A DNA stretch of 64,000 nt from Chlorobiaceae bacterium (lineage in GTDB: Bacteria > Bacteroidota > Ignavibacteria > UBA10030 > SZUA-254). Made by a program: the position numbers and the translations under genes. A model generated the notes under the pieces. It saw only the letters and a list, made by a program, of their open reading frames with translations. It was not told where the DNA came from and did no database searches. Positions 1-64,000 of the stretch are shown in pieces. The DNA lies in contig PNNN01000039.1 in NCBI GenBank assembly GCA_013824245.1, positions 75,250 through 139,249 on the forward strand. The letters are read 5' to 3'. Each line of letters begins with the position of its first letter. Position 1 is the first letter of the stretch.

Positions 1-746
1 TTCTGAATTGCGGTTTGTAATTGGCTTTCGAATTCTTTTTTTAGCTCGTTCTCTCGCTCGGTAAATGATTTATGCTCATTCGATTCAACCTCACCGCGGT
101 TTAATTCAAGTTCTTTCTTAATACGGCTGATCTCGTTTTGATACTGAGAGGTTAACTTTTCTTTAATATCTTCTTCGAGCGCAGAGAGTTCCTTTTTGTG
201 TTGCAGAGATAATTTTTCCTCCAAAGCAGATGTTTCAGAAATAAGAAGTTTCTGAAATTCATCTTCTAACTGCTTGCGTGCTGTTGATATTTCATCTTCG
301 TAGCGTGCTTGAAGTAATTGCTGCTGTTGTTGAAGCGCAATTTGTTCTTCCTCAAGTAACTTGGCGGCTTGCTCCTCGGCTTTTCGAAGTTCTTCCGTGT
401 AGCGGGCTTTAAATTCTGCCTCGACGCTCTGCCGTAGTTGAAGTTCAATTATTTCGCGCGAAAGCGGTTCAGAAGTGGAGGATGATAGAACATTAGTTTC
501 GGGTTGTTTTTGTAACTCTGGTTCTTTGTGTGTTGGGGCTGGTTGTTTGTGAACGGTATTGATTTTATTTTCGAATAATGCTATTCTTTCCTCAAACGCT
601 ATGATGAAAGGATTACGAGTATCGATTTTTTTAGCTTCAGCGAGTTGCTGCTTTGCTTCTGTAAATTTTCCTTCAATAATGAATCTGTCTGCCTGCCGAA
701 GGCACTGACGGAAAATTTCACGAGATGATTCCGGTGCCTGATCCAT
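1..746 (-). CDS. Coiled-coil protein with N-terminal helical-repeat (TPR-like) segment; 3' end runs off the window; absent from the ORF track
   Basis: Manual translation from ATG at 746: MDQAPESSREIFRQCLRQADRFIIEGKFTEAKQQLAEAKKIDTRNPFIIAFEERIALFENK..., then an E/K/Q/L-rich heptad region (EAEFKARYTEELRKAEEQAAKLLEEEQ...); read as open to position 1. Confidence 0.75.
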   Translation of the reverse strand, partial: MDQAPESSREIFRQCLRQADRFIIEGKFTEAKQQLAEAKKIDTRNPFIIAFEERIALFENKINTVHKQPAPTHKEPELQKQPETNVLSSSTSEPLSREIIELQLRQSVEAEFKARYTEELRKAEEQAAKLLEEEQIALQQQQQLLQARYEDEISTARKQLEDEFQKLLISETSALEEKLSLQHKKELSALEEDIKEKLTSQYQNEISRIKKELELNRGEVESNEHKSFTERENELKKEFESQLQTAIQ

Positions 747-924
747 TTGATTTTTTGAAATATACTTCGAATTCTGCAAGTCGTTTCCCCTTTTCTATCA
801 ATATACTTTGCATCAATAAATTTTTACCTTGCTTCATATCATTCACAATGTTAATATATAAAAATAGAGTACAAATTCAAATGGTTTCAGACATTTGTCA
901 CTTTTCGTTTTTCCCAATTGAAAT

Positions 925-953
925 TTGACATTTGATAAAAAAAATTGTATTTT
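925..953 (+). promoter_or_regulatory. sigma70-type promoter for the SPOR gene
   Basis: TTGACA (925-930), 17 bp, TATTTT (948-953), about 40 bp upstream of ATG 996. Confidence 0.55.
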
Positions 954-995
954 TTGCTCAAATTCACCGTTTCGATAATATAGGGGATTCAGTGC

Positions 996-1718
996 ATGCG
1001 ATATGTGCAGTTTCGGCTTCTTTTCGCTCTTTTGTTCGTTTTGCTTGCTAATTCTGTTCTTTACTCTCAAGTATATGAACGGAAGATTATCGAATATGTG
1101 CGTCTTATTTCAGAAGGGAAAAGCGATCTTGTAGAACCGAAAGTATCGGATCTGCAGAGAAAAATTCCACGTACAGCGGGCATCATCTATGTTGAAGGTT
1201 TGATCGCTACAAATGAACATGAATCTATCAGATGTTTTAGAACGATAATAGATAGTTTTCCGAAAAGCGAATGGGCTGACGATGCTCTGGCGCGCTTGTT
1301 CGAATACAACCTTCAGTCCGGCACCTTCTCGGAGGCGGAACAAAGTTTTAAAAAATTAGAAAGCACCTATCCATCGTCACCTTATGTTACCACCGGATAT
1401 TTAAATCAGCAAAGATTTAATCAGGACAATTTAGCATCAAGGAATACTCAGCCGCGTGCGCAAGGTGAAGAATGGGCTGTTCAGATAGGAGCGTTTTCGT
1501 TAAAAGAAAATGCAGTCAAGCTTCAGCAAAAACTTATTTCCAACGGGTATCGGTCATCTGTTTACGAAAATTTACTCGACGGAAAAAATTTACTCTATCT
1601 TGTTTGGGTAGGATCTTTTGATACTGCCGATGAAGCCCGCCCATTATTAAAAGAATTGAAAACAAAGTTTAACATCAACGGTGTTTTAAGGATGCGGACG
1701 AGTTGGAAGAAATGGTGA
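996..1718 (+). CDS. Exported TPR-like plus C-terminal SPOR-domain protein
   Basis: Signal peptide; FPKSEWADDALARL and YPSSPY (BamD/TPR-like); C-terminal WAVQIGAFSLKENAVKL...YLVWVGSF SPOR motif. Confidence 0.85.
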   Translation: MRYVQFRLLFALLFVLLANSVLYSQVYERKIIEYVRLISEGKSDLVEPKVSDLQRKIPRTAGIIYVEGLIATNEHESIRCFRTIIDSFPKSEWADDALARLFEYNLQSGTFSEAEQSFKKLESTYPSSPYVTTGYLNQQRFNQDNLASRNTQPRAQGEEWAVQIGAFSLKENAVKLQQKLISNGYRSSVYENLLDGKNLLYLVWVGSFDTADEARPLLKELKTKFNINGVLRMRTSWKKW

Positions 1719-1846
1719 TATAGCTGCAATTTAATATTTATCTATCAGGTTAAATCAACCATTTCTAATTGATCTGCTGTCTTTGTATCTCCCCTAAAAT
1801 TTATTAAATTAACAAATCAACAAACACCCGATCTAATTTTTAACTC

Positions 1847-2386
1847 ATGATACTTACTGACAAACAAATATTAAGCGAGATTAAAAAAGGAACAATTGTT
1901 ATTTTTCCGTTTAACCGAAGCAATCTCGGTTCGAATAGTTACGATGTTCATCTCGGCGATTGGTTGTCGATGTATAAGTGTGAAATTCTCGATGCAAAAA
2001 AACATAATCCGGTTCGCACATTCAGAATTCCCAAGGATGGATTAATCCTTGTACCGAGCAAATTATATCTTGGTGTTACAAAAGAATACACCGAAACATA
2101 TAATCACGTTCCATTCCTCGAAGGTAAAAGCAGTATCGGGCGGCTTGGAATAGATATTCATGCAACTGCCGGAAAAGGTGATATCGGATTTAAAAACACA
2201 TGGACGTTAGAAATTTCAGTCCGTCAACCGGTCTGGATATATGCTGGTATGCCGATTGGTCAGTTGATTTATTTTGAAATCAACGGCGAAGTCGAGGTAC
2301 CTTACTTCAAAAAGAAAAACGCTAAATACAATAAAAGAACAAATAAACCCGTTGAATCTATGATGTGGAAAAATTTTTTGAGATAA
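1847..2386 (+). CDS. dcd: dCTP deaminase
   Basis: SNSYDVHL, EGKSSIGRLG, AGKGDIGF, TLEI and GMPIGQL motifs of the trimeric dUTPase/dCTP deaminase family. Confidence 0.92.
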   Translation: MILTDKQILSEIKKGTIVIFPFNRSNLGSNSYDVHLGDWLSMYKCEILDAKKHNPVRTFRIPKDGLILVPSKLYLGVTKEYTETYNHVPFLEGKSSIGRLGIDIHATAGKGDIGFKNTWTLEISVRQPVWIYAGMPIGQLIYFEINGEVEVPYFKKKNAKYNKRTNKPVESMMWKNFLR

Positions 2387-2428
2387 ATGACTGAGTTTAA
2401 CAACACATTGAAAAGAAAGGATTTTAAA

Positions 2429-4489
2429 ATGAAGAGATTGATTGTCATACTTACTTTGCTCTTGGCAATAACATCAATTATGGTCGCTCAGACCAAGCGG
2501 CCGCTTGAAATTGAAGATATGTTCAGAATAAAAAGAGCGAGCGACCCTCAGGTTTCTCCTGATGGAAAATGGATTTGCTTTGTAATTACAGCAGTGGATA
2601 AAGAAGCGAACAAAATGAACAGCGATTTATGGTTGATGCGGTCATCGGGGGGTGAATTGAAACGCCTTACCACCAATCCGGGCAGCGATGCGAATCCGCG
2701 ATGGTCGCCAAATAGTAAAACAATCGCATTTATTTCTTCCAAATCTGGTGACGGACAAATATGGTTGATAGATGTTGATGGCGGAGAAGCTCGTCAGTTT
2801 ACCACATTATCCACGGGGGCTTCAAACCCCGTTTGGTCACCCGACGGAAAAAAATTGGCTTTTGTTTCAACTGTTTATCCTGAATTCTCCGATAAACCAT
2901 TCAAAGAAAGTGATGAGTTGAATCAAAAGAAGGAAAATGCCAAGGCGAAAAGCAAAGTCAAAGCACGCGTGATGACAAAACTTCTTTACAAACATTGGAA
3001 CGCGTGGGTAGATGATAAACGACAGCATATTTTTGTACAAGGAATTGATGGCGGTGAACCGAAAGATATCACTCCGGGCGATCGCGATGCAGTGCCAACA
3101 TCATCAACATTTTCTGCCGGCGATGATTTTGCTTTCTCGCCTGATGGAAAAGATATTGCATACACCGCAACGCCGACCGAAAACGAAGCATGGAATACAA
3201 ACCACGATATTTACACCGTTTCAGTAAGCGGGACGAACCGAAAACAAATCACAACAAATCCAGCGGCAGACGGTTTCCCGAGATATTCCAACGATGGAAA
3301 ATATATCGCGTTTCGCGCCCAGCGCACACCCGGTTTTGAAGCCGATAAATTTGAGTTAATGCTTTACAACCGGGCAACCGGAAACATTGAGAGTATATCA
3401 GAAAAATTCGATGCGTCGGTTGGGGCATTTCAATGGACGGATGATGACGGTAAAATTTATTTCACTTCGGAAGAAAAAGCCAATCAACAAATGTATTCTC
3501 TTTCTTTAAAAGATCGAAAAATTATAAAAGTAGTTGAAGGAGGAGTGAATGGCGAAGTTACTCTTTCAAAAGACGGTAAATCGATTTGTTTTTCAAAACA
3601 TACACTGTCACATCCGGCAGAAATATTTCTTGCAACATCTGAAGGAAAAAATATTAAGAAGCTCACCAATATCAACGACGAACTTTTCTCAAACATCACA
3701 ATAAATGAAGCGGAGAGCATTACGTACACCGGCGCTGCCGGCGCTACAATACAAGCTTGGCTCATTAAACCGCCGAACTTTGATGCCGCAAAAAAATATC
3801 CGTTGGTTCTTTTAGTGCACGGCGGACCTCAGGGGGCATGGGAAAACGGATGGCATTACAGATGGAATGAACAATTGTGGGCTTCACAGGGTTATGTTAT
3901 TCTCGCGCCAAATCCACGAGGTTCAACGGGTTTCGGACAAAAATTTGTCAACGAGATTACAGGCGACTGGGGTGGAAAGGCATACGAAGATGTCATGAAA
4001 GGTGTTGAATATGTAGAGAAGTTGCCATACATAGATAACAACAAGATGGCAGCGGCAGGTGCTTCGTACGGCGGTTACTTTATGAACTGGCTGGCAACGC
4101 AATCCGGAAAATTTAAAACTATAATCACTCATGCGAGCATCTACAATTTCTTTTCGATGTATGGTACGACCGAGGAAGTTTGGTTCGACGAATGGGAACA
4201 TGGCGGAACCCCGTGGGACGCACCGGATGAGTATAACAAATTTTCTCCGCACGCTCACGCAAAAAATTTGCTGAAATATAAAACCCCGATGCTTATAATT
4301 CATAACGAGCTTGATTACCGCGTTCCTGTTTCGGAAGGAATGCAGTTGTTCACCACTCTTCAGCGCATGGGAATTAAATCAAAGTTTTTATCTTTTCCGG
4401 ATGAAGGACACGGAGTTTTAAAACCGCAGAATAGCGAGTTCTGGCATCAAACAGTGTTCGAATGGCTTGCAGATTTTTTGAAGAGATAG
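2429..4489 (+). CDS. S9 family peptidase (acylaminoacyl/dipeptidyl peptidase) with PD40/TolB-type propeller
   Basis: Signal peptide from MKRLIV (2429); WSPD/SPDG repeats; VHGGPQG; nucleophile GASYGG; ELDYRV (Asp); DEGHG (His). Confidence 0.92.
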   Translation: MKRLIVILTLLLAITSIMVAQTKRPLEIEDMFRIKRASDPQVSPDGKWICFVITAVDKEANKMNSDLWLMRSSGGELKRLTTNPGSDANPRWSPNSKTIAFISSKSGDGQIWLIDVDGGEARQFTTLSTGASNPVWSPDGKKLAFVSTVYPEFSDKPFKESDELNQKKENAKAKSKVKARVMTKLLYKHWNAWVDDKRQHIFVQGIDGGEPKDITPGDRDAVPTSSTFSAGDDFAFSPDGKDIAYTATPTENEAWNTNHDIYTVSVSGTNRKQITTNPAADGFPRYSNDGKYIAFRAQRTPGFEADKFELMLYNRATGNIESISEKFDASVGAFQWTDDDGKIYFTSEEKANQQMYSLSLKDRKIIKVVEGGVNGEVTLSKDGKSICFSKHTLSHPAEIFLATSEGKNIKKLTNINDELFSNITINEAESITYTGAAGATIQAWLIKPPNFDAAKKYPLVLLVHGGPQGAWENGWHYRWNEQLWASQGYVILAPNPRGSTGFGQKFVNEITGDWGGKAYEDVMKGVEYVEKLPYIDNNKMAAAGASYGGYFMNWLATQSGKFKTIITHASIYNFFSMYGTTEEVWFDEWEHGGTPWDAPDEYNKFSPHAHAKNLLKYKTPMLIIHNELDYRVPVSEGMQLFTTLQRMGIKSKFLSFPDEGHGVLKPQNSEFWHQTVFEWLADFLKR

Positions 4490-4549
4490 AAAAAAACGGA
4501 TTTATGGAATGTTGGATTTCTGGATTTGTGGAAAATATAGAGTGGAACC

Positions 4550-5374
4550 ATGATGCGATTTCTTGAAAAGTTAAAACTTATTCAAAATGAAAACAATTCA
4601 TTGCTTTGCATCGGGTTGGATACGGATGTTTTAAAAATTCCACCATCGCTCCAAAATTCCAATAATCCACAATTAGAGTTTAACAAACGTATAATCGAAG
4701 TTACATCCGATTTCGTATGCGCGTACAAACTTAATCTTGCCTTCTACGAATCGGCAGGTGAGCGGGGATATGAAACGATACACAAAACGCTGGAATGTAT
4801 TCCAAAAGAAATCATTACAATAGCCGATGGGAAACGAGGAGACATTGGAAACACTGCCGAGCAATATGCAAAAATTATTTTTGATGATTGGAAATTCGAT
4901 GCGGCTACTGTGAATCCTTATATGGGGAAAGATTCGGTTGAACCGTTTATTAAGAATAAAAATAATTGTGCATTCATTCTCGCATTGACATCAAATCCGG
5001 GGTCTCACGATTTTCAGTATTTGGAAGTGAGCGGCAGACCGCTTTATGAGCATGTAGTTGCGAAAGCCACTAGCTGGAATGTAAAGAAAAATATCGGTCT
5101 TGTGGCTGGCGCTACGCATCCGGAAGAATTGAAGCGAATCCGCGCGATGGTTCCAGAAATGCCGCTGTTAATTCCCGGCATCGGTACACAGAAAGGCGAT
5201 ATGGAAGCGACAGTCCGTAATGGCTGTGATAAAAACGGATTGCTCGCGCTCATAAATGTTAGCCGGGGAATTATCTTTGCATCCGGTGGAAATGATTTTG
5301 CCGCTCGTGCGCGTGAATCGGCTATCAAAATTCAAAATGAAATTAATGTGATAAGAAATAATTATTTCGGATAA
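4550..5374 (+). CDS. pyrF: Orotidine-5'-phosphate decarboxylase (subfamily 2)
   Basis: LCIGLD, AYKLNLAFYE, DGKRGDIGNT, TVNPYMG, LTSNPGS, LIPGIGTQKG, NVSRGII. Confidence 0.95.
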   Translation: MMRFLEKLKLIQNENNSLLCIGLDTDVLKIPPSLQNSNNPQLEFNKRIIEVTSDFVCAYKLNLAFYESAGERGYETIHKTLECIPKEIITIADGKRGDIGNTAEQYAKIIFDDWKFDAATVNPYMGKDSVEPFIKNKNNCAFILALTSNPGSHDFQYLEVSGRPLYEHVVAKATSWNVKKNIGLVAGATHPEELKRIRAMVPEMPLLIPGIGTQKGDMEATVRNGCDKNGLLALINVSRGIIFASGGNDFAARARESAIKIQNEINVIRNNYFG

Positions 5375-5397
5375 CTAAAATTTCATGAGGAGGAAAC

Positions 5398-6927
5398 ATG
5401 AAATCAAAAAATCAATCTTACAATATTCCGGAGCGGTTTTTGAGGCAACTCTGGATAAATCGACAATTCTCGGCGCTGAAATTACGAACAACCGATAATC
5501 AACCGATAGAAGTAATAACTACCGGTAAATCAAACAGCGATGCTGGTCCCGATTTTTCAGATGCCAGAATACGAATCGGCGGGGTGCTATATCGGGGTGA
5601 TGTAGAAATACACCAACGAAATCAGGATTGGTTCCAACATAAACATCACAAAGATTCAAAATATAATTCTGTGATTCTACACGTTGTGTTCGACGTAGAT
5701 CAAGAAATAACCTCTCCTGTTACAAAGAGTAAAAGAGAAATACCTGTTCTTCAACTTGAAAAACAATTGAGCGCATCACTGCGTTCTACATGGGAAAGGA
5801 TGATACTTGATGAACGCGCTGAACGACTGTCGACATTGGAATGTTATTCAAAAAACCAAAGTGTAAATCCGGAAATAATACAAAGATGGTTAACAAAACT
5901 CGCGATGGAACGAATAGAGTTGAAAATTAGACGTTATGAAGAACGGCTAAAAGAGTTGATAGGCGAGAATCAACTTCATGTGAAAGAACCACTGTCCCAG
6001 TATGGAGAAATACCTTTCGGACTCAATCCTGAAGAACTGCCGGCGCCAGATCAAAAATATTCTATTGACGATTTCAGAAAAATTTCATTCTGGGATCAAA
6101 TTCTTTATGAAGGAATAATGGAGGCACTGGGTTATTCGAAAAATCAAGAACCTTTTCTCAATCTGGCACGGAACATGCAACTAAAAAATATCAAAGAGTT
6201 TCTGGATGGTAATTTATCCGAGAGACGTTCGGTTCGGGTTGAATCAATTCTATTCGGTGCGGCAGGGTTACTCTTATCTCCAAAGAAAACTATGGATACG
6301 GATAGTAAAAAATACCTTCGTACATTGCGATCGATCTGGAAAAATAATAGTGCAGGATATACTCAAACCCGTTTGAATCTATCGGAATGGCAATTCTTTA
6401 GACTGCGACCCGATAATTTCCCGACAATTCGTATTGCAGGTGCATCTCGGTTGATATGTAATATGGTTGTACAGGGTTTATTTAAATCAGTCGCTATAGT
6501 TTTAAAAAATAATGAAATCGACACCCGCGCTAAATATCGCCTTCTTCAATCCATGTTTTTAATTTCCGCAGACGAATTCTGGAAATCTCATTACAGATTC
6601 GGAGAACAAACGAGTAAAGGTATTACAACGCTGATCGGTAAAAACCGCGCAGACGATATAGTTCTAAATGCAGTCGTTCCGATTACGCTTCTATATGCGA
6701 GAATATTCAAAGATAAAGATGTGCGACAGAGTGTCCTAAGAATTATTGAAGAGTTTCCCGCTTCTGCCGAAAATACCATTACAAAAATAATTGACCGACA
6801 AATAATTCGGGAAAAATTTAAACTCAAATCAACAATGTTGCAACAAGGCACTCTGCAACTTTATAAATTTTATTGTGTCGAAGGAAAATGCAGCGAGTGT
6901 CAAATCGGCAAATCTATTCAATTATAG
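5398..6927 (+). CDS. DUF2851 family protein
   Basis: GKSNSDAGPDF...GDVEIH...DWFQHKHHKDSKYNSVILHVV; RLRPDNFPTIRIAG; C-terminal CVEGKCSECQIG. Confidence 0.85.
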   Translation: MKSKNQSYNIPERFLRQLWINRQFSALKLRTTDNQPIEVITTGKSNSDAGPDFSDARIRIGGVLYRGDVEIHQRNQDWFQHKHHKDSKYNSVILHVVFDVDQEITSPVTKSKREIPVLQLEKQLSASLRSTWERMILDERAERLSTLECYSKNQSVNPEIIQRWLTKLAMERIELKIRRYEERLKELIGENQLHVKEPLSQYGEIPFGLNPEELPAPDQKYSIDDFRKISFWDQILYEGIMEALGYSKNQEPFLNLARNMQLKNIKEFLDGNLSERRSVRVESILFGAAGLLLSPKKTMDTDSKKYLRTLRSIWKNNSAGYTQTRLNLSEWQFFRLRPDNFPTIRIAGASRLICNMVVQGLFKSVAIVLKNNEIDTRAKYRLLQSMFLISADEFWKSHYRFGEQTSKGITTLIGKNRADDIVLNAVVPITLLYARIFKDKDVRQSVLRIIEEFPASAENTITKIIDRQIIREKFKLKSTMLQQGTLQLYKFYCVEGKCSECQIGKSIQL

Positions 6928-6940
6928 ACCCCGAAACAAG

Positions 6941-7020
6941 ACTTCGTCAAGCTCAGCCGAGGCGTTCATGGTAACTCCTGGAGAATTTTTCTGAAGTCTC
7001 AACTCACAAGTCACAACTAA
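6941..7020. repeat. REP-like half element (CTTCGTCAAGCTCAG) plus TTTTTCTGAAGTCTC end motif and periodic CTCACAA/GTCACAA units
   Basis: CTTCGtCAAGCTCAG resembles the CTTCGACTTCGCTCAG arm at ~8705; ttctgaagtctc resembles the inverted-repeat end at 46811-46823. Confidence 0.45.
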
Positions 7021-7259
7021 CCAAATATTGCGTAACTTCGGCTTGATGCGATAGTGGAGATAATTAAAAATTGAGGTTCCCCTACCGTTTTACTAAATAT
7101 TTGTTTTTCCCGGATCACGAGGTGGTGGATAATCCGCCACTGAGTGGTTGATTATCATCCATTGATTTATTTCTCAGTATTTTATGATGTGAATAATTTA
7201 CCGCTGAGGCGCGGAGAACACGGAGGAAAATTTAAAGCCCTTACCTTTTATTATAAGAC

Positions 7260-7288
7260 TTGCGACTTACAACATTGTAAGTTACATT
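7260..7288 (+). promoter_or_regulatory. Promoter with a palindromic operator in the spacer, upstream of the DUF1016 gene
   Basis: TTGCGA (7260-65), 17 bp, TACATT (7283-88); 8-bp inverted repeat ACTTACAA-CA-TTGTAAGT at 7265-7282. Confidence 0.45.
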
Positions 7289-7310
7289 AATGTAGGAAAT
7301 TTGGAATTTT

Positions 7311-8411
7311 ATGAAAGTTCACCCAACACACATTTCGAAAGTTAAAGGAGTTTTAAACGCCCGGCTCTTGCGTGACATTACTTCATACATCGAAGATGCA
7401 CGTTCACGGGCGGCGGTCTCGGTCAATGAAATTCTCACGCTTCGCAATTGGCTAATTGGTGATCGAATTCAAAAAGAATTTCTCAAGAAAAGACGTGCTG
7501 AATACGGCGAGCAAATTGTCGCGACGCTGTCGCAACAATTGACTGAAGCGTATGGATCTGGTTTTACCCGTGATTCACTTTTTCGGATGATACAATTTGC
7601 AAAGCATTTTCATCAGAAGGATATTGTCGTGACGCTGTCCCGACAATTGAGCTGGAGCCATTTTGTAGAACTCGTTGCGCTTGAAGATAATTTGAAACGC
7701 GAATTTTATACGGAGCTTTGTCGAGGGGAGCGCTGGAGCGTGAGAACACTCCGGCAAAAGATGGATGGTCTGTTATACGAGCGTACAGGTATTTCACGCA
7801 AGCCGGCTTCACTTGCGAAGAAAGAGCTTGCACTTCTGCGTACAGATATGAAGATGTCACCTGATTTGGTTTTTCGGGACCCATACTTTCTGGATTTCCT
7901 TGGTTTGAAAAATTCCTACAGCGAGAAAGATCTTGAAACGGCCATCCTTCATGATATAGAAAATTTCATTTTGGAGTTTGGGAAAGATTTTGCTTTTGTT
8001 GCACGGCAAAAACGAATTACAATCGATCATGTAGATTATTATATCGATTTGTTATTTTACCATCGCGGTATGAAGCGGCTTGTTGCAATAGATATTAAAT
8101 TAGGGAAATTTCAAGCGGCAGATAAGGGGCAAATGGAGCTGTACCTGCGATGGCTTGATCGTTATGAAAGACGAATCGGCGAGAAGAATCCTCTGGGTTT
8201 GATACTTTGTGCCGATAAATCCGATGAGCACATTCAATTGCTTCAACTTGAGCGTAGCGGTATCCGGGTTGCACAATATTTAACCGTGTTACCGCCGAAA
8301 AAGATTTTAATGCAAAAACTGCATGATGCAATTCATATGGCACAGGAGCGTTATAACTATCGGCAATTGCCAAAAGGTATAAATATAGTAAACGGAAATA
8401 AACAATCCTGA
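7311..8411 (+). CDS. YhcG/DUF1016 family PD-(D/E)XK nuclease-domain protein
   Basis: NWLIGDRI...EYGEQIV; LSWSHFVEL; WSVRTL; FRDPYFLDFL; ELEFGKDFAFVARQKRI-type segment; YIDLLFYH; IDIKLGKF...GQMELYL. Confidence 0.9.
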   Translation: MKVHPTHISKVKGVLNARLLRDITSYIEDARSRAAVSVNEILTLRNWLIGDRIQKEFLKKRRAEYGEQIVATLSQQLTEAYGSGFTRDSLFRMIQFAKHFHQKDIVVTLSRQLSWSHFVELVALEDNLKREFYTELCRGERWSVRTLRQKMDGLLYERTGISRKPASLAKKELALLRTDMKMSPDLVFRDPYFLDFLGLKNSYSEKDLETAILHDIENFILEFGKDFAFVARQKRITIDHVDYYIDLLFYHRGMKRLVAIDIKLGKFQAADKGQMELYLRWLDRYERRIGEKNPLGLILCADKSDEHIQLLQLERSGIRVAQYLTVLPPKKILMQKLHDAIHMAQERYNYRQLPKGINIVNGNKQS

Positions 8412-8487
8412 TTTCTATATTATGCTCAAGTTTCGGCATTTTCTTTGATTTTAATATTATACTTCTTACTTTATACAACAAATTTTC

Positions 8488-8569
8488 CTGTCATTCCCGC
8501 GAAGGCGGGAATCCAGAAACAAAGTTACATCCGATATAGATTCCCGATAAAAGCATTCGGGAATGACAG
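8488..8569. repeat. REP/dRS3-like palindromic element (GTCATTCCCGCGAAGGCGGGAATCCAG ... GGGAATGAC)
   Basis: Terminal inverted arms ctgtcattccc/gggaatgacag, each arm with an internal hairpin; sibling at 11502-11585. Confidence 0.75.
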
Positions 8570-8649
8570 AATTAACAAAAACCCATAAAACAAATAAACA
8601 ACTACAATTAACTGAGAACTAATAACTTATAACTAACAACAAAATAAAT

Positions 8650-8869
8650 TAGCGTAGCCCCGCTTCTTCCGATATGCGGAATCAGCGGGATTTCTCCCGC
8701 CATCCTTCGACTTCCTGCCCGTCCGGCAGGCGGGCGCTCAGGATGACGGGATCAACTTCGGCTGCTTATGCGAAGCTGAGAAATTTAATGAAAAATTAAT
8801 TAACAAGGTATACTCAAATACTAATAGACTAAACTACTAACATACTTAAATAGCGTAGCTTCGGCTGCT
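8650..8869. repeat. Nested repeat cluster: filled and empty copies of TAGCGTAGCTTCGGCTGCT
   Basis: Empty site 8851-8869. At 8650-8766 the same site is split by ~100 bp containing CCTTCGACTT..CGCTCAGGATGAC, itself interrupted by the palindrome CTGCCCGTCCGGCAGGCGGG. Confidence 0.65.
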
Positions 8870-8899
8870 GTCTTGACTTAAAAACGTGGAAATTTTTCA

Positions 8900-8961
8900 G
8901 CCAACAAGATGGAGCCAGCATACGCCCCGAAAGGGGCGTGGCTGGTGTATCCTTTGTTGGC
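8900..8961 (+). other. Solitary attC-like (59-base-element-like) imperfect hairpin
   Basis: GCCAACAA...CCAGC..ACGCCCC-GAAA-GGGGCGT..GCTGG...TTGTTGGC; 62 bp with AAC/GTT outer cores and inner paired boxes. Confidence 0.45.
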
Positions 8962-9103
8962 GGGCATCCACGTGCCTCAAGTCAGAGGGTTATCGGTTTC
9001 ACGCCCTTTGTTTTTCTGAGACACTTTATTTTGCACGCCAAATGGTTCAGCCGATCTTAAAAGAAGCTGGACTGCACCGAAGCTCTGCAGATAAACAGAG
9101 CAT

Positions 9104-11491
9104 ATGCCACAATCAGAAGCCTTTTCCCGTGTACTCATTGACCGTGCGTTGACAGACAGCGGATGGGATTTGCTTGATTCTCATTCAGTTGAATTTGAAC
9201 ATCATTCAATCGATGGACGCGCGGACTATATCTTAAAAGATAAGTATGGACGTGCACTATGTGTAATCGAGGCAAAGAAGGAAGAACTTGATCCGTACGA
9301 CGCAAAAGAACAGGCACGCGGGTATGCTGCGAATCGTAATGCACCATTTGTTATTCTCTCCAATGGCATTGTTCATTACTTCTGGAATCTTCAGCAAGCC
9401 GCACACCAAGATGCATATCGCATTGAACGGCTACCCTCTAGAGAGGATTTAGAACGACAACTTCTTAAGAACCTTAACCCTCCACGCCAATTACAAACAG
9501 AGCGCATAACTCCTGAGTACCTCAAACTATTGCGGAATGATTTAACACTTCGGGGTTATCAAATCCGGGCAATGGATGTGATTGCACAGCAGTTCGATAC
9601 TTTAGGAAAACGAAAGTTTCTTCTTGAGATGGCAACAGGAACCGGGAAAACACTACTTTGTGCTGCCATGATAAGAAGATTCCTTTTAACAAGAAATGCC
9701 GAACGAGTTCTTTTTATTGTTGACCGCATCGAACTCGCCAAACAGACAATGGAAGATTTCAATGTTATTCTTCCTGAGTATAAACCAGTCATATATAAAA
9801 CAGCAAGGCGAACAGGTGAGTTATTGGGTTCATCTGTCGTTATCGCAACCATACAATCTTTACTGATGGATCGAAGATATCGCGAGGAATTCACTCCGTT
9901 TTATTTTGACCTCGTAATCAACGATGAAGCTCATCGTTCTATCTATGGTGATGCTCGTGAGGTGGTTCAATTTTTCCAGGGGACACGCATCGGATTGACG
10001 GCAACACCAAAGGCATATTTAAAGAATGTGGACATGGCAAAGCTTGTTCAGGAAAATCCCAAAGCATTAGAAGCACGTCTCTTGCGGGATACATACCACT
10101 ATTTTGGTTGTGAACCGGGAGAACCGACCTACCGGTACGACATCATCGATGCTGCAAATGATCCGGAGGGACCGTTTCTTTGCCAACAGAAAATCTTTGA
10201 TGTGCGTTCGGATATCACTACACAAGCTCTTGAAGAAGCCGGATGGACTGTAACGATCAATGAGCAGGAAGAAACGTACAAGATTCAAGACCTTGAAAGA
10301 AAAATATTTACTCCCCACCGCAATTATGTAATGTGCGATGCGTTCTTACAAAACGCGCAACGATCGCCCGATGGACAGATTGGTAAGTCCATTATCTTTG
10401 CAGTGAACCAAACCCATGCAACCGCTATTACAAAAATAATGAATGAATTGCGTCCGGGTATTGCGCTTACCATTACTTCACGAATTCCAGATGCTTCCTC
10501 TATGGCAAAGGAATTTCGCGACGGCAGACGATCAGAGCGTGTCGCTGTTTCAGTTGACATGCTTTCAACAGGATACAATTGCAGAGACCTTCTCAATGTT
10601 GTTTTAATGCGGCCTATCTTTTCCCCGACAGAATATATCCAGATCAAAGGTCGAGGTACAAGAAGATATACCTTCGTCATAAACAATGCAGAGTACGAGA
10701 AGAAGTATTTTTTCCTATTAGATTTCTGCGCTGTCGCCGAGTACTTTGCAGAAAAATATGATTACTCAGCACCACTCAAGGTTCGCACTTCCGGCGGTTC
10801 TTCTTCTACGCCGGTTCGTTATCAACCGCCTGAAGGCGGCGGGATTATCAGCGATACTGGTGAAACATACAGCCCAAGAACAGATATTCCCATCTGGGAA
10901 GGTACCGACCGCGTTATAAAACAGGAAGTGCGCATCGTCGGGCCAAACGGCGAAAAAGTCGATGTGATGACATTCCGCGGATCGTTTGAACGAGATATAA
11001 AAGATTACATACAGACGGATGGAGAACTTCAGCAAGCTGTGGACACAGAAGATGACGATTCCATTGAAACAATTGTTCAGGAACGATTCTATCATCGTCC
11101 GGAAATGTTCTATTCGCCCGATAAGCTAATTATTTCATACGGTGTTCCTGCTACAACTCCAGCATTTGTATATAATGCACTTGGTAAGAAACCGTTGCCG
11201 ACTAAGCAGGAAATCATTTCGGATACTGTTGATTCTATCGCGGCACAGTTTAACCTTCGCTACAATGAACAAAAATGGCTGAATGCTACTGCCGAACTTG
11301 TTGCAGACGATCCGGCCGCATTGAAGGACTTCTTAGAAGGAAAGACCACCATCTTTGAGCGAAGTCAATTTCGGTTACTAGGTGATCTTCATGCTTTGAT
11401 GCAATTCAGAGAGCGCGATGCTGCCTTTGAAGCTCTGCGACAGTCATTGTTAGTACGGCAAGTATCGTTAACAGCAGGAACAACAACATAG
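9104..11491 (+). CDS. hsdR: Type I restriction endonuclease subunit R (EcoAI/EcoEI-like, ~800 aa)
   Basis: ADYIL...VIEAKK nuclease motif; MATGTGKT Walker A; INDEAHRS; GLTATP; SVDMLSTG; QIKGRGTR. Confidence 0.92.
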   Translation: MPQSEAFSRVLIDRALTDSGWDLLDSHSVEFEHHSIDGRADYILKDKYGRALCVIEAKKEELDPYDAKEQARGYAANRNAPFVILSNGIVHYFWNLQQAAHQDAYRIERLPSREDLERQLLKNLNPPRQLQTERITPEYLKLLRNDLTLRGYQIRAMDVIAQQFDTLGKRKFLLEMATGTGKTLLCAAMIRRFLLTRNAERVLFIVDRIELAKQTMEDFNVILPEYKPVIYKTARRTGELLGSSVVIATIQSLLMDRRYREEFTPFYFDLVINDEAHRSIYGDAREVVQFFQGTRIGLTATPKAYLKNVDMAKLVQENPKALEARLLRDTYHYFGCEPGEPTYRYDIIDAANDPEGPFLCQQKIFDVRSDITTQALEEAGWTVTINEQEETYKIQDLERKIFTPHRNYVMCDAFLQNAQRSPDGQIGKSIIFAVNQTHATAITKIMNELRPGIALTITSRIPDASSMAKEFRDGRRSERVAVSVDMLSTGYNCRDLLNVVLMRPIFSPTEYIQIKGRGTRRYTFVINNAEYEKKYFFLLDFCAVAEYFAEKYDYSAPLKVRTSGGSSSTPVRYQPPEGGGIISDTGETYSPRTDIPIWEGTDRVIKQEVRIVGPNGEKVDVMTFRGSFERDIKDYIQTDGELQQAVDTEDDDSIETIVQERFYHRPEMFYSPDKLIISYGVPATTPAFVYNALGKKPLPTKQEIISDTVDSIAAQFNLRYNEQKWLNATAELVADDPAALKDFLEGKTTIFERSQFRLLGDLHALMQFRERDAAFEALRQSLLVRQVSLTAGTTT

Positions 11492-11501
11492 TCCTCTATT
11501 C

Positions 11502-11585
11502 TGTCATTCCCACATGTTTTAAGTGGGAATCCAGGACAAGGGTTACACTTCTCTGGATTCCCTATAGAAGCATAGGGGAATGACA
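11502..11585. repeat. REP/dRS3-like palindromic element between hsdR and hsdM
   Basis: tgtcattcccacatgttttaagtgggaatccag...ctggattccctatagaagcataggggaatgaca; same architecture as 8488-8569. Confidence 0.75.
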
Positions 11586-11612
11586 AAAAGGAAAAAGAAA
11601 CAAACAAACATT

Positions 11613-13115
11613 ATGCAAAACGGAACAACAAAAAAAACGAATGGCTCAAATTTCTTCTCCTCAGGATTGCGCGAAAAGATCGACCGCCTGATGAATGTCC
11701 TTTGGGCTGGTGGCGTCAATAACCCGATGGATTCCATCGAACAGCTTTCATATCTCGTCTTTCTGCGCCTGCTTTCCGAGCGGGACGATATGCAAGCCGC
11801 ATTGGATAAAAAGTATAAACGTATCTTCTCAGGTGATTGGGCAAAGTATGCATGGGGCAACTTTGTTACGCTTACCGGCGATGCATTGTTCGATGCAGTT
11901 CGTGGAGCAATAGAGAAGTTCCAGGAGCTTCCCGCACTCTCTCAAACCGGAAAATTACTCTTCAACCGTGCTACATTGAAAATCTATGAACGGTCAACGT
12001 TGCGCACGGTGATACAGGAACTGAATGAAATGGCTCTCTCTTCACACGACGGACAGGATTTAAAGGGAGATATGTATGAGTATCTTCTAAGCAAGCTTGC
12101 ACAATCGGGCACCAATGGACAGTTCCGCACACCGCGCCATATTATTGATATGATCGTTACAATGGTTGATCCGAAACCTAAAGACCGTATCTGCGACCCG
12201 GCATGCGGAACGGCGGGATTTCTTATTTCAGCTTATACCCACATTCTACAAAAACATACAAAGCCTGCTGATCTTACACGTGGCGTGAAAGACGGAAGTT
12301 TGTTAAGCCCAGCGGAATTCAAATTTCTTGAAGAGCAGGCATTTACCGGATATGACAACGACTCCGGCATGGTGAAGATTGCTATAATGAATCTGTATCT
12401 GCACAAATTGGATAAGGCAAATATCGAAATTCATAATCCGCTTATAGCAAACAAAGGCGGTTCGTATCCCGGTATGTTGTACGATGTGATTCTTGCTAAT
12501 CCGCCGTTTGCCGGAAAGATAAATAAGGAAAGCATTCTTGCGGACATCGGTTTAGAGACGCGCGATACGGAATTGCTATTTGTGAAATGGTTCATCGACC
12601 ATTTAACGCCCGGCGGGCGTGCCGGTGTGATTGTGCCGAACGGCGTACTCTTTGGTTCCAGCAAGGCAGATAAGAAAGTGCGCGAGCTTCTCTTAACAAC
12701 ATGCGAGTTGCAGGCAGTGATTAGTTTACCTTCGGGCGTGTTCAAGCCGTATTCCGGCGTTGGCACGGCGGTGCTCATTTTTCAAAAACAACCTCACCAT
12801 AAATTCGTCTGGTTCTACGAACTGACTGCCGACGGATATTCGTTAGATGATAAACGTACGCCGATAGAAGCCAATGACATTCCCGATATTCTTGCCAAAT
12901 GGCAGGCAAAAGAAGAAGGGCCAAATAGTTTCTGCGTTCCAATTGAGCGGATACAGGAAAACAATTGGAACTTGATGGCAGGTCGATACAAACCGATAAT
13001 CGTTTCGACCGTAAAGCACGATTCGCCGGACAAAATTCTTGGAGAGATTATAGAACTTGAAACAACTATTGCCAGCCGTGCAGCGAAACTCCAAGAGGCA
13101 TTGAAGAAGAAATGA
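11613..13115 (+). CDS. hsdM: Type I RM N6-adenine methyltransferase subunit M
   Basis: GQFRTPRHI; DPACGTAGFL (motif I); ILANPPF (motif IV); LPSGVFKPY. Start moved to 11613 because ATG 11580 lies inside the repeat. Confidence 0.93.
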   Translation: MQNGTTKKTNGSNFFSSGLREKIDRLMNVLWAGGVNNPMDSIEQLSYLVFLRLLSERDDMQAALDKKYKRIFSGDWAKYAWGNFVTLTGDALFDAVRGAIEKFQELPALSQTGKLLFNRATLKIYERSTLRTVIQELNEMALSSHDGQDLKGDMYEYLLSKLAQSGTNGQFRTPRHIIDMIVTMVDPKPKDRICDPACGTAGFLISAYTHILQKHTKPADLTRGVKDGSLLSPAEFKFLEEQAFTGYDNDSGMVKIAIMNLYLHKLDKANIEIHNPLIANKGGSYPGMLYDVILANPPFAGKINKESILADIGLETRDTELLFVKWFIDHLTPGGRAGVIVPNGVLFGSSKADKKVRELLLTTCELQAVISLPSGVFKPYSGVGTAVLIFQKQPHHKFVWFYELTADGYSLDDKRTPIEANDIPDILAKWQAKEEGPNSFCVPIERIQENNWNLMAGRYKPIIVSTVKHDSPDKILGEIIELETTIASRAAKLQEALKKK

Positions 13116-14260
13116 CCCAACAGTTATCAACACGACTTGGAGATGTTTGTACGTTTCGAAAAGGGAAAAAACCCTCGATAACATTTGATGAACAAGTTGC
13201 TGGCTCACAACCATATCTACTGATTGAAAGCTTCGATGGAACTAGGGAAAATTTTACAAATGATTTAAGTTGTGTGCTTTGCTCTGAGGACGATACTTTA
13301 ATAGTTTGCGATGGAGCAAGAAGTGGTTTAACAAGTTTTGGGCATCGAGGATACGTGGGTTCAACTATTGCTGCACTTGTACCAGATAAGGGCAAAATAT
13401 TTCCAGGATTCCTTTATCACTTTGTTAATTCCCGATATGAATTTCTCAATAAGAGTGTTCATGGTGCTGCTGTTCCGCATATCGAACGTCAATTGTTGCT
13501 TGGGCTTAGATTTCATCTTCCTCCGCTTACTGAGCAAGAGCGCATTGTTCGCATACTGAATGAAGCAGAAGAAATGAAGCGGCTTCGCGCCCAAGCCAAC
13601 AACCGCACCACTGACTTTATCCCCGCTTTGTTTGATGAGATGTTTGGAGATCCGGTGAAGAATGAAAAAAGATGGACATTGAAATCCGTTGGAGAACTCT
13701 TGACATTATGTGAATATGGAACAAGTGAGAAGGCAGATGATGATTCTACAGGAATTCCCATGTTACGAATGGGCAATGTTTCAGTAACCGGAGAATTGAT
13801 ATTAAATGACTTAAAGTATATCAAGTTGAATGAATCGGACAAGAAAAAATATCTTTTACAAAAAGGAGATATTCTTTTCAATAGAACAAATAGCCGAGAA
13901 TTAGTAGGAAAGACCGGTATGTGGGATGGGCGCTTTGATGCTGTTGCCGCTTCATATTTTATTCGGTTACGCTTTGATGAACAATTAGAAAGCCCTCTCC
14001 ACTTCACTGTTTTTATGAATTTAGCACTGATGAAACAACGCCTTATGAGTATGGCACGAGGCGCTGTTGGTCAAGCAAATATTAATGCTAAGGAACTGCA
14101 ATCGATTATGGTGCCAGTTCCACCAATTGAACTTCAAAATGAATTTGCCGCTAGAGTGGAAGAAATACGCATCCTCGAATTAGACCAGTTCGTTGGAGAG
14201 CAAAAGGTCGAATCTCTTTTTCAATCACTTCTACACCGTGCATTTGAAGGGGAGTTATGA
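13112..14260 (+). CDS. hsdS: Type I RM specificity subunit S
   Basis: Two TRDs with conserved LPPLTEQERIV and VPPIELQNEF helices; GAAVPHI and GAVGQANIN; ATGA overlap with hsdM. Confidence 0.92.
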   Translation: MTQQLSTRLGDVCTFRKGKKPSITFDEQVAGSQPYLLIESFDGTRENFTNDLSCVLCSEDDTLIVCDGARSGLTSFGHRGYVGSTIAALVPDKGKIFPGFLYHFVNSRYEFLNKSVHGAAVPHIERQLLLGLRFHLPPLTEQERIVRILNEAEEMKRLRAQANNRTTDFIPALFDEMFGDPVKNEKRWTLKSVGELLTLCEYGTSEKADDDSTGIPMLRMGNVSVTGELILNDLKYIKLNESDKKKYLLQKGDILFNRTNSRELVGKTGMWDGRFDAVAASYFIRLRFDEQLESPLHFTVFMNLALMKQRLMSMARGAVGQANINAKELQSIMVPVPPIELQNEFAARVEEIRILELDQFVGEQKVESLFQSLLHRAFEGEL

Positions 14261-15090
14261 TCGGGAATTTGAGAAATCATTGGAGCTATACAGTCCAGGA
14301 AATCTGGGAACCGCTTTTATCACATACAAATGCACCCGAAGATTTATTTATTGCCTTGTTTGACGCTGTAGAAAGACATCTTGGTGTTGAAACACCGGCA
14401 GTATTGTATGAACAAATCAGAAACGATCCTGTGACCGCGCTAGTCGAATTCGAAAATCTAAAGGGAACGGATTTCAAATCAGAATCTTCCATCGCACAAT
14501 TCATCGAAGACGCATATCCGGTTATAGAAGACTATGGAGTTAGTGGTTATGGTGAAAAATTCAAGTCTCTTTTACGAACCTTCATTACAAAATATAACTT
14601 ACGCTATCGACTGGATGATCCGTTTGAATTGAGGTTCCTATTACCCGGTTCGTTTGCAAATCTGTATAATGATCTGAGGAGAATTAATGCAACGAGTCCT
14701 ACGCTTGTTAGTCTGATGTCTGATTTTGAATATGCTTTTAATCAATTCTCGAGAACACTTACTCAAGCTGACTTGAAAACTTGCATTGCTAAGGCGAGCA
14801 ATTATGCAGAAGGACTTGCTTCTTTTACAAACGGGAATCCAACAGCAGGAAACACGCTAGGTGCTCTCTGCAATCTAATGAATACTTGGCCGCATGATAA
14901 AGTGAAGGAATCCATCGTCAACCTCTATCACTTTTGTTCAGACTATCCAGGGTTACGCCATGGCGGCTCTCCAATTGGTGTTCGAAGAGGGCTAAGTAAT
15001 GAAGATCCTATTCTCGTTTCAATTCTTCTCTTTGCATTCTCAGGATACCTGACTACGAATTTGAACAAGCAAGAAGTACTGGGGGCGTGA
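14257..15090 (+). CDS. AbiJ/Abi_C-like putative abortive-infection protein coupled to the RM operon
   Basis: ATGA overlap with hsdS; C-terminal TLGALC...HDKVKESIVNLYHFCSDYPGLRHG...FAFSGYL resembles the TLGxxL..H..LY.x.SD..GIRH pattern of AbiJ-type proteins. Confidence 0.55.
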   Translation: MIGNLRNHWSYTVQEIWEPLLSHTNAPEDLFIALFDAVERHLGVETPAVLYEQIRNDPVTALVEFENLKGTDFKSESSIAQFIEDAYPVIEDYGVSGYGEKFKSLLRTFITKYNLRYRLDDPFELRFLLPGSFANLYNDLRRINATSPTLVSLMSDFEYAFNQFSRTLTQADLKTCIAKASNYAEGLASFTNGNPTAGNTLGALCNLMNTWPHDKVKESIVNLYHFCSDYPGLRHGGSPIGVRRGLSNEDPILVSILLFAFSGYLTTNLNKQEVLGA

Positions 15091-15273
15091 GCCACTCTTG
15101 ACATTAGACAATCGGTGAGCTTCACCTATCTCACCGGAAAATATCCAACTTTCGTTACAATCTTAAAAATCAATCTTGAAACTCCGCTCCACATCCTATT
15201 TTCTATTTTGAAAACCAAACCTCAAAATCTCTCCAATTTTCAACTTTTTTAATCAAAATCCAACATTTATCAC

Positions 15274-15288
15274 TGGCATAATAGTTGA
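15274..15288 (+). promoter_or_regulatory. Candidate sigma54 (-24/-12) promoter for the merR-psr operon
   Basis: TGGCAT-N5-TTGA; correct GG spacing but GA instead of GC at -12; 25 bp before ATG 15314. Confidence 0.45.
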
Positions 15289-15313
15289 TATTTATAAATA
15301 TCAACTTTAGCCT

Positions 15314-15778
15314 ATGAGATCAGAAATTATTCAAAATCAGGATACACCTCTCTATTCAATCAGCACTGCGGCGAAGATGCTCGGCATCTCCGTGCATACG
15401 GTGAGGATGTACGAGCGTGCCGGATTAATCCTACCGTTTCAAAAAGAATCGAGCCACCGGCTTTACTCGCAGTCGGATATTGAGCGGTTGAATTGTATCC
15501 GCCGCGCGATCAACGAAGATAAAATCGGCATAGCAGGTATACAGCGAATCCACGCTCTGATTCCTTGCTGGGAAATTGTTTCATGTTCCCAAAAGGATCG
15601 TGAACAATGTGAGGCGTACAGAAATCATACTAAAGCATGCTGGACTTTCGACCATCCGAAAAATACCTGCAAGACTCGTGAATGCAGAACTTGTCCTGTC
15701 TATAAAGAATCAATCGACTGCACGAAAATAAAAAACAGAATTATCGGGATAACGGAGAAATATGAATCCACTATCTAG
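15314..15778 (+). CDS. MerR-family regulator with C-terminal Cys-rich two-CW domain
   Basis: LYSISTAAKMLGISVHTVRMYERAGLI..HRLYSQSD HTH; C-terminal PCWE..C..C..CW..C..CRTCPVY..C (8 Cys); stop overlaps psrA start. Confidence 0.85.
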   Translation: MRSEIIQNQDTPLYSISTAAKMLGISVHTVRMYERAGLILPFQKESSHRLYSQSDIERLNCIRRAINEDKIGIAGIQRIHALIPCWEIVSCSQKDREQCEAYRNHTKACWTFDHPKNTCKTRECRTCPVYKESIDCTKIKNRIIGITEKYESTI

Positions 15779-17951
15779 AAGAAAATTTTTAAAAATATCC
15801 GGCGCGACTATTGCCGCCGCGGCAGCGGTAGGCACTGTATCTAAAGCGTTGGAAAAAACCGGCGCTGCAAAACAAAAAGGTGTACAAAAAATTCCGACAT
15901 ACTGCGACATCTGTTTCTGGAAATGCGGAGCAATAGCTTATGTACGCGACGGTAAACTCTGGAAGATCGAAGGTAATCCACTTGATCCTCTAAGCCGAGG
16001 TCGATTGTGTCCGCGCGGCACGGGCGGCATAGGCGCGCATTACGACCCGGATAGATTACGCTCACCGTTGATTCGCACGCAAGAGCGCGGAAAAGAAATA
16101 TGGAAGGAAGTAACCTGGGATGAAGCTCTCGGTTACATAGCCGATAAAATGCAGAAGATAAAATCGCAGTACGGACCGGAATCTGTTGCGGCGTTCAGTC
16201 ATGGCATTGGCGGGAATTTTCTAAAACACACACTTAAAGCATACGGCGCCATCAACCTTGCCGCACCGTCGTTTGCTCAATGCCGCGGACCAAGAGATGT
16301 CGGATTCAGATTGACATTCGGTGAAGATGTAAGCTCGCCGGAACGAACGGATATAAAAAATGCTCAGTGCCTTGTGCTGATTGGAAGTCATCTTGGCGAG
16401 AACATGCACAACACGCAGGCACAGGAATTTGCCGATGCAGTAGGAAACGGTGCTTCAATTATTGTCGTCGATCCGAGATTCTCTGTCGCCGCTGGTAAAG
16501 CAAAATATTATCTTCCAATCAAACCCGGAACCGATCTCGCATTGCTTCTTGCATGGATGAATGTTATCGTTTCTGAAAATCTTTATGATAAAGAATATGT
16601 TGAGAAGTACGGATTCGGATTCGAGCAGTTCAAGGCAGAGCTTTCATCTTATACTCCTGAGTGGGCTTATCCTGAAACAGGGATCGAACCAAAAATAATT
16701 CGAGCAACCGCACGCGAAATGGCGCGTTATAAACCGGCAACGCTAATTCATCCCGGTAGGCACGTTACGTGGTACGGCGACGATGCACAGCGAAGCAGAG
16801 CTATCGCTTTGCTCAATGCGCTCATGGGAAGCTGGGGAAGAAAAGGCGGTTTCTATTATCCGGTCAGCATGGATGTACCGGGTTATCCTTATCCGGCATA
16901 TCCAACTCCAACAAAAGAGAAAGTTGATAATCCCAATAAAAAATATCCGTTCGCTCACGAGGCAATAACGACCGGAATTCGTGAAGCGACTCTCACAGGA
17001 AATCCATATCCTGTCAAAGGGTGGTTCGTCTATGCTACCAATCTTCTTCAAGCATTGCCGAATGAAGAAATAACCAAGAAAGCAATTCAGAATTTAGATT
17101 TGCTCGTGGTTATTGATGTTATTCCAAGTGAGATCGCGGGATGGGCGGATGTTGTGCTTCCTGAGTCGGTTTATCTTGAGCGGCATGATGATATCAATGT
17201 CGAGTGGTTCCGTGATTCGTTCGTTGGATTGCGGCAACCGGTAGTCGAATCACCGCACGATCAAAAACCGAATTGGTGGATTGCAAAAAAGCTTGCAGAA
17301 AAATTAGGGCTTGGAAATTATTATCCCTGGAAAGATGTCGAAGAGTATATCAGTCACCGCATGACAGCCGCAGGTTTAAGTTATGATGAGTTGAAAAAGA
17401 ACGGCATTATACTTGGCGCCAAACAGCCGAATTATTTTGATGAAGGTGTGCCTGCAGAATTTCAAACTCCATCAGGGAAGATTGAATTTTATTCACTTCA
17501 ACTTCAACAAGCGGGATTCGATCCAGTTCCAAAATATAAACGACCGACTAGCGGTCCCGCTGGATCATTCAGATTATTATACGGCAGGGCGCCGGTGCAT
17601 TCATTCAGCAGAACCCAGACCAATAGAATTTTATCCGACATGATGCCGGAGAATGAAGTCTGGTTGAATGCTAATATCGCCGAGCGTTACGGTTTGAAGA
17701 GCGGTGATTACGTCAAATTAAAAAATCAGGATGGAGTGGTGAGTAATAAAATCAAAGTGAAAGCGACAGAAAGAATCAGGCAGGACTGTGTTTACATGGT
17801 GCACGGTTTTGGTCATACGGCGAAGGGGTTGAAACACGCGTTTGGTAAAGGAGCGAGCGATTCACAATTGCTGACGCGCTTTGAAATTGACCCGCTCATG
17901 GGAGGAACCGGCATGAATATGAATTTCGTAACAATCGAGATGGAGGCATAA
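15762..17951 (+). CDS. psrA: Polysulfide/thiosulfate reductase catalytic subunit (bis-MGD molybdoenzyme, Tat-exported)
   Basis: SRRKFLK Tat motif; CDICFWKC...RLCPRG [4Fe-4S]; PSFAQCRGPR Mo-ligand Cys segment; D-loop VVVDPR; C-terminal GRAPVHSFSRT. Confidence 0.9.
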   Translation: MNPLSRRKFLKISGATIAAAAAVGTVSKALEKTGAAKQKGVQKIPTYCDICFWKCGAIAYVRDGKLWKIEGNPLDPLSRGRLCPRGTGGIGAHYDPDRLRSPLIRTQERGKEIWKEVTWDEALGYIADKMQKIKSQYGPESVAAFSHGIGGNFLKHTLKAYGAINLAAPSFAQCRGPRDVGFRLTFGEDVSSPERTDIKNAQCLVLIGSHLGENMHNTQAQEFADAVGNGASIIVVDPRFSVAAGKAKYYLPIKPGTDLALLLAWMNVIVSENLYDKEYVEKYGFGFEQFKAELSSYTPEWAYPETGIEPKIIRATAREMARYKPATLIHPGRHVTWYGDDAQRSRAIALLNALMGSWGRKGGFYYPVSMDVPGYPYPAYPTPTKEKVDNPNKKYPFAHEAITTGIREATLTGNPYPVKGWFVYATNLLQALPNEEITKKAIQNLDLLVVIDVIPSEIAGWADVVLPESVYLERHDDINVEWFRDSFVGLRQPVVESPHDQKPNWWIAKKLAEKLGLGNYYPWKDVEEYISHRMTAAGLSYDELKKNGIILGAKQPNYFDEGVPAEFQTPSGKIEFYSLQLQQAGFDPVPKYKRPTSGPAGSFRLLYGRAPVHSFSRTQTNRILSDMMPENEVWLNANIAERYGLKSGDYVKLKNQDGVVSNKIKVKATERIRQDCVYMVHGFGHTAKGLKHAFGKGASDSQLLTRFEIDPLMGGTGMNMNFVTIEMEA

Positions 17952-17953
17952 TC

Positions 17954-18493
17954 ATGGCACGGTTTGGAATGGTAATCGATACGAAAAAATGCGTCGGATG
18001 TATGGATTGTGTTGTTGCGTGTAAAACGGAAAACGATGTGCCGGAAGCATTCAATCGCGATTGGATTGTGCAGGATGTGCGCGGAAAAAATCCCGATCTT
18101 CATATGGAAATCAGAACGGAGCGGTGCAATCATTGCGATAATTCTCCGTGCGTTTACTGCTGTCCCACAGGCGCAAGTCATGTGCACGATCTTGGCGGCA
18201 TAGTCCTCGTAACTCACGATTTATGTATAGGTTGTAAGGCGTGTCTCGCTTCATGTCCGTACGATGCAAGATTCATTAATCCTGACGGATACGCGGACAA
18301 ATGTACTTTCTGCGTTCACCGGGTTGAGAAGGGTTTGGATCCTGCGTGTGTTTCGGTCTGTCCGACACATTGCATGTACTTCGGAGATCTCGACGATCCG
18401 AACAGTCAGGTAAGCAAGCTTCTTGCATCAAGAAAAAATCATTCATTGATTCCCGAGGCAGGAACAAAACCACAAATATTTTATTTAGTGTGA
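17954..18493 (+). CDS. psrB: Psr/Phs iron-sulfur subunit (4x[4Fe-4S])
   Basis: CVGCMDCVVAC; CNHCDNSPCVYCCP; CIGCKACLASCP; CTFC...PACVSVCP. Confidence 0.92.
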   Translation: MARFGMVIDTKKCVGCMDCVVACKTENDVPEAFNRDWIVQDVRGKNPDLHMEIRTERCNHCDNSPCVYCCPTGASHVHDLGGIVLVTHDLCIGCKACLASCPYDARFINPDGYADKCTFCVHRVEKGLDPACVSVCPTHCMYFGDLDDPNSQVSKLLASRKNHSLIPEAGTKPQIFYLV

Positions 18494-18499
18494 GGTGAT

Positions 18500-19444
18500 A
18501 TGAACGAATATACAACAACACGTCATAACGAATTAGTCGATCCTTCGCTTCATATTTGGGGATGGGAAATTCCGGTCTATCTTTTTATCGGCGGATTAGT
18601 TGCGGGGATGATGATTGTTACCGGATATTTTATCTTCAAAGGAAAATACAAAGATAAAGCATGTGTATGCAGAGTGCTTCCGCTGTTAGGAATGATAATT
18701 TTAAGCGCGGGTATGTTTGCGTTGTTCCTCGATCTTGAGCATAAGTTATATACGTGGAGATTGTATTTAACATTCAAAGTAGCTTCTCCAATGTCGTGGG
18801 GTGCGTGGATTCTTATTGTAGTTTACCCGGCAATGATTGCGAGTTTCCTTGTCAACGTACCAGAATATTTCTCGAATAAATTTCCATGGATGGATAAGAT
18901 TTCCGAAAAACTTCAACAGCATAAATACGCGGTTAAGAATATCGGTGTTGTCAATATGTTGTTGGGCGGATTGCTCGGTATTTACACCGGAGTACTTTTA
19001 AGCGCGTTAGGCGCGAGGCCCTTGTGGAACAGCCCGATGCTCTGGCTTCTCTTTTTAGTTTCGGGATTATCTGCCGCATCGGCATTTGTGCATATGGTTG
19101 CTAAAAGAGTAGATGAAAGAGAACTGCTTGCGAAAGCAGATAACGGTTTTTTGATACTCGAATTATTTGTAATCGCTTTGTTTTTTATCGGAATGGTTAC
19201 ATCTACAAAAGTTCATATCGATTCGGCGCTTGTACTTTTAAGCGGAATATATGCGCCCGCGTTCTGGGTTTTTGTTCTTGCGCTGGGGATTGTGATTCCG
19301 CTGATTATTCAATTATTGGCTGTCGATCATAAAATCAAACACACACCGGTTGCACCGATTATGGTAATTGTGGGCGGATTAGTTTTGAGGTTCGTCATTG
19401 TTTACGCCGGACAGTATACGCGTTGGGTAGATGCAGCATTTTAA
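18500..19444 (+). CDS. psrC: NrfD/PsrC membrane anchor
   Basis: WGWEIPVYLFIGGL; LFLDL; SPMSWGAW; YTGVLLS; RPLWN; GGLVLRFVIVYAGQ. Confidence 0.9.
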   Translation: MNEYTTTRHNELVDPSLHIWGWEIPVYLFIGGLVAGMMIVTGYFIFKGKYKDKACVCRVLPLLGMIILSAGMFALFLDLEHKLYTWRLYLTFKVASPMSWGAWILIVVYPAMIASFLVNVPEYFSNKFPWMDKISEKLQQHKYAVKNIGVVNMLLGGLLGIYTGVLLSALGARPLWNSPMLWLLFLVSGLSAASAFVHMVAKRVDERELLAKADNGFLILELFVIALFFIGMVTSTKVHIDSALVLLSGIYAPAFWVFVLALGIVIPLIIQLLAVDHKIKHTPVAPIMVIVGGLVLRFVIVYAGQYTRWVDAAF

Positions 19445-19451
19445 AAAACTG

Positions 19452-19509
19452 TTGCGATCTTTGCGTCTTGGCGTGAAATATTTTCTCGCAAAGGACGCTA
19501 AGATCGCAA
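19452..19509. repeat. Intergenic palindromic repeat inside the psr operon
   Basis: ttgcgatctttgcgtctt...aaggacgctaagatcgcaa; a related half copy is at ~35107-35130. Confidence 0.6.
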
Positions 19510-19542
19510 AGAGATTATCTAAAGTTTAATTAATATAAAAGG

Positions 19543-20094
19543 ATGAAATTTATGCAATCAACATCAACTGAAGTTCAACACGCTCCGAAGCCGTACTGGA
19601 ATCCGTATCTTTCCGGTATCGGTTTAGGACTTGTGCTTCTTTTATCGTACGTCATCATGGGGCGCGGGCTTGGTGCGTCAGGTGCATTCTCATCGCTTGT
19701 AGCGACGGGTGTCAGCACAATCGCACCTGAACATGCGAAGGCAAATGAATTCTACAATGAATATCTCGCAGATACAACGAAGAGTCCACTCAAAGACTGG
19801 CTCGTCTTCGAAGTGCTCGGAGTATTAGTTGGCGGATTTATCTCCGGTGCGCTCGCAGGGAGAATTAAAACGACAGTCGAGAAAGGTCCTCGCATTTCCG
19901 TTAAAGGCAGATTGTTCTACGCCTTCATTGGCGGAACAATTATGGGCATCGGCGCAAAACTTGCCCGCGGCTGCACCAGCGGTCAGGCGCTGACCGGTGG
20001 CGCGGTTCTTAACGTAGGCAGTTGGGCATTTATGCTTGCTGTCTTTGGTGGAGCTTACATGATTGCATACTTTTTTAGGAGACAATGGAAATGA
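19543..20094 (+). CDS. YeeE/YedE sulfur-compound transporter, half-size subunit 1
   Basis: WNPYLSGIGLG; GRGLGASG; GAKLARGCTSG. Confidence 0.88.
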   Translation: MKFMQSTSTEVQHAPKPYWNPYLSGIGLGLVLLLSYVIMGRGLGASGAFSSLVATGVSTIAPEHAKANEFYNEYLADTTKSPLKDWLVFEVLGVLVGGFISGALAGRIKTTVEKGPRISVKGRLFYAFIGGTIMGIGAKLARGCTSGQALTGGAVLNVGSWAFMLAVFGGAYMIAYFFRRQWK

Positions 20095-20690
20095 ACATAC
20101 CATTTTTTAAATATGGATTATTTGGTGATGATGTCAGTTTGGTCATCGCATTTATCATCGGTATTGGGTTTGGATTTTTCCTGGAGCGTGGCGGATTCGG
20201 CAATGGTAGAAAATTAGCCGCCCAATTCTACTTCAACGATTTAACTGTTTTCAAAGTAATGTTCACCGCAATCATTACTGCAATGGTCGGGATCTATTAT
20301 TTATCTGTAATTGGTTGGATGGATTTGTCGCTCGTATATGTAAGTCCAACATACATCGTTCCTCAAACAATCGGTGGATTGGTGCTCGGATTTGGATTCG
20401 TAATCGGTGGGTATTGTCCCGGCACTTCATGTGTATCAGCCGTAACGGGCAAGATCGACGGAATGGTTTATCTGCTCGGAATTGTTGTAGGAATTTTCGT
20501 CTTCGGAGAAATTTATCCGCTCGTGAGTAACTTTTATAACTCAACACCGATGGGGCAGATTACACTATCGCAGTTATTCAACATTCCGTACGGAATATTA
20601 GTGTTCGCCGTTGTGTTGATGGCAATCGGTGGATTTGCCGCTGCTGAATGGGCAGAAAAAAAACTTGGTAATAAAATAGTGGAGCCATAA
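20091..20690 (+). CDS. YeeE/YedE sulfur-compound transporter, half-size subunit 2
   Basis: GIGFGFFLERGGFG; FKVMFTAI; GGYCPGT; ATGA overlap gives start 20091. Confidence 0.88.
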   Translation: MNIPFFKYGLFGDDVSLVIAFIIGIGFGFFLERGGFGNGRKLAAQFYFNDLTVFKVMFTAIITAMVGIYYLSVIGWMDLSLVYVSPTYIVPQTIGGLVLGFGFVIGGYCPGTSCVSAVTGKIDGMVYLLGIVVGIFVFGEIYPLVSNFYNSTPMGQITLSQLFNIPYGILVFAVVLMAIGGFAAAEWAEKKLGNKIVEP

Positions 20691-20692
20691 TT

Positions 20693-21346
20693 ATGAAAAA
20701 CTATTTCCCAAAACTTTCGATGAATAAAAAACTTGCACTGATTGCATTTGTTCTCGGTTTGATTGCAGTCTTTGCCGGAAATCCTTATCGCGGAAATTCA
20801 GTTACAATGGACGCAAAAGAACTGGCGCTTATTATTGACAAACAAGCAGATCACGTATCTTCCGAAGAACTTGCCGATTGGATTGTTCAGGGAAAGAGCG
20901 ACTTCAAGCTTCTCGATCTTCGGACAGAAAGGGAGTTCAACGAATACCATATTCCTTCTGCAGAACTTGTTCCAATGACAGAATTGAATGAATATCCGCT
21001 TCTGCGAAACGAGAAACTCGTGTTGTATTCCGAAGGCGGAATCCATTCTGCACAAGCATGGATGTTGCTGAGAGCTAAAGGATACAAAGCAGTGTATATG
21101 TTGTTTGGCGGATTGGAAGAATGGACAGATAAAATTCTTTTCCCGAAGCTCGCACAAAACGCAACACCCGACCAGACTGCCGCATTTGAAAAGATGAAAG
21201 AAGTTAGCAAATTCTTTGGTGGCTCACCACAAGTCGGCGGTACGGCAGAAGAAATTTCTGCGAAGAAACTAATGCCAAAACTTGAAATGCCAAGCGGAAC
21301 ATCTGCGCCAACTGCGGGAAAGAAGAAAAAGAAAGAGGGTTGTTGA
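20693..21346 (+). CDS. Membrane-anchored rhodanese-like protein; Ser at the usual catalytic Cys position; ends KKKKKEGC
   Basis: N-terminal TM/signal; LLDLRTEREFNEYHIP; LVLYSEGGIHS; YMLFGGLEEW. Confidence 0.82.
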   Translation: MKNYFPKLSMNKKLALIAFVLGLIAVFAGNPYRGNSVTMDAKELALIIDKQADHVSSEELADWIVQGKSDFKLLDLRTEREFNEYHIPSAELVPMTELNEYPLLRNEKLVLYSEGGIHSAQAWMLLRAKGYKAVYMLFGGLEEWTDKILFPKLAQNATPDQTAAFEKMKEVSKFFGGSPQVGGTAEEISAKKLMPKLEMPSGTSAPTAGKKKKKEGC

Positions 21347-21382
21347 AACATTGTTGCAAATGAGGCAGGTAATATATATCTT
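21344..21382 (+). promoter_or_regulatory. Promoter with an overlapping metalloregulator-type palindrome
   Basis: TGAAACATTGTTGCA (21344-58), one mismatch from a TGCAAC-N3-GTTGCA palindrome, overlaps TTGCAA (-35, 21354-59); 17 bp; TATCTT (21377-82). Confidence 0.45.
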
Positions 21383-21388
21383 TAAACA

Positions 21389-21670
21389 ATGAAAAAGTTA
21401 CTTCCAAGCTTACTTGTTTTATATCTTATAGTTTTAATAGCTGGGTTATCTATTCATGTTCATGCAGATAATTTGAATGGACAGGAAGATAACTGTCCTG
21501 CCTGCCTTTTAGTACGAACAATTTATAATGCTTTGGTTCTTCAGCAGACAATTATTTTTATTCTGCAAATTCTGTTTGGTGTATCTTGCACCATCCTTTT
21601 ATTTTTTACCCCTCCATCAATACGCCTCTCACACGAAAGAGCGCCCCCATTCTCGACCCGTTACATTTAA
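21389..21670 (+). CDS. DUF2946-like small protein / putative regulatory leader (CxxC plus RAPP)
   Basis: Hydrophobic N-terminus; HVH..CPAC; C-terminal HERAPP; directly upstream of a metal-uptake operon. Confidence 0.65.
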   Translation: MKKLLPSLLVLYLIVLIAGLSIHVHADNLNGQEDNCPACLLVRTIYNALVLQQTIIFILQILFGVSCTILLFFTPPSIRLSHERAPPFSTRYI

Positions 21671-21775
21671 TTTAGATAATTATAAAATATTTGTTGGATC
21701 TTGACGAGGAATTACATTCTCGTTATCTGACATTTTTCGTTACTTAAATAAATTTTTTATAAAGGGGAAACAAAT

Positions 21776-23056
21776 ATGAATAAGTTGCCTTTTATTCTTA
21801 TTGCTCTTAGTATTTTAATAAATGTAAATCTTCCGGCTCAAACAGAACAACAATCGGGCGACAATCCGTTTTCACAATCTAAATTCGTCCCGGATATATC
21901 ATTCATTCTCGATGTATCATATTTGTATCGTGATATAAAGAATGATGACTACAATCTATTTGAAGTGCCGGGTTTGATTCACTCGACTCTAGAAGAATCT
22001 GCTCATGGTCATGAGCACGCCGAAATGAATGCAAGATCCGGATTTAATCTTAATTATGGTGAACTGGTTGTTGCCTCAACCGTGGATCCGTATTTTGATC
22101 TATTCGGAATATTCCATTTATCTTCTGAAGGATTTGGAATAGAAGAGGGTTATTTTTTAACCCGCTGCTTACCTCTCGGATTTCAGATTAAAGGCGGAAA
22201 GTTTTTAAGCAGCTTCGGACGAATCAACGAACAACACGCGCATTATTGGGCGTTTGCAAATATGCCTCTCGTCTATAAATCTTTCTTTGGCTCTCACGGA
22301 CTTAGTGAAATAGGTATGCAAATAAATTGGGTTGCGCCAACTGATTTTTATTTAATGTTCGGTAGTGAAATTCTTCAGGGAAATAATGAGGTAAGCTTTG
22401 GTGCAGACGGTTTTCAGGATCTTTCAGGTTCTATCAAAGTAAGCAGCAGCGATGCTCCGAATCTTTATACAGGTTTCATGAGAACATCGATTGATGTTGA
22501 CAACCTTACAGTGCTTGCCGGTATATCAGGAGCTTTTGGAAAAAGCCGATTGAATCACGGCATTGATACCGATGCACCCGATGGTCATGCGGCTTATGAA
22601 GATGCGAAAATCCTGAATGCTAATCTTACTTTGAAATATATTATTGAATCATACAGAGATATTACTTTTCAGACTGAGTTTCTTAATAAAATAACAAAAG
22701 GAGATTTATACTATAAAGATTCTATAGGAACCACTATGAAAGGAGATATAAGTAAGGATCAATCGGGCTTGTATTCGCAGTTGGTTTATAAATTTTCACA
22801 ATACTGGAGAATCGGTTTTCGCTACGATCTTTTAATGAAAAATGAAATTGTTAGAAACAGCAGCACGCTCGACCTTCCAGATTTTATGCCTCAATTATCG
22901 AGTATGATAGAATACAACCCCACCGAGTTTTCCCGCATCAGATTGCAGTATAATCATGATCGGACTAAATATTTCGAAGATAATCTAAAAATAAATAATG
23001 AAATTTTGCTGCAAATCAATTTAGCAATCGGCGCCCACGGCGCTCATTCTTTTTAA
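21776..23056 (+). CDS. Outer-membrane beta-barrel of the zinc-regulated receptor/porin type, with a His-rich loop
   Basis: Signal peptide; HGHEHAE; GFNLNYGEL; EEGYF; GKFLSSFGRINEQHAH; PTEFSRIRLQY; C-terminal IGAHGAHSF. Confidence 0.8.
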   Translation: MNKLPFILIALSILINVNLPAQTEQQSGDNPFSQSKFVPDISFILDVSYLYRDIKNDDYNLFEVPGLIHSTLEESAHGHEHAEMNARSGFNLNYGELVVASTVDPYFDLFGIFHLSSEGFGIEEGYFLTRCLPLGFQIKGGKFLSSFGRINEQHAHYWAFANMPLVYKSFFGSHGLSEIGMQINWVAPTDFYLMFGSEILQGNNEVSFGADGFQDLSGSIKVSSSDAPNLYTGFMRTSIDVDNLTVLAGISGAFGKSRLNHGIDTDAPDGHAAYEDAKILNANLTLKYIIESYRDITFQTEFLNKITKGDLYYKDSIGTTMKGDISKDQSGLYSQLVYKFSQYWRIGFRYDLLMKNEIVRNSSTLDLPDFMPQLSSMIEYNPTEFSRIRLQYNHDRTKYFEDNLKINNEILLQINLAIGAHGAHSF

Positions 23057-23072
23057 TTTGAAGGAGAAAAAA

Positions 23073-23966
23073 ATGAAAAACATAATGATCGTATTAATAA
23101 GTTTAATTCTTACAGGTTCAGTATTTCCAGATGAACTAAATGTTGTAACAACGTATCCGTATATCGCAAGTATCGTAGAGCAAATCGGTAAAGATAAGGT
23201 GAATGTTTTTGCTTTGGCGAATGGCGAATGGGATCCACATACTATAATACCCAAGCCATCATTCATAGCCAAACTTCGTAAAGCGGATATCCTGATATTA
23301 AATGGTGCACAACTTGAAATCGGTTGGTTGCCGCCATTGATGCGGCAGGCGAATAATTCTAAAATTCAAGTAGGCACACCGGGCATACTCGATTTATCGA
23401 AATATGTCGAGCTGATCGAAGTTCCTACTGCCATCTCACGTGCACAAGGCGATGTTCATCCCGATGGAAATCCACATTTCCATCTGGATTTTAAAAACAT
23501 TCCCAAAATTTCTACAGCTATTGCACATAAATTATTGGAAATCGATCCGGTTAATAAAGCAACCTATGAACAAAATAACAACGCATTTCTCGAAAAATTT
23601 TATCAGAAAGAAAAAGAATGGACTGCGGCGCTGGAAAAACTCAGGGGTACGAAGGTCATTGAATACCATAAGATTTATGATTACTTACTTCAAAGAGTCG
23701 GTTTCCAACTTGTGGGAACAATAGAACCCGTGCCGGGAATTTCTCCAACCTCGCGTCATATTGAATCGTTGGAGAAAATAATTTCTTCAAACGATGTAAA
23801 ATATATTTTGCAAGATGTTTATCACCCGGATGATGCTTCAAAATATCTTTCATCGAAACACAAGATTAAAATGATAATTATTCCCCATGACATCGGGTCT
23901 GTGAGTAATACAAATAATATCTTTGAATTTTTTGATGAAATTGTAAGGAGATTAATCGATGACTGA
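23073..23966 (+). CDS. Cluster A-I (ZnuA/TroA-like) metal-binding protein
   Basis: WDPHTI; NGAQLEIGWL; GDVHPDGNPHFHLD; IEPVPGISPTSRH. Confidence 0.88.
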   Translation: MKNIMIVLISLILTGSVFPDELNVVTTYPYIASIVEQIGKDKVNVFALANGEWDPHTIIPKPSFIAKLRKADILILNGAQLEIGWLPPLMRQANNSKIQVGTPGILDLSKYVELIEVPTAISRAQGDVHPDGNPHFHLDFKNIPKISTAIAHKLLEIDPVNKATYEQNNNAFLEKFYQKEKEWTAALEKLRGTKVIEYHKIYDYLLQRVGFQLVGTIEPVPGISPTSRHIESLEKIISSNDVKYILQDVYHPDDASKYLSSKHKIKMIIIPHDIGSVSNTNNIFEFFDEIVRRLIDD

Positions 23967-24714
23967 TATTCTGTTATCTGCATTTATTCTCTCCGTTGTT
24001 CTCGTCGGGATACATTCATATTTTGGATTAGAAATTATCCGTCGCGGCATAATTTTTACCGACCTTGCTATCGGACAGATGTCGGCAGTTGGTGCCGCTG
24101 TTTCTCTTTTATTCTTCGATGGCAATTATCTTTACCCCATTTCTCTTGCCTTTGCTCTCGTTGGCGGATACTTAATCGCTTACGTAACGAAAAAGGCAAA
24201 TAATGTTGAAGCATTTATCGGTCTTATGTATGCGTTGGGTGTTTCGGCTGTTTATATTATATTGTCAAAGACTCAACATGGAATGGAAGAATTCCAAAAA
24301 CTTATGGCGGCGGACATATTATTCACCCCTCTTGAAGAGATTGGAAAGGTAGCAGTAATCTATTCTATCCTTGGTGTATTTATTCTATATTTTCACCACA
24401 AGACAAAAGGTTTTATTAGAGACCTTCTTTTTTTTGTAACATTTTCGATTACTGTTACAAGTTCGGTAAAACTTGCAGGAGTTTTGGTTGTCTTTGCAAT
24501 TCTGGTTTCACCTTCTCTCATATCGTTATATATTGGGGAAAAAATGCTGCTTGCGAAGGCGTGGTTAATCGGAACATTAATAAATCTCATAGCGATAATA
24601 TTATCGTATAATCTTGATTTTCCAACAGGTTATGCTATAGTATTTTGCAACGCGTTTACGGCAGTTGCCGTTGCTTTGACGTCTAAGAAAATGAAAACCA
24701 TCGAAGTCTCTTAA
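23959..24714 (+). CDS. ZnuB/ABC-3-type metal permease
   Basis: HSYFGLEIIRRGIIFTDLAIGQ; EAFIGLMY; KLAGVLVVFAILVSP; DFPTG. Confidence 0.82.
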   Translation: MTDILLSAFILSVVLVGIHSYFGLEIIRRGIIFTDLAIGQMSAVGAAVSLLFFDGNYLYPISLAFALVGGYLIAYVTKKANNVEAFIGLMYALGVSAVYIILSKTQHGMEEFQKLMAADILFTPLEEIGKVAVIYSILGVFILYFHHKTKGFIRDLLFFVTFSITVTSSVKLAGVLVVFAILVSPSLISLYIGEKMLLAKAWLIGTLINLIAIILSYNLDFPTGYAIVFCNAFTAVAVALTSKKMKTIEVS

Positions 24715-24716
24715 AA
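24684..24716 (+). repeat. 33-bp direct repeat, copy 1 (permease 3' end)
   Basis: taagaaaatgaaaaccatcgaagtctcttaaaa; copy 2 at 28079-28111 with one mismatch. Confidence 0.85.
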
Positions 24717-25528
24717 TGAATAAAATAACCGTTTGTTTCTTGTGTGTATTAGTTTACATTTCTCAAATCTGTGCTACTGAAAAATCTAAGCATCTCGGAG
24801 ATAAATTTACAATAATGGAAGTGACTCCAATACGAGATTTAAATTCCTATCCTCAGAAGTATTACAATAAAAATGTTAAAATAGAAGGTATCATTGCTTC
24901 AGTGTGTAATGAAGAAGGTTGTTTTATTGAGGTCGTCCCGAAAGATGGTGATGGCGAAGGAATTTTAGTTAATTTCGATGGGTTGAAAGAAAAATTTCCC
25001 ATTGATTGTATTGGACGCATAGTTATTGTTGAGGGAATGTTTTATCAGAAAGTATATCCTGCTTCACGTGTAAAACACTGGCAGAAGCATTCATTTCGCA
25101 TGGGGAAAATAGTACCGGAATTTTCACTTATTAAACGAATTCTTGCAAAAGCTGTTTTAATCGAAGAACAAAAAATACCGTTACCGGATATAAATGAAAT
25201 AAGCGATTTTTCCCACACTAAAATAAATCTCAACATTATGGAATTCGAAACTGATGGATTTGGAATCGGTAAGAAAATTTTAAAACAAGGCGAAGTTACT
25301 GAGATGCACAATTCAGGTAATTATAGAGAAATTATCATTTGCCTGGAAGGTATAATCAGCGTGTCGAAATCAACAAATGAATCTATTAACCTTGCATCAG
25401 GTGAGATGACTTATATCCCGCCTGACACAAAACACGAGATAAAGAATATTTCAGATACAACCTCTGTATATATTTTTGTGAATTCAAGAAAACCAGAAAA
25501 TGAAAAAAGAATCACACACATTAAGTGA
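24716..25528 (+). CDS. DUF4920-like OB-fold domain fused to a C-terminal cupin
   Basis: VKIEGIIASVCNEEGCFIEV (DUF4920-like); HNSGNYREIIICLEG...GEMTYIPPDTKHEIKN cupin. Confidence 0.6.
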   Translation: MNKITVCFLCVLVYISQICATEKSKHLGDKFTIMEVTPIRDLNSYPQKYYNKNVKIEGIIASVCNEEGCFIEVVPKDGDGEGILVNFDGLKEKFPIDCIGRIVIVEGMFYQKVYPASRVKHWQKHSFRMGKIVPEFSLIKRILAKAVLIEEQKIPLPDINEISDFSHTKINLNIMEFETDGFGIGKKILKQGEVTEMHNSGNYREIIICLEGIISVSKSTNESINLASGEMTYIPPDTKHEIKNISDTTSVYIFVNSRKPENEKRITHIK

Positions 25529-25543
25529 ATATTTTTATGACAC

Positions 25544-25660
25544 TCAGAAGAGGTATCTACGAAATTGAATCAACCGTTGTACAAGTTATGAGCAAGTTTA
25601 CGAGAAATGACAAACGCTAGTCTTGTAAAATCTGAAGTTGATAAATATATCATTACTGAA
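25544..25660 (+). pseudogene. Decayed copy of the small wHTH gene at 29295-29510
   Basis: Translates SEEVSTKLNQPLYKL*ASLREMTNASLVKSEVDKYIITE versus AEDVSAKLNQPLFKVRASLREMTDAGLIKSEGDKYIITE; TGA at 25589. Confidence 0.8.
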
Positions 25661-25696
25661 GCTAGAAAGAATCATGAAAACCTAAAAAGAGTAAAA

Positions 25697-28024
25697 ATGA
25701 AATACTATAATATATTACGAGAATTCATAATCATTATTATGTTATTTCTTTCAACTAACATTTGGGCGACCAGCTTTACTGAGACTGAAAATAGTCGAAC
25801 GAGAGTAATCAGTGGTCGAATTATAAATGCCGATACTAAAGGACCTTTAGTTGGAGCGAATCTATTCGTTAAAAAAACAAATCGTGGTACTTACTCCGAT
25901 GAAGCAGGTTATTTTACTATTAAATTTACACCAGTAACCGACATAGAATTAAATATTTCATTGGTTGGTTATAAATCTATTGTAGTACAAATTCCGGCAG
26001 GTATTGAAAATATCGAAAATTTAATTCTTGAATTAAAACAAGGTATTATTGAAATGGGCGCCGTTGTAATTACCGGCACTATTTCTCCTCATCTTTACGA
26101 AGATAATCCTGTTAAAACAGAGGTAATTCCAAGAAGTGTGATTGAACAGCAGAGCGCTTGCAATCTTGCTCAGGCTTTGGGTTTGCAGACAGGCGTTTCT
26201 GTAGAAAACGATTGTAACAATTGCAACTTTACTCAAGTTAGAATACTTGGCTTTGAAGGTAAATATACTCAAATTCTTATTGACGGCGATCCAGTTATCA
26301 GTTCTTTAGGAGGGGTTTACGGTTTAGAGCATTATCCACAAGAAATGATAGAACAAATCGAAATAGTCAAAGGCGGCGGGTCGGCTCTTTACGGGGGCGG
26401 TGCTATTGCCGGAACGATTAATTTAATAACTAAAAAACCGGCATTTAATAGATCAAGAATCAATTATTTCGGAGGCTCAGTTGGCAGTTCTTATGATCAG
26501 CAAATCAGCGCTACTGCCGAGATGGTTAACAATGATAATACTTCTGGATTTTTTGTCTATGGTTCTACACGTTCAAGAAATCCTTACGACCGTAATGGAG
26601 ACGACTTTTCCGAACTTGGTGAACTCAAGAACGAAACTATTGGGTTTGACTGGTACTCTAATCCGTTTGAAGGGACCGAACTTCAAACTTCTTTTCATAG
26701 AATTTTTGAAGAAAGACGCGGCGGCGACAATTTCGATAGACCCGTTCACGAAGCCGGGATTGCCGAATGGATTCAACACTTTAAATATGGCGGTAAAATA
26801 AGATGGTCCCACAAATTAAGTCCGGTTTTTGAATATAGAATTAACTATGCTTTCAGCTTGCTGCGCAGGAATTCTTATTACGGCGGGCTTTCTGATACTA
26901 CCGTAGAAGCTCGTTTACAAGCTCTTAATTATTACGGTTTTTCAAATAATCCTTTGCATACCGGCGGCATTCAGTTAAACTATATTTCCGGTTCTCATTC
27001 TATCACCGGTGGTGTTCAATATGATAACGATAGGATTGATGATAAAAGTGTTTCTAACTCTGCTTATTTCGTTAAAGAAACTTTCAAAAACTTAGGCATT
27101 TTTGTTCAGGATGATTTTTTAGTTGAAAAACTTAATTCATTACAAGTAGTTGCAGGCATACGCTTTGATCAACACTCTGCGCTTGATAATTGGATTATCA
27201 GTCCCCGACTTAATTTAAGTTATGAACTAACCAAAGGATTGAAACTACGTGCAGGATACACGACCGGCTTCAAGGCTCCACAGATATTTGACGAAGATTT
27301 ACATATATGTGGATTAGAAGGGACGCAGCGTGTAATTCGTAATTCGCCCGGTTTAAAAGAAGAGAGAAGTAACTCCTTTACAGTAGGCGCCGAGTTTCAA
27401 GATTTTGTTAACGACATCCCTTTATTGATTGGTGTAACCGGATTTTATACAAAATTAGATGGAGCTTATACAAATCGATTTATTTCTTCGAGTGGAACAA
27501 TAGAATACTGGGAGCGGATCAACAGTATTGGCGCTGATGCTAAGGGAATTGAAGTTGATATCGGAATTAAACCTATCGATAATTTAGAGTTAAAAATAGG
27601 AATTACTCTGAAAGAAAATAACTATAAGGATTTTCTAACTGATTTCCATACGAAGAACTTTTTAAGAACTCCAAATTCATTTGGATACTTACGCTCTACG
27701 TACAATTTTACTTCAGAATTCAACGCCTTTTTCTCGATGAAGTATACTGGTAAGATGGATGTTCCCCACGAAATAGTTGTTGGAGGACAAGATGAACCGC
27801 TTCTTGTTTTATCAAGAAGTCAAAACTTTTTTGAATTCGACTTTTCAGCCAGATACAAGTTTGAAATATTTAGCGATCTTTCTGCCAATGTTACTACCGG
27901 AATAAAAAATTTAACCGATACTTATCAAAAAGATTTGGATTACGGAATAAAGAGAGACCCGGGATATGTTTATGGACCATCATCACCAAGAACTTATTTT
28001 GTTTCATTAGAATTAAATATGTGA
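25697..28024 (+). CDS. TonB-dependent receptor with N-terminal carboxypeptidase-regulatory-like domain and CNNC/HICG metal motifs
   Basis: ISGRIINADTKGPLVGAN; ENDCNNCNFTQVRILG; IEIVKGGGSALYGGGAIAGTIN; DEDLHICG; C-terminal YVYGPSSPRTYF. The ORF-track start 25607 is the pseudogene relic. Confidence 0.9.
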   Translation: MKYYNILREFIIIIMLFLSTNIWATSFTETENSRTRVISGRIINADTKGPLVGANLFVKKTNRGTYSDEAGYFTIKFTPVTDIELNISLVGYKSIVVQIPAGIENIENLILELKQGIIEMGAVVITGTISPHLYEDNPVKTEVIPRSVIEQQSACNLAQALGLQTGVSVENDCNNCNFTQVRILGFEGKYTQILIDGDPVISSLGGVYGLEHYPQEMIEQIEIVKGGGSALYGGGAIAGTINLITKKPAFNRSRINYFGGSVGSSYDQQISATAEMVNNDNTSGFFVYGSTRSRNPYDRNGDDFSELGELKNETIGFDWYSNPFEGTELQTSFHRIFEERRGGDNFDRPVHEAGIAEWIQHFKYGGKIRWSHKLSPVFEYRINYAFSLLRRNSYYGGLSDTTVEARLQALNYYGFSNNPLHTGGIQLNYISGSHSITGGVQYDNDRIDDKSVSNSAYFVKETFKNLGIFVQDDFLVEKLNSLQVVAGIRFDQHSALDNWIISPRLNLSYELTKGLKLRAGYTTGFKAPQIFDEDLHICGLEGTQRVIRNSPGLKEERSNSFTVGAEFQDFVNDIPLLIGVTGFYTKLDGAYTNRFISSSGTIEYWERINSIGADAKGIEVDIGIKPIDNLELKIGITLKENNYKDFLTDFHTKNFLRTPNSFGYLRSTYNFTSEFNAFFSMKYTGKMDVPHEIVVGGQDEPLLVLSRSQNFFEFDFSARYKFEIFSDLSANVTTGIKNLTDTYQKDLDYGIKRDPGYVYGPSSPRTYFVSLELNM

Positions 28025-28078
28025 TTAAAATATAGAAAATTTACATCACTCTTATTTTACTCTAATCATTAATAGAAG

Positions 28079-28111
28079 TAAGAAAATGAAAACTATCGAA
28101 GTCTCTTAAAA
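28079..28111 (+). repeat. 33-bp direct repeat, copy 2
   Basis: taagaaaatgaaaactatcgaagtctcttaaaa. Confidence 0.85.
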
Positions 28112-28129
28112 GAAAATAGGGTTGATTTT

Positions 28130-28570
28130 ATGAAGTTACCTGAAAAAACAACACAAACCGATAAAACAAATATAACTGAAAGTACAAACGTGTTTCACTC
28201 GACATGTTTTTCGTGTGGACCAAAAGTTCCCCATGGTTTGCACTTAAATTTTCAACAAGATGGTAAATCCATAAGGTGTTCTACGGTGATAACCGATTCA
28301 TTTCAAAGTTACGAAGGAATCGTTCACGGCGGCATTATTACTACTATTATCGATGCTGCTCTGGTCAACTGCCTCCATAATATTTTTAATCAAGATCCAT
28401 TTACAGGCCGTCTCGATGTTCGCTTCCTTCACAGTATTCCTACTAATGTAAAGATTGATATTCAAGCACATTTTGTATCGAGGAGGAAAAATCTATGTGT
28501 AGGAGAAGCGATGATATATCGAGACAACCAGCTTCAAGTGCGAGCAGTTGGTACGTTTATGTTACGATAA
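28130..28570 (+). CDS. PaaI-family hotdog thioesterase
   Basis: CFSCG...HGLHLNF; GIVHGGIITTIID; VRFLHSIP. Confidence 0.85.
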   Translation: MKLPEKTTQTDKTNITESTNVFHSTCFSCGPKVPHGLHLNFQQDGKSIRCSTVITDSFQSYEGIVHGGIITTIIDAALVNCLHNIFNQDPFTGRLDVRFLHSIPTNVKIDIQAHFVSRRKNLCVGEAMIYRDNQLQVRAVGTFMLR

Positions 28571-28613
28571 ATAATTCACTTTAATATTAAAATATTTATA
28601 AGGAGATTTCTAT

Positions 28614-29282
28614 ATGGAACAAATCAATATTCATCAAGAAAATGTTGTAAATAGCTTTCCCCGGATCGGCTCACCGGCTCCGCAGTTTGAAGCTGTTACA
28701 ACACACGGTAACCTTAAGTTATCCGATTTTAAAGGCACATGGCTTATCATGTTTTCACACCCCGCCGATTTTACACCTGTCTGCACTACCGAGTTTCTTG
28801 CGTTTGCACAGATTCATCCGGAACTAAGAAAAATGAATTGCGAACTGCTTGGATTGAGTATCGATAGCGTGTACTCGCATATAGCATGGGCAAGAAATGT
28901 TGAGGAAAAATTTAATCAAAAAATAACTTTTCCAATCATTGCCGATTTGAATAAAGAGGTTGCAACGTTGTACGGCATGATTATGCCGGGCGAAAGCAAA
29001 ACGGAAACATCGCGTTGTGTTTTTGTTATCGACGACAAACAAATGATCCGTGCAATTATATACTATCCGCTTACAACAGGAAGAAACATGGATGAAATAT
29101 TACGCCTCATGCAGGCGCTGCAAACCACGGATAAGCACGGTGTTGCAACACCAGCAAATTGGAGACCGGGTGATCAGGTAATTGTTCCGCCACCCAAAAC
29201 TCAAGAAATGGCGGAAGAAAGAGTAAGAGATAAAACAGCATCGTGTAAAGACTGGTATTTCTGTAAGAAAGATTTAAAGTAA
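28614..29282 (+). CDS. Peroxiredoxin (Prx6/archaeal-bacterial type with C-terminal CxDWYFC)
   Basis: FSHPADFTPVCTTEF; GRNMDEILR; TPANWRPGD; CKDWYFC. Confidence 0.93.
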   Translation: MEQINIHQENVVNSFPRIGSPAPQFEAVTTHGNLKLSDFKGTWLIMFSHPADFTPVCTTEFLAFAQIHPELRKMNCELLGLSIDSVYSHIAWARNVEEKFNQKITFPIIADLNKEVATLYGMIMPGESKTETSRCVFVIDDKQMIRAIIYYPLTTGRNMDEILRLMQALQTTDKHGVATPANWRPGDQVIVPPPKTQEMAEERVRDKTASCKDWYFCKKDLK

Positions 29283-29294
29283 AGGCAAAAAACA

Positions 29295-29510
29295 ATGGCG
29301 TGTGTAAATCCTGACGGAACACTTTCTCCTTCGGCAAAAGGAGTACTCGCGATTCTTAATCAAGCATTAACAGCGGAAGATGTATCTGCAAAATTGAATC
29401 AACCGTTGTTCAAGGTGAGAGCAAGCTTGCGAGAGATGACAGATGCCGGGTTAATAAAATCTGAAGGCGACAAATACATTATCACTGAAATTGGGAGAGG
29501 TAAACTTTAA
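29295..29510 (+). CDS. Small winged-HTH protein (MACVNPDG N-terminus)
   Basis: LTAEDVSAKLNQPLFKVRASLREMTDAGLI...YIITEIG wHTH pattern; 12 bp after the Prx stop. Confidence 0.7.
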   Translation: MACVNPDGTLSPSAKGVLAILNQALTAEDVSAKLNQPLFKVRASLREMTDAGLIKSEGDKYIITEIGRGKL

Positions 29511-29615
29511 CAGATCTCCCAAATTTATCTCATGGCGATCCAACTATTATCCTCTGCTATGAGATGCAAGAATTTGTTTCGCCCTCTTTGCCAATGGACA
29601 TTCTTTCAATGAAAT

Positions 29616-29666
29616 TTGACATTCAAAGTCTATCTTCATATATTTGTTATGAGCATATGCTCATAA
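29616..29666 (+). promoter_or_regulatory. sigma70 promoter plus a perfect 20-bp operator for the DUF134 operon
   Basis: TTGACA (29616-21), 17 bp, TATATT (29639-44); TTATGAGCAT-ATGCTCATAA at 29647-29666. Confidence 0.8.
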
Positions 29667-29697
29667 TGATAAAGATTCAAATATTAAAGAGTTAGCA

Positions 29698-30108
29698 TTG
29701 GCAAGACCACATAAATGTCGACATGTTCAGATTATTCCAGGGGTTGCTTACTTCAAACCTCGCGGAATACCTATGTCTTCTTTGGAAGAGGTAAAGTTGA
29801 CAGTTGATGAATTCGAAGCCCTTCGTCTTGCCGATTTTGAAGCTCTCTCTCATGAACAAGCCGCTGAAAATATGAAAATATCACGTGCAACATTCGGACG
29901 TATTATCGAAAAAGCGCGTCATACGGTTGTCGATGCATTGCTGAACGGTAAGGCAGTTCTTATCGAAGGCGGTAATTATCGTACCGGGGAATTTCGTGAG
30001 TTTCATTGCAGGAAATGTAACCGAAAGTGGTCCTTAACAACTTTTACCAAGAATAATGAGAACTGCCCACACTGCAAACAAATAGGGGAGCCATTATGTA
30101 CACAATAA
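29698..30108 (+). CDS. DUF134 family HTH protein with C-terminal zinc ribbon
   Basis: MARPHKCR; YFKPRG; DEFEALRLADFE; AAENMKISRATFGRI; CRKC...CPHC. Confidence 0.9.
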   Translation: MARPHKCRHVQIIPGVAYFKPRGIPMSSLEEVKLTVDEFEALRLADFEALSHEQAAENMKISRATFGRIIEKARHTVVDALLNGKAVLIEGGNYRTGEFREFHCRKCNRKWSLTTFTKNNENCPHCKQIGEPLCTQ

Positions 30109-30938
30109 TTTTAAAAGTGATTTCCGAAACCATAAAAATATCACTTCTCGTTGTTGTGATGATGATTGTGGTAGATGTTGTAAATGTTTGGACAAGAGGA
30201 AAAATTGGAAAATTTCTGAAGCATGGTAAACAGTTCCGACAATATATCACATCCTCCCTTATCGGAACAATACCTGGTTGTATAGGCGGGTTTACGAACG
30301 TTTCACTTTATATACACGGCATGATAAGTTTTGGTGCGCTGGTGGGAGCGATGGCGGCTGTCTCCGGAGATGAAGCATTTGTCATGCTTGCGATGTTCCC
30401 CAAAACTGCGATTTTATTATTTGCAATTCTATTTATAATCGGAATAATAATCGGTTGGATAACGGATTGGGCGGTAAAGAAATGGCACATCCCTACGTGT
30501 AAAGATTGCCAATCAGAACTGATTCACCCCGACCATAAAGGTATTAAGCATTATATCAAAGAACACATTTGGAAACATATAGTTAAACGACATCTTTTAA
30601 AAACCGCCCTCTGGACTTTCGGCGCTCTTCTCATCGTCGAAATTGGATTACACTTTTGGAATCTTGAAACGCTCATACCACGATATACATTACTTCTTTT
30701 ATTCGTAAGCGCATTTATTGGCTTGATCCCCGAATCAGGTCCCCATCTGATTTTTATTACTTTGTTTGCGAATGGATTAATTCCTTTTTCAGTTCTTTTA
30801 ACAAGCTCAATCGTACAAGATGGACACGGGATGCTGCCGATGTTAGCATATTCGGTGAAAGATTCATTGCTAATTAAAGGTTTCAATATGTTATTCGGGT
30901 TAACTATTGGACTAATTGTATATTCACTCGGATGGTGA
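30096..30938 (+). CDS. Putative manganese/arsenic-type membrane permease
   Basis: GTIPGCIGGF; SGDEAFVML; GLIPESGPH; QDGHGMLP. Confidence 0.75.
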   Translation: MYTIILKVISETIKISLLVVVMMIVVDVVNVWTRGKIGKFLKHGKQFRQYITSSLIGTIPGCIGGFTNVSLYIHGMISFGALVGAMAAVSGDEAFVMLAMFPKTAILLFAILFIIGIIIGWITDWAVKKWHIPTCKDCQSELIHPDHKGIKHYIKEHIWKHIVKRHLLKTALWTFGALLIVEIGLHFWNLETLIPRYTLLLLFVSAFIGLIPESGPHLIFITLFANGLIPFSVLLTSSIVQDGHGMLPMLAYSVKDSLLIKGFNMLFGLTIGLIVYSLGW

Positions 30939-31068
30939 TTTTGATGGATGACAGATGCTGGTTTTATAGAAACAGAAAAAGATTATCTACGTTCTTTAGT
31001 ATCGTTAGAAGGAATATACTTGCTTATTAATTAATCGGTAGACGCGATTTTAAACTGAAATAAATTTT

Positions 31069-31899
31069 ATGGACCAACTAGACAAACAAAAAGCTTTTGA
31101 AGAAGAAACAAAAAGAATCTCAGAAACTGTTTCCAAAATAAAACATCGCATCGCTGTCTTTAGTGGTAAGGGTGGCGTTGGAAAAACTACTGTTAGCGTT
31201 AATCTAGCTTATGCTTTCCACATGAATGGATTCTCGATCGGAATTCTTGATGCTGATATTACAGGTCCAAATGTGCCTAAAATGCTTGGAGTGGACGGTA
31301 AACCAATAGTATTGAGTAATAAATTTCTCCCCTTTGAAAAGTTCGGCGTAAAAATGATTTCAATAGCTTCGTTAATTCAATCTGGTCAGCCCGTCATTTG
31401 GCGCGGACCGATGCGCTCGAAAGTGATTAATCAATTTCTTGCCGATGTCGATTGGGGAGAACTTGATTATATGATTGCCGATCTCCCTCCTGGAACCGGC
31501 GATGAAATATTAACAATTGCACAACAGATGAAGCCGGATTATGCCGTAGTGGTAACAACACCGCAGGAAGTCTCTGTCCTCGATGCTGAGAGAGCAATCA
31601 ACATGGCAAGGAAACTTGATATTCCGTTTGTCGGCGTGGTTGAAAATATGTCGGGATTTATTTGTCCGCATTGCGGCGCAGTTCTTAACATTTTTGGCGA
31701 AGGCGGCGGAAAAAAATTAGCCGACGATTGCGGCGTTCCTTTTCTCGGCTCAGTCCCTATTGATATGGATGCAAGGATTCTTGGTGATAAAGGCAAACCT
31801 ATTGTTCTTGAAAAACCAAACTGCGAAGTAACAAACGCTTTTAAATCTATTTCGAATTTGATTCAAGAACATTATCAAAAAGAATCACAAGCAAAGTGA
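31069..31899 (+). CDS. mrp: Mrp/NBP35 (ApbC) Fe-S scaffold ATPase
   Basis: SGKGGVGKTT; LDADITGP; VIWRGP; DLPPGTGD; ENMSGFICPHC. Confidence 0.92.
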   Translation: MDQLDKQKAFEEETKRISETVSKIKHRIAVFSGKGGVGKTTVSVNLAYAFHMNGFSIGILDADITGPNVPKMLGVDGKPIVLSNKFLPFEKFGVKMISIASLIQSGQPVIWRGPMRSKVINQFLADVDWGELDYMIADLPPGTGDEILTIAQQMKPDYAVVVTTPQEVSVLDAERAINMARKLDIPFVGVVENMSGFICPHCGAVLNIFGEGGGKKLADDCGVPFLGSVPIDMDARILGDKGKPIVLEKPNCEVTNAFKSISNLIQEHYQKESQAK

Positions 31900-31943
31900 T
31901 TGAATTAACAAAAAACTTCGGCAATAAAAAATATGAGACTCAC

Positions 31944-33299
31944 ATGTTAAACAAAATATTAATTGCTCTTTTTCTAGGCAGTGTTACACTGTTTGGTCAA
32001 TCTCATAAAGATTTGATTCAAGGACCTTTTGCGACTCCACAAGACGTAACAAAAACGTGCTTAACCTGTCACGAATCTTCCGCACAACAAATAATTAAAA
32101 CCAGTCATTGGACCTGGATGGATGAAAAATATGAGGATAGCCGACACAATGTAAAACAGTTTGGCAAAAAGAACTTTATAAATAATTTCTGCCTTGCCGT
32201 TACGTCCAACTATCCACGATGCACAAGTTGTCATGTTGGATATGGATGGAAGGATGTCACATTCGATTTTACTAAAGAAGAAAATGTTGATTGTTTGGTG
32301 TGCCACGATCAATCCGGAACATACAAAAAAAATCCAACCGGAGCCGGAATGCCGGAAAAAAATGTTGATCTCCTAATCTCTGCACAAAGTGTTGGGAAAC
32401 CGACAAGAAAGAATTGCGGAATGTGCCATTTTGATGGCGGTGGCGGAACCGGAGTGAAACATGGCGATATGGATGATAGTTTATATGATCCCAAACCGGA
32501 GACAGATATTCATATGGGTAAACTTGGATATCATTGCACAGAATGTCATAAAACTAACGAACACAAAATTATGGGTGCGAGTCACGGCTCAATGGCTGCG
32601 AATGCAAACCATATTTACTGCACGGATTGCCACAAAGATGCGATCCATAAAAACGAAACTCTGAATAAACACATAGCATCGATTGCTTGTGAAACTTGTC
32701 ATATTCCAGAATTTGCGCGGGTTGAACCAACAAAGGTTTGGTGGGATTGGTCGAAAGCCGGCGAAGACAGACCGGAATCCAAAGATGAATTTGGCAGAGA
32801 AACCTACAATAAAATGAAGGGTGAATTTAAATGGGCAAAGAGCGTTATACCCACATATAAATGGTATAACGGCAGCGCTTTATATTATTCAGCGGGAGAT
32901 AAGATTGAGCCGACAAAAATTGTTCTGCTCAATACACTCAACGGCGATATTAAAGACCCCCAAGCTAAAATTTCACCGTTCAAAGTTATGCGCGGCAGTC
33001 AAATCTATGATTCTCAAAACAATTATTTGGTTGTGCCTAAACTTTTTGGCGAAGGCGGGTACTGGAAAAATTATGATTGGAATTTAGCTTCGCAACTTGG
33101 TATGAAAGAATTGAGTTTACCTTATTCGGGAAGTTATTCATTTATCGAAACGGAAATGTACTGGCCAATCAACCATATGGTAGCGCCCAAAGAAAAAGCT
33201 TTGAAGTGTAATTCTTGCCATAGCAAAGAAGGGCGATTAAACTGGAAAGCTTTAGGTTATTCCGGTGATCCTATGAAAGTTAAAGGAAGAAAATTTTAA
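31944..33299 (+). CDS. otr: Octaheme tetrathionate reductase family cytochrome c
   Basis: 8 CXXCH (CLTCH, CTSCH, CLVCH, CGMCH, CTECH, CTDCH, CETCH, CNSCH); HWTW; GKKNFINNFC; KHGDMD; WPINHMVAPKE. Alternative GTG start at 31896. Confidence 0.9.
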   Translation: MLNKILIALFLGSVTLFGQSHKDLIQGPFATPQDVTKTCLTCHESSAQQIIKTSHWTWMDEKYEDSRHNVKQFGKKNFINNFCLAVTSNYPRCTSCHVGYGWKDVTFDFTKEENVDCLVCHDQSGTYKKNPTGAGMPEKNVDLLISAQSVGKPTRKNCGMCHFDGGGGTGVKHGDMDDSLYDPKPETDIHMGKLGYHCTECHKTNEHKIMGASHGSMAANANHIYCTDCHKDAIHKNETLNKHIASIACETCHIPEFARVEPTKVWWDWSKAGEDRPESKDEFGRETYNKMKGEFKWAKSVIPTYKWYNGSALYYSAGDKIEPTKIVLLNTLNGDIKDPQAKISPFKVMRGSQIYDSQNNYLVVPKLFGEGGYWKNYDWNLASQLGMKELSLPYSGSYSFIETEMYWPINHMVAPKEKALKCNSCHSKEGRLNWKALGYSGDPMKVKGRKF

Positions 33300-33311
33300 T
33301 AAGGTATAATT

Positions 33312-33758
33312 ATGAATAACAAAGTAAAAATCGGAATCATCATTTGCGACAGATATAAAAGCTGTGCAGGTGGTAAATGTTTTAGAGCCGTGAAAGAAAG
33401 AGCAGGCGCGTTTGATGTTTATAAAGACAAAGACGTTGAACTTGTTGGCTACACAACTTGCGGCGGCTGTCCGGGTGGTAATATTGAATATGCGCCGGAA
33501 GAATTGAAGAAAAACGGCGCGGAGGTAATTCACCTTGCAACCGGGATGGTAGTTGGATATCCTCCTTGTCCTTACATTGCGGATTTTAAAAATTTTATTG
33601 AAACAAAGTACAAATTAAAAGTAGTGGTTGGCACGCATCCGATTCCGGAGAAATACTATTTAGCACATTCTGAGATGAACACATGGACAACAACAGAATG
33701 GCGGGAATTAATTAATCCGACTCTTAAAGATAAAGAAGTAAGATTGGCTTATGATTAG
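33312..33758 (+). CDS. CGGC-domain putative metal-binding protein
   Basis: IIICDR..CAGGKCF; TTCGGCPG; PPCP; VVGTH. Confidence 0.9.
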   Translation: MNNKVKIGIIICDRYKSCAGGKCFRAVKERAGAFDVYKDKDVELVGYTTCGGCPGGNIEYAPEELKKNGAEVIHLATGMVVGYPPCPYIADFKNFIETKYKLKVVVGTHPIPEKYYLAHSEMNTWTTTEWRELINPTLKDKEVRLAYD

Positions 33759-33791
33759 TCGTTGTAAAATTAATTCAAGGGCGAGAGAAGT

Positions 33792-34730
33792 ATGATTGTG
33801 TTCGGACCTATCCCATCGCGCAGATTAGGCAGATCCTTAGGCGTCAACAATATTCCGCCGAAGGTTTGCAGCTATTCATGTATTTACTGTCAGGTTGGGG
33901 CAACCGATTCTATGACAATGAAAAGAAAAGAATTTTTCTCGCCGGATGAAATTTACAATGAAGTATCGGAGAAGATTAGCCAAATAGAAAAAGCCGGAGA
34001 GAGAATTGATTATATAACTTTTGTTCCCGATGGTGAACCAACTCTCGATATAAATCTTGGCAAAGCAATAGAATTGTTAAAGCCATTCGGAATAAAAATC
34101 GCAGTTATAACTAATTCATCTTTGCTTTGGGATAAAGAAGTTAGAAACGATTTGATGAAAGCTGATTGGGTTTCGATAAAAACTGATTCCGTTTATGAAA
34201 ACATCTGGCGTAAAATCAACAAACCTCACGGTTTACTCGAGCTTCAAAAAATAATCACCGGAATCAAAGAATTCGCTTCTTCTTTCAAAGGATTGTTGGT
34301 AACTGAAACAATGCTTGTGAAGGGTGTCAACGATAACAAAGAATCCCTCAGTGAAACTGCTCAAATGATAAGCAAAATAAAACCGCATAAATCTTATATC
34401 TTAGCACCTACCCGCCCACCGACCGAAAATTCAGTTGAAGAGCCGTCGGAAGAAATTATGAACATGGCTTATCAAATTTTCAGCAGTTTAATAAACAATG
34501 TAGAACTTATTGCTTCTAACGAAGGAACGGACTTCAGCTACTCTTCCGATGCCGCAAAAGAATTAACGAGTATTCTTGCAGTTCATCCAATGCGTAAAGA
34601 TGCTGTCGAAACGTTTTTATCAAAATCAAATTCTACTTGGGATTTGATTAACAATTTAATTAACCAAAACGTATTACGAGTTGTTGAATACTCTGGTAAT
34701 ACATATATCATAAAAAATATAAGGAGATAA
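33792..34730 (+). CDS. Radical SAM protein (COG0731-like)
   Basis: FGPIPSRRLGRSLGVN; CSYSCIYC; DGEPTL; ETMLVKGVND. Confidence 0.88.
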   Translation: MIVFGPIPSRRLGRSLGVNNIPPKVCSYSCIYCQVGATDSMTMKRKEFFSPDEIYNEVSEKISQIEKAGERIDYITFVPDGEPTLDINLGKAIELLKPFGIKIAVITNSSLLWDKEVRNDLMKADWVSIKTDSVYENIWRKINKPHGLLELQKIITGIKEFASSFKGLLVTETMLVKGVNDNKESLSETAQMISKIKPHKSYILAPTRPPTENSVEEPSEEIMNMAYQIFSSLINNVELIASNEGTDFSYSSDAAKELTSILAVHPMRKDAVETFLSKSNSTWDLINNLINQNVLRVVEYSGNTYIIKNIRR

Positions 34731-34734
34731 AACA

Positions 34735-34977
34735 ATGCCTAACTTAGATAGAACAGGACCCAACAATCAAGGACCTATGACCGGTAGAAAAAGAGGTCGC
34801 TGCCGCGATACAGAATCGGTTCAAAATGTCAAAACTGAAAGCCAGTCCAAAGAAACGAATGAAGTTATTTACGGAGTTGGTCGCGGCGGAAGACCGCGTG
34901 GCGGCGGAAAAGGAAACTGCTATGGCGGCGGACAAGGCCAAGGCAGAGGACGCGGACGAGGTCTCGGAAACAAATAA
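34735..34977 (+). CDS. DUF5320-like Gly/Arg-rich small protein
   Basis: MPNLDRTGP...GPMTGR..GRC; GRGGRPRGGGKGNCYGGGQGQGRGRGRG. Confidence 0.75.
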   Translation: MPNLDRTGPNNQGPMTGRKRGRCRDTESVQNVKTESQSKETNEVIYGVGRGGRPRGGGKGNCYGGGQGQGRGRGRGLGNK

Positions 34978-35026
34978 ATAAATAATGAGAAATTTCTAAA
35001 GTATTAAGGAATAAAATCTCACGTAG

Positions 35027-35190
35027 AAGTCGCCCGCCTGTAAAAGAACTTGTTCAACGGGCGGGCAACGACCTCGAAGGTAAGAAAAAAAACAAATGGC
35101 GAACGTTGCGTCCTTGGCGCCTTTGGGACGAGAAACCATTTTTCAGATGTTTCTGATGAATGAAATAAATTCCCCTATGCGGGGAAGTAA
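35027..35190. repeat. Intergenic cluster of short palindromes
   Basis: gtcgcccgcctg...cgggcgggcaacgac; ttgcgtccttggcgcctttg (19452 family); ttcccctatgcggggaa. Confidence 0.5.
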
Positions 35191-35224
35191 ACCATTATAA
35201 ATTTAACAATAAAGGAAAATAATA

Positions 35225-35611
35225 ATGAATCGAAGATTAGCAGTAGCAATCGAAGAAAACGGCACCCAAGAATTAGTTGCTCAACATTTTGGAAGATGTT
35301 CAAAATTCAACGTGTGTGAAATTGATGAAAATAAAAATATTTTGAAGAAAGAAACATTTGCTAACCCGTTGATCGGTGAACACGGGGGCGCTTGTCAATT
35401 ACCGGGTTACGTGAAGCAATTAAATGTGAATACAATCATTGCAGGTGGAATGGGACAAAAAGCTGTTTCCAATTTTTTATCGTTCGGTATTGATGTAATC
35501 ACTGCTCCCGGACTTCAATATGAAGAAGCGGTTAAGCGTTTCATTCAAGGAGAACTGGTTGGTTATGATGCTTGCAAGCACAATCATGATGACGGACATA
35601 ATTGCCATTAG
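35225..35611 (+). CDS. NifB/NifX family FeMo-cofactor-binding-domain protein
   Basis: VAQHFGRCSKF; IIAGGMG; His-rich C-terminus CKHNHDDGHNCH. Confidence 0.88.
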   Translation: MNRRLAVAIEENGTQELVAQHFGRCSKFNVCEIDENKNILKKETFANPLIGEHGGACQLPGYVKQLNVNTIIAGGMGQKAVSNFLSFGIDVITAPGLQYEEAVKRFIQGELVGYDACKHNHDDGHNCH

Positions 35612-35620
35612 AGATTTACT

Positions 35621-36478
35621 GTGATAATTTCTGTTGCCTCCGGAAAAGGAGGAACCGGCAAAACAACCGTTGCAACTTGTCTTGCGGCAGCAATTGAAAA
35701 TGCTGTGTATATGGATTGCGATGTTGAAGAACCGAACGGACATATTTTATTGCATCCTGAATTTTATTCGAAAACCCCTTCACAGAAAATGCTGCCGAAA
35801 ATTGATTATGTCAAGTGCACGTTCTGCGGCAAATGCGTGGAGGTTTGTGAGTACAACGCGTTGATCAATTTGAAAACAGAAATTATGCTCTTTGACGGAA
35901 TGTGTCATGGCTGCGGTGCATGTACATATTTTTGTCCTGAGAAGGCAATCACGGAAGTTGCAAAAACGATTGGCTATGTGCGCGAGGGCGCTTCAAGAAT
36001 CAATAATATTCAATTTTATGATGGGGTATTAAATATAGGCGAAGAAATGGCTGCTCCATTAATAAAAAGTGTGAAAGCAAAAATAGATATTGATAAAACA
36101 ACTATCATTGATTCACCGCCGGGCACATCCTGTTCGATGGTGGAATCTGTCAAGGATTCCGATTTCTGTATTCTCGTTACTGAATCCACTCCGTTTGGAC
36201 TGCATGATTTACAACTTGCGATCGAGGTATTAAAAATCATCGACATGCCGTATGGAGTTGTGATTAATAAATATGATAAGTCGTTTGTGGAAATGGAAGA
36301 TTACTTTGATCGTAATGGGATTGAAGTTCTCCTTAAAATCCCATTCGATAGAAAAATTGCAGAATCGTATTCTAAAGGTATTCTTCCGATTATTAATTTC
36401 CCTGAATTTAAAAATGAATTCGTTTTGCTTTATAATAGAATCAAAGAAAAGCTTGAAATGGAAAATGTAGATGCATGA
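35621..36478 (+). CDS. MinD-superfamily P-loop ATPase with inserted 2x[4Fe-4S] ferredoxin (COG1149), paralog A
   Basis: SGKGGTGKTT; DCDVEEPN; CTFCGKCVEVC; CHGCGACTYFCP; DSPPGTSC; EVLLKIPFD. Confidence 0.9.
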   Translation: MIISVASGKGGTGKTTVATCLAAAIENAVYMDCDVEEPNGHILLHPEFYSKTPSQKMLPKIDYVKCTFCGKCVEVCEYNALINLKTEIMLFDGMCHGCGACTYFCPEKAITEVAKTIGYVREGASRINNIQFYDGVLNIGEEMAAPLIKSVKAKIDIDKTTIIDSPPGTSCSMVESVKDSDFCILVTESTPFGLHDLQLAIEVLKIIDMPYGVVINKYDKSFVEMEDYFDRNGIEVLLKIPFDRKIAESYSKGILPIINFPEFKNEFVLLYNRIKEKLEMENVDA

Positions 36479-37313
36479 CAAATCTTACATGCAAATAACG
36501 GTGTTAAGCGGGAAGGGCGGAACAGGTAAAACAACCTTTACTGCTTCGTTTGCCAAGCTTTTACAAAAAAAAGTAGTAATCGACTGCGATGTTGATGCCG
36601 CAAATTTGCATCTGCTTCTTAATCCGGAGATAATAATGGAAAAGGAATATTACGGAGGCAGGAAAGCGGAAATTGATTTGTTAAAATGTACCGATTGCGG
36701 GTTGTGTGAAAATCTGTGCAGATTTCAAGCTATCAAAGAATTGAAGGTAGATCCTATTAGCTGCGAAGGGTGCGGTTTGTGTGTTAGAGCGTGTCCCGAA
36801 AATGCAATTTCATTTGAACTAAAAAAAAGCGGAGTTTATTTTAGAGGCAACCTCGAAGATAAATCAGAATTTTATTACGCAAAACTTTTCCCGGGAGAGG
36901 GAAACTCCGGCAAACTTGTTAGCGAGATAAAGAAGGAAGCGACCGGTTTTATTACTGAGGAAACAGAATGGATTTTAGTTGATGGACCTCCGGGAATCGG
37001 ATGTCCGGTAAATGCAAGTTTAGCAGGAACAGATTACGTTGTATTGGTTACAGAGCCAACTCTTGCCGGTTTACACGATTTAAAGAGATTGATTGATCTG
37101 TTAAACACGTTCAAATATCGTTACGGAATAATTGTCAATAAGTATGATCTAAATGAAGATATAACAAAAGAAATAATCGATATCACGGAAAAAACCGACA
37201 CAGCTTTACTCGGGCTTATGCCATTTCATGAAGATTTTGTACATTCACTTCAGCAGGGTAAAACCATAGTTGAATATAACCCGGCAAAGTGGCGCCGGAC
37301 CGAAAGCGGCTGA
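36471..37313 (+). CDS. COG1149 ATPase paralog B with its native C-terminus replaced (deletion junction at 37284/37285)
   Basis: SGKGGTGKTT; DCDVDAANL; CTDCGLCENLC; CEGCGLCVRACP; DGPPGIGCP; after ...IVEYNP the DNA switches to nifX-like sequence. Confidence 0.85.
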   Translation: MHDKSYMQITVLSGKGGTGKTTFTASFAKLLQKKVVIDCDVDAANLHLLLNPEIIMEKEYYGGRKAEIDLLKCTDCGLCENLCRFQAIKELKVDPISCEGCGLCVRACPENAISFELKKSGVYFRGNLEDKSEFYYAKLFPGEGNSGKLVSEIKKEATGFITEETEWILVDGPPGIGCPVNASLAGTDYVVLVTEPTLAGLHDLKRLIDLLNTFKYRYGIIVNKYDLNEDITKEIIDITEKTDTALLGLMPFHEDFVHSLQQGKTIVEYNPAKWRRTESG

Positions 37314-37476
37314 ACTTATAATCAATAAAGGTGCGCAAGTATTGTTAACAGGTCATGTTGGCGATAAAGCAGAAGATGTGCTAAAAAAAGGCAACATTAA
37401 AATTGTAACCGGGCTTAATGGCAATATGAAAGTTAATGAAGCCCTTAATCTTTATCTTAACTCTAAGCTCAGTTAA
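37285..37476 (+). pseudogene. 3' half of a NifB/NifX-family gene
   Basis: Near-identical to 38267 onward ([31 protein letters not shown]); the 5' half is missing. Confidence 0.8.
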
Positions 37477-37490
37477 AATTTATTTATTGT

Positions 37491-37910
37491 ATGGAAGAAA
37501 CAGAATATCATCCGTTTAATATACTTCAAAACATAGGTTACTCGAAGAAAGCATCTCTTCTTCTCGACCAGCAATTGAACTTCGGTAGAATGGAAAAACC
37601 CGATATCACAATTAGGCATCAATCGGATTGCGGCGATCTATTGATTCTCTATTTGAAAATTGATAAAGAAAATATCCTTAACGCGCAATATGAATATATC
37701 GGATGCAGAGGATTACAGGCGGCGGCATCTGCTTTAACTGAATTAATTAAAGGAAAAACTTTTAACGAAGCATCTAAAATCGAATTTCAAGATATACTGA
37801 ATTTTCTAGAAGGAGTTCCTGAAGCAAAATATGAGTGTATCCATCTGGCACTTAATACGTTGGGGGAAGGAATGAAAAATTATTACGAAAAAGGTGGATA
37901 CTACAAATAA
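37491..37910 (+). CDS. NifU/IscU N-terminal-domain scaffold protein
   Basis: NFGRME; SDCGD; YIGC; ECIHLA (three conserved Cys). Confidence 0.82.
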   Translation: MEETEYHPFNILQNIGYSKKASLLLDQQLNFGRMEKPDITIRHQSDCGDLLILYLKIDKENILNAQYEYIGCRGLQAAASALTELIKGKTFNEASKIEFQDILNFLEGVPEAKYECIHLALNTLGEGMKNYYEKGGYYK

Positions 37911-38118
37911 ATACAATCAGGTGGTAATTTTAACCGGTAAAGGCGGTACAGGTAATAAAACCGGTGCAGCTTTACTTGGGATTATACCATTTCATGAAGA
38001 TTTTGTACATTCACTTCAGCAGGGTAAAACCATAGTTGAATATAACCCGGAAATAAAAAAGCAGATCGAAAATGTTTGGTCGGAAATAATCGTTCAAACT
38101 AAAACAAGAATAAATTGA
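37894..38118 (+). pseudogene. Internally deleted COG1149 ATPase remnant
   Basis: QVVILTGKGGTG fused directly to the C-terminal ...FHEDFVHSLQQGKTIVEYNPEIKKQIENVW; 37957-38050 repeats 37191-37284. Confidence 0.8.
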
Positions 38119-38128
38119 AGGAATTAAA

Positions 38129-38461
38129 ATGAAAATTGCAGTAACATCAACAGGCGGATCGATGGATGCCCTTGTTAGCGAACAATTTGGGCGGTGTCAA
38201 TATTTTTTAATTATCGATTCGGAAACAATGAAATTCGAAGCTGTATCAAATCTGGGCGAACAGATACAAAGTGGCGCCGGACCGAAAGCGGCTGAACTTA
38301 TAATTAACAAAGGTGCGCAAGTATTGTTAACTGGTCATGTTGGCGATAAGGCAGAAGATGCACTAAATAAATCCGGAATTAAAATAGTGGCAGGTTATAA
38401 AAATACAATAAAGGTTAAAGACGCCGTTGAAAATTATTTATCTAAATTAAAAGGAGGATAA
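38129..38461 (+). CDS. NifB/NifX family protein (intact)
   Basis: MKIAVTSTG; FGRCQYF; SGAGPKAA; TGHVG. Confidence 0.9.
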
Positions 38462-38462
38462 A

Positions 38463-39008
38463 TTGTATATACCAACAAAAATATTTTTCACAAAAGGTGT
38501 AGGAAGACACAAAGATTATCTAAGTTCTTTCGAGCTTGCTCTTAGAAATGCAGGTGTTGAAATATGCAACTTAGTAAATGTCAGCAGTATATTCCCGCCG
38601 GGATGCAAAAGGATTAGTAAAGAGGAAGGATTGAAAGAATTAAGTCCGGGTCAAATTACTTTTGCCGTAATGGCACGAAACGCCACCAACGAACCTAACA
38701 GGTTGATCTCTGCATCTATTGGTGTCGCGATTCCTGCAGATAATACTCAACATGGATATTTGTCGGAACATCATCCATTCGGTGTTACGGAGCGGAATAC
38801 GGGTGATTACGCAGAAGACTTAGCGGCACAAATGCTTGCCACAACTCTTGGTGTTGAATTTAATTCCGATGTAGACTGGAATGAAAGAGAGCAAGTTTTT
38901 AAAATGTCGGGGAAGATTGTAAAAACGTTTAATATAACACAATCTGCAGAAGGCGATAAAAATGGTCTGTGGACGACCGTGATAGCAGTGGCGATCCTAT
39001 TACCTTGA
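38463..39008 (+). CDS. pdaD: Pyruvoyl-dependent arginine decarboxylase
   Basis: FFTKGVG; [12 protein letters not shown]; [12 protein letters not shown] self-cleavage site; GYLSEHH; WTTVIA. Confidence 0.9.
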
Positions 39009-39062
39009 GTAGCTAATTATATTTAATCAAATTATATCAACAATAAATTAGGAAAAATTTAA

Positions 39063-40256
39063 ATGAAAACTGACAAAGCAGGATTTAATACCAAGTTAAT
39101 TCACGCAGGTGAGATACACGATCAATTTCACAGCGCAACAACACCAATATATCAAACTTCAACTTTCGGTTTCCCAAGCGCTGAAGAAGGTGCCAAATGT
39201 TTTGCGGGCGAAAGCGATGGCTACATCTACACACGTATTGCCAATCCGACAATAAATGCGCTTGAACAGCAAATTGCAACGCTCGAAAACGGATACGGAG
39301 GCATTGCTGTTAGTTCGGGGATGGCGGCAGTAACTACTATATATTTAGCATTGATGAGCAGCGGCGATCATATTGTTAGCACTGATGCAATTTACGGACC
39401 CGCACGCGGCGTTATGGAAAAACAATTCATACGATTCGGTTTTCAATCTACATATATCAACACAACAAATATTGATAACATTAAAAATGCTATTCGTCCG
39501 AACACAAAAATTTTGTACATCGAAACTCCTGCAAATCCTACAATGGACATAACCGATATTGCCGCCTGTGCCAAAATTGCACATGAGCATGGTATTTTAT
39601 TAGTTGTAGATAACACATTTTGCAGTCCGTATTTACAGAACCCGTTAGACCTCGGAGCCGATATCGTTTTTCATTCCATGACTAAATCTATTAACGGCCA
39701 TGCAGATGTTGTAGCCGGAATTATAATTGCAAAAGAAAAAAACATCTACACTCAACTGCGAAGCATGATGATTAATCTCGGCTGTAATATGGACCCACAT
39801 CAAGCATACTTAGTATTACGTGGACTGAAAACATTGGGCATCCGTATAGAGAGGGCACAACAAAGCGCTCATCGGGTTGCTCAATTCCTCGAGCAACATC
39901 CCAAAGTAGAATGGATAAAGTATCCGGGGTTGGAATCTCATCCGCAATATAATCTTGGGAAAAAACAAATGCGCGGCAGTGGTTCGATGATTAGCTTCGG
40001 ATTAAAAGGCGGTTTCGATGCAGCCAAAATTTTAATGAATAATGTGCACTTAGCTTTATTAGCTGTTTCGCTTGGTGGTGTGGAAACGTTAATCCAGCAT
40101 CCGGCATCTATGACACATTCAAAAGTATCGAAAGAAGACAAACTTAAAGCCGGTATTACTGATGATTTAATAAGATTATCGATCGGTATCGAGGATGTTG
40201 AAGATATAATTGCAGATTTGGAAAATGGATTAAATATGATGAAAAAGGAAAAATGA
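39063..40256 (+). CDS. megL: PLP-dependent trans-sulfuration enzyme, probably methionine gamma-lyase
   Basis: PIYQTSTF; YTRIANPT; SSGMAA; ETPANP; VDNTF; HSMTKSINGHAD; AVSLGGVETLIQHPASMTH. Confidence 0.75.
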   Translation: MKTDKAGFNTKLIHAGEIHDQFHSATTPIYQTSTFGFPSAEEGAKCFAGESDGYIYTRIANPTINALEQQIATLENGYGGIAVSSGMAAVTTIYLALMSSGDHIVSTDAIYGPARGVMEKQFIRFGFQSTYINTTNIDNIKNAIRPNTKILYIETPANPTMDITDIAACAKIAHEHGILLVVDNTFCSPYLQNPLDLGADIVFHSMTKSINGHADVVAGIIIAKEKNIYTQLRSMMINLGCNMDPHQAYLVLRGLKTLGIRIERAQQSAHRVAQFLEQHPKVEWIKYPGLESHPQYNLGKKQMRGSGSMISFGLKGGFDAAKILMNNVHLALLAVSLGGVETLIQHPASMTHSKVSKEDKLKAGITDDLIRLSIGIEDVEDIIADLENGLNMMKKEK

Positions 40257-40873
40257 TCAACGAAAACAAAGATCACTGGTATGACGGCTGGTTTTACGAT
40301 AAGTTCATAGCTCCAAGCCAAGATAAATTATTTCAACAGATAAAAAATCTTATCGAACCCAACTCAAAAATTATTGATGTCGGCTGCGGGACGGGGCGAT
40401 TCTCTTTTTCTGTTACTGATAAATGTAAGGATGTTTTAGGAATAGATTTATCAAGTAGAAATATTGACAGAGCTAATCTGACACTTTCAGAAAATCCAAA
40501 TAATAAAATTTCTTTTCAGCATAAAAGTGTAGGTGAAATAATTTTCGCCGGTCAAGAACATTTTAATTATGCAGTTTTGACTTATGTTGTTCACGAAGTA
40601 AATATAGATGAACGAGTAAAACTTCTAAAGGAAATAACAAGAGTTGCAGATAAAATTATAATCGGTGATTATCTTGTTCCTAAACCAAATTGCTTTGGGA
40701 GTATGTTGAACGAAGTGATTGAATTTGCTGCCGGTTCGCAACATTACAGAAACTATAAAAGCTATGTGGCAAACGGAGGCATGTATGATTTGGCAAACAA
40801 AGCCGGACTTAAAATTATTACTGAAATAAAAAATCAACCCTCAACGAGTCATATAGTAATGTTGACAGAATAA
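40253..40873 (+). CDS. Class I SAM-dependent methyltransferase
   Basis: IIDVGCGTG; GIDLS; YVVHE. Confidence 0.88.
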   Translation: MINENKDHWYDGWFYDKFIAPSQDKLFQQIKNLIEPNSKIIDVGCGTGRFSFSVTDKCKDVLGIDLSSRNIDRANLTLSENPNNKISFQHKSVGEIIFAGQEHFNYAVLTYVVHEVNIDERVKLLKEITRVADKIIIGDYLVPKPNCFGSMLNEVIEFAAGSQHYRNYKSYVANGGMYDLANKAGLKIITEIKNQPSTSHIVMLTE

Positions 40874-40889
40874 AAGGATATAACCATCT

Positions 40890-41372
40890 GTGAACGAAAA
40901 AATTTGTTTTAAACCAATCGGGATAATTCATTCACCTTTTACCGAAATATCGGGTGTTCCGATTCAACCGCTCAACGCTAAAGGCATTAAAGGTACAATT
41001 GAATTAAATCCTGATTTTATAGAAGGTTTAAAAGATATCGAAGGATTTTCACATATTACTTTGATTTATATTTTTCATTTAACATCCAAGTTTTCTTTGC
41101 AGGTGATACCTTTCATGGATGATAAACCACATGGAATATTTGCAACTCGGTCGCCTTCTCGACCGAACCCCATTGGCATTTCAACAGTTCGCTTAATAAG
41201 TGTTGAACGAAACATTTTGCATATCGAAGAAGTTGATATTATAGATGGAACACCGTTGTTGGACATAAAACCCTTTTATCCGAAATTTGATAATCGAATT
41301 ACTGATAAAGTAGGATGGTTGAAGGGTAAAGGAAATTTAGATGGGGTTCAATCAGATAATAGATTTAAATAA
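40890..41372 (+). CDS. tsaA: TrmO/TsaA-family SAM-binding methyltransferase (single-domain form)
   Basis: FKPIGIIHSPF; GFSHITLIY.FH; GIFATRSPSRPNPIG; DIIDGTPLLDIKP. Confidence 0.88.
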   Translation: MNEKICFKPIGIIHSPFTEISGVPIQPLNAKGIKGTIELNPDFIEGLKDIEGFSHITLIYIFHLTSKFSLQVIPFMDDKPHGIFATRSPSRPNPIGISTVRLISVERNILHIEEVDIIDGTPLLDIKPFYPKFDNRITDKVGWLKGKGNLDGVQSDNRFK

Positions 41373-41388
41373 AATATATAAAACCACA

Positions 41389-42009
41389 ATGCAAGATTTT
41401 TCTAAGTTAATCGCATCGATTTCACTTACTGATAGCGACAAGTTATTGCAAGGTTGGGGATACAACTTAGCTGCTGAGTATTATGAAATCCTCAGTCATG
41501 CCACATTAGATACCCACCAGCCGATACTCGAACTGGCTACGGGAACGGGAAGAATGTCGGCTGTGCTAACTCGGCTCGGGTGCGATGTAGTCACAGGCGA
41601 TGTTTCAACCGAAGACAGAAAAAATGCTGAGCTGCGCATTACAAAAGAGTATCTTCATAAGGTAAAGCTTCTTACAATCGACATGGAATCGTTGCCCTTT
41701 GATAATGGTAGTTTTCCATCAGTAATATCGATGAATACTTTTCATCATCTTGAGCACCCGGAGGTTTGTCTAAATGAACTCATCCGTGTACATTCAGGAA
41801 AGAATTCACTGATAATTGGCGACTTCAATGAAACGGGTTTTGCCGAGCTTCAAAAAGTTTATCAAATACTTTATAAAAAGGATCATCCTCAAGGGAAAAT
41901 GACTCTGGATAAATTAAAACCGCTTCTAGAAACAGACTATCACGAAGTTAAAGAAATTCACACACAATTAAATGTTACATTAATCGCATCAGGTAAGAAG
42001 AAAAAATAA
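41389..42009 (+). CDS. Class I SAM-dependent methyltransferase
   Basis: LELATGTG; DMESLPF; NTFHHL. Confidence 0.85.
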   Translation: MQDFSKLIASISLTDSDKLLQGWGYNLAAEYYEILSHATLDTHQPILELATGTGRMSAVLTRLGCDVVTGDVSTEDRKNAELRITKEYLHKVKLLTIDMESLPFDNGSFPSVISMNTFHHLEHPEVCLNELIRVHSGKNSLIIGDFNETGFAELQKVYQILYKKDHPQGKMTLDKLKPLLETDYHEVKEIHTQLNVTLIASGKKKK

Positions 42010-42534
42010 ATGGAACACATCGAAAAGTTGAGTAAAGATGAATTAATTAAGCTACTTAAAGTGTACGCAAAAAATTGGTTGGCTCACGATGGTTGTTGGT
42101 TTTTAGCGGCAGAAGAAAAATATGGAATAGAAGCAGCAATTGAACTTGATACGAAATCGTGGAACAGGTTCGCAGTTGCAGAAGCTCGACGGATTATGAA
42201 GGAATTTAACATTCCCGAAAACGGCGGTTTGAAAGCACTGGCGCGGGCGTTCGATTACCGTCTGTATGCTGCAATCAATAAACAAGAAATTGAATGGATG
42301 GATGATAAGACAATGGTATTTAGGATGGTGGAATGTCGGGTACAAAAAACCCGCACAGAAAAAAAACTTGCACCTTTTCCCTGTAAATCAGTAGGTATGG
42401 TTGAGTTTAGTCAGTTTGCCAAAGCCATCGATCCACGTATTCAAACCCGTTGTATCAGTTGTCCGCCAGATCCAATTACCAATACATATTGTGCTTGGGA
42501 ATTTACAATTGGGGATGAAAAGAAAACATATTAG
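42010..42534 (+). CDS. DUF6125-like protein
   Basis: NWLAHDGCWFLAAE; CRVQ..R...FPCKSVG; IDPRI..RC..CPPD...CAWEF. Confidence 0.75.
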   Translation: MEHIEKLSKDELIKLLKVYAKNWLAHDGCWFLAAEEKYGIEAAIELDTKSWNRFAVAEARRIMKEFNIPENGGLKALARAFDYRLYAAINKQEIEWMDDKTMVFRMVECRVQKTRTEKKLAPFPCKSVGMVEFSQFAKAIDPRIQTRCISCPPDPITNTYCAWEFTIGDEKKTY

Positions 42535-42598
42535 CATTAATCTGTTTTGTGTGGGATGTTAAAATAAATTATATTGTAATCAACAAGTTCTTTAATAA

Positions 42599-42740
42599 TA
42601 TCTCCGAGTCTGTTTACCTAAATTCGATAATATGGTAACAGACCAGTAAGCCGGTTGCGGCTTCCCGTCCCGAAAACTTTCGGGACGGGACGGGTTCACT
42701 GAGAAATTAGTGTGCCTCCCCTGTTTGGAAAGGAGAGAAA
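42599..42740 (+). ncRNA. Moco (molybdenum-cofactor) riboswitch/RNA motif
   Basis: CTCCGAG..ACCTAA..GATAATATGGT..GCCGG..GGGTTCACTGAGAAATTAGTG-TGCCTCCC-CTGTTTGGAAAGGAG. The 3' end matches the recalled E. coli moaA leader GCCTCCCGTATTTGGAAAGG; P1 is ctcc/ggag; Mo-related neighbours. Confidence 0.8.
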
Positions 42741-42827
42741 TATATTTATTGATTGTATCATTGAATCATTGACTGATTGAACAAATGAATCAATGGCTCA
42801 ATGATCAAGTGAGTCAATAAGCCAATT

Positions 42828-42866
42828 TCCCCATTCTGCTTTTTCAGGGTGGGGATTTTTGCTTTT
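42828..42866 (+). terminator. Intrinsic terminator in the leader (likely riboswitch expression platform)
   Basis: tccccattctg-cttttt-cagggtgggga followed by tttttgctttt, about 50 bp before the first gene. Confidence 0.7.
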
Positions 42867-42914
42867 ATGCAAGTTGGTATAAATAAATAAGTATCAGTCA
42901 GAATAATAAAACAA

Positions 42915-44633
42915 TTGAAACACGATATCGACAAAATAAAACCAATATGGGTTCAAGCGGCGTTTCTCGGCAGTATGTGGGGATCAATTGAGATCATCGT
43001 CGGCAGTTTTCTGCATAATCTTCGGTTACCATTTACAGGCACAATACTATCAGCAATAGGTGTAGCCCTGTTAATCGGAGGACATTATATCTGGAATGAA
43101 AAAGGATTGGCGTGGCGAGCCGGTTTAGTCTGTGCGTTAATGAAGTCGATATCTCCGAGTGCTGTAATAATTGGACCGATGATAGGTATTATGTCTGAAG
43201 CGTTTGTGATTGAATTATTTTTACGTATTTCCGGTCGATCCCCAATCGGTATGTTAATAGGGGGTGCAGTTGCCACGTGTTTGCCTTTTATTCAAAACAT
43301 TCTAAATCTCATTATAACTTTTGGTTTTAACATTACATATCTTTATGTCGAATTGTATAAATTCATTGTGAAGAATTTGGGAATCGAAGGAATCGGTTCA
43401 TATGAAGCAATAGGTTTGTTGTTTTTATTATACGCAATCTTCGGTGTGGGGGCTGCATCTCTCGGCATTATTGTTGGAAAAAAAGTGAACTCGTTACCAT
43501 GGACTCCACCCAGTGTTGCCAGTATTGATAAAACATTATCATTGCAGTCTGTTAATCCTTCACAAAAATTTTCTCTTGCATCGTTGTTGATAAATATAAT
43601 TTCGATCCCTATTATTTTGTTTATCGTTAGCGAATTGTCATTATTATGGTCTTCCTCGATAGTGGGCGGTTACATCATAGTTTTAATATTTCTTTATCCT
43701 AATTCATGGAAAAGATTTTCCAGACCAAAGATTTGGATAGAATTGTTTCTGATTTCAATTCTTGCGGGGTTCTTGTTAGGTGAAATGACTAATCACCATG
43801 CCGGCTGGTCGTGGAGCGGATTATTGGTGGGTGTTCAAATGGTTTTAAGAGCTTCGTATATGATTGTTGTATTTAATATCATCGGTATCGAGTTGAGAAA
43901 TCCCAGAATTATGAACTGGTTTTTTAAAATGGGTTTCGGTCAACTATCTTTTGCCATGGAAATTGCATTCGATGCTTTACCAACAATGATTTCATTCCTT
44001 GGGGATCAGAGAAATGTACTGCTTCGCCCAATTTTGTCACTTACAAGATTACTGCATGTTGTAAAATATAGACTAAGCCAGTTTGAGAAATCGAAACACA
44101 TGACGGGTAAAATATATATTTTGACAGGAAGAAAAGGAATAGGAAAAACTACGCTTCTCGCAAAACTCGTTCAAGATTTTACTAACAAAAATGTGACTAT
44201 TGGTGGAATTCTATCACCTGCAGTGTATCAAGATTTATCTCGCATCGGTTATGATGTCGTTAATATCAAAACTAATGAGAAAAAAATTCTCTGCCGGAAC
44301 GATATTAAAACAGAAGGTGTCAAGCTGGGGGATTTCACTTTCAGCGAGGAGGGTGTATTATTCGGAAACGAGGCAGTTCCAAAAGCCGCCGACTGCAATC
44401 TAATCGTTATCGATGAAGTTGGTCCTCTCGAGCTAAATGGAAAAGGGTGGGCACCTTCTCTTGATATGATAATAAATAATTCAGCATTTCCATTGTTGTT
44501 GGTTGTGAGGGAAAATATTTTAGAGAAAACACAGAAACATTGGAATTTTATTCCGGATTCGATATGGAACTTAAACAATACCAAGTCTGAGCAAATACTT
44601 TCAGATATGGTAAAAGTGATTGTGCCGGATTAA
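42915..44633 (+). CDS. Polytopic membrane protein (ECF S-component-like N-terminus) fused to a C-terminal NTPase_1/DUF2478-type P-loop domain
   Basis: Many TM segments starting AAFLGSMWGSIEIIVGSFLH; C-terminal ILTGRKGIGKTT, GYDVV, IDEVGPLE..GKGW; TTG start. Confidence 0.72.
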   Translation: MKHDIDKIKPIWVQAAFLGSMWGSIEIIVGSFLHNLRLPFTGTILSAIGVALLIGGHYIWNEKGLAWRAGLVCALMKSISPSAVIIGPMIGIMSEAFVIELFLRISGRSPIGMLIGGAVATCLPFIQNILNLIITFGFNITYLYVELYKFIVKNLGIEGIGSYEAIGLLFLLYAIFGVGAASLGIIVGKKVNSLPWTPPSVASIDKTLSLQSVNPSQKFSLASLLINIISIPIILFIVSELSLLWSSSIVGGYIIVLIFLYPNSWKRFSRPKIWIELFLISILAGFLLGEMTNHHAGWSWSGLLVGVQMVLRASYMIVVFNIIGIELRNPRIMNWFFKMGFGQLSFAMEIAFDALPTMISFLGDQRNVLLRPILSLTRLLHVVKYRLSQFEKSKHMTGKIYILTGRKGIGKTTLLAKLVQDFTNKNVTIGGILSPAVYQDLSRIGYDVVNIKTNEKKILCRNDIKTEGVKLGDFTFSEEGVLFGNEAVPKAADCNLIVIDEVGPLELNGKGWAPSLDMIINNSAFPLLLVVRENILEKTQKHWNFIPDSIWNLNNTKSEQILSDMVKVIVPD

Positions 44634-44679
44634 CAAAACTCAATTTATAAACTATACATAAATCTATTCAACTTTTAAG

Positions 44680-46698
44680 ATGAATAAAATTAAAACAATC
44701 CTATATTTCTTTTTGATTTCACTCGGCATATTATTTGACCGGGTGTTTTGTGGTGTTGAAGAACCCTCAGACAGTGCAAAAATATTTTATCTCGGTGAAA
44801 TTATTATAGTAGGTAATGGGATGGAAGGATCTACACCATTCCAACAAGATGCCATTCAGCAAAACGAAATGATGAAGCAATACCTTCTGAACACTTCTCA
44901 TGCGTTGAACATTCTTCCCGGTGTTAATATCTCGAATGTCGGCGGCAGGAATGAATCTATGGTTTATGTGCGTGGTTTTGATTTAAGACAGATCCCTGTT
45001 TTTCTCGACGGGATTCCACAGTATGTGCCGTACGACGGATATGTAGACCTTGCACGTTTTACAACATTCGATCTTTCAAGGATCACAATAAATAAAGGTT
45101 TTTCGTCCATTCTTTATGGAGCAAACGCTATGGGGGGTGCAATCAATTTAATCTCAAGGAAACCCTCCTCAGAGCTTGATTACGAATTTTTATCTGGTAT
45201 CATGAATAGCGGAGGATATAATTACTTGGTCAATCTTGGAATGAATAGACAGTCTTACTACCTGTCGGGGAATATTTCTAAATCAGTTCAGAATTCTTTT
45301 CCTCTCTCACAATCTTATACCACAACCCAAAATGAGAATGGAGGAGAGCGCGATAATTCTTACAGGAGCGATTTGAAATATGGAATCAAAACAGGTTATA
45401 CACCAAATGAGACCGATGAATACACATTTAGTTTTATGAATCAGCATGGTGAAAAGGGAAATCCGGTTTATTCTGGGGCAAATCCGTTGGGAATTGTTCG
45501 TTATTGGCGTTGGCCCAACTGGGATAAAATTAGTGAATATTTTATTTCTAAAACAGTATTCGGTGACGAAAGTTTACACAACGGTGTGCTTGTTAAAACA
45601 CGGTTCTTTCATGATAAATTTAAAAACACACTGCACTCATACGATGACGCTTCATACAGCACACAAAGCAAAAAAAGCTCTTTTAAAAGTTATTATAATG
45701 ATGACTCGTGGGGAGCAGTTCTTGAGGGCGTTTCAAGAATTTTAAGGAATCATCAAATTACAATTGCTTCCTATTACAAGTACGATATACACAGAGAAAA
45801 TAATTTCGGGGAACCGGCGAGAACGATAAGTGATGCTGCAATATCCGCAGGCATTGAAGATGTGTATTTATTGAGGGAAGATGTTTCGTTGATTGGCGGA
45901 GTAAGTTATGATTTACGAAAAAGCTTAGAGGCACAGGATTATAATTCTAAGACTAACACGCTGTCGGATTTTCCGAAAGATGACGCCCATGCGTTGAATA
46001 TCCAAATTGGAGGAATTTATTCTATTTCATCCGTCAGTAAAGTTACATTTGGCATTGCAAGAAAAACACGTTTTGCTACGATGAAAGACCGTTATTCATA
46101 TAAACAGGGATCAGCCATCCCGAATCCTTATCTTTTGCCTGAATATGCAGTCAATTATGATATTTCATATCATGAAATGATCGATGCTCGTGGATTTTTC
46201 AAAGTGAGTGCTTTTTATAACGATATCAGAAATGTGATAATGCAAATTACTAACATTCAAGGAACTCTTTCACAAATGCTGAACTTTGGTAAAGCAAGAT
46301 ATTTCGGTGCCGAAGCAGAATTTGAATTGAACCCTATTCCCTTCATGAATACAGGTATGAATTATACATTCTTAAAGCGTGATAATATTTCCGATCCCGG
46401 TATAAAATTTCTCGATACTCCGGAACATAAAATATTTTTTTATACTACAATTTTACCGATATCAACAATCGATGTTACTCTCGGAGTTGAATATAATTCA
46501 CCGAGATACAGCACCAGCGATGGTTTGTATAATGCGCCAGCGTATACAATCTTCGATGTAAAATCTTCCCTGACATTGTTTGATCATGTCCTGATAAATT
46601 TTGGGGTTACAAATATTTTTGATCGTAATTACTGTATTATGGAAGGATATCCGGAAGCAGGGAGAACGGGTTATCTTAACGTTCGATTTAGTAATTAA
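44680..46698 (+). CDS. TonB-dependent receptor
   Basis: LPGVNI..GGRNE..VYVRGF; DGIP; ITINKGFSSILYGANAMGGAINLI; C-terminal NIFDRNY...GYPEAGRTGYLNVRF. Confidence 0.9.
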   Translation: MNKIKTILYFFLISLGILFDRVFCGVEEPSDSAKIFYLGEIIIVGNGMEGSTPFQQDAIQQNEMMKQYLLNTSHALNILPGVNISNVGGRNESMVYVRGFDLRQIPVFLDGIPQYVPYDGYVDLARFTTFDLSRITINKGFSSILYGANAMGGAINLISRKPSSELDYEFLSGIMNSGGYNYLVNLGMNRQSYYLSGNISKSVQNSFPLSQSYTTTQNENGGERDNSYRSDLKYGIKTGYTPNETDEYTFSFMNQHGEKGNPVYSGANPLGIVRYWRWPNWDKISEYFISKTVFGDESLHNGVLVKTRFFHDKFKNTLHSYDDASYSTQSKKSSFKSYYNDDSWGAVLEGVSRILRNHQITIASYYKYDIHRENNFGEPARTISDAAISAGIEDVYLLREDVSLIGGVSYDLRKSLEAQDYNSKTNTLSDFPKDDAHALNIQIGGIYSISSVSKVTFGIARKTRFATMKDRYSYKQGSAIPNPYLLPEYAVNYDISYHEMIDARGFFKVSAFYNDIRNVIMQITNIQGTLSQMLNFGKARYFGAEAEFELNPIPFMNTGMNYTFLKRDNISDPGIKFLDTPEHKIFFYTTILPISTIDVTLGVEYNSPRYSTSDGLYNAPAYTIFDVKSSLTLFDHVLINFGVTNIFDRNYCIMEGYPEAGRTGYLNVRFSN

Positions 46699-46702
46699 TC
46701 AA

Positions 46703-46823
46703 AGAGACTTCTGAAAAATCCCTCTAATTGTCACCCTGAACGAAGTGAAGGGTCTCAAATTCTTTAGAATCGAGATGTTTCGCTTCGCTCAACATGACAA
46801 AAAAGAATAATTCAGAAGTCTCT
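46703..46823. mobile_element. 121-bp MITE-like element: 13-bp terminal inverted repeats around a REP doublet
   Basis: agagacttctgaa (46703-15) and ttcagaagtctct (46811-23); inside gtcaccctgaacgaagtgaagggtct...gagatgtttcgcttcgctcaacatgac; lies between convergent genes. Confidence 0.55.
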
Positions 46824-46835
46824 CAAATATGTTTT

Positions 46836-47546
46836 TTAGATTTTTTTAAATAGGCAAACCGGCTCGATACCATTAATAAATTTAGACATTCTAACACCCT
46901 GCGTAACAGACTTAACAAGTGTATGTTTATCTACAACCCTGACGCCGGCAATTATGTCGGCTCCATATTCGAATAAAACGGGTGATAGAGGAGTTGTGGG
47001 TCCTAAAACGATATTAATTCCATTTTGCCCAAGCTCCAGCAGACGCTGTAGAGAGTGATTGATTAACGATGTGCCGGAAATGACGTTGATATCTGATTGT
47101 GGAAGTAATTCTTCACATGCAAAACTTGGTAATTCATCTCCCTCCGGATTAATCTCAAGCAGATATGATTTTTTGGCAATGGCAGAGATATCGGCATAGA
47201 ACGGAAACCTGCCGATAAAAGTAACGGTTTTTCCACGGCTTTTATCCTTGATGAAATCTTTGATATTTCCTATTTCACCACGAGGTTCGATTAGAGAATT
47301 AATCGCAGCTACCCCGAGAGAAGCTTCAATCGGTATCCATGATAAGATACGGTTAGTGAGATTTGAAATTGTGCACGAGGATAAATCTCCCGCATTCTCG
47401 ATGTTAATTGTTGTTTTTGAATTATACGTGTGGCTAATCCCGATAAAACTCGATTCGACGGCTGTCCATGTGAGACCAATCCAGACCCCCTTAACCTGAG
47501 GTTCTATACCATTTACACTTTTTATTAATGCTTCTTCAAGTTTCAT
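46836..47546 (-). CDS. DUF364/DUF4213 family (Rossmann-like putative metal/pterin-binding) protein
   Basis: VWIGLTWTAV; EASLGVAAINS; TFIGRFPF; ISGTSLINHSL; LGPTTPLSPVLF.YG. Confidence 0.85.
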   Translation of the reverse strand: MKLEEALIKSVNGIEPQVKGVWIGLTWTAVESSFIGISHTYNSKTTINIENAGDLSSCTISNLTNRILSWIPIEASLGVAAINSLIEPRGEIGNIKDFIKDKSRGKTVTFIGRFPFYADISAIAKKSYLLEINPEGDELPSFACEELLPQSDINVISGTSLINHSLQRLLELGQNGINIVLGPTTPLSPVLFEYGADIIAGVRVVDKHTLVKSVTQGVRMSKFINGIEPVCLFKKI

Positions 47547-47681
47547 CGTACTTTTAAAAATAATTTTGATTTGATTCTTTTATCAAAGATAATATTTTAT
47601 AAATGAACAAACAAAGAATAAACATCTGTTCTAATAGAGCATGATTTTGTAACTACAACCTATTTGCTTTATATTCATAAT

Positions 47682-48281
47682 ATGGAAATTGAAAATAAAA
47701 ACAGATCTATTACTGGTGTTATTTTAGCAGGGGGTAAAAGTCATCGGATGGGTCAGGATAAGGCGTTGCTTGAATATCGCGGCAAACCGTTCATTCAACA
47801 TATTGCTGAAATACTAAAAGGAATTTTCGATAAAGTAATTATCATTTCAGATGATGGTGAAAAATATAATTTTATAAACCTTCCGATCTATAGCGATATT
47901 TATAAAAATTGTGGACCACTTGCCGGTATTCATGCTGCGCTAAAACAAAATCAATATGATATATTTGTAACTTCGTGTGATACACCAGTCATAGAAAAAA
48001 AAGTTATCCAAACATTACTTAAGATCTCAACCGAAGGAGAAATATTCACATTTTCGATAAACAAAAGAATAGAACCTTTTCCGGGAATATATAAGTTTGA
48101 TTGTCTTAATCGGTTAGAATCTGAAATTGACAGTGGAAATCTTTCGGTTCAAAAATTCATCAAAAAATGTAAATCAAAAGTTTTCCCCTTCGAAAAATAT
48201 TTCCCGATAAGCAAAGAAGCAGTTCTCAAGAATATTAACACTCCAAATCAATATAAATCACTCCTAAAATCGGATATATAG
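47682..48281 (+). CDS. mobA: Molybdenum cofactor guanylyltransferase
   Basis: GVILAGGKSHRMGQDKALL; GPLAGI; TSCDTP; NINTP. Confidence 0.88.
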   Translation: MEIENKNRSITGVILAGGKSHRMGQDKALLEYRGKPFIQHIAEILKGIFDKVIIISDDGEKYNFINLPIYSDIYKNCGPLAGIHAALKQNQYDIFVTSCDTPVIEKKVIQTLLKISTEGEIFTFSINKRIEPFPGIYKFDCLNRLESEIDSGNLSVQKFIKKCKSKVFPFEKYFPISKEAVLKNINTPNQYKSLLKSDI

Positions 48282-48353
48282 TTTTTTCTGCTTTTCAGAT
48301 AATCACATCTTATTAAATCATCTATTTATTCAAAAATAGCTCAAAATCAACGA

Positions 48354-48369
48354 TGCGTGATTTAACGCA
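48354..48369. promoter_or_regulatory. Palindromic site upstream of the sensor kinase
   Basis: TGCGTGATTTAACGCA; same 16-bp pattern as TGAGTTATTTAACTCA at 51332. Confidence 0.45.
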
Positions 48370-48402
48370 ACAAAATTAATAAAATTTTCTTATCTTTATT
48401 AA

Positions 48403-49929
48403 GTGCATATCAATAATATCAAAATAATTAAGCTCCTTGATAAGCTATTCCCCTCTTTAACGGCAAAAATCGCTGTTGCGATGCTGTTTGTATTTCTTTT
48501 AGCGGGCGGGGGATTCGTATATTTTGCCCATTATACCGGTTTTAAAATGCTCGAGAGAAGTTCACAATCTCAAGCCCATGGTGTAGCCGAGTTCAGCAAA
48601 GCTATACTTGAGCATATTATGTTGAATGGGGAAAATCGGCAACTACAATCAGCATTGAACAGAATTGTTTCTTCGCGGCATGCAACCGATATTCTTATTC
48701 TTCGGGAGGATGGTGAAATAGCGATGCGTGTCAGTTCGGGGGTTACATCGGAAAAATTACCACTCGAAAAATTTCGAGAACTTCCCGAATACCCGGGCGA
48801 GAAATTCTTATTCATCAACGAGAATGGATCGACATATCAATACATCATAACACCCATAAAGAAGAGGACAGATTGTTATCAATGCCATTCTGAGCCATTG
48901 GCGACCCAAGGTTTTCTTGGTGTAAAGATTTCTATGGATGATATCCGAGGTGTTGCACTACAGCATCGAACAACTAATATCATTATGACGATCATTACAT
49001 TCGTGGGACTTGGTGCGATGCTTTTTATAGCTCTTCTAATTGTAGTTTTACGGCCTATAAAAAAATTACGTTACCAGATCGGTGAAGTCGATCAACAAAT
49101 CGATAGATATGAAAAAGGAGAACGCGTACAGTTCGATAAATTGTTTATTTCAGACAGGGAAGATGAGGTAACAAGCGTAATGCGTGCATTCAACCGATTG
49201 ATACATCGGTTGAACGATGCAAACGAAAAAATTCGCGACCTTCACCAAATACAAATGGAACATGCAGATCGATTAGCGACAACCGGAGAAATGGCGGCGG
49301 GTATTGCGCATGAAATAAAAAATCCGATTACCGGCGTACTCGGAGCCCTTCATGTTTTCGATGGTGAAATGGAAGAAAGTGACGAACGGAAAGAAATTAT
49401 TGCTGAAATGATAGCTCAACTTGAACGGGTTAATTATGCGATTAACGATCTGTTGAGTTATGCGAGACCGGTTAATCCTGAATTTACCGAAACAGATATA
49501 GCTGAAATCGTGAGAAGAACAATTGGACTGTTGTCTCCTCAGAGCAAACAGCTAAACGCTGATATTCGAACGAATCTGACAGAAAATAAAATTTTAATAA
49601 ATGCCGATAAAAAACAAATCCAACAAATATTATGGAACATAACATTAAATGCACTCCAGGCGTTGGATGGTAAGGGAGTTGTCAATGTTCTTGTTGAGGA
49701 AGATGATGTAAGAGTTAAAATTCAAGTTAAAGATACCGGCAGAGGAATTCCAGACGAACATTTAAACTGCATTTTTCAACCATTCTTTACAACCAAGCAT
49801 AAAGGTACAGGTCTTGGTATGACGATCACGAAAAGAATAATTGAACAACATGGTGGAACAATTTCAATAGAAAGCCGTGTGAATGCGGGTACCACAGTAA
49901 TTATAATACTTCCAAAGAAACAAAACTAA
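48403..49929 (+). CDS. Sensor histidine kinase with periplasmic c-type heme (CYQCH), HAMP, HisKA and HATPase
   Basis: Two TM segments flanking a domain with CYQCH; AHEIKNP H-box; NALQA; DTGRGI; PFFTTK; GTGLG. Confidence 0.9.
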   Translation: MHINNIKIIKLLDKLFPSLTAKIAVAMLFVFLLAGGGFVYFAHYTGFKMLERSSQSQAHGVAEFSKAILEHIMLNGENRQLQSALNRIVSSRHATDILILREDGEIAMRVSSGVTSEKLPLEKFRELPEYPGEKFLFINENGSTYQYIITPIKKRTDCYQCHSEPLATQGFLGVKISMDDIRGVALQHRTTNIIMTIITFVGLGAMLFIALLIVVLRPIKKLRYQIGEVDQQIDRYEKGERVQFDKLFISDREDEVTSVMRAFNRLIHRLNDANEKIRDLHQIQMEHADRLATTGEMAAGIAHEIKNPITGVLGALHVFDGEMEESDERKEIIAEMIAQLERVNYAINDLLSYARPVNPEFTETDIAEIVRRTIGLLSPQSKQLNADIRTNLTENKILINADKKQIQQILWNITLNALQALDGKGVVNVLVEEDDVRVKIQVKDTGRGIPDEHLNCIFQPFFTTKHKGTGLGMTITKRIIEQHGGTISIESRVNAGTTVIIILPKKQN

Positions 49930-49939
49930 TAACGATAAA

Positions 49940-51307
49940 ATGTATTGTAAAAAAATATTGATTGTTGACGACGAACGTTTAATTCGATGGTCAGTGAAAC
50001 AAGAATTAATTAAGAGCGGATTCGAAGTTGTCGAAGCAGATTCGGTTAAATCTGCTCGTCAGGCAATTGTTGATGATGATCCCGACATAATGATTTTAGA
50101 TCAGATGTTACCCGATGGCACAGGAATAGATCTATTAACCGAGATACAGAACACCAATAGGATAATGCCGGTGATCATGTTGACGGCAGTTGATAAGTCG
50201 CATACAGCCGTTAAAGCTTTGAAACTTGGGGCTTTTGATTATGTAACAAAACCGGTAAATATTGAAGAGTTAATAATTATTATCGAGAGGTGTTGCGAAG
50301 CTACACGTTTGAAACGTCAGGTTGCTCAATTGATGAAAGATCAAGAAAAAACGGGTGGATTTTCCGGTTTACTCGGATCCTCTGCGCCAATGAAGAATGT
50401 TGGGGAACATATTAATAAAATTTCTCAGAGTAACTGCACAACCGTTCTGATTACCGGTGAGAGCGGAACAGGAAAAGAACTTGCAGCAAAAGCGATTCAT
50501 TTCCTCAGCGACAGGCGCGATAAACTTTTTTTACCTGTAAATTTTTCAGCTCTCACCGAGACCATTGTTGAAAGCGAGCTATTCGGACACGAAAGAGGCG
50601 CCTTCACAGATGCGAGGCAGCAGAAAAAAGGGATATTTGAACTGGCTGACAGCGGAACGATCTTACTTGATGAGATAGGTAATATATCTCCAAAAGTTCA
50701 AGTTAGATTGCTAAGAGTGTTGGAGCAAAAGATATTTCAGAGAGTTGGCGGGACTCAGGATATAAGCGTTGATGTCCGTATAATCGCCGCAACAAATCAG
50801 CCGCTTGAGCAGCTTGTGAAGGAAGGTAAATTTCGCTCCGATTTATATTACCGGTTAAATGTAGCGACTATTCAAATGCCACCTCTGCGTGACCGCGGTG
50901 ATGATATAATAACGCTTGCTGAATTTTTCATTCATGAATTCAACATTGCTTTTCATAAAAACTTTAAAGGCATTACCGAGGAAACAAAACAAATATTTTT
51001 AAGATATGATTGGCCCGGCAATGTACGTGAGTTAAGAAATGTTGTTGAACGTGCTGTGTTGATGGATGACGGCGAATATATATTCTCTCATTCCGTTGAA
51101 TTAGGACACATCCATAAATTGGGACACGAAAAACCAGAACTTGCGTTCGAGCTTGGTTCCTTGGGGCAATCATTAGACGATATAGAAAAACAGGTTTTAA
51201 CAAAAGCGCTGGAAAAAACAAACAAGAACCAATCTCAAGCTGCAAAGATTCTCAAGATCAGCCGAGACACTCTACGATACAGAATGAAGAAGCATGACCT
51301 GCTCTGA
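49940..51307 (+). CDS. NtrC-family sigma54-dependent response regulator
   Basis: Receiver (VDDE, LDQMLPDG); GESGTGKEL; ESELFGHERGAFTDA; WPGNVRELRN; Fis-type HTH. Confidence 0.95.
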   Translation: MYCKKILIVDDERLIRWSVKQELIKSGFEVVEADSVKSARQAIVDDDPDIMILDQMLPDGTGIDLLTEIQNTNRIMPVIMLTAVDKSHTAVKALKLGAFDYVTKPVNIEELIIIIERCCEATRLKRQVAQLMKDQEKTGGFSGLLGSSAPMKNVGEHINKISQSNCTTVLITGESGTGKELAAKAIHFLSDRRDKLFLPVNFSALTETIVESELFGHERGAFTDARQQKKGIFELADSGTILLDEIGNISPKVQVRLLRVLEQKIFQRVGGTQDISVDVRIIAATNQPLEQLVKEGKFRSDLYYRLNVATIQMPPLRDRGDDIITLAEFFIHEFNIAFHKNFKGITEETKQIFLRYDWPGNVRELRNVVERAVLMDDGEYIFSHSVELGHIHKLGHEKPELAFELGSLGQSLDDIEKQVLTKALEKTNKNQSQAAKILKISRDTLRYRMKKHDLL

Positions 51308-51313
51308 AATAGA

Positions 51314-51347
51314 TGAGGCGAATCACTCGGTTGAGTTATTTAACTCA
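51314..51347. promoter_or_regulatory. Tandem palindromes, candidate enhancer (UAS) for the bEBP
   Basis: TGAGGCGAATCACTCG (51314-29) and TGAGTTATTTAACTCA (51332-47), about 90 bp upstream of a -24/-12-like site. Confidence 0.45.
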
Positions 51348-51419
51348 CGTTATTTTAAAATTCAAATTTGAAATTTATTTTATTATTGTTTTCTGTTCTA
51401 TTTTGTGATATAAGATTGA

Positions 51420-51434
51420 TGGCATGAACTTTGT
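51420..51434 (+). promoter_or_regulatory. Candidate sigma54 promoter for the single-domain receiver
   Basis: TGGCAT-N5-TTGT; -12 is imperfect. Confidence 0.4.
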
Positions 51435-51452
51435 CATATATCGAAGCCAGCC

Positions 51453-51860
51453 ATGAATCTCAAAGAAGTAATGACCAAAAAACAAAGTTCACTGATACAG
51501 GTTTTAATCGTCGAAGATGAAGCTCTTATCGGATGGTCTTTGTCTCGTATCTTACAGAAAGCTGGATTTGCAGTTACTGTTGTTAATACTGGAGAGAAAG
51601 CAATAGAAAAATTTTGTGCCTCACATTTTGATATTGTACTTACTGATTACAAACTGCCTAAAATTGACGGTTATGTAGTTGCATCGAAAATTAAAGCAAA
51701 TTCCCCTCTAGTTCCGGTAATCCTCATGAGTGCTTACGATAATTATCCGGCTGGTAATAACATTCTACGATCTTCAATCGATCAATTCATAGAAAAACCT
51801 TTTACTTTATCTGAAATTACAAATGTACTACGTGCGTTCACTGTGAACCTTAAAAAGTGA
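51453..51860 (+). CDS. Single-domain (CheY-like) response regulator
   Basis: LIVEDE; LTDYKLP..DG; LMSAY; EKPF. Confidence 0.9.
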   Translation: MNLKEVMTKKQSSLIQVLIVEDEALIGWSLSRILQKAGFAVTVVNTGEKAIEKFCASHFDIVLTDYKLPKIDGYVVASKIKANSPLVPVILMSAYDNYPAGNNILRSSIDQFIEKPFTLSEITNVLRAFTVNLKK

Positions 51861-52025
51861 ACTGGATGATTGTTAACCTTTAAATCCGATAACTTAATAT
51901 ATAATCACGATTTACCCGTTCTCAACCTTGAAGAGGTATTACAATAATGATTGGGTGTTATGCCACAGCAGATAATAGGTTGATAAAAAAATAGTCGAAA
52001 TGCTCTAATAAATCGACAAAAAATT

Positions 52026-52041
52026 TGGCATTAAACATGCA
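52026..52041 (+). promoter_or_regulatory. sigma54 promoter for the multiheme cytochrome operon
   Basis: TGGCAT-TAAAC-ATGCA with GG and GC at canonical spacing, about 35 bp before ATG 52075. Confidence 0.65.
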
Positions 52042-52074
52042 CAAATAATTAAGGCGCTCTATATAATTATACAA

Positions 52075-53298
52075 ATGATATCTAAATATCTCACAATATC
52101 AATTTTATGCGTTCTCGGTGTTGTCTGTTTTTTAGGCGATACACCGCGATCTTCTTTGACGATTTTGGCTCCAGTTTATCCCGATTCGCTTGCTTATGAT
52201 CAGGGTCAACTATTTTTAATCACTTGTTCCAAAGAACAAACAACCGGTTTAATGATATCCACTCAATGGGCTGTTGAGAAGTTGATCGATATAGGCAGTA
52301 AGGCAAACAAAGATAATTTTGCCAAAGAAGTTTTTAAATTATTTCCAGCTAAGTCAACTCTTGAATTAGTCTCTACTTCTTTTCTGTTTTACAATGGATT
52401 CTCAAAAGCGGATTCCATTAGTTTCCCTTACATCGATACTATAACTGTTCGGTTTTTCTGGCAATTACCTCAGTTTGCCGAAATCATTCGTCAGGTACAA
52501 AATATCAATGCATCCCATGTTTTGCTTCAGATGCGAGGTTGGAAAGATACCGTTTATACTTCAACTCATCCCGATCCTATTAATCCCGATCAGGTATTAT
52601 ATCGCGCGTCAGTACAATTGTTGCCCGGTGCAAACAGGATATATTTTGCGAGCAATGGGATGAAAAATGAGGCAGAAGAATTTTTTGTTAACTTCGTGAC
52701 CAAAGCACGTAAGAGCGAATCTTACGATGTACAATTCCATGGTTCTCCCCTTGCTGTATCTTGTGCAAAATGTCATAAGGAATTGCCGAGCGAAACAAAT
52801 GCTGATGGTGAACGCGATAAATGCGGATTGTGTCATAACGAAATTGCAGGCGGTTTAATGAAACATGGTCCCGCGGCAGAACCGAAAGAATGTTCCACAT
52901 GTCATGAACGTTCTACAGAAAAAAATATTGAAATTGTTCCAAAAGGTGTTCCGGGTGTTTGTTTCGATTGCCATACCGAGAAGAAAGATGAAGTTGAGAC
53001 TTCGGCAGTAAAACACAAAGTTGCACACGATTGTGTAATTTGCCACTCACCGCACGCAACCGATCAGCCGAAATTTTTGAAGAATGATGTCTATCGTTTG
53101 TGCACCGGATGTCACCCGAACCATCTTATCAGTCATCCCGTCGATAAACACCCCATGCGATTTTCAAAATTAAATAAAGACTCAAACGAAGAAATTTCAT
53201 GTGTAAGTTGCCACAAGCCGCATGGTTCCGAAAACCGATCTTTATTAAAAGCCAGCGGTGGTTCAATGGCAGTGTGTATGCAATGTCATCAAAAGTGA
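52075..53298 (+). CDS. Octaheme cytochrome c (paired-CXXCH type) with a non-heme N-terminal domain
   Basis: Signal peptide; CAKCH, CGLCH, CSTCH, CFDCH, CVICH, CTGCH, CVSCH, CMQCH. Confidence 0.9.
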   Translation: MISKYLTISILCVLGVVCFLGDTPRSSLTILAPVYPDSLAYDQGQLFLITCSKEQTTGLMISTQWAVEKLIDIGSKANKDNFAKEVFKLFPAKSTLELVSTSFLFYNGFSKADSISFPYIDTITVRFFWQLPQFAEIIRQVQNINASHVLLQMRGWKDTVYTSTHPDPINPDQVLYRASVQLLPGANRIYFASNGMKNEAEEFFVNFVTKARKSESYDVQFHGSPLAVSCAKCHKELPSETNADGERDKCGLCHNEIAGGLMKHGPAAEPKECSTCHERSTEKNIEIVPKGVPGVCFDCHTEKKDEVETSAVKHKVAHDCVICHSPHATDQPKFLKNDVYRLCTGCHPNHLISHPVDKHPMRFSKLNKDSNEEISCVSCHKPHGSENRSLLKASGGSMAVCMQCHQK

Positions 53299-54212
53299 AT
53301 TCATATCGAATATTCTGTTTCTTGTTTGCGATGGCATCAATTGCCACCGCGCAAACAACATTCACCGATTTAGGAATTTCGGGCGGATCAAGTATCGTTA
53401 TGGCTCCTACAATTTCTGTTGCCCCCACTTCGCAGTTACGCGTTCATATGGGTCGAGTTGATTTTCTTCGCGGTGGCATGAAGGGATATAATGTATTCGG
53501 TCTGCAGGGTGGATTTTCAACCAACCTCGAAACATTCATTTCGATGTACAGCGAGCAAACCGGCTCAATTAATTCAAATGTATCATATGGAATTGGCGGC
53601 AAGCTTCTTTTGCCGTTCCGTGTTCCAGCGATTGGGAATCTCGCACTTTGGGGCGAAACGATCTCATCTACATTTTCATCCGAGAATGGAATGTTGCCAC
53701 AGAATATCACGCGGTTTTACATTATTGGGGGTAGATCTATTGGAAACTTTAACCCAATAATAATCGCCGGAGCAATGAATATTGACCATAAGTATTTACC
53801 GATAGCCGCTGTTGGAGGAACATTTCCTCTGAGCAGTGAAATAAAAATAGGCGGCGAAGGCATTTACAATTATTTCGGGATGAGAGAAAAACAAGGTATG
53901 CTGACCGGGATGATGAGAATTTTATCTAACATCAGTGTTCAGGTTAGCGGTGGATACATTCATTCCCAGCCGATGTCATCATGGATTTTTTCTGCCGGAC
54001 TTTCACTGGCAACAGCCGACTTGAATTTGTCTCCAAAGCCACAGGCAGCGCCAAAGGTTATTGTTCCGTCTTTTGAAGAGATGGAAAAAATGTCGATGGA
54101 GGAAAAAGGTATTGGACAAACTGTTCCACCTGTGCCGCCTGAGCAGGAAGAGAAAAAGCCGGAAACCCCGGAAGATAAGAAAGATGAAAAACAAAATGAT
54201 CCGCATAAATAA
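53295..54212 (+). CDS. Putative outer-membrane beta-barrel (YjbH-like) with Pro/charged tail
   Basis: GTG overlapping the upstream stop gives the signal peptide MNSYRIFCFLFAMASIATA; GISGGSSIVMAPT; alternating amphipathic strands; PPVPPEQEEKK tail. Confidence 0.55.
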   Translation: MNSYRIFCFLFAMASIATAQTTFTDLGISGGSSIVMAPTISVAPTSQLRVHMGRVDFLRGGMKGYNVFGLQGGFSTNLETFISMYSEQTGSINSNVSYGIGGKLLLPFRVPAIGNLALWGETISSTFSSENGMLPQNITRFYIIGGRSIGNFNPIIIAGAMNIDHKYLPIAAVGGTFPLSSEIKIGGEGIYNYFGMREKQGMLTGMMRILSNISVQVSGGYIHSQPMSSWIFSAGLSLATADLNLSPKPQAAPKVIVPSFEEMEKMSMEEKGIGQTVPPVPPEQEEKKPETPEDKKDEKQNDPHK

Positions 54213-54230
54213 GATAAAGATAATTTGATT

Positions 54231-55247
54231 ATGAAAGATATATTGAAAAAAATATTGTTAGTTGTGATAATAATTGGCGCTAATTCATTTTATGGGTGTG
54301 GTTCAAAAAATATTCAGAAGGAAGATATTGCATGGCCCAGTCCGCCCGATGAACCTCGCATAAGATATATAAAGACATATGAAAGCGAAGATGATTTTCT
54401 TTCAAAGTTTGGAATTTTTGCACAGAGCTTAACCGGAAAAGGCGGAACTATCTCGCTTAGTCGTCCTTTCGATGTTTGTAGTGACGGTAAAGGACGAATT
54501 TTTGTAACCGATGTTGCGCAAGGAATTATTGTTTTCGATGAAAACCAGAAGAAAGTATTAGCTCTCGGAGAAAATATTCCTGTTCCGCTCGGCAACCCGC
54601 TCGGAATTGCTTATGGAGATAATAAATTATTCGTCGGCATAGCGGAAATAGGGCAGGTTGTTGCTATGACTCCCGAAGGAAAATTCCTCAATCTTATCGG
54701 AAAATCTGGTTCTTTCCCTAATCCGGTTGATGTTGATTATGATAAATTAAACAAACGAGTGGTGGTTGTCGATAATAAAAACCATCAGGTATATATTTAT
54801 TCTGAAGGTGGAGATTCACTGCTGACGATAGGTAAGCGCGGCGATGCTGATGCTGAATTCAATTATCCTCAAAGCGTGGCAGTTGATACTGCCGGGAATA
54901 TTTATGTGGTAGATGCGTTCAACTTCCGCATACAGGAATTCGACTCGCATGGTAAGTTTATACGAAAATACGGACAGCAGGGAAATGTCTTCGGTACATT
55001 TGCACGCCCGAAGGGTATTGCTCTTGATATGTATCAGAATATTTATGTTGTCGATGCGATGCATCAAAATTTTCAAATATTCAATCAAAATTTCGAACTG
55101 CTTCTTTTTGTAGGCAAATTCTCGAATAAAGATAATTGGGGGTTTCAAAATCCAATTGGAATCTCCGTTGATCAAAACAATACAATTTATGTTGCAGACC
55201 AGTTGAACCAGAGGATACAGGTGTTTCAACTGTTAAAACCAGATTAA
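54231..55247 (+). CDS. NHL-repeat six-bladed beta-propeller lipoprotein (copy 1)
   Basis: FYGC lipobox; WPSPPDEPRI; FNYPQSVAVD, FARPKGIALD, FQNPIGISVD, NQRIQVF repeats. Confidence 0.9.
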   Translation: MKDILKKILLVVIIIGANSFYGCGSKNIQKEDIAWPSPPDEPRIRYIKTYESEDDFLSKFGIFAQSLTGKGGTISLSRPFDVCSDGKGRIFVTDVAQGIIVFDENQKKVLALGENIPVPLGNPLGIAYGDNKLFVGIAEIGQVVAMTPEGKFLNLIGKSGSFPNPVDVDYDKLNKRVVVVDNKNHQVYIYSEGGDSLLTIGKRGDADAEFNYPQSVAVDTAGNIYVVDAFNFRIQEFDSHGKFIRKYGQQGNVFGTFARPKGIALDMYQNIYVVDAMHQNFQIFNQNFELLLFVGKFSNKDNWGFQNPIGISVDQNNTIYVADQLNQRIQVFQLLKPD

Positions 55248-55353
55248 TTCTAAAAAATAAAAAATCCACTTCCTCAATGCCTCATGAGGGAAAGGATTAT
55301 GTTCAATCACGAGGCAGTAAAAAACAAAATCATTAATCTAAGGAGTAATTAGT

Positions 55354-56013
55354 ATGAAACAACTTTTAGTTGTAGCAGTGATGATACTTGTTGCCGCATC
55401 TTTCGTTATGGGACAAACGTTAGGAATGGCAACCAGCAAGCACAACTTTGCATTATCTTCAACGAACACCATCAAAGGCGCTTCGGAGAAGGTTTGCGGA
55501 TATTGCCATACACCACACGTTCCGGCAACCGGAATTAAAGCACCGCTATGGTCACGTGCGAAATTAGTATCGACCGGTTACGGTGTATATTCAAGTCCAA
55601 CAATGGATGCTACGCTAACCGCACTTGATGCAGGTCAGGATAATGTTAGCTCTATGTGTATGAGCTGCCACGATGGCAGCGCATTATTTGCTTCAGCGGC
55701 TTATGTGAAACGTCCACACGCTGGATCAGTCGTGTGGGATCCATACATAGCGACAACAGTTGGTGATGCAGCAAACCTGCATGCCGGAACAAAGTATGGT
55801 ACAGGTTTATCACACACACATCCGGTGAATTTCGCCTATAATGCAGCATTAGTAACTGCCGACGGTGGATTACAAGGGACGCCGTTGAACAATTTACCGC
55901 TATACAACGATATGATGCAATGCGGAAGCTGCCATAATCCGCATCTCACGAGCAAAATGACTCGTGTTACAAGCGATGGCGGTTTACTCTGTATTTCATG
56001 TCATGTTAAGTAA
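55354..56013 (+). CDS. OmcE-like tetraheme cytochrome c (copy 1)
   Basis: SKHN..CGYCHTPH..PLWSR..YSSPTM..CMSCHDG..HPVNF..CGSCHNPH..LCISCHVK; strong RBS AAGGAG. Confidence 0.8.
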   Translation: MKQLLVVAVMILVAASFVMGQTLGMATSKHNFALSSTNTIKGASEKVCGYCHTPHVPATGIKAPLWSRAKLVSTGYGVYSSPTMDATLTALDAGQDNVSSMCMSCHDGSALFASAAYVKRPHAGSVVWDPYIATTVGDAANLHAGTKYGTGLSHTHPVNFAYNAALVTADGGLQGTPLNNLPLYNDMMQCGSCHNPHLTSKMTRVTSDGGLLCISCHVK

Positions 56014-56031
56014 GTAACGATTAATATTGTG

Positions 56032-56059
56032 CGACTCATCCCGATAACGGGATGGGTCG
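56032..56059 (+). terminator. Strong hairpin after the cytochrome gene (stabiliser or partial terminator)
   Basis: cgactcatcccg-ataa-cgggatgggtcg; no U-tract. Confidence 0.45.
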
Positions 56060-56084
56060 TACAAATAAATTGGCAAGGGGAAAA

Positions 56085-57758
56085 GTGAAGCGAGTATTCA
56101 TTATAGCGCTTTTATTAGTGCTATCTATTTATAGTGGCGTCAGTCAGCTTTCGTCGATCAACGGTGAGCTGCGTTATCAGCATCAGTATCAGGATGCTTA
56201 TAGCGGTGGCGCTTTTTATAAACTAATCCGGAAAAATCCGCAGTTTATTTTCGGTACAATGGGTTATATTTTATCCCCCATGATTTTTTCCTTCGATGTC
56301 CGCACCAACATCAACTTAAACTATAACAATTCATCTTTCGCCGGCGTCAACAGTTCTTTCAAGCAAACCATTATAGGGTTTTATGACCTGAATGTTAATG
56401 CTCTGCAACGATTGCCGGTTCGTGTCTCGTTTTCTGCCCGTGATCAGCAGATCAAATCATCTTCGCAATTCAGTAAATTCAATGTCGGTTTCGATGATTA
56501 CAGGCAGCAGCAACAGCGTATCGAATTTTCGACGATGAATTTGAAGTTTTTACCAGCTACCTCTTTTGCATATCAACGTATCCGCAATTGGTCCGATATA
56601 TCATTGAACCGCTTTAATCAGCTTATGCAAGAACTTACACTGAATATGTCTCAATCCACACAAGATGCATCGGTGAGTTTATCGGGATCACTCAGCGAGA
56701 ATTATGAGAGTTTTACAAACAACAGGTTAAGGTACCTACGTTTTCAGATGAGCGGTAACAAAGAATTTTCAGCCAATCACCGCGCAGATATATCTTCCGA
56801 ATATTATAAATTCGAAAATACATCGATGATAAATGCCAATGGCATTTACAACGGCACGCTATTCGAGAAATTCCGATTCAACACCAATATTTTAGCTCGA
56901 AATGCGAACTCTCAATCGGCATCATCAACAACACTCGGATTAGGACAGACTATCCAGTTTCTCCAGAATGAAAATTTTAATTATTCGGTTTCTTTTAATA
57001 ATCAATCCACATACGACATCTACATTCAGGAGAATAACAGTTACAAACAACGTACCGATAATTTGGCGGGATCGGGAACGATTCAACATATGAGGTCTAT
57101 CAGCGATATCACATTTTCTAACGGAATATCTTTCGGCTATGCGAAGCAAGATTCCCGTTTAGGGCAGAGGTCGTACAACGGCGGGCTGACAAACAGTTTT
57201 CAAACCACTTCCGGCGGTTATCAAATAAATGCAAATCAAATGTTTAGCATGACAAGAATTAAAGGATATCTCGGGCGAGATGAAATCAACAACTTAGTGA
57301 ACATGATGATTGGTAAAACTTTGCCGTACCAAATCAATTCTCAGACAGGTATCGAGTTTCGGAATGAACGCCGGTCGAACACGAATGAGCTTTTTTATAA
57401 ATATCAAACAATCCAATTGCGACAACATTTAAATACGTCTATCTATATATATAGTCCGTTTACCGTTTCTGTTGAAGGAACAATGAATTGGATATCAAAC
57501 GGCGTTAAAGGGCATATGTACGGAATAACGGCAAACATAAACAGCGGTCGTTTCTTTTTACAAAATTTATCTATGAATTATCGTCTAAGTCGGACGTACG
57601 ATATATATTATAGAAGACCGTATATGGAGCAGACAATTGAGTTTACATATAACTGGCGCGCTCTTGCATTCCAGCTAAGGTTACAGGAATTCAGGTTCAT
57701 CGATACGCGTCATGATGTCTGGTTCAGTGTAACAAGACCGTTTAACATTGGATTATGA
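56085..57758 (+). CDS. Large putative outer-membrane beta-barrel (porin of a porin-cytochrome complex?)
   Basis: Signal peptide from GTG 56085; S/N/Q/T-rich with alternating aromatic/hydrophobic strands throughout; no heme motif. Confidence 0.6.
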   Translation: MKRVFIIALLLVLSIYSGVSQLSSINGELRYQHQYQDAYSGGAFYKLIRKNPQFIFGTMGYILSPMIFSFDVRTNINLNYNNSSFAGVNSSFKQTIIGFYDLNVNALQRLPVRVSFSARDQQIKSSSQFSKFNVGFDDYRQQQQRIEFSTMNLKFLPATSFAYQRIRNWSDISLNRFNQLMQELTLNMSQSTQDASVSLSGSLSENYESFTNNRLRYLRFQMSGNKEFSANHRADISSEYYKFENTSMINANGIYNGTLFEKFRFNTNILARNANSQSASSTTLGLGQTIQFLQNENFNYSVSFNNQSTYDIYIQENNSYKQRTDNLAGSGTIQHMRSISDITFSNGISFGYAKQDSRLGQRSYNGGLTNSFQTTSGGYQINANQMFSMTRIKGYLGRDEINNLVNMMIGKTLPYQINSQTGIEFRNERRSNTNELFYKYQTIQLRQHLNTSIYIYSPFTVSVEGTMNWISNGVKGHMYGITANINSGRFFLQNLSMNYRLSRTYDIYYRRPYMEQTIEFTYNWRALAFQLRLQEFRFIDTRHDVWFSVTRPFNIGL

Positions 57759-57767
57759 TGTTACCTC

Positions 57768-57945
57768 GAAAGACTCCAGATATCAGACATCAGATTAAAA
57801 ACCTCTCTTCGCAATCCCCCTTGCCAGAGAGAAGGGATTGGAGTTGTCCGCTTATGGCGGACTCTCCAATTCCGTATGTTTTTGGGGGATTTGGCGCTGT
57901 GATATTTAACGGAAATATTATAGTCAGTGATCTGGGGAATTGCAA
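57768..57945. repeat. Repeat-derived spacer inside the cytochrome operon
   Basis: cagatat/cagacat periodic units; aatcccccttg..aagggatt; ttggagttgtccgcttatggcggactctccaa; gggaattgcaatattccc. Confidence 0.5.
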
Positions 57946-58000
57946 TATTCCCATAAATGATATAAGTTTTATAGGTACCAAAATTGGCATTAATAAAATC

Positions 58001-59008
58001 ATGAAGTTATTCATAATTACATTTTTATCGTTTTACATGCTGTTATTATTTGGTTGCGGAACGTCGAAGGAAGCAATTCCCGATTACGTTTGGCCCCCAC
58101 CGCCCGAAAAAGCCCGGATTAAATTTGTGAACATTATTAAGGGGAAAGATTATTTCGAATCATCAGGAATAGATAAGGTGTTGAGTGTTCTTGCGGGCGA
58201 GCATACAGGTACAACTTTTGAGCGTCCTTATGCGGTAGCTGTTGATGCAACAGGAAATATTTATGTATCCGACACAAGCTTGAAGAAAGTTTTTGTGTTC
58301 GATGTTACTCAAAAACAAATTCGCACGATCGGCGATAAAGGAAGTGCAAAACTTCAATCTCCCATCGGGATTGCAATTGCATCCTCAAATAAAATATTCA
58401 TAGCCGATTCAAAAGTAAGACGTGTTTTTGCGTACGACTTAGAAGGTAATTTACTTTTCGGAATTGGTGAAGAAAACGAATTTGCATCGCCAACCGGTTT
58501 GGCTTTCGATTCATCCTCAAGCCGACTTTATGTGGTTGATACAAACAATCATCTGGTTAGAGTGTACAATGATGAAGGAAAATTTTTATTCACGTTCGGC
58601 AAACGCGGTGGCGACGACGGTGAGTTTAATTTTCCAACAAACATCACTGTACATAAAGGAAAAGTGTATGTTGTAGATACTATTAACGGACGAGTTCAGA
58701 TTTTCGATCTGGAAGGGAAATTTGTTTCGAAATTCGGGCAACTTGGAAATACGCCAGGATATTTCTCGCGTCCAAAGGGTATCGCGCTCGATTCATTCGG
58801 ACATATCTATATAGTAGATGCTGCGTTCGATAATTTTCAGTTGTTCAATGAAAAAGGGGAGGCGCTGATGTTCATCGGACAAGCCGGCGCAGGTATTGCA
58901 GAATTTCAATTGCCCGCGGGGATTTTCATTGATAAAGATAATTATATTTATGTTGTCGACCAGCTCAACGCGCGCGTACAGGTTTTTCAATTCATCGGTA
59001 AAGAATAA
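58001..59008 (+). CDS. NHL-repeat beta-propeller lipoprotein (copy 2)
   Basis: LLFGC lipobox from ATG 58001; WPPPPEKARI; FNFPTNI, FSRPKGIALD, FQLPAGIFID, NARVQVF. Confidence 0.9.
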   Translation: MKLFIITFLSFYMLLLFGCGTSKEAIPDYVWPPPPEKARIKFVNIIKGKDYFESSGIDKVLSVLAGEHTGTTFERPYAVAVDATGNIYVSDTSLKKVFVFDVTQKQIRTIGDKGSAKLQSPIGIAIASSNKIFIADSKVRRVFAYDLEGNLLFGIGEENEFASPTGLAFDSSSSRLYVVDTNNHLVRVYNDEGKFLFTFGKRGGDDGEFNFPTNITVHKGKVYVVDTINGRVQIFDLEGKFVSKFGQLGNTPGYFSRPKGIALDSFGHIYIVDAAFDNFQLFNEKGEALMFIGQAGAGIAEFQLPAGIFIDKDNYIYVVDQLNARVQVFQFIGKE

Positions 59009-59043
59009 TAAAATAAATTAATTTCATCATTAAGGAGTTACAC

Positions 59044-59730
59044 ATGAAGTACTTACTAATCGTCATTACACTGATTTTGATTGTTGCGGTGATAGGATCT
59101 GCACAGATCAGAAATAGTAAACACGATTTATCATTCGGTTCAACAACAACCGGTCCGAAAACCACAACCAGCACTTATACCGAGGTTTGCGTTTTCTGTC
59201 ATACACCACACTCTACACAGAGCACAAGTTTACTTTGGAACCGAACTGCTTCTACTGCATCGTACGCAGTTTATTCCAGTCCGACCATGGAACAAACAGT
59301 TCCGCAGCCGGGTGCAGTTTCTAAAAACTGTCTTAGTTGCCACGATGGTACCATAACATTGGCAAGCGTTGTTAATAATCCGGGCAGTAGTGGTGGAATA
59401 GCTCCGGTTTTCACCGCTCCGGGTAAAATTGATACCACAGTATTCACAGGAATTGGAACAAACCTCACAAACGATCATCCTATCGGTTTTGTTTACAACA
59501 CAAGTCGTTCAACTGACGCGGATTTACGAACCGAAACAGTTGCCGGTATAAAAGTAACCGTCAATGCTACTTCTCCGACCAGATCATTAACACTTTACGG
59601 TACAACCGCTGCCAGTGCAACACTCGAGTGCGGAACCTGTCATGATCCTCACGGAGTAACCGGTGTTCCAACATTCTTAAGAGTATCGAATAGCAACAGC
59701 GAACTCTGCTTTACGTGCCATGTTAAGTAG
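59044..59730 (+). CDS. OmcE-like tetraheme cytochrome c (copy 2; closest to OmcE as recalled)
   Basis: IRNSKHDLSFGS..VCVFCHTPH..LLWNR..YSSPTM..CLSCHDG..GTNLTNDHPIGF..TLECGTCHDPH..FLRVSNSNSELCFTCHVK; RBS AAGGAG. Confidence 0.85.
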   Translation: MKYLLIVITLILIVAVIGSAQIRNSKHDLSFGSTTTGPKTTTSTYTEVCVFCHTPHSTQSTSLLWNRTASTASYAVYSSPTMEQTVPQPGAVSKNCLSCHDGTITLASVVNNPGSSGGIAPVFTAPGKIDTTVFTGIGTNLTNDHPIGFVYNTSRSTDADLRTETVAGIKVTVNATSPTRSLTLYGTTAASATLECGTCHDPHGVTGVPTFLRVSNSNSELCFTCHVK

Positions 59731-59785
59731 CAAAGAAACTTTAAACACAGCTTTGTTCCGATACAAGAAAATATTATAATTAAGC

Positions 59786-60781
59786 ATGATAAAATTTTGC
59801 CGAATTATATTATTACTTAGCACTATTTTCTTTATGGAACAAGCGGCGGCTCAAAGTTCTTCCACCGAACTTGTTTGGCCCCCCCCGCCGCAAAAAGCGC
59901 GAATACAACATCTTCGTACAATTTCAAATTTGAACGAAGTAGCATCTGAGCAGGGATTTTTTTCTCGCGTGATGAATTTCTTGTTTGGTGGAACAGAATC
60001 CCGGCATGGATTCGTTCAACCGGTTGGTATCGCTGTTTCTCAATCGGGCGTTATCTACATTGCCGACCCGGGTGCAAATTGCGTTCATATTCTGAATTTA
60101 GATGAAAAAGAATATTCTGTCGTTTCAGAAACAAAAGCCGGAAAACTAAAATCACCTGTTGGTTTGGCTTCAGCTTCGAATGGTTATCTATACATCTCTG
60201 ATTCGGAACGGAAAGAAATTTTGGTTTTAGACGAAGACCTTTCATTTCAATTCGTAATCCGGAATAATTTTGTGAGACCAACAGGTATTCAGATTATAAA
60301 TGGAAAGTTATTCATTGTTGATACGGGTCAGAATAAAATTTTTATTTTCGATCTTAACGGAAAGTTTATTTCGGAATTCGGAAGACGCGGAAGTGGAGAC
60401 GGAGAGTTTAATTATCCGGTACAATTATGCGCCCGCAATTCAATTTATATTGTCGATGCACTGAACTTTCGAATTCAAATGTGTGATGTATCCGGTAAGT
60501 TCGCCGGTCAATTTGGAGGAATAGGTAACAGCGCGGGGAGCTTTGCCAATCCCAAATCGATTGCACTCGATTCCGAAGGTCACGTTTACGTAACCGATGC
60601 GTTGATGGATAATTTTCAAATATTCGATAGTCAGGGACAGCTATTACTCGTTGTTGGAAGCAAAGGAAACGGAGATGGTGAATTTATGAGTCCAAGCGGT
60701 ATAGCAATAGACGCAAATGATACAATTTATATTGTTGACTCACTTAATAAGAGATTACAAATATTCAGGTATATGAAGTGA
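59786..60781 (+). CDS. NHL-repeat beta-propeller (copy 3; Sec signal, no lipobox)
   Basis: WPPPPQKARI; FNYPVQL, FANPKSIALD, FMSPSGIAID, NKRLQIF. Confidence 0.9.
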   Translation: MIKFCRIILLLSTIFFMEQAAAQSSSTELVWPPPPQKARIQHLRTISNLNEVASEQGFFSRVMNFLFGGTESRHGFVQPVGIAVSQSGVIYIADPGANCVHILNLDEKEYSVVSETKAGKLKSPVGLASASNGYLYISDSERKEILVLDEDLSFQFVIRNNFVRPTGIQIINGKLFIVDTGQNKIFIFDLNGKFISEFGRRGSGDGEFNYPVQLCARNSIYIVDALNFRIQMCDVSGKFAGQFGGIGNSAGSFANPKSIALDSEGHVYVTDALMDNFQIFDSQGQLLLVVGSKGNGDGEFMSPSGIAIDANDTIYIVDSLNKRLQIFRYMK

Positions 60782-62670
60782 AAATAAAATTGTTAAAAAT
60801 ATTATTAATTGTGTCCGTATCGCTTATAACGTTCGGTCAGGTATTTTCCCAAACGAGCATCGTAAGCTCGAAGCATAATTTAAGCACAACCGGAACAGGT
60901 ACTATTAAGGCAACAAGCGAAACTCAAGTTTGCGTTTTTTGCCATACCCCACACAGTAAGCAAGTTACGTCTCAATTGTGGAATCATCAACCAACCACAG
61001 CTACATATACATTATACAGCAGTGATTATCTTACATCGAAAAGTTATCCTGCTTCAACACAGCCGGGTACAAAATCAAAACTGTGTTTAGCATGTCACGA
61101 TGGTACAATCGCAATCGGTGCCGTTTATAATACCACAGGATCCAGTTCTGCCGGAACCATTACAATGGCAAGCGGTATAACGACATTACCATCGGGTCAA
61201 TCGACAAATGTAGGTACATCTTTAGTGAACGATCATCCGGTGGGATTTGCATACGATGCTACAAAAGATCCGGAATTGGTATCAAGAACATGGCCCTGGA
61301 ATAGTGCAATTAAATTAGATCCCGATGCTTCAAATGGCAAAGTCGAATGCACGTCGTGTCATGAACCGCATCATAATACAAACGGGAAGTTCTTACAAAT
61401 CTCTAACACGAATGCGGCACTTTGCACATTTTGTCATAATAAAACTAATTGGGCGGCTTCGATTCATAAAACTTCTACTCAAAGTTATACACCATCCGGC
61501 TCCACAACCACTACAGTTGGCGAATGGTCTTGCCGCAATTGTCATCGATCTCACAATGGACAAGGAGTCCCTTATCTGTTAAATCTCGTAGAAGAAAATA
61601 CCTGTTACCAATCAAGCTGTCACGGTTCAACAACTCCCGGAATTAATACGAAAGATATTCAAACACAGGCAAATAAAACTTATAAACATCCAACAAATAC
61701 AGTGAGCGGCAAGCACAAGAATCCTGATAACTCGACAAGTTTAAATGTCCCGAATCGTCACGCCGAATGCTATGATTGCCATAACAGCCATCAGGCGAAA
61801 GATGGATTGCATACGTTGAAAAGCAATGCTGTTTCAAATGTATTAACAGGTGTTTGGGGTGTTACACCCGGTACAGCTACAATATGGACTCAACCAACAA
61901 CGTTCACCATAATAAATCCGGTTACAAAGGAGAATCAGATTTGTTTTAAATGCCATTCATATAATGCTTTTGGATTTGCGTTAAACGGCGTTACAACCAT
62001 TGTTGGACCATCCGGGGTGAATATCACCGATCAAGCGATGGAGTTTAACACGGCAAATAAATCAGCACATCCGGTTGTAGTATCAACGAACAACCAAACA
62101 GGATCAACGGCACCAAAGGCGCTCACTACAACGCAAATGAGTACGACTTGGAATAGTGTTGGAACACAGACAATGTATTGCGGCGATTGCCACGGTAACG
62201 ATCAAGCTACTTCTGCAACTGTTCCTCAGGGTCCGCATGGGTCGAACGCGAAATTCATATTAACAGGTACGGCAAAATATTGGCCCCTTAACGCTTCCGG
62301 AAATCTCTGGTCGCTTAATGACTTAAGGAACAATCTTAATAATTGGTCTACGAATCTTTTTTGTGTAAATTGTCATCCGATTTATAGCGGTGGAAGTTTT
62401 AAAAACAACACCCATTCCAGAAATCAACATCAGGGTGTCGCCGTCAAGTGCGTTGCCTGTCATGTAACAGTACCGCATGGAGCGAAGCGATCGCGCCTGA
62501 TTGGTTATCGAACTGATGTTTATCCGTATAATTACAATGGCGCCGGACAGTTTGAAAAATTAGTGATCAGTGGGTTTCGGAAAGCATCGAGTCCGAATAA
62601 CTACATCAAAAGTGATTGCACTTTCACTAGCGGTTGTCATGGTACACAAAGCGGTACATATGAACCATAA
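60778..62670 (+). CDS. Multiheme cytochrome c: N-terminal OmcE-like tetraheme module plus ~8 further hemes
   Basis: 10 CXXCH (CVFCH, CLACH, CTSCH, CTFCH, CRNCH, CYDCH, CFKCH, CGDCH, CVNCH, CVACH) plus CYQSSCH (CX4CH) and CTFTSGCH (CX5CH); T/S/N-rich. Confidence 0.88.
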   Translation: MKIKLLKILLIVSVSLITFGQVFSQTSIVSSKHNLSTTGTGTIKATSETQVCVFCHTPHSKQVTSQLWNHQPTTATYTLYSSDYLTSKSYPASTQPGTKSKLCLACHDGTIAIGAVYNTTGSSSAGTITMASGITTLPSGQSTNVGTSLVNDHPVGFAYDATKDPELVSRTWPWNSAIKLDPDASNGKVECTSCHEPHHNTNGKFLQISNTNAALCTFCHNKTNWAASIHKTSTQSYTPSGSTTTTVGEWSCRNCHRSHNGQGVPYLLNLVEENTCYQSSCHGSTTPGINTKDIQTQANKTYKHPTNTVSGKHKNPDNSTSLNVPNRHAECYDCHNSHQAKDGLHTLKSNAVSNVLTGVWGVTPGTATIWTQPTTFTIINPVTKENQICFKCHSYNAFGFALNGVTTIVGPSGVNITDQAMEFNTANKSAHPVVVSTNNQTGSTAPKALTTTQMSTTWNSVGTQTMYCGDCHGNDQATSATVPQGPHGSNAKFILTGTAKYWPLNASGNLWSLNDLRNNLNNWSTNLFCVNCHPIYSGGSFKNNTHSRNQHQGVAVKCVACHVTVPHGAKRSRLIGYRTDVYPYNYNGAGQFEKLVISGFRKASSPNNYIKSDCTFTSGCHGTQSGTYEP

Positions 62671-62764
62671 TGAAATTTACATCGAACAGTCATTATACAG
62701 TTAATAAAGTAAAGTATATTTTCTTAATGCCCCGCAAAATAAAATTAAAAACAAGGTACATGTT

Positions 62765-64000
62765 ATGAAGCGAAAAATATTAATTCTTTTTTCCTTAACA
62801 ATATTATTCCTACTCTCCTTAGTTACGATGGGATACGGTCAGGAAAATGTGAAGCAGTCATGTATAACAGCTAAGTGTCATGTGAATTTTGGGAAAGCAA
62901 AATTTGTCCATGGACCGGTTGCGGTAGGTGAATGTATCTCGTGTCATCAGCTTCTCCCGAAGGAAGATCATAAATTCCAGCCGATAAAAAATGTAGAAGA
63001 ACAATGCAATAAGTGCCACGAACCGATGGCGAAGAAAGGGACTGTGCATGCGCCGGTTGCGAAGGGCGAATGTGCTAAATGCCACGATTCTCATCAGTCG
63101 GACAGGCAATTTCAGTTAAAGAAATCTTCTACGAGCGACTTGTGCTTTTCATGCCATCCAAAAAATCTGATAACTAAAAAGTTTACACATGGTCCGGCAG
63201 CAGATGGCGAATGTTTATCGTGCCACCTGCCGCACATGAGCGAGAAACCGCAATTATTAACAAAAGCATCTAACGATCTGTGCTTTCAATGCCATACCGA
63301 TTTTCAGGAATCTTTCGCAGCGGCAAAAAATATTCATAAACCGGCAGGTGAAAATTGCGCGCAATGCCATAATCCACACAGCGCCGATGCAAGATTTTTA
63401 CTTGCAAGCAATACACCCGATCAATGTTATACATGCCATGCTGCTATTCAGACATCGGCAACGAAATCTACAGTGAAGCATGTTGCGCTCGATGAAGAGA
63501 AAAAATGTTTAGCTTGTCATTCCCCACATACCGCAAATCATATCAAACAATTAACAGAAGAACCGATGGCACTTTGTTTAAAATGCCACGACAAATCGCT
63601 GGTTGAAAAGGGGAATAAGCTTTCGGATATGAAAACACTGTTCGATAAAAATATTAATTGGCACGGACCGATACGCGAACGCGATTGCTCCGGTTGTCAT
63701 GAAGTTCATGGCTCACAAAATTTCCGGCTATTAACCCAAACATATCCGCCGGAATTTTATACACCATATGCTTCTGAAAAATATGAACTATGTTTTAACT
63801 GCCATCAAAATACGCTTGCGCAGGATCCGACAACCATGACTTTAACTGGTTTTCGAGATGGAAGTCGGAATCTTCATTATCTTCATGTCAATAAAAAAGT
63901 TAAGGGAAGAACTTGTCGTGCATGCCATGAAACCCATGCGAGTAATAACGACAGGCATGTCCGCGAGTTGGTTCCATTCGGACAATGGATGTTGCCGGTA
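62765..64000 (+). CDS. High-heme paired-CXXCH cytochrome c, truncated by the window edge; absent from the ORF track
   Basis: Manual translation from MKRKILILFSLTILFLL: CITAKCH (CX4CH) plus 13 CXXCH (CISCH, CNKCH, CAKCH, CFSCH, CLSCH, CFQCH, CAQCH, CYTCH, CLACH, CLKCH, CSGCH, CFNCH, CRACH); GFRDGSRNLHYLHV..KGRTCRACH. Confidence 0.9.
   Translation, partial: MKRKILILFSLTILFLLSLVTMGYGQENVKQSCITAKCHVNFGKAKFVHGPVAVGECISCHQLLPKEDHKFQPIKNVEEQCNKCHEPMAKKGTVHAPVAKGECAKCHDSHQSDRQFQLKKSSTSDLCFSCHPKNLITKKFTHGPAADGECLSCHLPHMSEKPQLLTKASNDLCFQCHTDFQESFAAAKNIHKPAGENCAQCHNPHSADARFLLASNTPDQCYTCHAAIQTSATKSTVKHVALDEEKKCLACHSPHTANHIKQLTEEPMALCLKCHDKSLVEKGNKLSDMKTLFDKNINWHGPIRERDCSGCHEVHGSQNFRLLTQTYPPEFYTPYASEKYELCFNCHQNTLAQDPTTMTLTGFRDGSRNLHYLHVNKKVKGRTCRACHETHASNNDRHVRELVPFGQWMLPV

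Follow-up and report, generated by a model that had tools for sequence, protein, structure and literature searches.

A twelve-heme-motif cytochrome with an OmcE-like head as a candidate end subunit of OmcE-type nanowires

The 64-kb stretch of DNA analyzed here (the window) carries a multiheme cytochrome gene cluster; all features described below lie on its plus strand. Upstream of the cluster, a sensor histidine kinase and a sigma-54-dependent response regulator were recognized by Pfam (48403–51307), and the cluster of Geobacter sp. AOG2, like other loci, is also preceded by a regulator of the same type. The first cluster gene encodes the octaheme cytochrome MHC407 (52075–53298), followed by p337 (53199–54212), a secreted protein with no Pfam match, whose start is probably at 53283 and which is conserved in Ignavibacteria-like loci, by the NHL beta-propeller lipoprotein NHL340 (54225–55247; lipobox FYGC) and by E219 (55354–56013), a small OmcE-like tetraheme subunit with 11 histidines. 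The next gene product, BB568 (56052–57758), is a Cys-free secreted protein of 568 aa and a candidate barrel. It matched neither Pfam nor the PDB, its homologues were detectable in close loci only, and no pairwise similarity to the Geobacter barrel was detected, so that the term barrel derives solely from its position, size and composition; in other phyla, the same position is occupied by Cys-poor ORFs of approximately 559–704 aa.

Further downstream lie NHL417 (57755–59008; Pfam NHL, E 1e-29), a beta-propeller protein that probably starts at M83 (position 58001) and continues into a lipobox (LLFGC), and E228 (59044–59730), a second small OmcE-like tetraheme subunit with exactly eight histidines, the chain of which ends at CHVK, just past the heme-4 motif. 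NHL331 (59786–60781), a six-bladed NHL propeller with an ordinary signal peptide (Pfam NHL, E 6e-28), precedes the cytochrome gene that is the subject of this study, F630 (60778–62670). The last gene, cut by the window end (62765–64000), encodes a cytochrome with at least 14 heme motifs that is related to a 457–503-aa cytochrome of Desulfobacterota omcE clusters; its start and its first heme motif, CITAKCH, were confirmed as given in the preliminary description of this DNA. With three NHL propellers, two of them bearing a lipobox, and the candidate barrel BB568, the cluster forms an OmcE-type neighbourhood. Promoter- and terminator-like sites within the cluster were no more frequent than in shuffled sequence, and no sigma-54 consensus was found there. 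Regarding expression, the locus was found in a groundwater DNA metagenome only, with zero RNA runs.

F630 encodes a secreted cytochrome of 630 aa, identified by its ORF, a motif scan and more than 100 full-length relatives. Its start codon is GTG, which overlaps by 4 nt with the stop of the upstream NHL331 gene, and relatives carry methionine at the corresponding alignment column. An exact look-up of the protein sequence in public assemblies gave no record. The predicted signal peptide (residues 1 to ~25; 60778–60852), which has no lipobox and was modelled by AF2 as a helix at residues 2–22, shows that F630 is an exported protein. The motif scan yielded ten CXXCH motifs, one CX4CH and one CX5CH. 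Four CXXCH motifs (C52, C103, C191 and C216) belong to an OmcE-like module, while six (C252, C331, C389, C468, C529 and C558) are distributed over a C-terminal extension that also contains the extended motifs CYQSSCH (276–282) and CTFTSGCH (614–621), in agreement with the earlier account of six further CXXCH plus these two sites behind a tetraheme module. All 24 cysteines of F630 fall within the 12 motifs, and therefore none is left over. The 12 motifs were retained in more than 100 full-length relatives; among 115 of them, down to approximately 45% identity, motif Cys and His were invariant with the exception of H621 (conserved in 109/115), a degree of conservation that far exceeds chance. 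Besides the 12 motif histidines, 13 strictly invariant non-motif histidines and the nearly invariant H546 were counted, which amounts to at least 2n+1. Taken at the level of sequence, F630 most likely carries 12 c-type hemes.

The N-terminal part (residues ~26–222; 60853–61443) was identified as an OmcE-like tetraheme module. In a single-sequence phmmer search, residues 20–222 aligned end to end with residues 18–232 of 7tfs_A (E 3.3e-29), the OmcE nanowire subunit GSU0618 of G. sulfurreducens, and a profile hmmsearch with the F630 family reached the same chain with an E-value of 6.8e-47. A full-length match was also obtained with 9yuq_N (E 1e-23), a 218-aa chain that is presumably the OmcE of D. 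soudanensis. Foldseek likewise retrieved 7tfs with the F630 model (E 7e-4), AF2 having modelled this module, without hemes, at a pLDDT of 35–70. Together with the four CXXCH motifs and four distal heme-ligand histidines (H33, H59, H153 and H198, all invariant), these matches bear out the OmcE-like tetraheme N-module previously proposed. OmcE and the F630 head share the order of their four CXXCH motifs and the ligand motifs KH(D/N)LS, CHTPH, NDHP and ECxxCHxPH, and the N-terminal (S/T)KH(N/D)LS histidine of OmcE is kept. The two proteins also sit in a similar type of gene neighbourhood. However, members of the OmcE family are single modules of ~200–270 aa that end after heme 4, and the OmcE chain, with eight histidines, stops two residues past the heme-4 motif, whereas F630, at 630 aa, falls outside this definition: its extension begins after CH220 and adds 408 residues, eight heme motifs and ten conserved histidines.

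The extension (residues 223–630; 61444–62667) was characterized by a homologue survey and AF2 modelling. Residues ~300–630 correspond to a module that is widespread at the C-termini of multiheme cytochromes (hereafter the C-module), with matches in 1218 representative proteins of ~180–3811 aa, 873 of them at E ≤ 1e-10, and in nearly all proteins among the matches listed the module was C-terminal. Stand-alone relatives of about 400 aa occur, for example in Nitrospirota. The extension holds one heme per ~51 residues, and AF2 modelled this part at a pLDDT of 80–95. Searches of the PDB by phmmer, profile hmmsearch and two Foldseek runs found no solved relative of residues 223–630. Invariant residues of F630 other than ligands include R327, D333, E385, D418, E422, N427, M466, R573, K602 and Y609. 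The ~330-residue module, defined here and present in more than 1000 protein clusters without a solved structure, has not been described before.

We also considered whether three OmcE-like tetraheme units might be joined covalently in tandem in F630. Residues 25–222 and 223–400 carry their motifs in colinear order (hhalign E 7e-5, 63% probability). A hidden Markov model of 49 true small OmcE subunits gave median scores of 13.5 bits for the second segment and 8 bits for the third, compared to 17.7 bits for 121 unrelated multiheme cytochromes. Foldseek of the C-module alone returned no OmcE match, although that segment was modelled at a pLDDT below 50. The tandem was rejected as unsupported, not as disproved.

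The preliminary description had pointed out that extended motifs of this kind can need dedicated heme lyases. CYQSSCH (61603–61623) has invariant Cys and His, and among 115 relatives the spacing at this site was four residues in 81 and two, i.e., a plain CXXCH, in 31. CTFTSGCH (62617–62640), located 10 residues before the C-terminus, has an invariant Cys pair; its spacing ranged from 3 to 9 in close relatives, while in distant orthologues a CX3CH was present in 40/71 and His followed in 54/71. Heme sites that do depend on a dedicated lyase include the CX15CH of MccA and the CXXCK of NrfA. The extended sites of F630 lack the fixed unusual spacing by which such sites are recognized, as orthologues have CXXCH or CX3CH in their place, and no ccs, ccm, nrf or dedicated heme lyase gene was found within the window. 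A dedicated lyase for F630 was consequently rejected, and the need for special lyases did not hold; both motifs are probably ordinary heme sites, to judge from their variation among relatives.

Compared with the gene of the cultured Geobacter sp. AOG2, which is the last core gene of its omcE cluster, F630 was colinear across both modules (37% identity over 566 columns, E 2e-93), and two further orthologues (loci L041 and L038) scored 164–165 bits over the head and 89–94 bits over the C-terminal part. An ORF scan revealed orthologues of 557–585 aa, with 24 cysteines each, in Geobacteraceae, Desulfuromusa and Desulforhopalus loci. Counted on stop-to-stop ORFs, the located orthologues contain 23–31 cysteines (mostly 24–26) and 10–11 CXXCH plus 0–2 extended motifs. 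In the Geobacteraceae, Desulfuromusa, Desulforhopalus and Geobacter sp. AOG2 loci, the gene order is omcE-NHL-MHC5-barrel-NHL-F630-type gene, and the barrel-NHL-F630 triad is conserved across loci. An NHL gene lay directly upstream of the F630-type gene in 67/68 loci, with a gap of -34 to +360 bp (median 9 bp). Since loci with the C-module only have no NHL gene, the propeller goes with the OmcE module and not with the C-module; the lipoprotein status of the NHL partner is mixed across lineages and therefore uninformative as to base or tip. A small omcE-like gene was found near the F630-type gene in 32 of 39 loci with complete flanks (82%), the other seven having NHL and the F630-type gene with no small omcE within 8–10 kb, and two loci (L040 and L006) carry two tandem F630-type copies. 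By colinearity and gene order, F630 is thus orthologous to the large multiheme cytochrome at the end of the omcE cluster core, which runs barrel, NHL propeller, F630.

The preliminary description had seen in F630 an OmcE-domain fusion. The OmcE-like heads of the family formed one clade of 73, with 48% identity among them vs. 40% among the small OmcE-like subunits, and a head was 39% identical to the small subunit of its own genome and 38% to foreign ones. A recent local fusion was rejected on these grounds, i.e., a single head clade and own-genome small subunits no closer than foreign ones. In phylogenetic terms, the head clade is separate from the small OmcE subunits, older and more conserved, and by these identities no other OmcE-like element of the system is as conserved as the F630-type head. 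Rather than being a local peculiarity, F630 thus belongs to an ancient family of single origin, whose members are part of the omcE cluster core in lineages ranging from Geobacter to Ignavibacteria.

The presence of a genuine OmcE module in a gene conserved with the OmcE-type nanowire cluster gives a well-founded link to the filament system. We propose, with a probability of roughly 0.45, that F630 is a one-per-filament end subunit, its OmcE head docked on the filament and its eight-heme tail blocking growth. The small OmcE-like subunits E228 and/or E219 would make up the filament, and the head would attach to one of its ends as one subunit normally does to another, by heme stacking and one histidine–iron bond across the interface. 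The 408-residue extension past the heme-4 motif would fill the face at which the next subunit is added, so that no further subunit could follow. The interface heme would receive its missing ligand from one of the extension's spare invariant histidines. As an initiator or terminator, F630 would thereby add eight hemes to the heme chain and connect the wire electrically with a partner outside the filament, which may be either the outer-membrane barrel/propeller complex (at the base) or a mineral or partner cell (at the tip); the adjacent NHL propeller may act as its dedicated assembly partner.

Several observations bear on the end-subunit reading from both sides. In its favour, the small subunits and OmcE stop 1–2 residues past the heme-4 CXXCH, where F630 continues, and its histidine count fits the stopper rule of at least 2n+1 His formulated by Petersen et al. 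2025 (bioRxiv 10.1101/2025.10.22.684050). Further points in favour are the full-length OmcE match of the head, the single and well-conserved head clade, the NHL gene next to F630-type genes and its association with the OmcE module, the small omcE-like gene in most complete loci, and the gene order and colinearity shared with Geobacter sp. AOG2. Against it, the seven complete loci mentioned above have no nearby small omcE, heads are about equally similar to own and foreign small subunits, AF2 without hemes models the N-module poorly, and the published OmcE filament structures report OmcE subunits only. A minor end subunit is nevertheless the best available reading of F630, and to that extent the earlier suggestion of a minor filament subunit stood, with the exception of the branch adaptor also mentioned there, for which there was zero support.

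The main rival to an end subunit, in our estimation somewhat unlikely, holds that F630 is a porin-cytochrome conduit component that does not enter the filament and forms, with barrel and NHL propeller, a trans-outer-membrane complex similar to those of Mtr and Pcc systems; the head would then reflect shared ancestry only, and electrons would reach OmcE filaments or substrates by transient contact. This rival overlaps with the base-adaptor form of the end-subunit reading. The conserved barrel-NHL-F630 triad is consistent with a conduit, as are the lineages with NHL and an F630-type gene but without small omcE, and the F630 profile matched MtrA (6r2q_A) weakly over the heme 3–5 region. Further, Mtr-like conduits are how a 2026 preprint models the 8–13-heme OmcE-like cytochromes of clusters in Verrucomicrobiota and Acidobacteriota, and the 12-/14-heme cytochromes of NHL-propeller clusters in D. 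ferrophilus IS5 occurred in the outer-membrane fraction (Deng et al. 2018). However, the head retains every ligand histidine of OmcE, including that of the KH(N/D)LS motif common to polymerising subunits, F630 has no lipobox, the DmsE/MtrA model TIGR03508 (NCBIfam), which has a cut-off of 192.2 bits, scored 42.6 bits in one local stretch, and the C-module is also found in clusters without the barrel-NHL pair.

That F630 might polymerise by itself into a thicker 12-heme homopolymer, comparable to those of six-heme OmcS and eight-heme OmcZ, appears quite improbable. The donor histidine and the OmcE-type head are kept, some genomes have no small omcE, and tandem copies exist in the two loci noted above; however, the gene is almost always present as a single copy beside small subunits, the extension begins exactly at the place of the next subunit, and nothing in the C-module resembles a complementary OmcE interface, the second segment scoring no better than unrelated cytochromes. 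Even less probable is a catalytic terminal reductase, with a C-module comparable to octaheme nitrite, tetrathionate or sulfite reductases and the head as electron input. In heme density and size it is similar to octaheme enzymes, there are many invariant residues besides the ligands, and weak local two-motif matches to the NrfA-type nitrite reductase 8bcx were obtained (E 1.6 and 0.0018), but the invariant histidines suffice for bis-His ligation of all hemes, F630 has no CXXCK, Foldseek found neither an octaheme enzyme nor another PDB fold for the C-module, and NCBIfam nitrite-reductase models scored far under their cut-offs.

The literature openly acknowledges a gap in how cytochrome nanowires start, stop, are anchored and receive electrons; according to a 2025 review, their secretion mechanism and anchoring are still speculative (PMC12307469). 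Petersen et al. 2025 expected a stopper or tip protein to resemble OmcE and reported that none is encoded in omcE operons. Because F630 has a true OmcE copy and its gene has long belonged to the core of omcE clusters in many phyla, it is the best encoded candidate for a nanowire end piece, and the comparative evidence presented here places an OmcE-resembling candidate end protein within omcE operons, including those of cultured Geobacterales. More broadly, and tentatively, the F630 family may supply what is missing from OmcE-type nanowires, a nucleator, an anchor or a terminator, with its head in the last polymer place and its tail completing the interface heme and wiring the filament to the barrel/propeller machinery or to a mineral, and in many phyla the C-module may be the general plug through which electrons enter or leave giant extracellular cytochromes. 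The presence of F630-type genes in tractable strains opens the nanowire-end question to concrete experiments.

One of the closest known systems is the minimal omcE cluster of Petersen et al. 2025, the second cytochrome of which, given there only as a multiheme cytochrome, occupies the position of F630 after the barrel and second propeller. The Ignavibacteria-like version of F630 is ~60–80 residues longer than the Geobacter one and has CX4CH and CX5CH in place of CXXCH and CX3CH, and its cluster has no 5-heme cytochrome upstream of the barrel. By described content, not by sequence, the F630 cluster also resembles DFE_448-451 and DFE_461-465 of D. ferrophilus IS5, which encode 12-/14-heme cytochromes and NHL beta-propellers, are induced under electron-donor starvation and are conserved in sediment bacteria (Deng et al. 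2018).

As in F630's cluster, a barrel gene adjoins multiheme cytochrome genes in the MtrCAB and OmaB-OmbB-OmcB conduits. In these porin-cytochrome systems, OmcB has 12 hemes. However, F630 scored far under the cut-offs of the DmsE/MtrA and GSU2203 family models, Foldseek found no MtrA or MtrC fold match, and Mtr and Pcc systems have no NHL propellers. Chaperone-usher pilus operons encode the major subunit first, an outer-membrane barrel in the middle and a two-domain protein last, a layout that the operon of F630 resembles. FimH, PapG and PapH combine a pilin-like polymerisation module with a functional domain, as F630 would, which is an analogy only and not homology; the analogy with chaperone-usher systems was raised by Petersen et al. 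2025. In contrast with the tip adhesins and terminators of these pili, the functional domain of F630 is C-terminal, and where the pili rely on donor-strand exchange, the F630 interface would be made by heme stacking and a histidine–iron bond.

The open reading frame at 60778–62670 (+ strand) encodes F630, a protein of 630 residues; its GTG start and the TGA stop of the NHL-propeller gene before it overlap by four bases, and relatives have a Met start at the same alignment column. The N-terminus is a signal peptide without a lipobox. By motif scan, F630 contains ten CXXCH motifs (C52, C103, C191, C216, C252, C331, C389, C468, C529 and C558), one CX4CH motif (CYQSSCH, residues 276–282) and one CX5CH motif (CTFTSGCH, residues 614–621), in agreement in every detail with the preliminary description, and all 24 cysteines lie inside these 12 motifs. 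The assignment of CITAKCH as the first motif of the protein starting at 62765 was also confirmed; this downstream cytochrome (62765–64000) runs past the window end, and its heme motifs, at least 14, begin with that CX4CH site at 62861–62881.

The N-terminal part, previously described as an OmcE-like tetraheme module, proved to be a genuine one. In a PDB sequence search, residues 20–222 matched the entire OmcE filament subunit 7tfs_A (E = 3.3e-29), and the head also matched a second solved filament cytochrome of 218 residues, 9yuq_N (E = 1.3e-23); the family profile improved both matches, to 6.8e-47 and 2.7e-35, respectively. Foldseek, queried with the AF2 model of F630, returned 7TFS too. Further, the four CXXCH motifs and the four additional histidines that serve as heme ligands in OmcE (H33, H59, H153 and H198) are invariant across the F630 family. 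Two neighbours, E219 (55354–56013) and E228 (59044–59730), are ordinary OmcE-like tetrahemes. Both stop, like OmcE, just after the heme-4 motif (the small pair at "CHVK"), whereas F630 reads "CHNK" there and then continues. E228 has exactly 8 histidines (two per heme, the number polymerising subunits need) and E219 has 11.

Regarding the extended motifs, both cysteines and the histidine of site 276 are invariant among the relatives, and the spacing is four in 81 of them and two (canonical CXXCH) in 31, so that comparative evidence argues strongly for an ordinary heme site. Ordinary cytochromes c3 contain CX4CH sites. At site 614 the cysteine pair is invariant, with an adjacent histidine in 109 of 115 relatives and a spacing of 3 to 9; among 71 more distant orthologues, CX3CH occurs in 40 and CXXCH occasionally, and a histidine follows in 54. 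Since the adjacent histidine is missing in a minority, with CH-x8-C in some Betaproteobacteria, a twelfth heme at this site is likely but not certain, the alternative being that the pair forms a disulfide. Besides the 12 motif histidines, F630 has 13 strictly invariant ones and one nearly invariant (H546), enough to give each of 12 hemes two histidine ligands and leave about two over. Nothing points to a dedicated heme lyase, a possibility raised earlier: the whole 64 kb contains no cytochrome-maturation genes, and the spacing switches among relatives.

A local fusion peculiar to this genome, that of a groundwater metagenome organism, was not borne out either. More than 100 full-length relatives share 45–86% identity, and a scan in which each species was represented by one genome yielded 575 relatives, for which 79 loci were kept. 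The closest of these (61–76%) belong to Bacteroidota/Ignavibacteria-like MAGs; others come from Elusimicrobia, Fidelibacterota, Campylobacterota, Nitrospirota, Aquificota, Verrucomicrobiota, Planctomycetota, Calditrichota, Gammaproteobacteria (including Sulfurimicrobium, Thiobacillus and Sulfuricella) and Desulfobacterota (including Geobacteraceae, Desulfuromusa and Desulforhopalus). Among 119 OmcE-like modules placed in a neighbour-joining tree, the 73 fusion heads formed one clade with zero small subunits within it; the family's origin is single and ancient. Identity was 48% among fusion heads versus 40% among small subunits, and sharing a locus brought no gain in similarity: fusion heads matched their own small subunit at 39% and others at 38%. 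In four loci of Sulfurimicrobium, Thiobacillus and Sulfuricella (L022, L025, L030 and L042), the last cysteine pair reads CH-x8/9-C, with the histidine after the first cysteine; small omcE is absent within 10 kb in L022, L025 and L042. These sulfur-oxidiser loci have a cytochrome of 1,028–1,186 aa upstream of the NHL-fusion pair, the L022 copy being counted at 24 CXXCH, and may represent an electron-uptake variant.

The cluster in the window comprises, in order, a sensor kinase, a sigma-54 response regulator, the octaheme cytochrome MHC407, the secreted protein p337, the NHL lipoprotein NHL340, E219, the barrel candidate BB568 (Cys-free, without a family match), the NHL lipoprotein NHL417, E228, the propeller NHL331, F630 and the window-end cytochrome (14 or more heme motifs). 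The order NHL-omcE-barrel-NHL-fusion recurs in other Ignavibacteria-like loci, and the E228-NHL331 pair is an extra insertion found only here and in one other locus (L003). The ORF of the middle propeller (57755–59008) probably begins too early, as the Met at 58001 precedes a typical lipoprotein signal (MKLFIITFLSFYMLLLFGC). In 67 of the 68 loci that could be evaluated, an NHL gene ends within −34 to +360 bp of the fusion start (median gap 9 bp). Where at least 8 kb flanks the gene on each side (39 loci), a small omcE-like gene is present in 32 and absent in 7. In Geobacteraceae, Desulfuromusa and Desulforhopalus, omcE is followed by NHL, a 5-heme cytochrome, a Cys-poor ORF of 691–704 aa, a second NHL and the fusion gene, whose product has 557–585 aa and 24 Cys. 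The genes are arranged likewise in cultured Geobacter sp. AOG2, where a 673-aa ORF takes the barrel position and a sigma-54 regulator lies upstream; the AOG2 fusion protein aligns colinearly with F630 across both modules (37% identity, E = 2e-93). Since neither pairwise similarity to the Geobacter barrel nor a PDB match was found, the two barrels are positional analogues only. The kinase and the sigma-54-dependent regulator (48403–51307) lie directly upstream of the cluster, as does a regulator of the same type in several other loci; a −24/−12 consensus with up to one mismatch was not found in the cluster. Scans for operon signals were uninformative, as was whether the NHL partner is a lipoprotein, and the same held for a search for expression data.

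Elsewhere, the window carries type I restriction-modification genes that make up a complete system (HsdR, HsdM, HsdS), after which comes a 277-aa ORF without a family match (9104–14260). An apparent polysulfide or thiosulfate respiration locus (15314–21346) comprises a MerR regulator, a Psr/Phs-like molybdopterin oxidoreductase with 4Fe-4S and NrfD subunits, two sulfur-transport proteins and a rhodanese. A further multiheme cytochrome of 467 aa (31896–33299; PF11783 'Cytochrome c bacterial' domain, E = 2e-70) lies among NUBPL/ParA-type and 4Fe-4S P-loop proteins and a radical SAM gene.

For the C-terminal 408 residues, single-sequence and profile searches found no solved structure, and Foldseek, run with the full-length model and the C-module alone, returned no PDB relative; pLDDT is 80–95 across residues ~333–630. 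When residues 223–630 were searched exhaustively with HMMER against 1.8 billion representative proteins, 1,218 relatives emerged, 873 at E ≤ 1e-10. Because the last ~330 residues recur almost always C-terminally in these proteins, of about 180 to 3,811 residues (the short ones fragments or stand-alone forms, the longest giant multiheme cytochromes), they constitute a widespread, undescribed C-terminal heme module, which has no Pfam, NCBIfam or PDB counterpart. In Nitrospirota the module stands alone, closing large multiheme clusters without OmcE and NHL genes; elsewhere it caps giant cytochromes of 1,300–3,811 aa, one of which (P0128) has further tandem repeats beyond it. The ligand-motif order of residues 223–400 mirrors the OmcE module (H, CxxCHxxH, CxnCHG, HP, ECxxCHxxH, CxxCH; within 60853–61977), a likeness statistically indistinguishable from generic multiheme similarity, and the attractive idea of F630 as a covalent trimer of OmcE-like units failed a control.

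F630 carries a secretion signal, a genuine OmcE module with its full ligand set and eight further conserved heme-type sites, and its family, tightly paired with an NHL gene, belongs to the omcE cluster core. The earlier interpretation as a minor filament subunit is partly supported; the protein is no oddity of this genome. We tentatively favour F630 as the terminal subunit of the filament (probability about 0.45), and no other encoded protein is as strong a candidate for the end piece. Its head would take the terminal place among the small subunits. Every polymerising subunit stops at the C-terminal heme-4 end, and it is exactly there that the extension starts, so that it would keep further subunits from being added on that face. 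In OmcE, one interface heme is ligated by the neighbouring subunit's histidine (reviews, including PMC12307469); a spare invariant histidine of F630, which fits the 2n+1 rule, could satisfy this heme, and the additional eight hemes would extend the chain to a partner outside the filament. In favour of a base role are the barrel-NHL-fusion triad and the fact that electrons must be fed into the wire; in favour of a tip or initiator are the operon layout, chaperone-usher-like by analogy (it opens with the major subunit and closes with the two-domain protein), and the presence of this C-module at the end of giant extracellular cytochromes.

A conduit cytochrome outside the filament is a less probable reading. 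A 2026 preprint models 8–13-heme "OmcE-like" cytochromes of Verrucomicrobiota/Acidobacteriota clusters as Mtr-like conduit parts, and Deng et al. 2018 found outer-membrane cytochromes of 12 and 14 hemes together with NHL propellers in D. ferrophilus. That F630 itself polymerises into a 12-heme wire is improbable, and a catalytic reductase is more improbable still.

Secretion and anchoring of nanowires are still speculative according to reviews (PMC12307469). The 62765 cytochrome is related (281–440 bits) to a 457–503 aa cytochrome flanking Desulfobacterota omcE clusters and may be the counterpart of the 14-heme D. ferrophilus protein. In the Geobacter sp. AOG2 locus (L080), a gene for a SurA-like peptidyl-prolyl isomerase (16477–17478) follows the fusion gene at a distance of about 5 kb. 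It recalls OscH, a PPIase chaperone reportedly involved in OmcS nanowire assembly (Shen et al. 2025). Our literature search found no paper describing the F630 family as an OmcE head with an eight-heme tail. Petersen et al. 2025 (bioRxiv 10.1101/2025.10.22.684050) ask what ends OmcE polymerisation and occupies the tip, regard an OmcE-like protein with one extra histidine as the ideal stopper, state that OmcE operons encode no OmcE-like protein with more exposed hemes, and place OmcE homologues in five phyla, Bacteroidota and Ignavibacteriota not among them. The AOG2-type gene order matches their minimal omcE cluster, so that F630 is the orthologue of one of its two cytochromes; among the core components of OmcE nanowire systems, it is the Ignavibacteria-like member of one that is ancient and unannotated.
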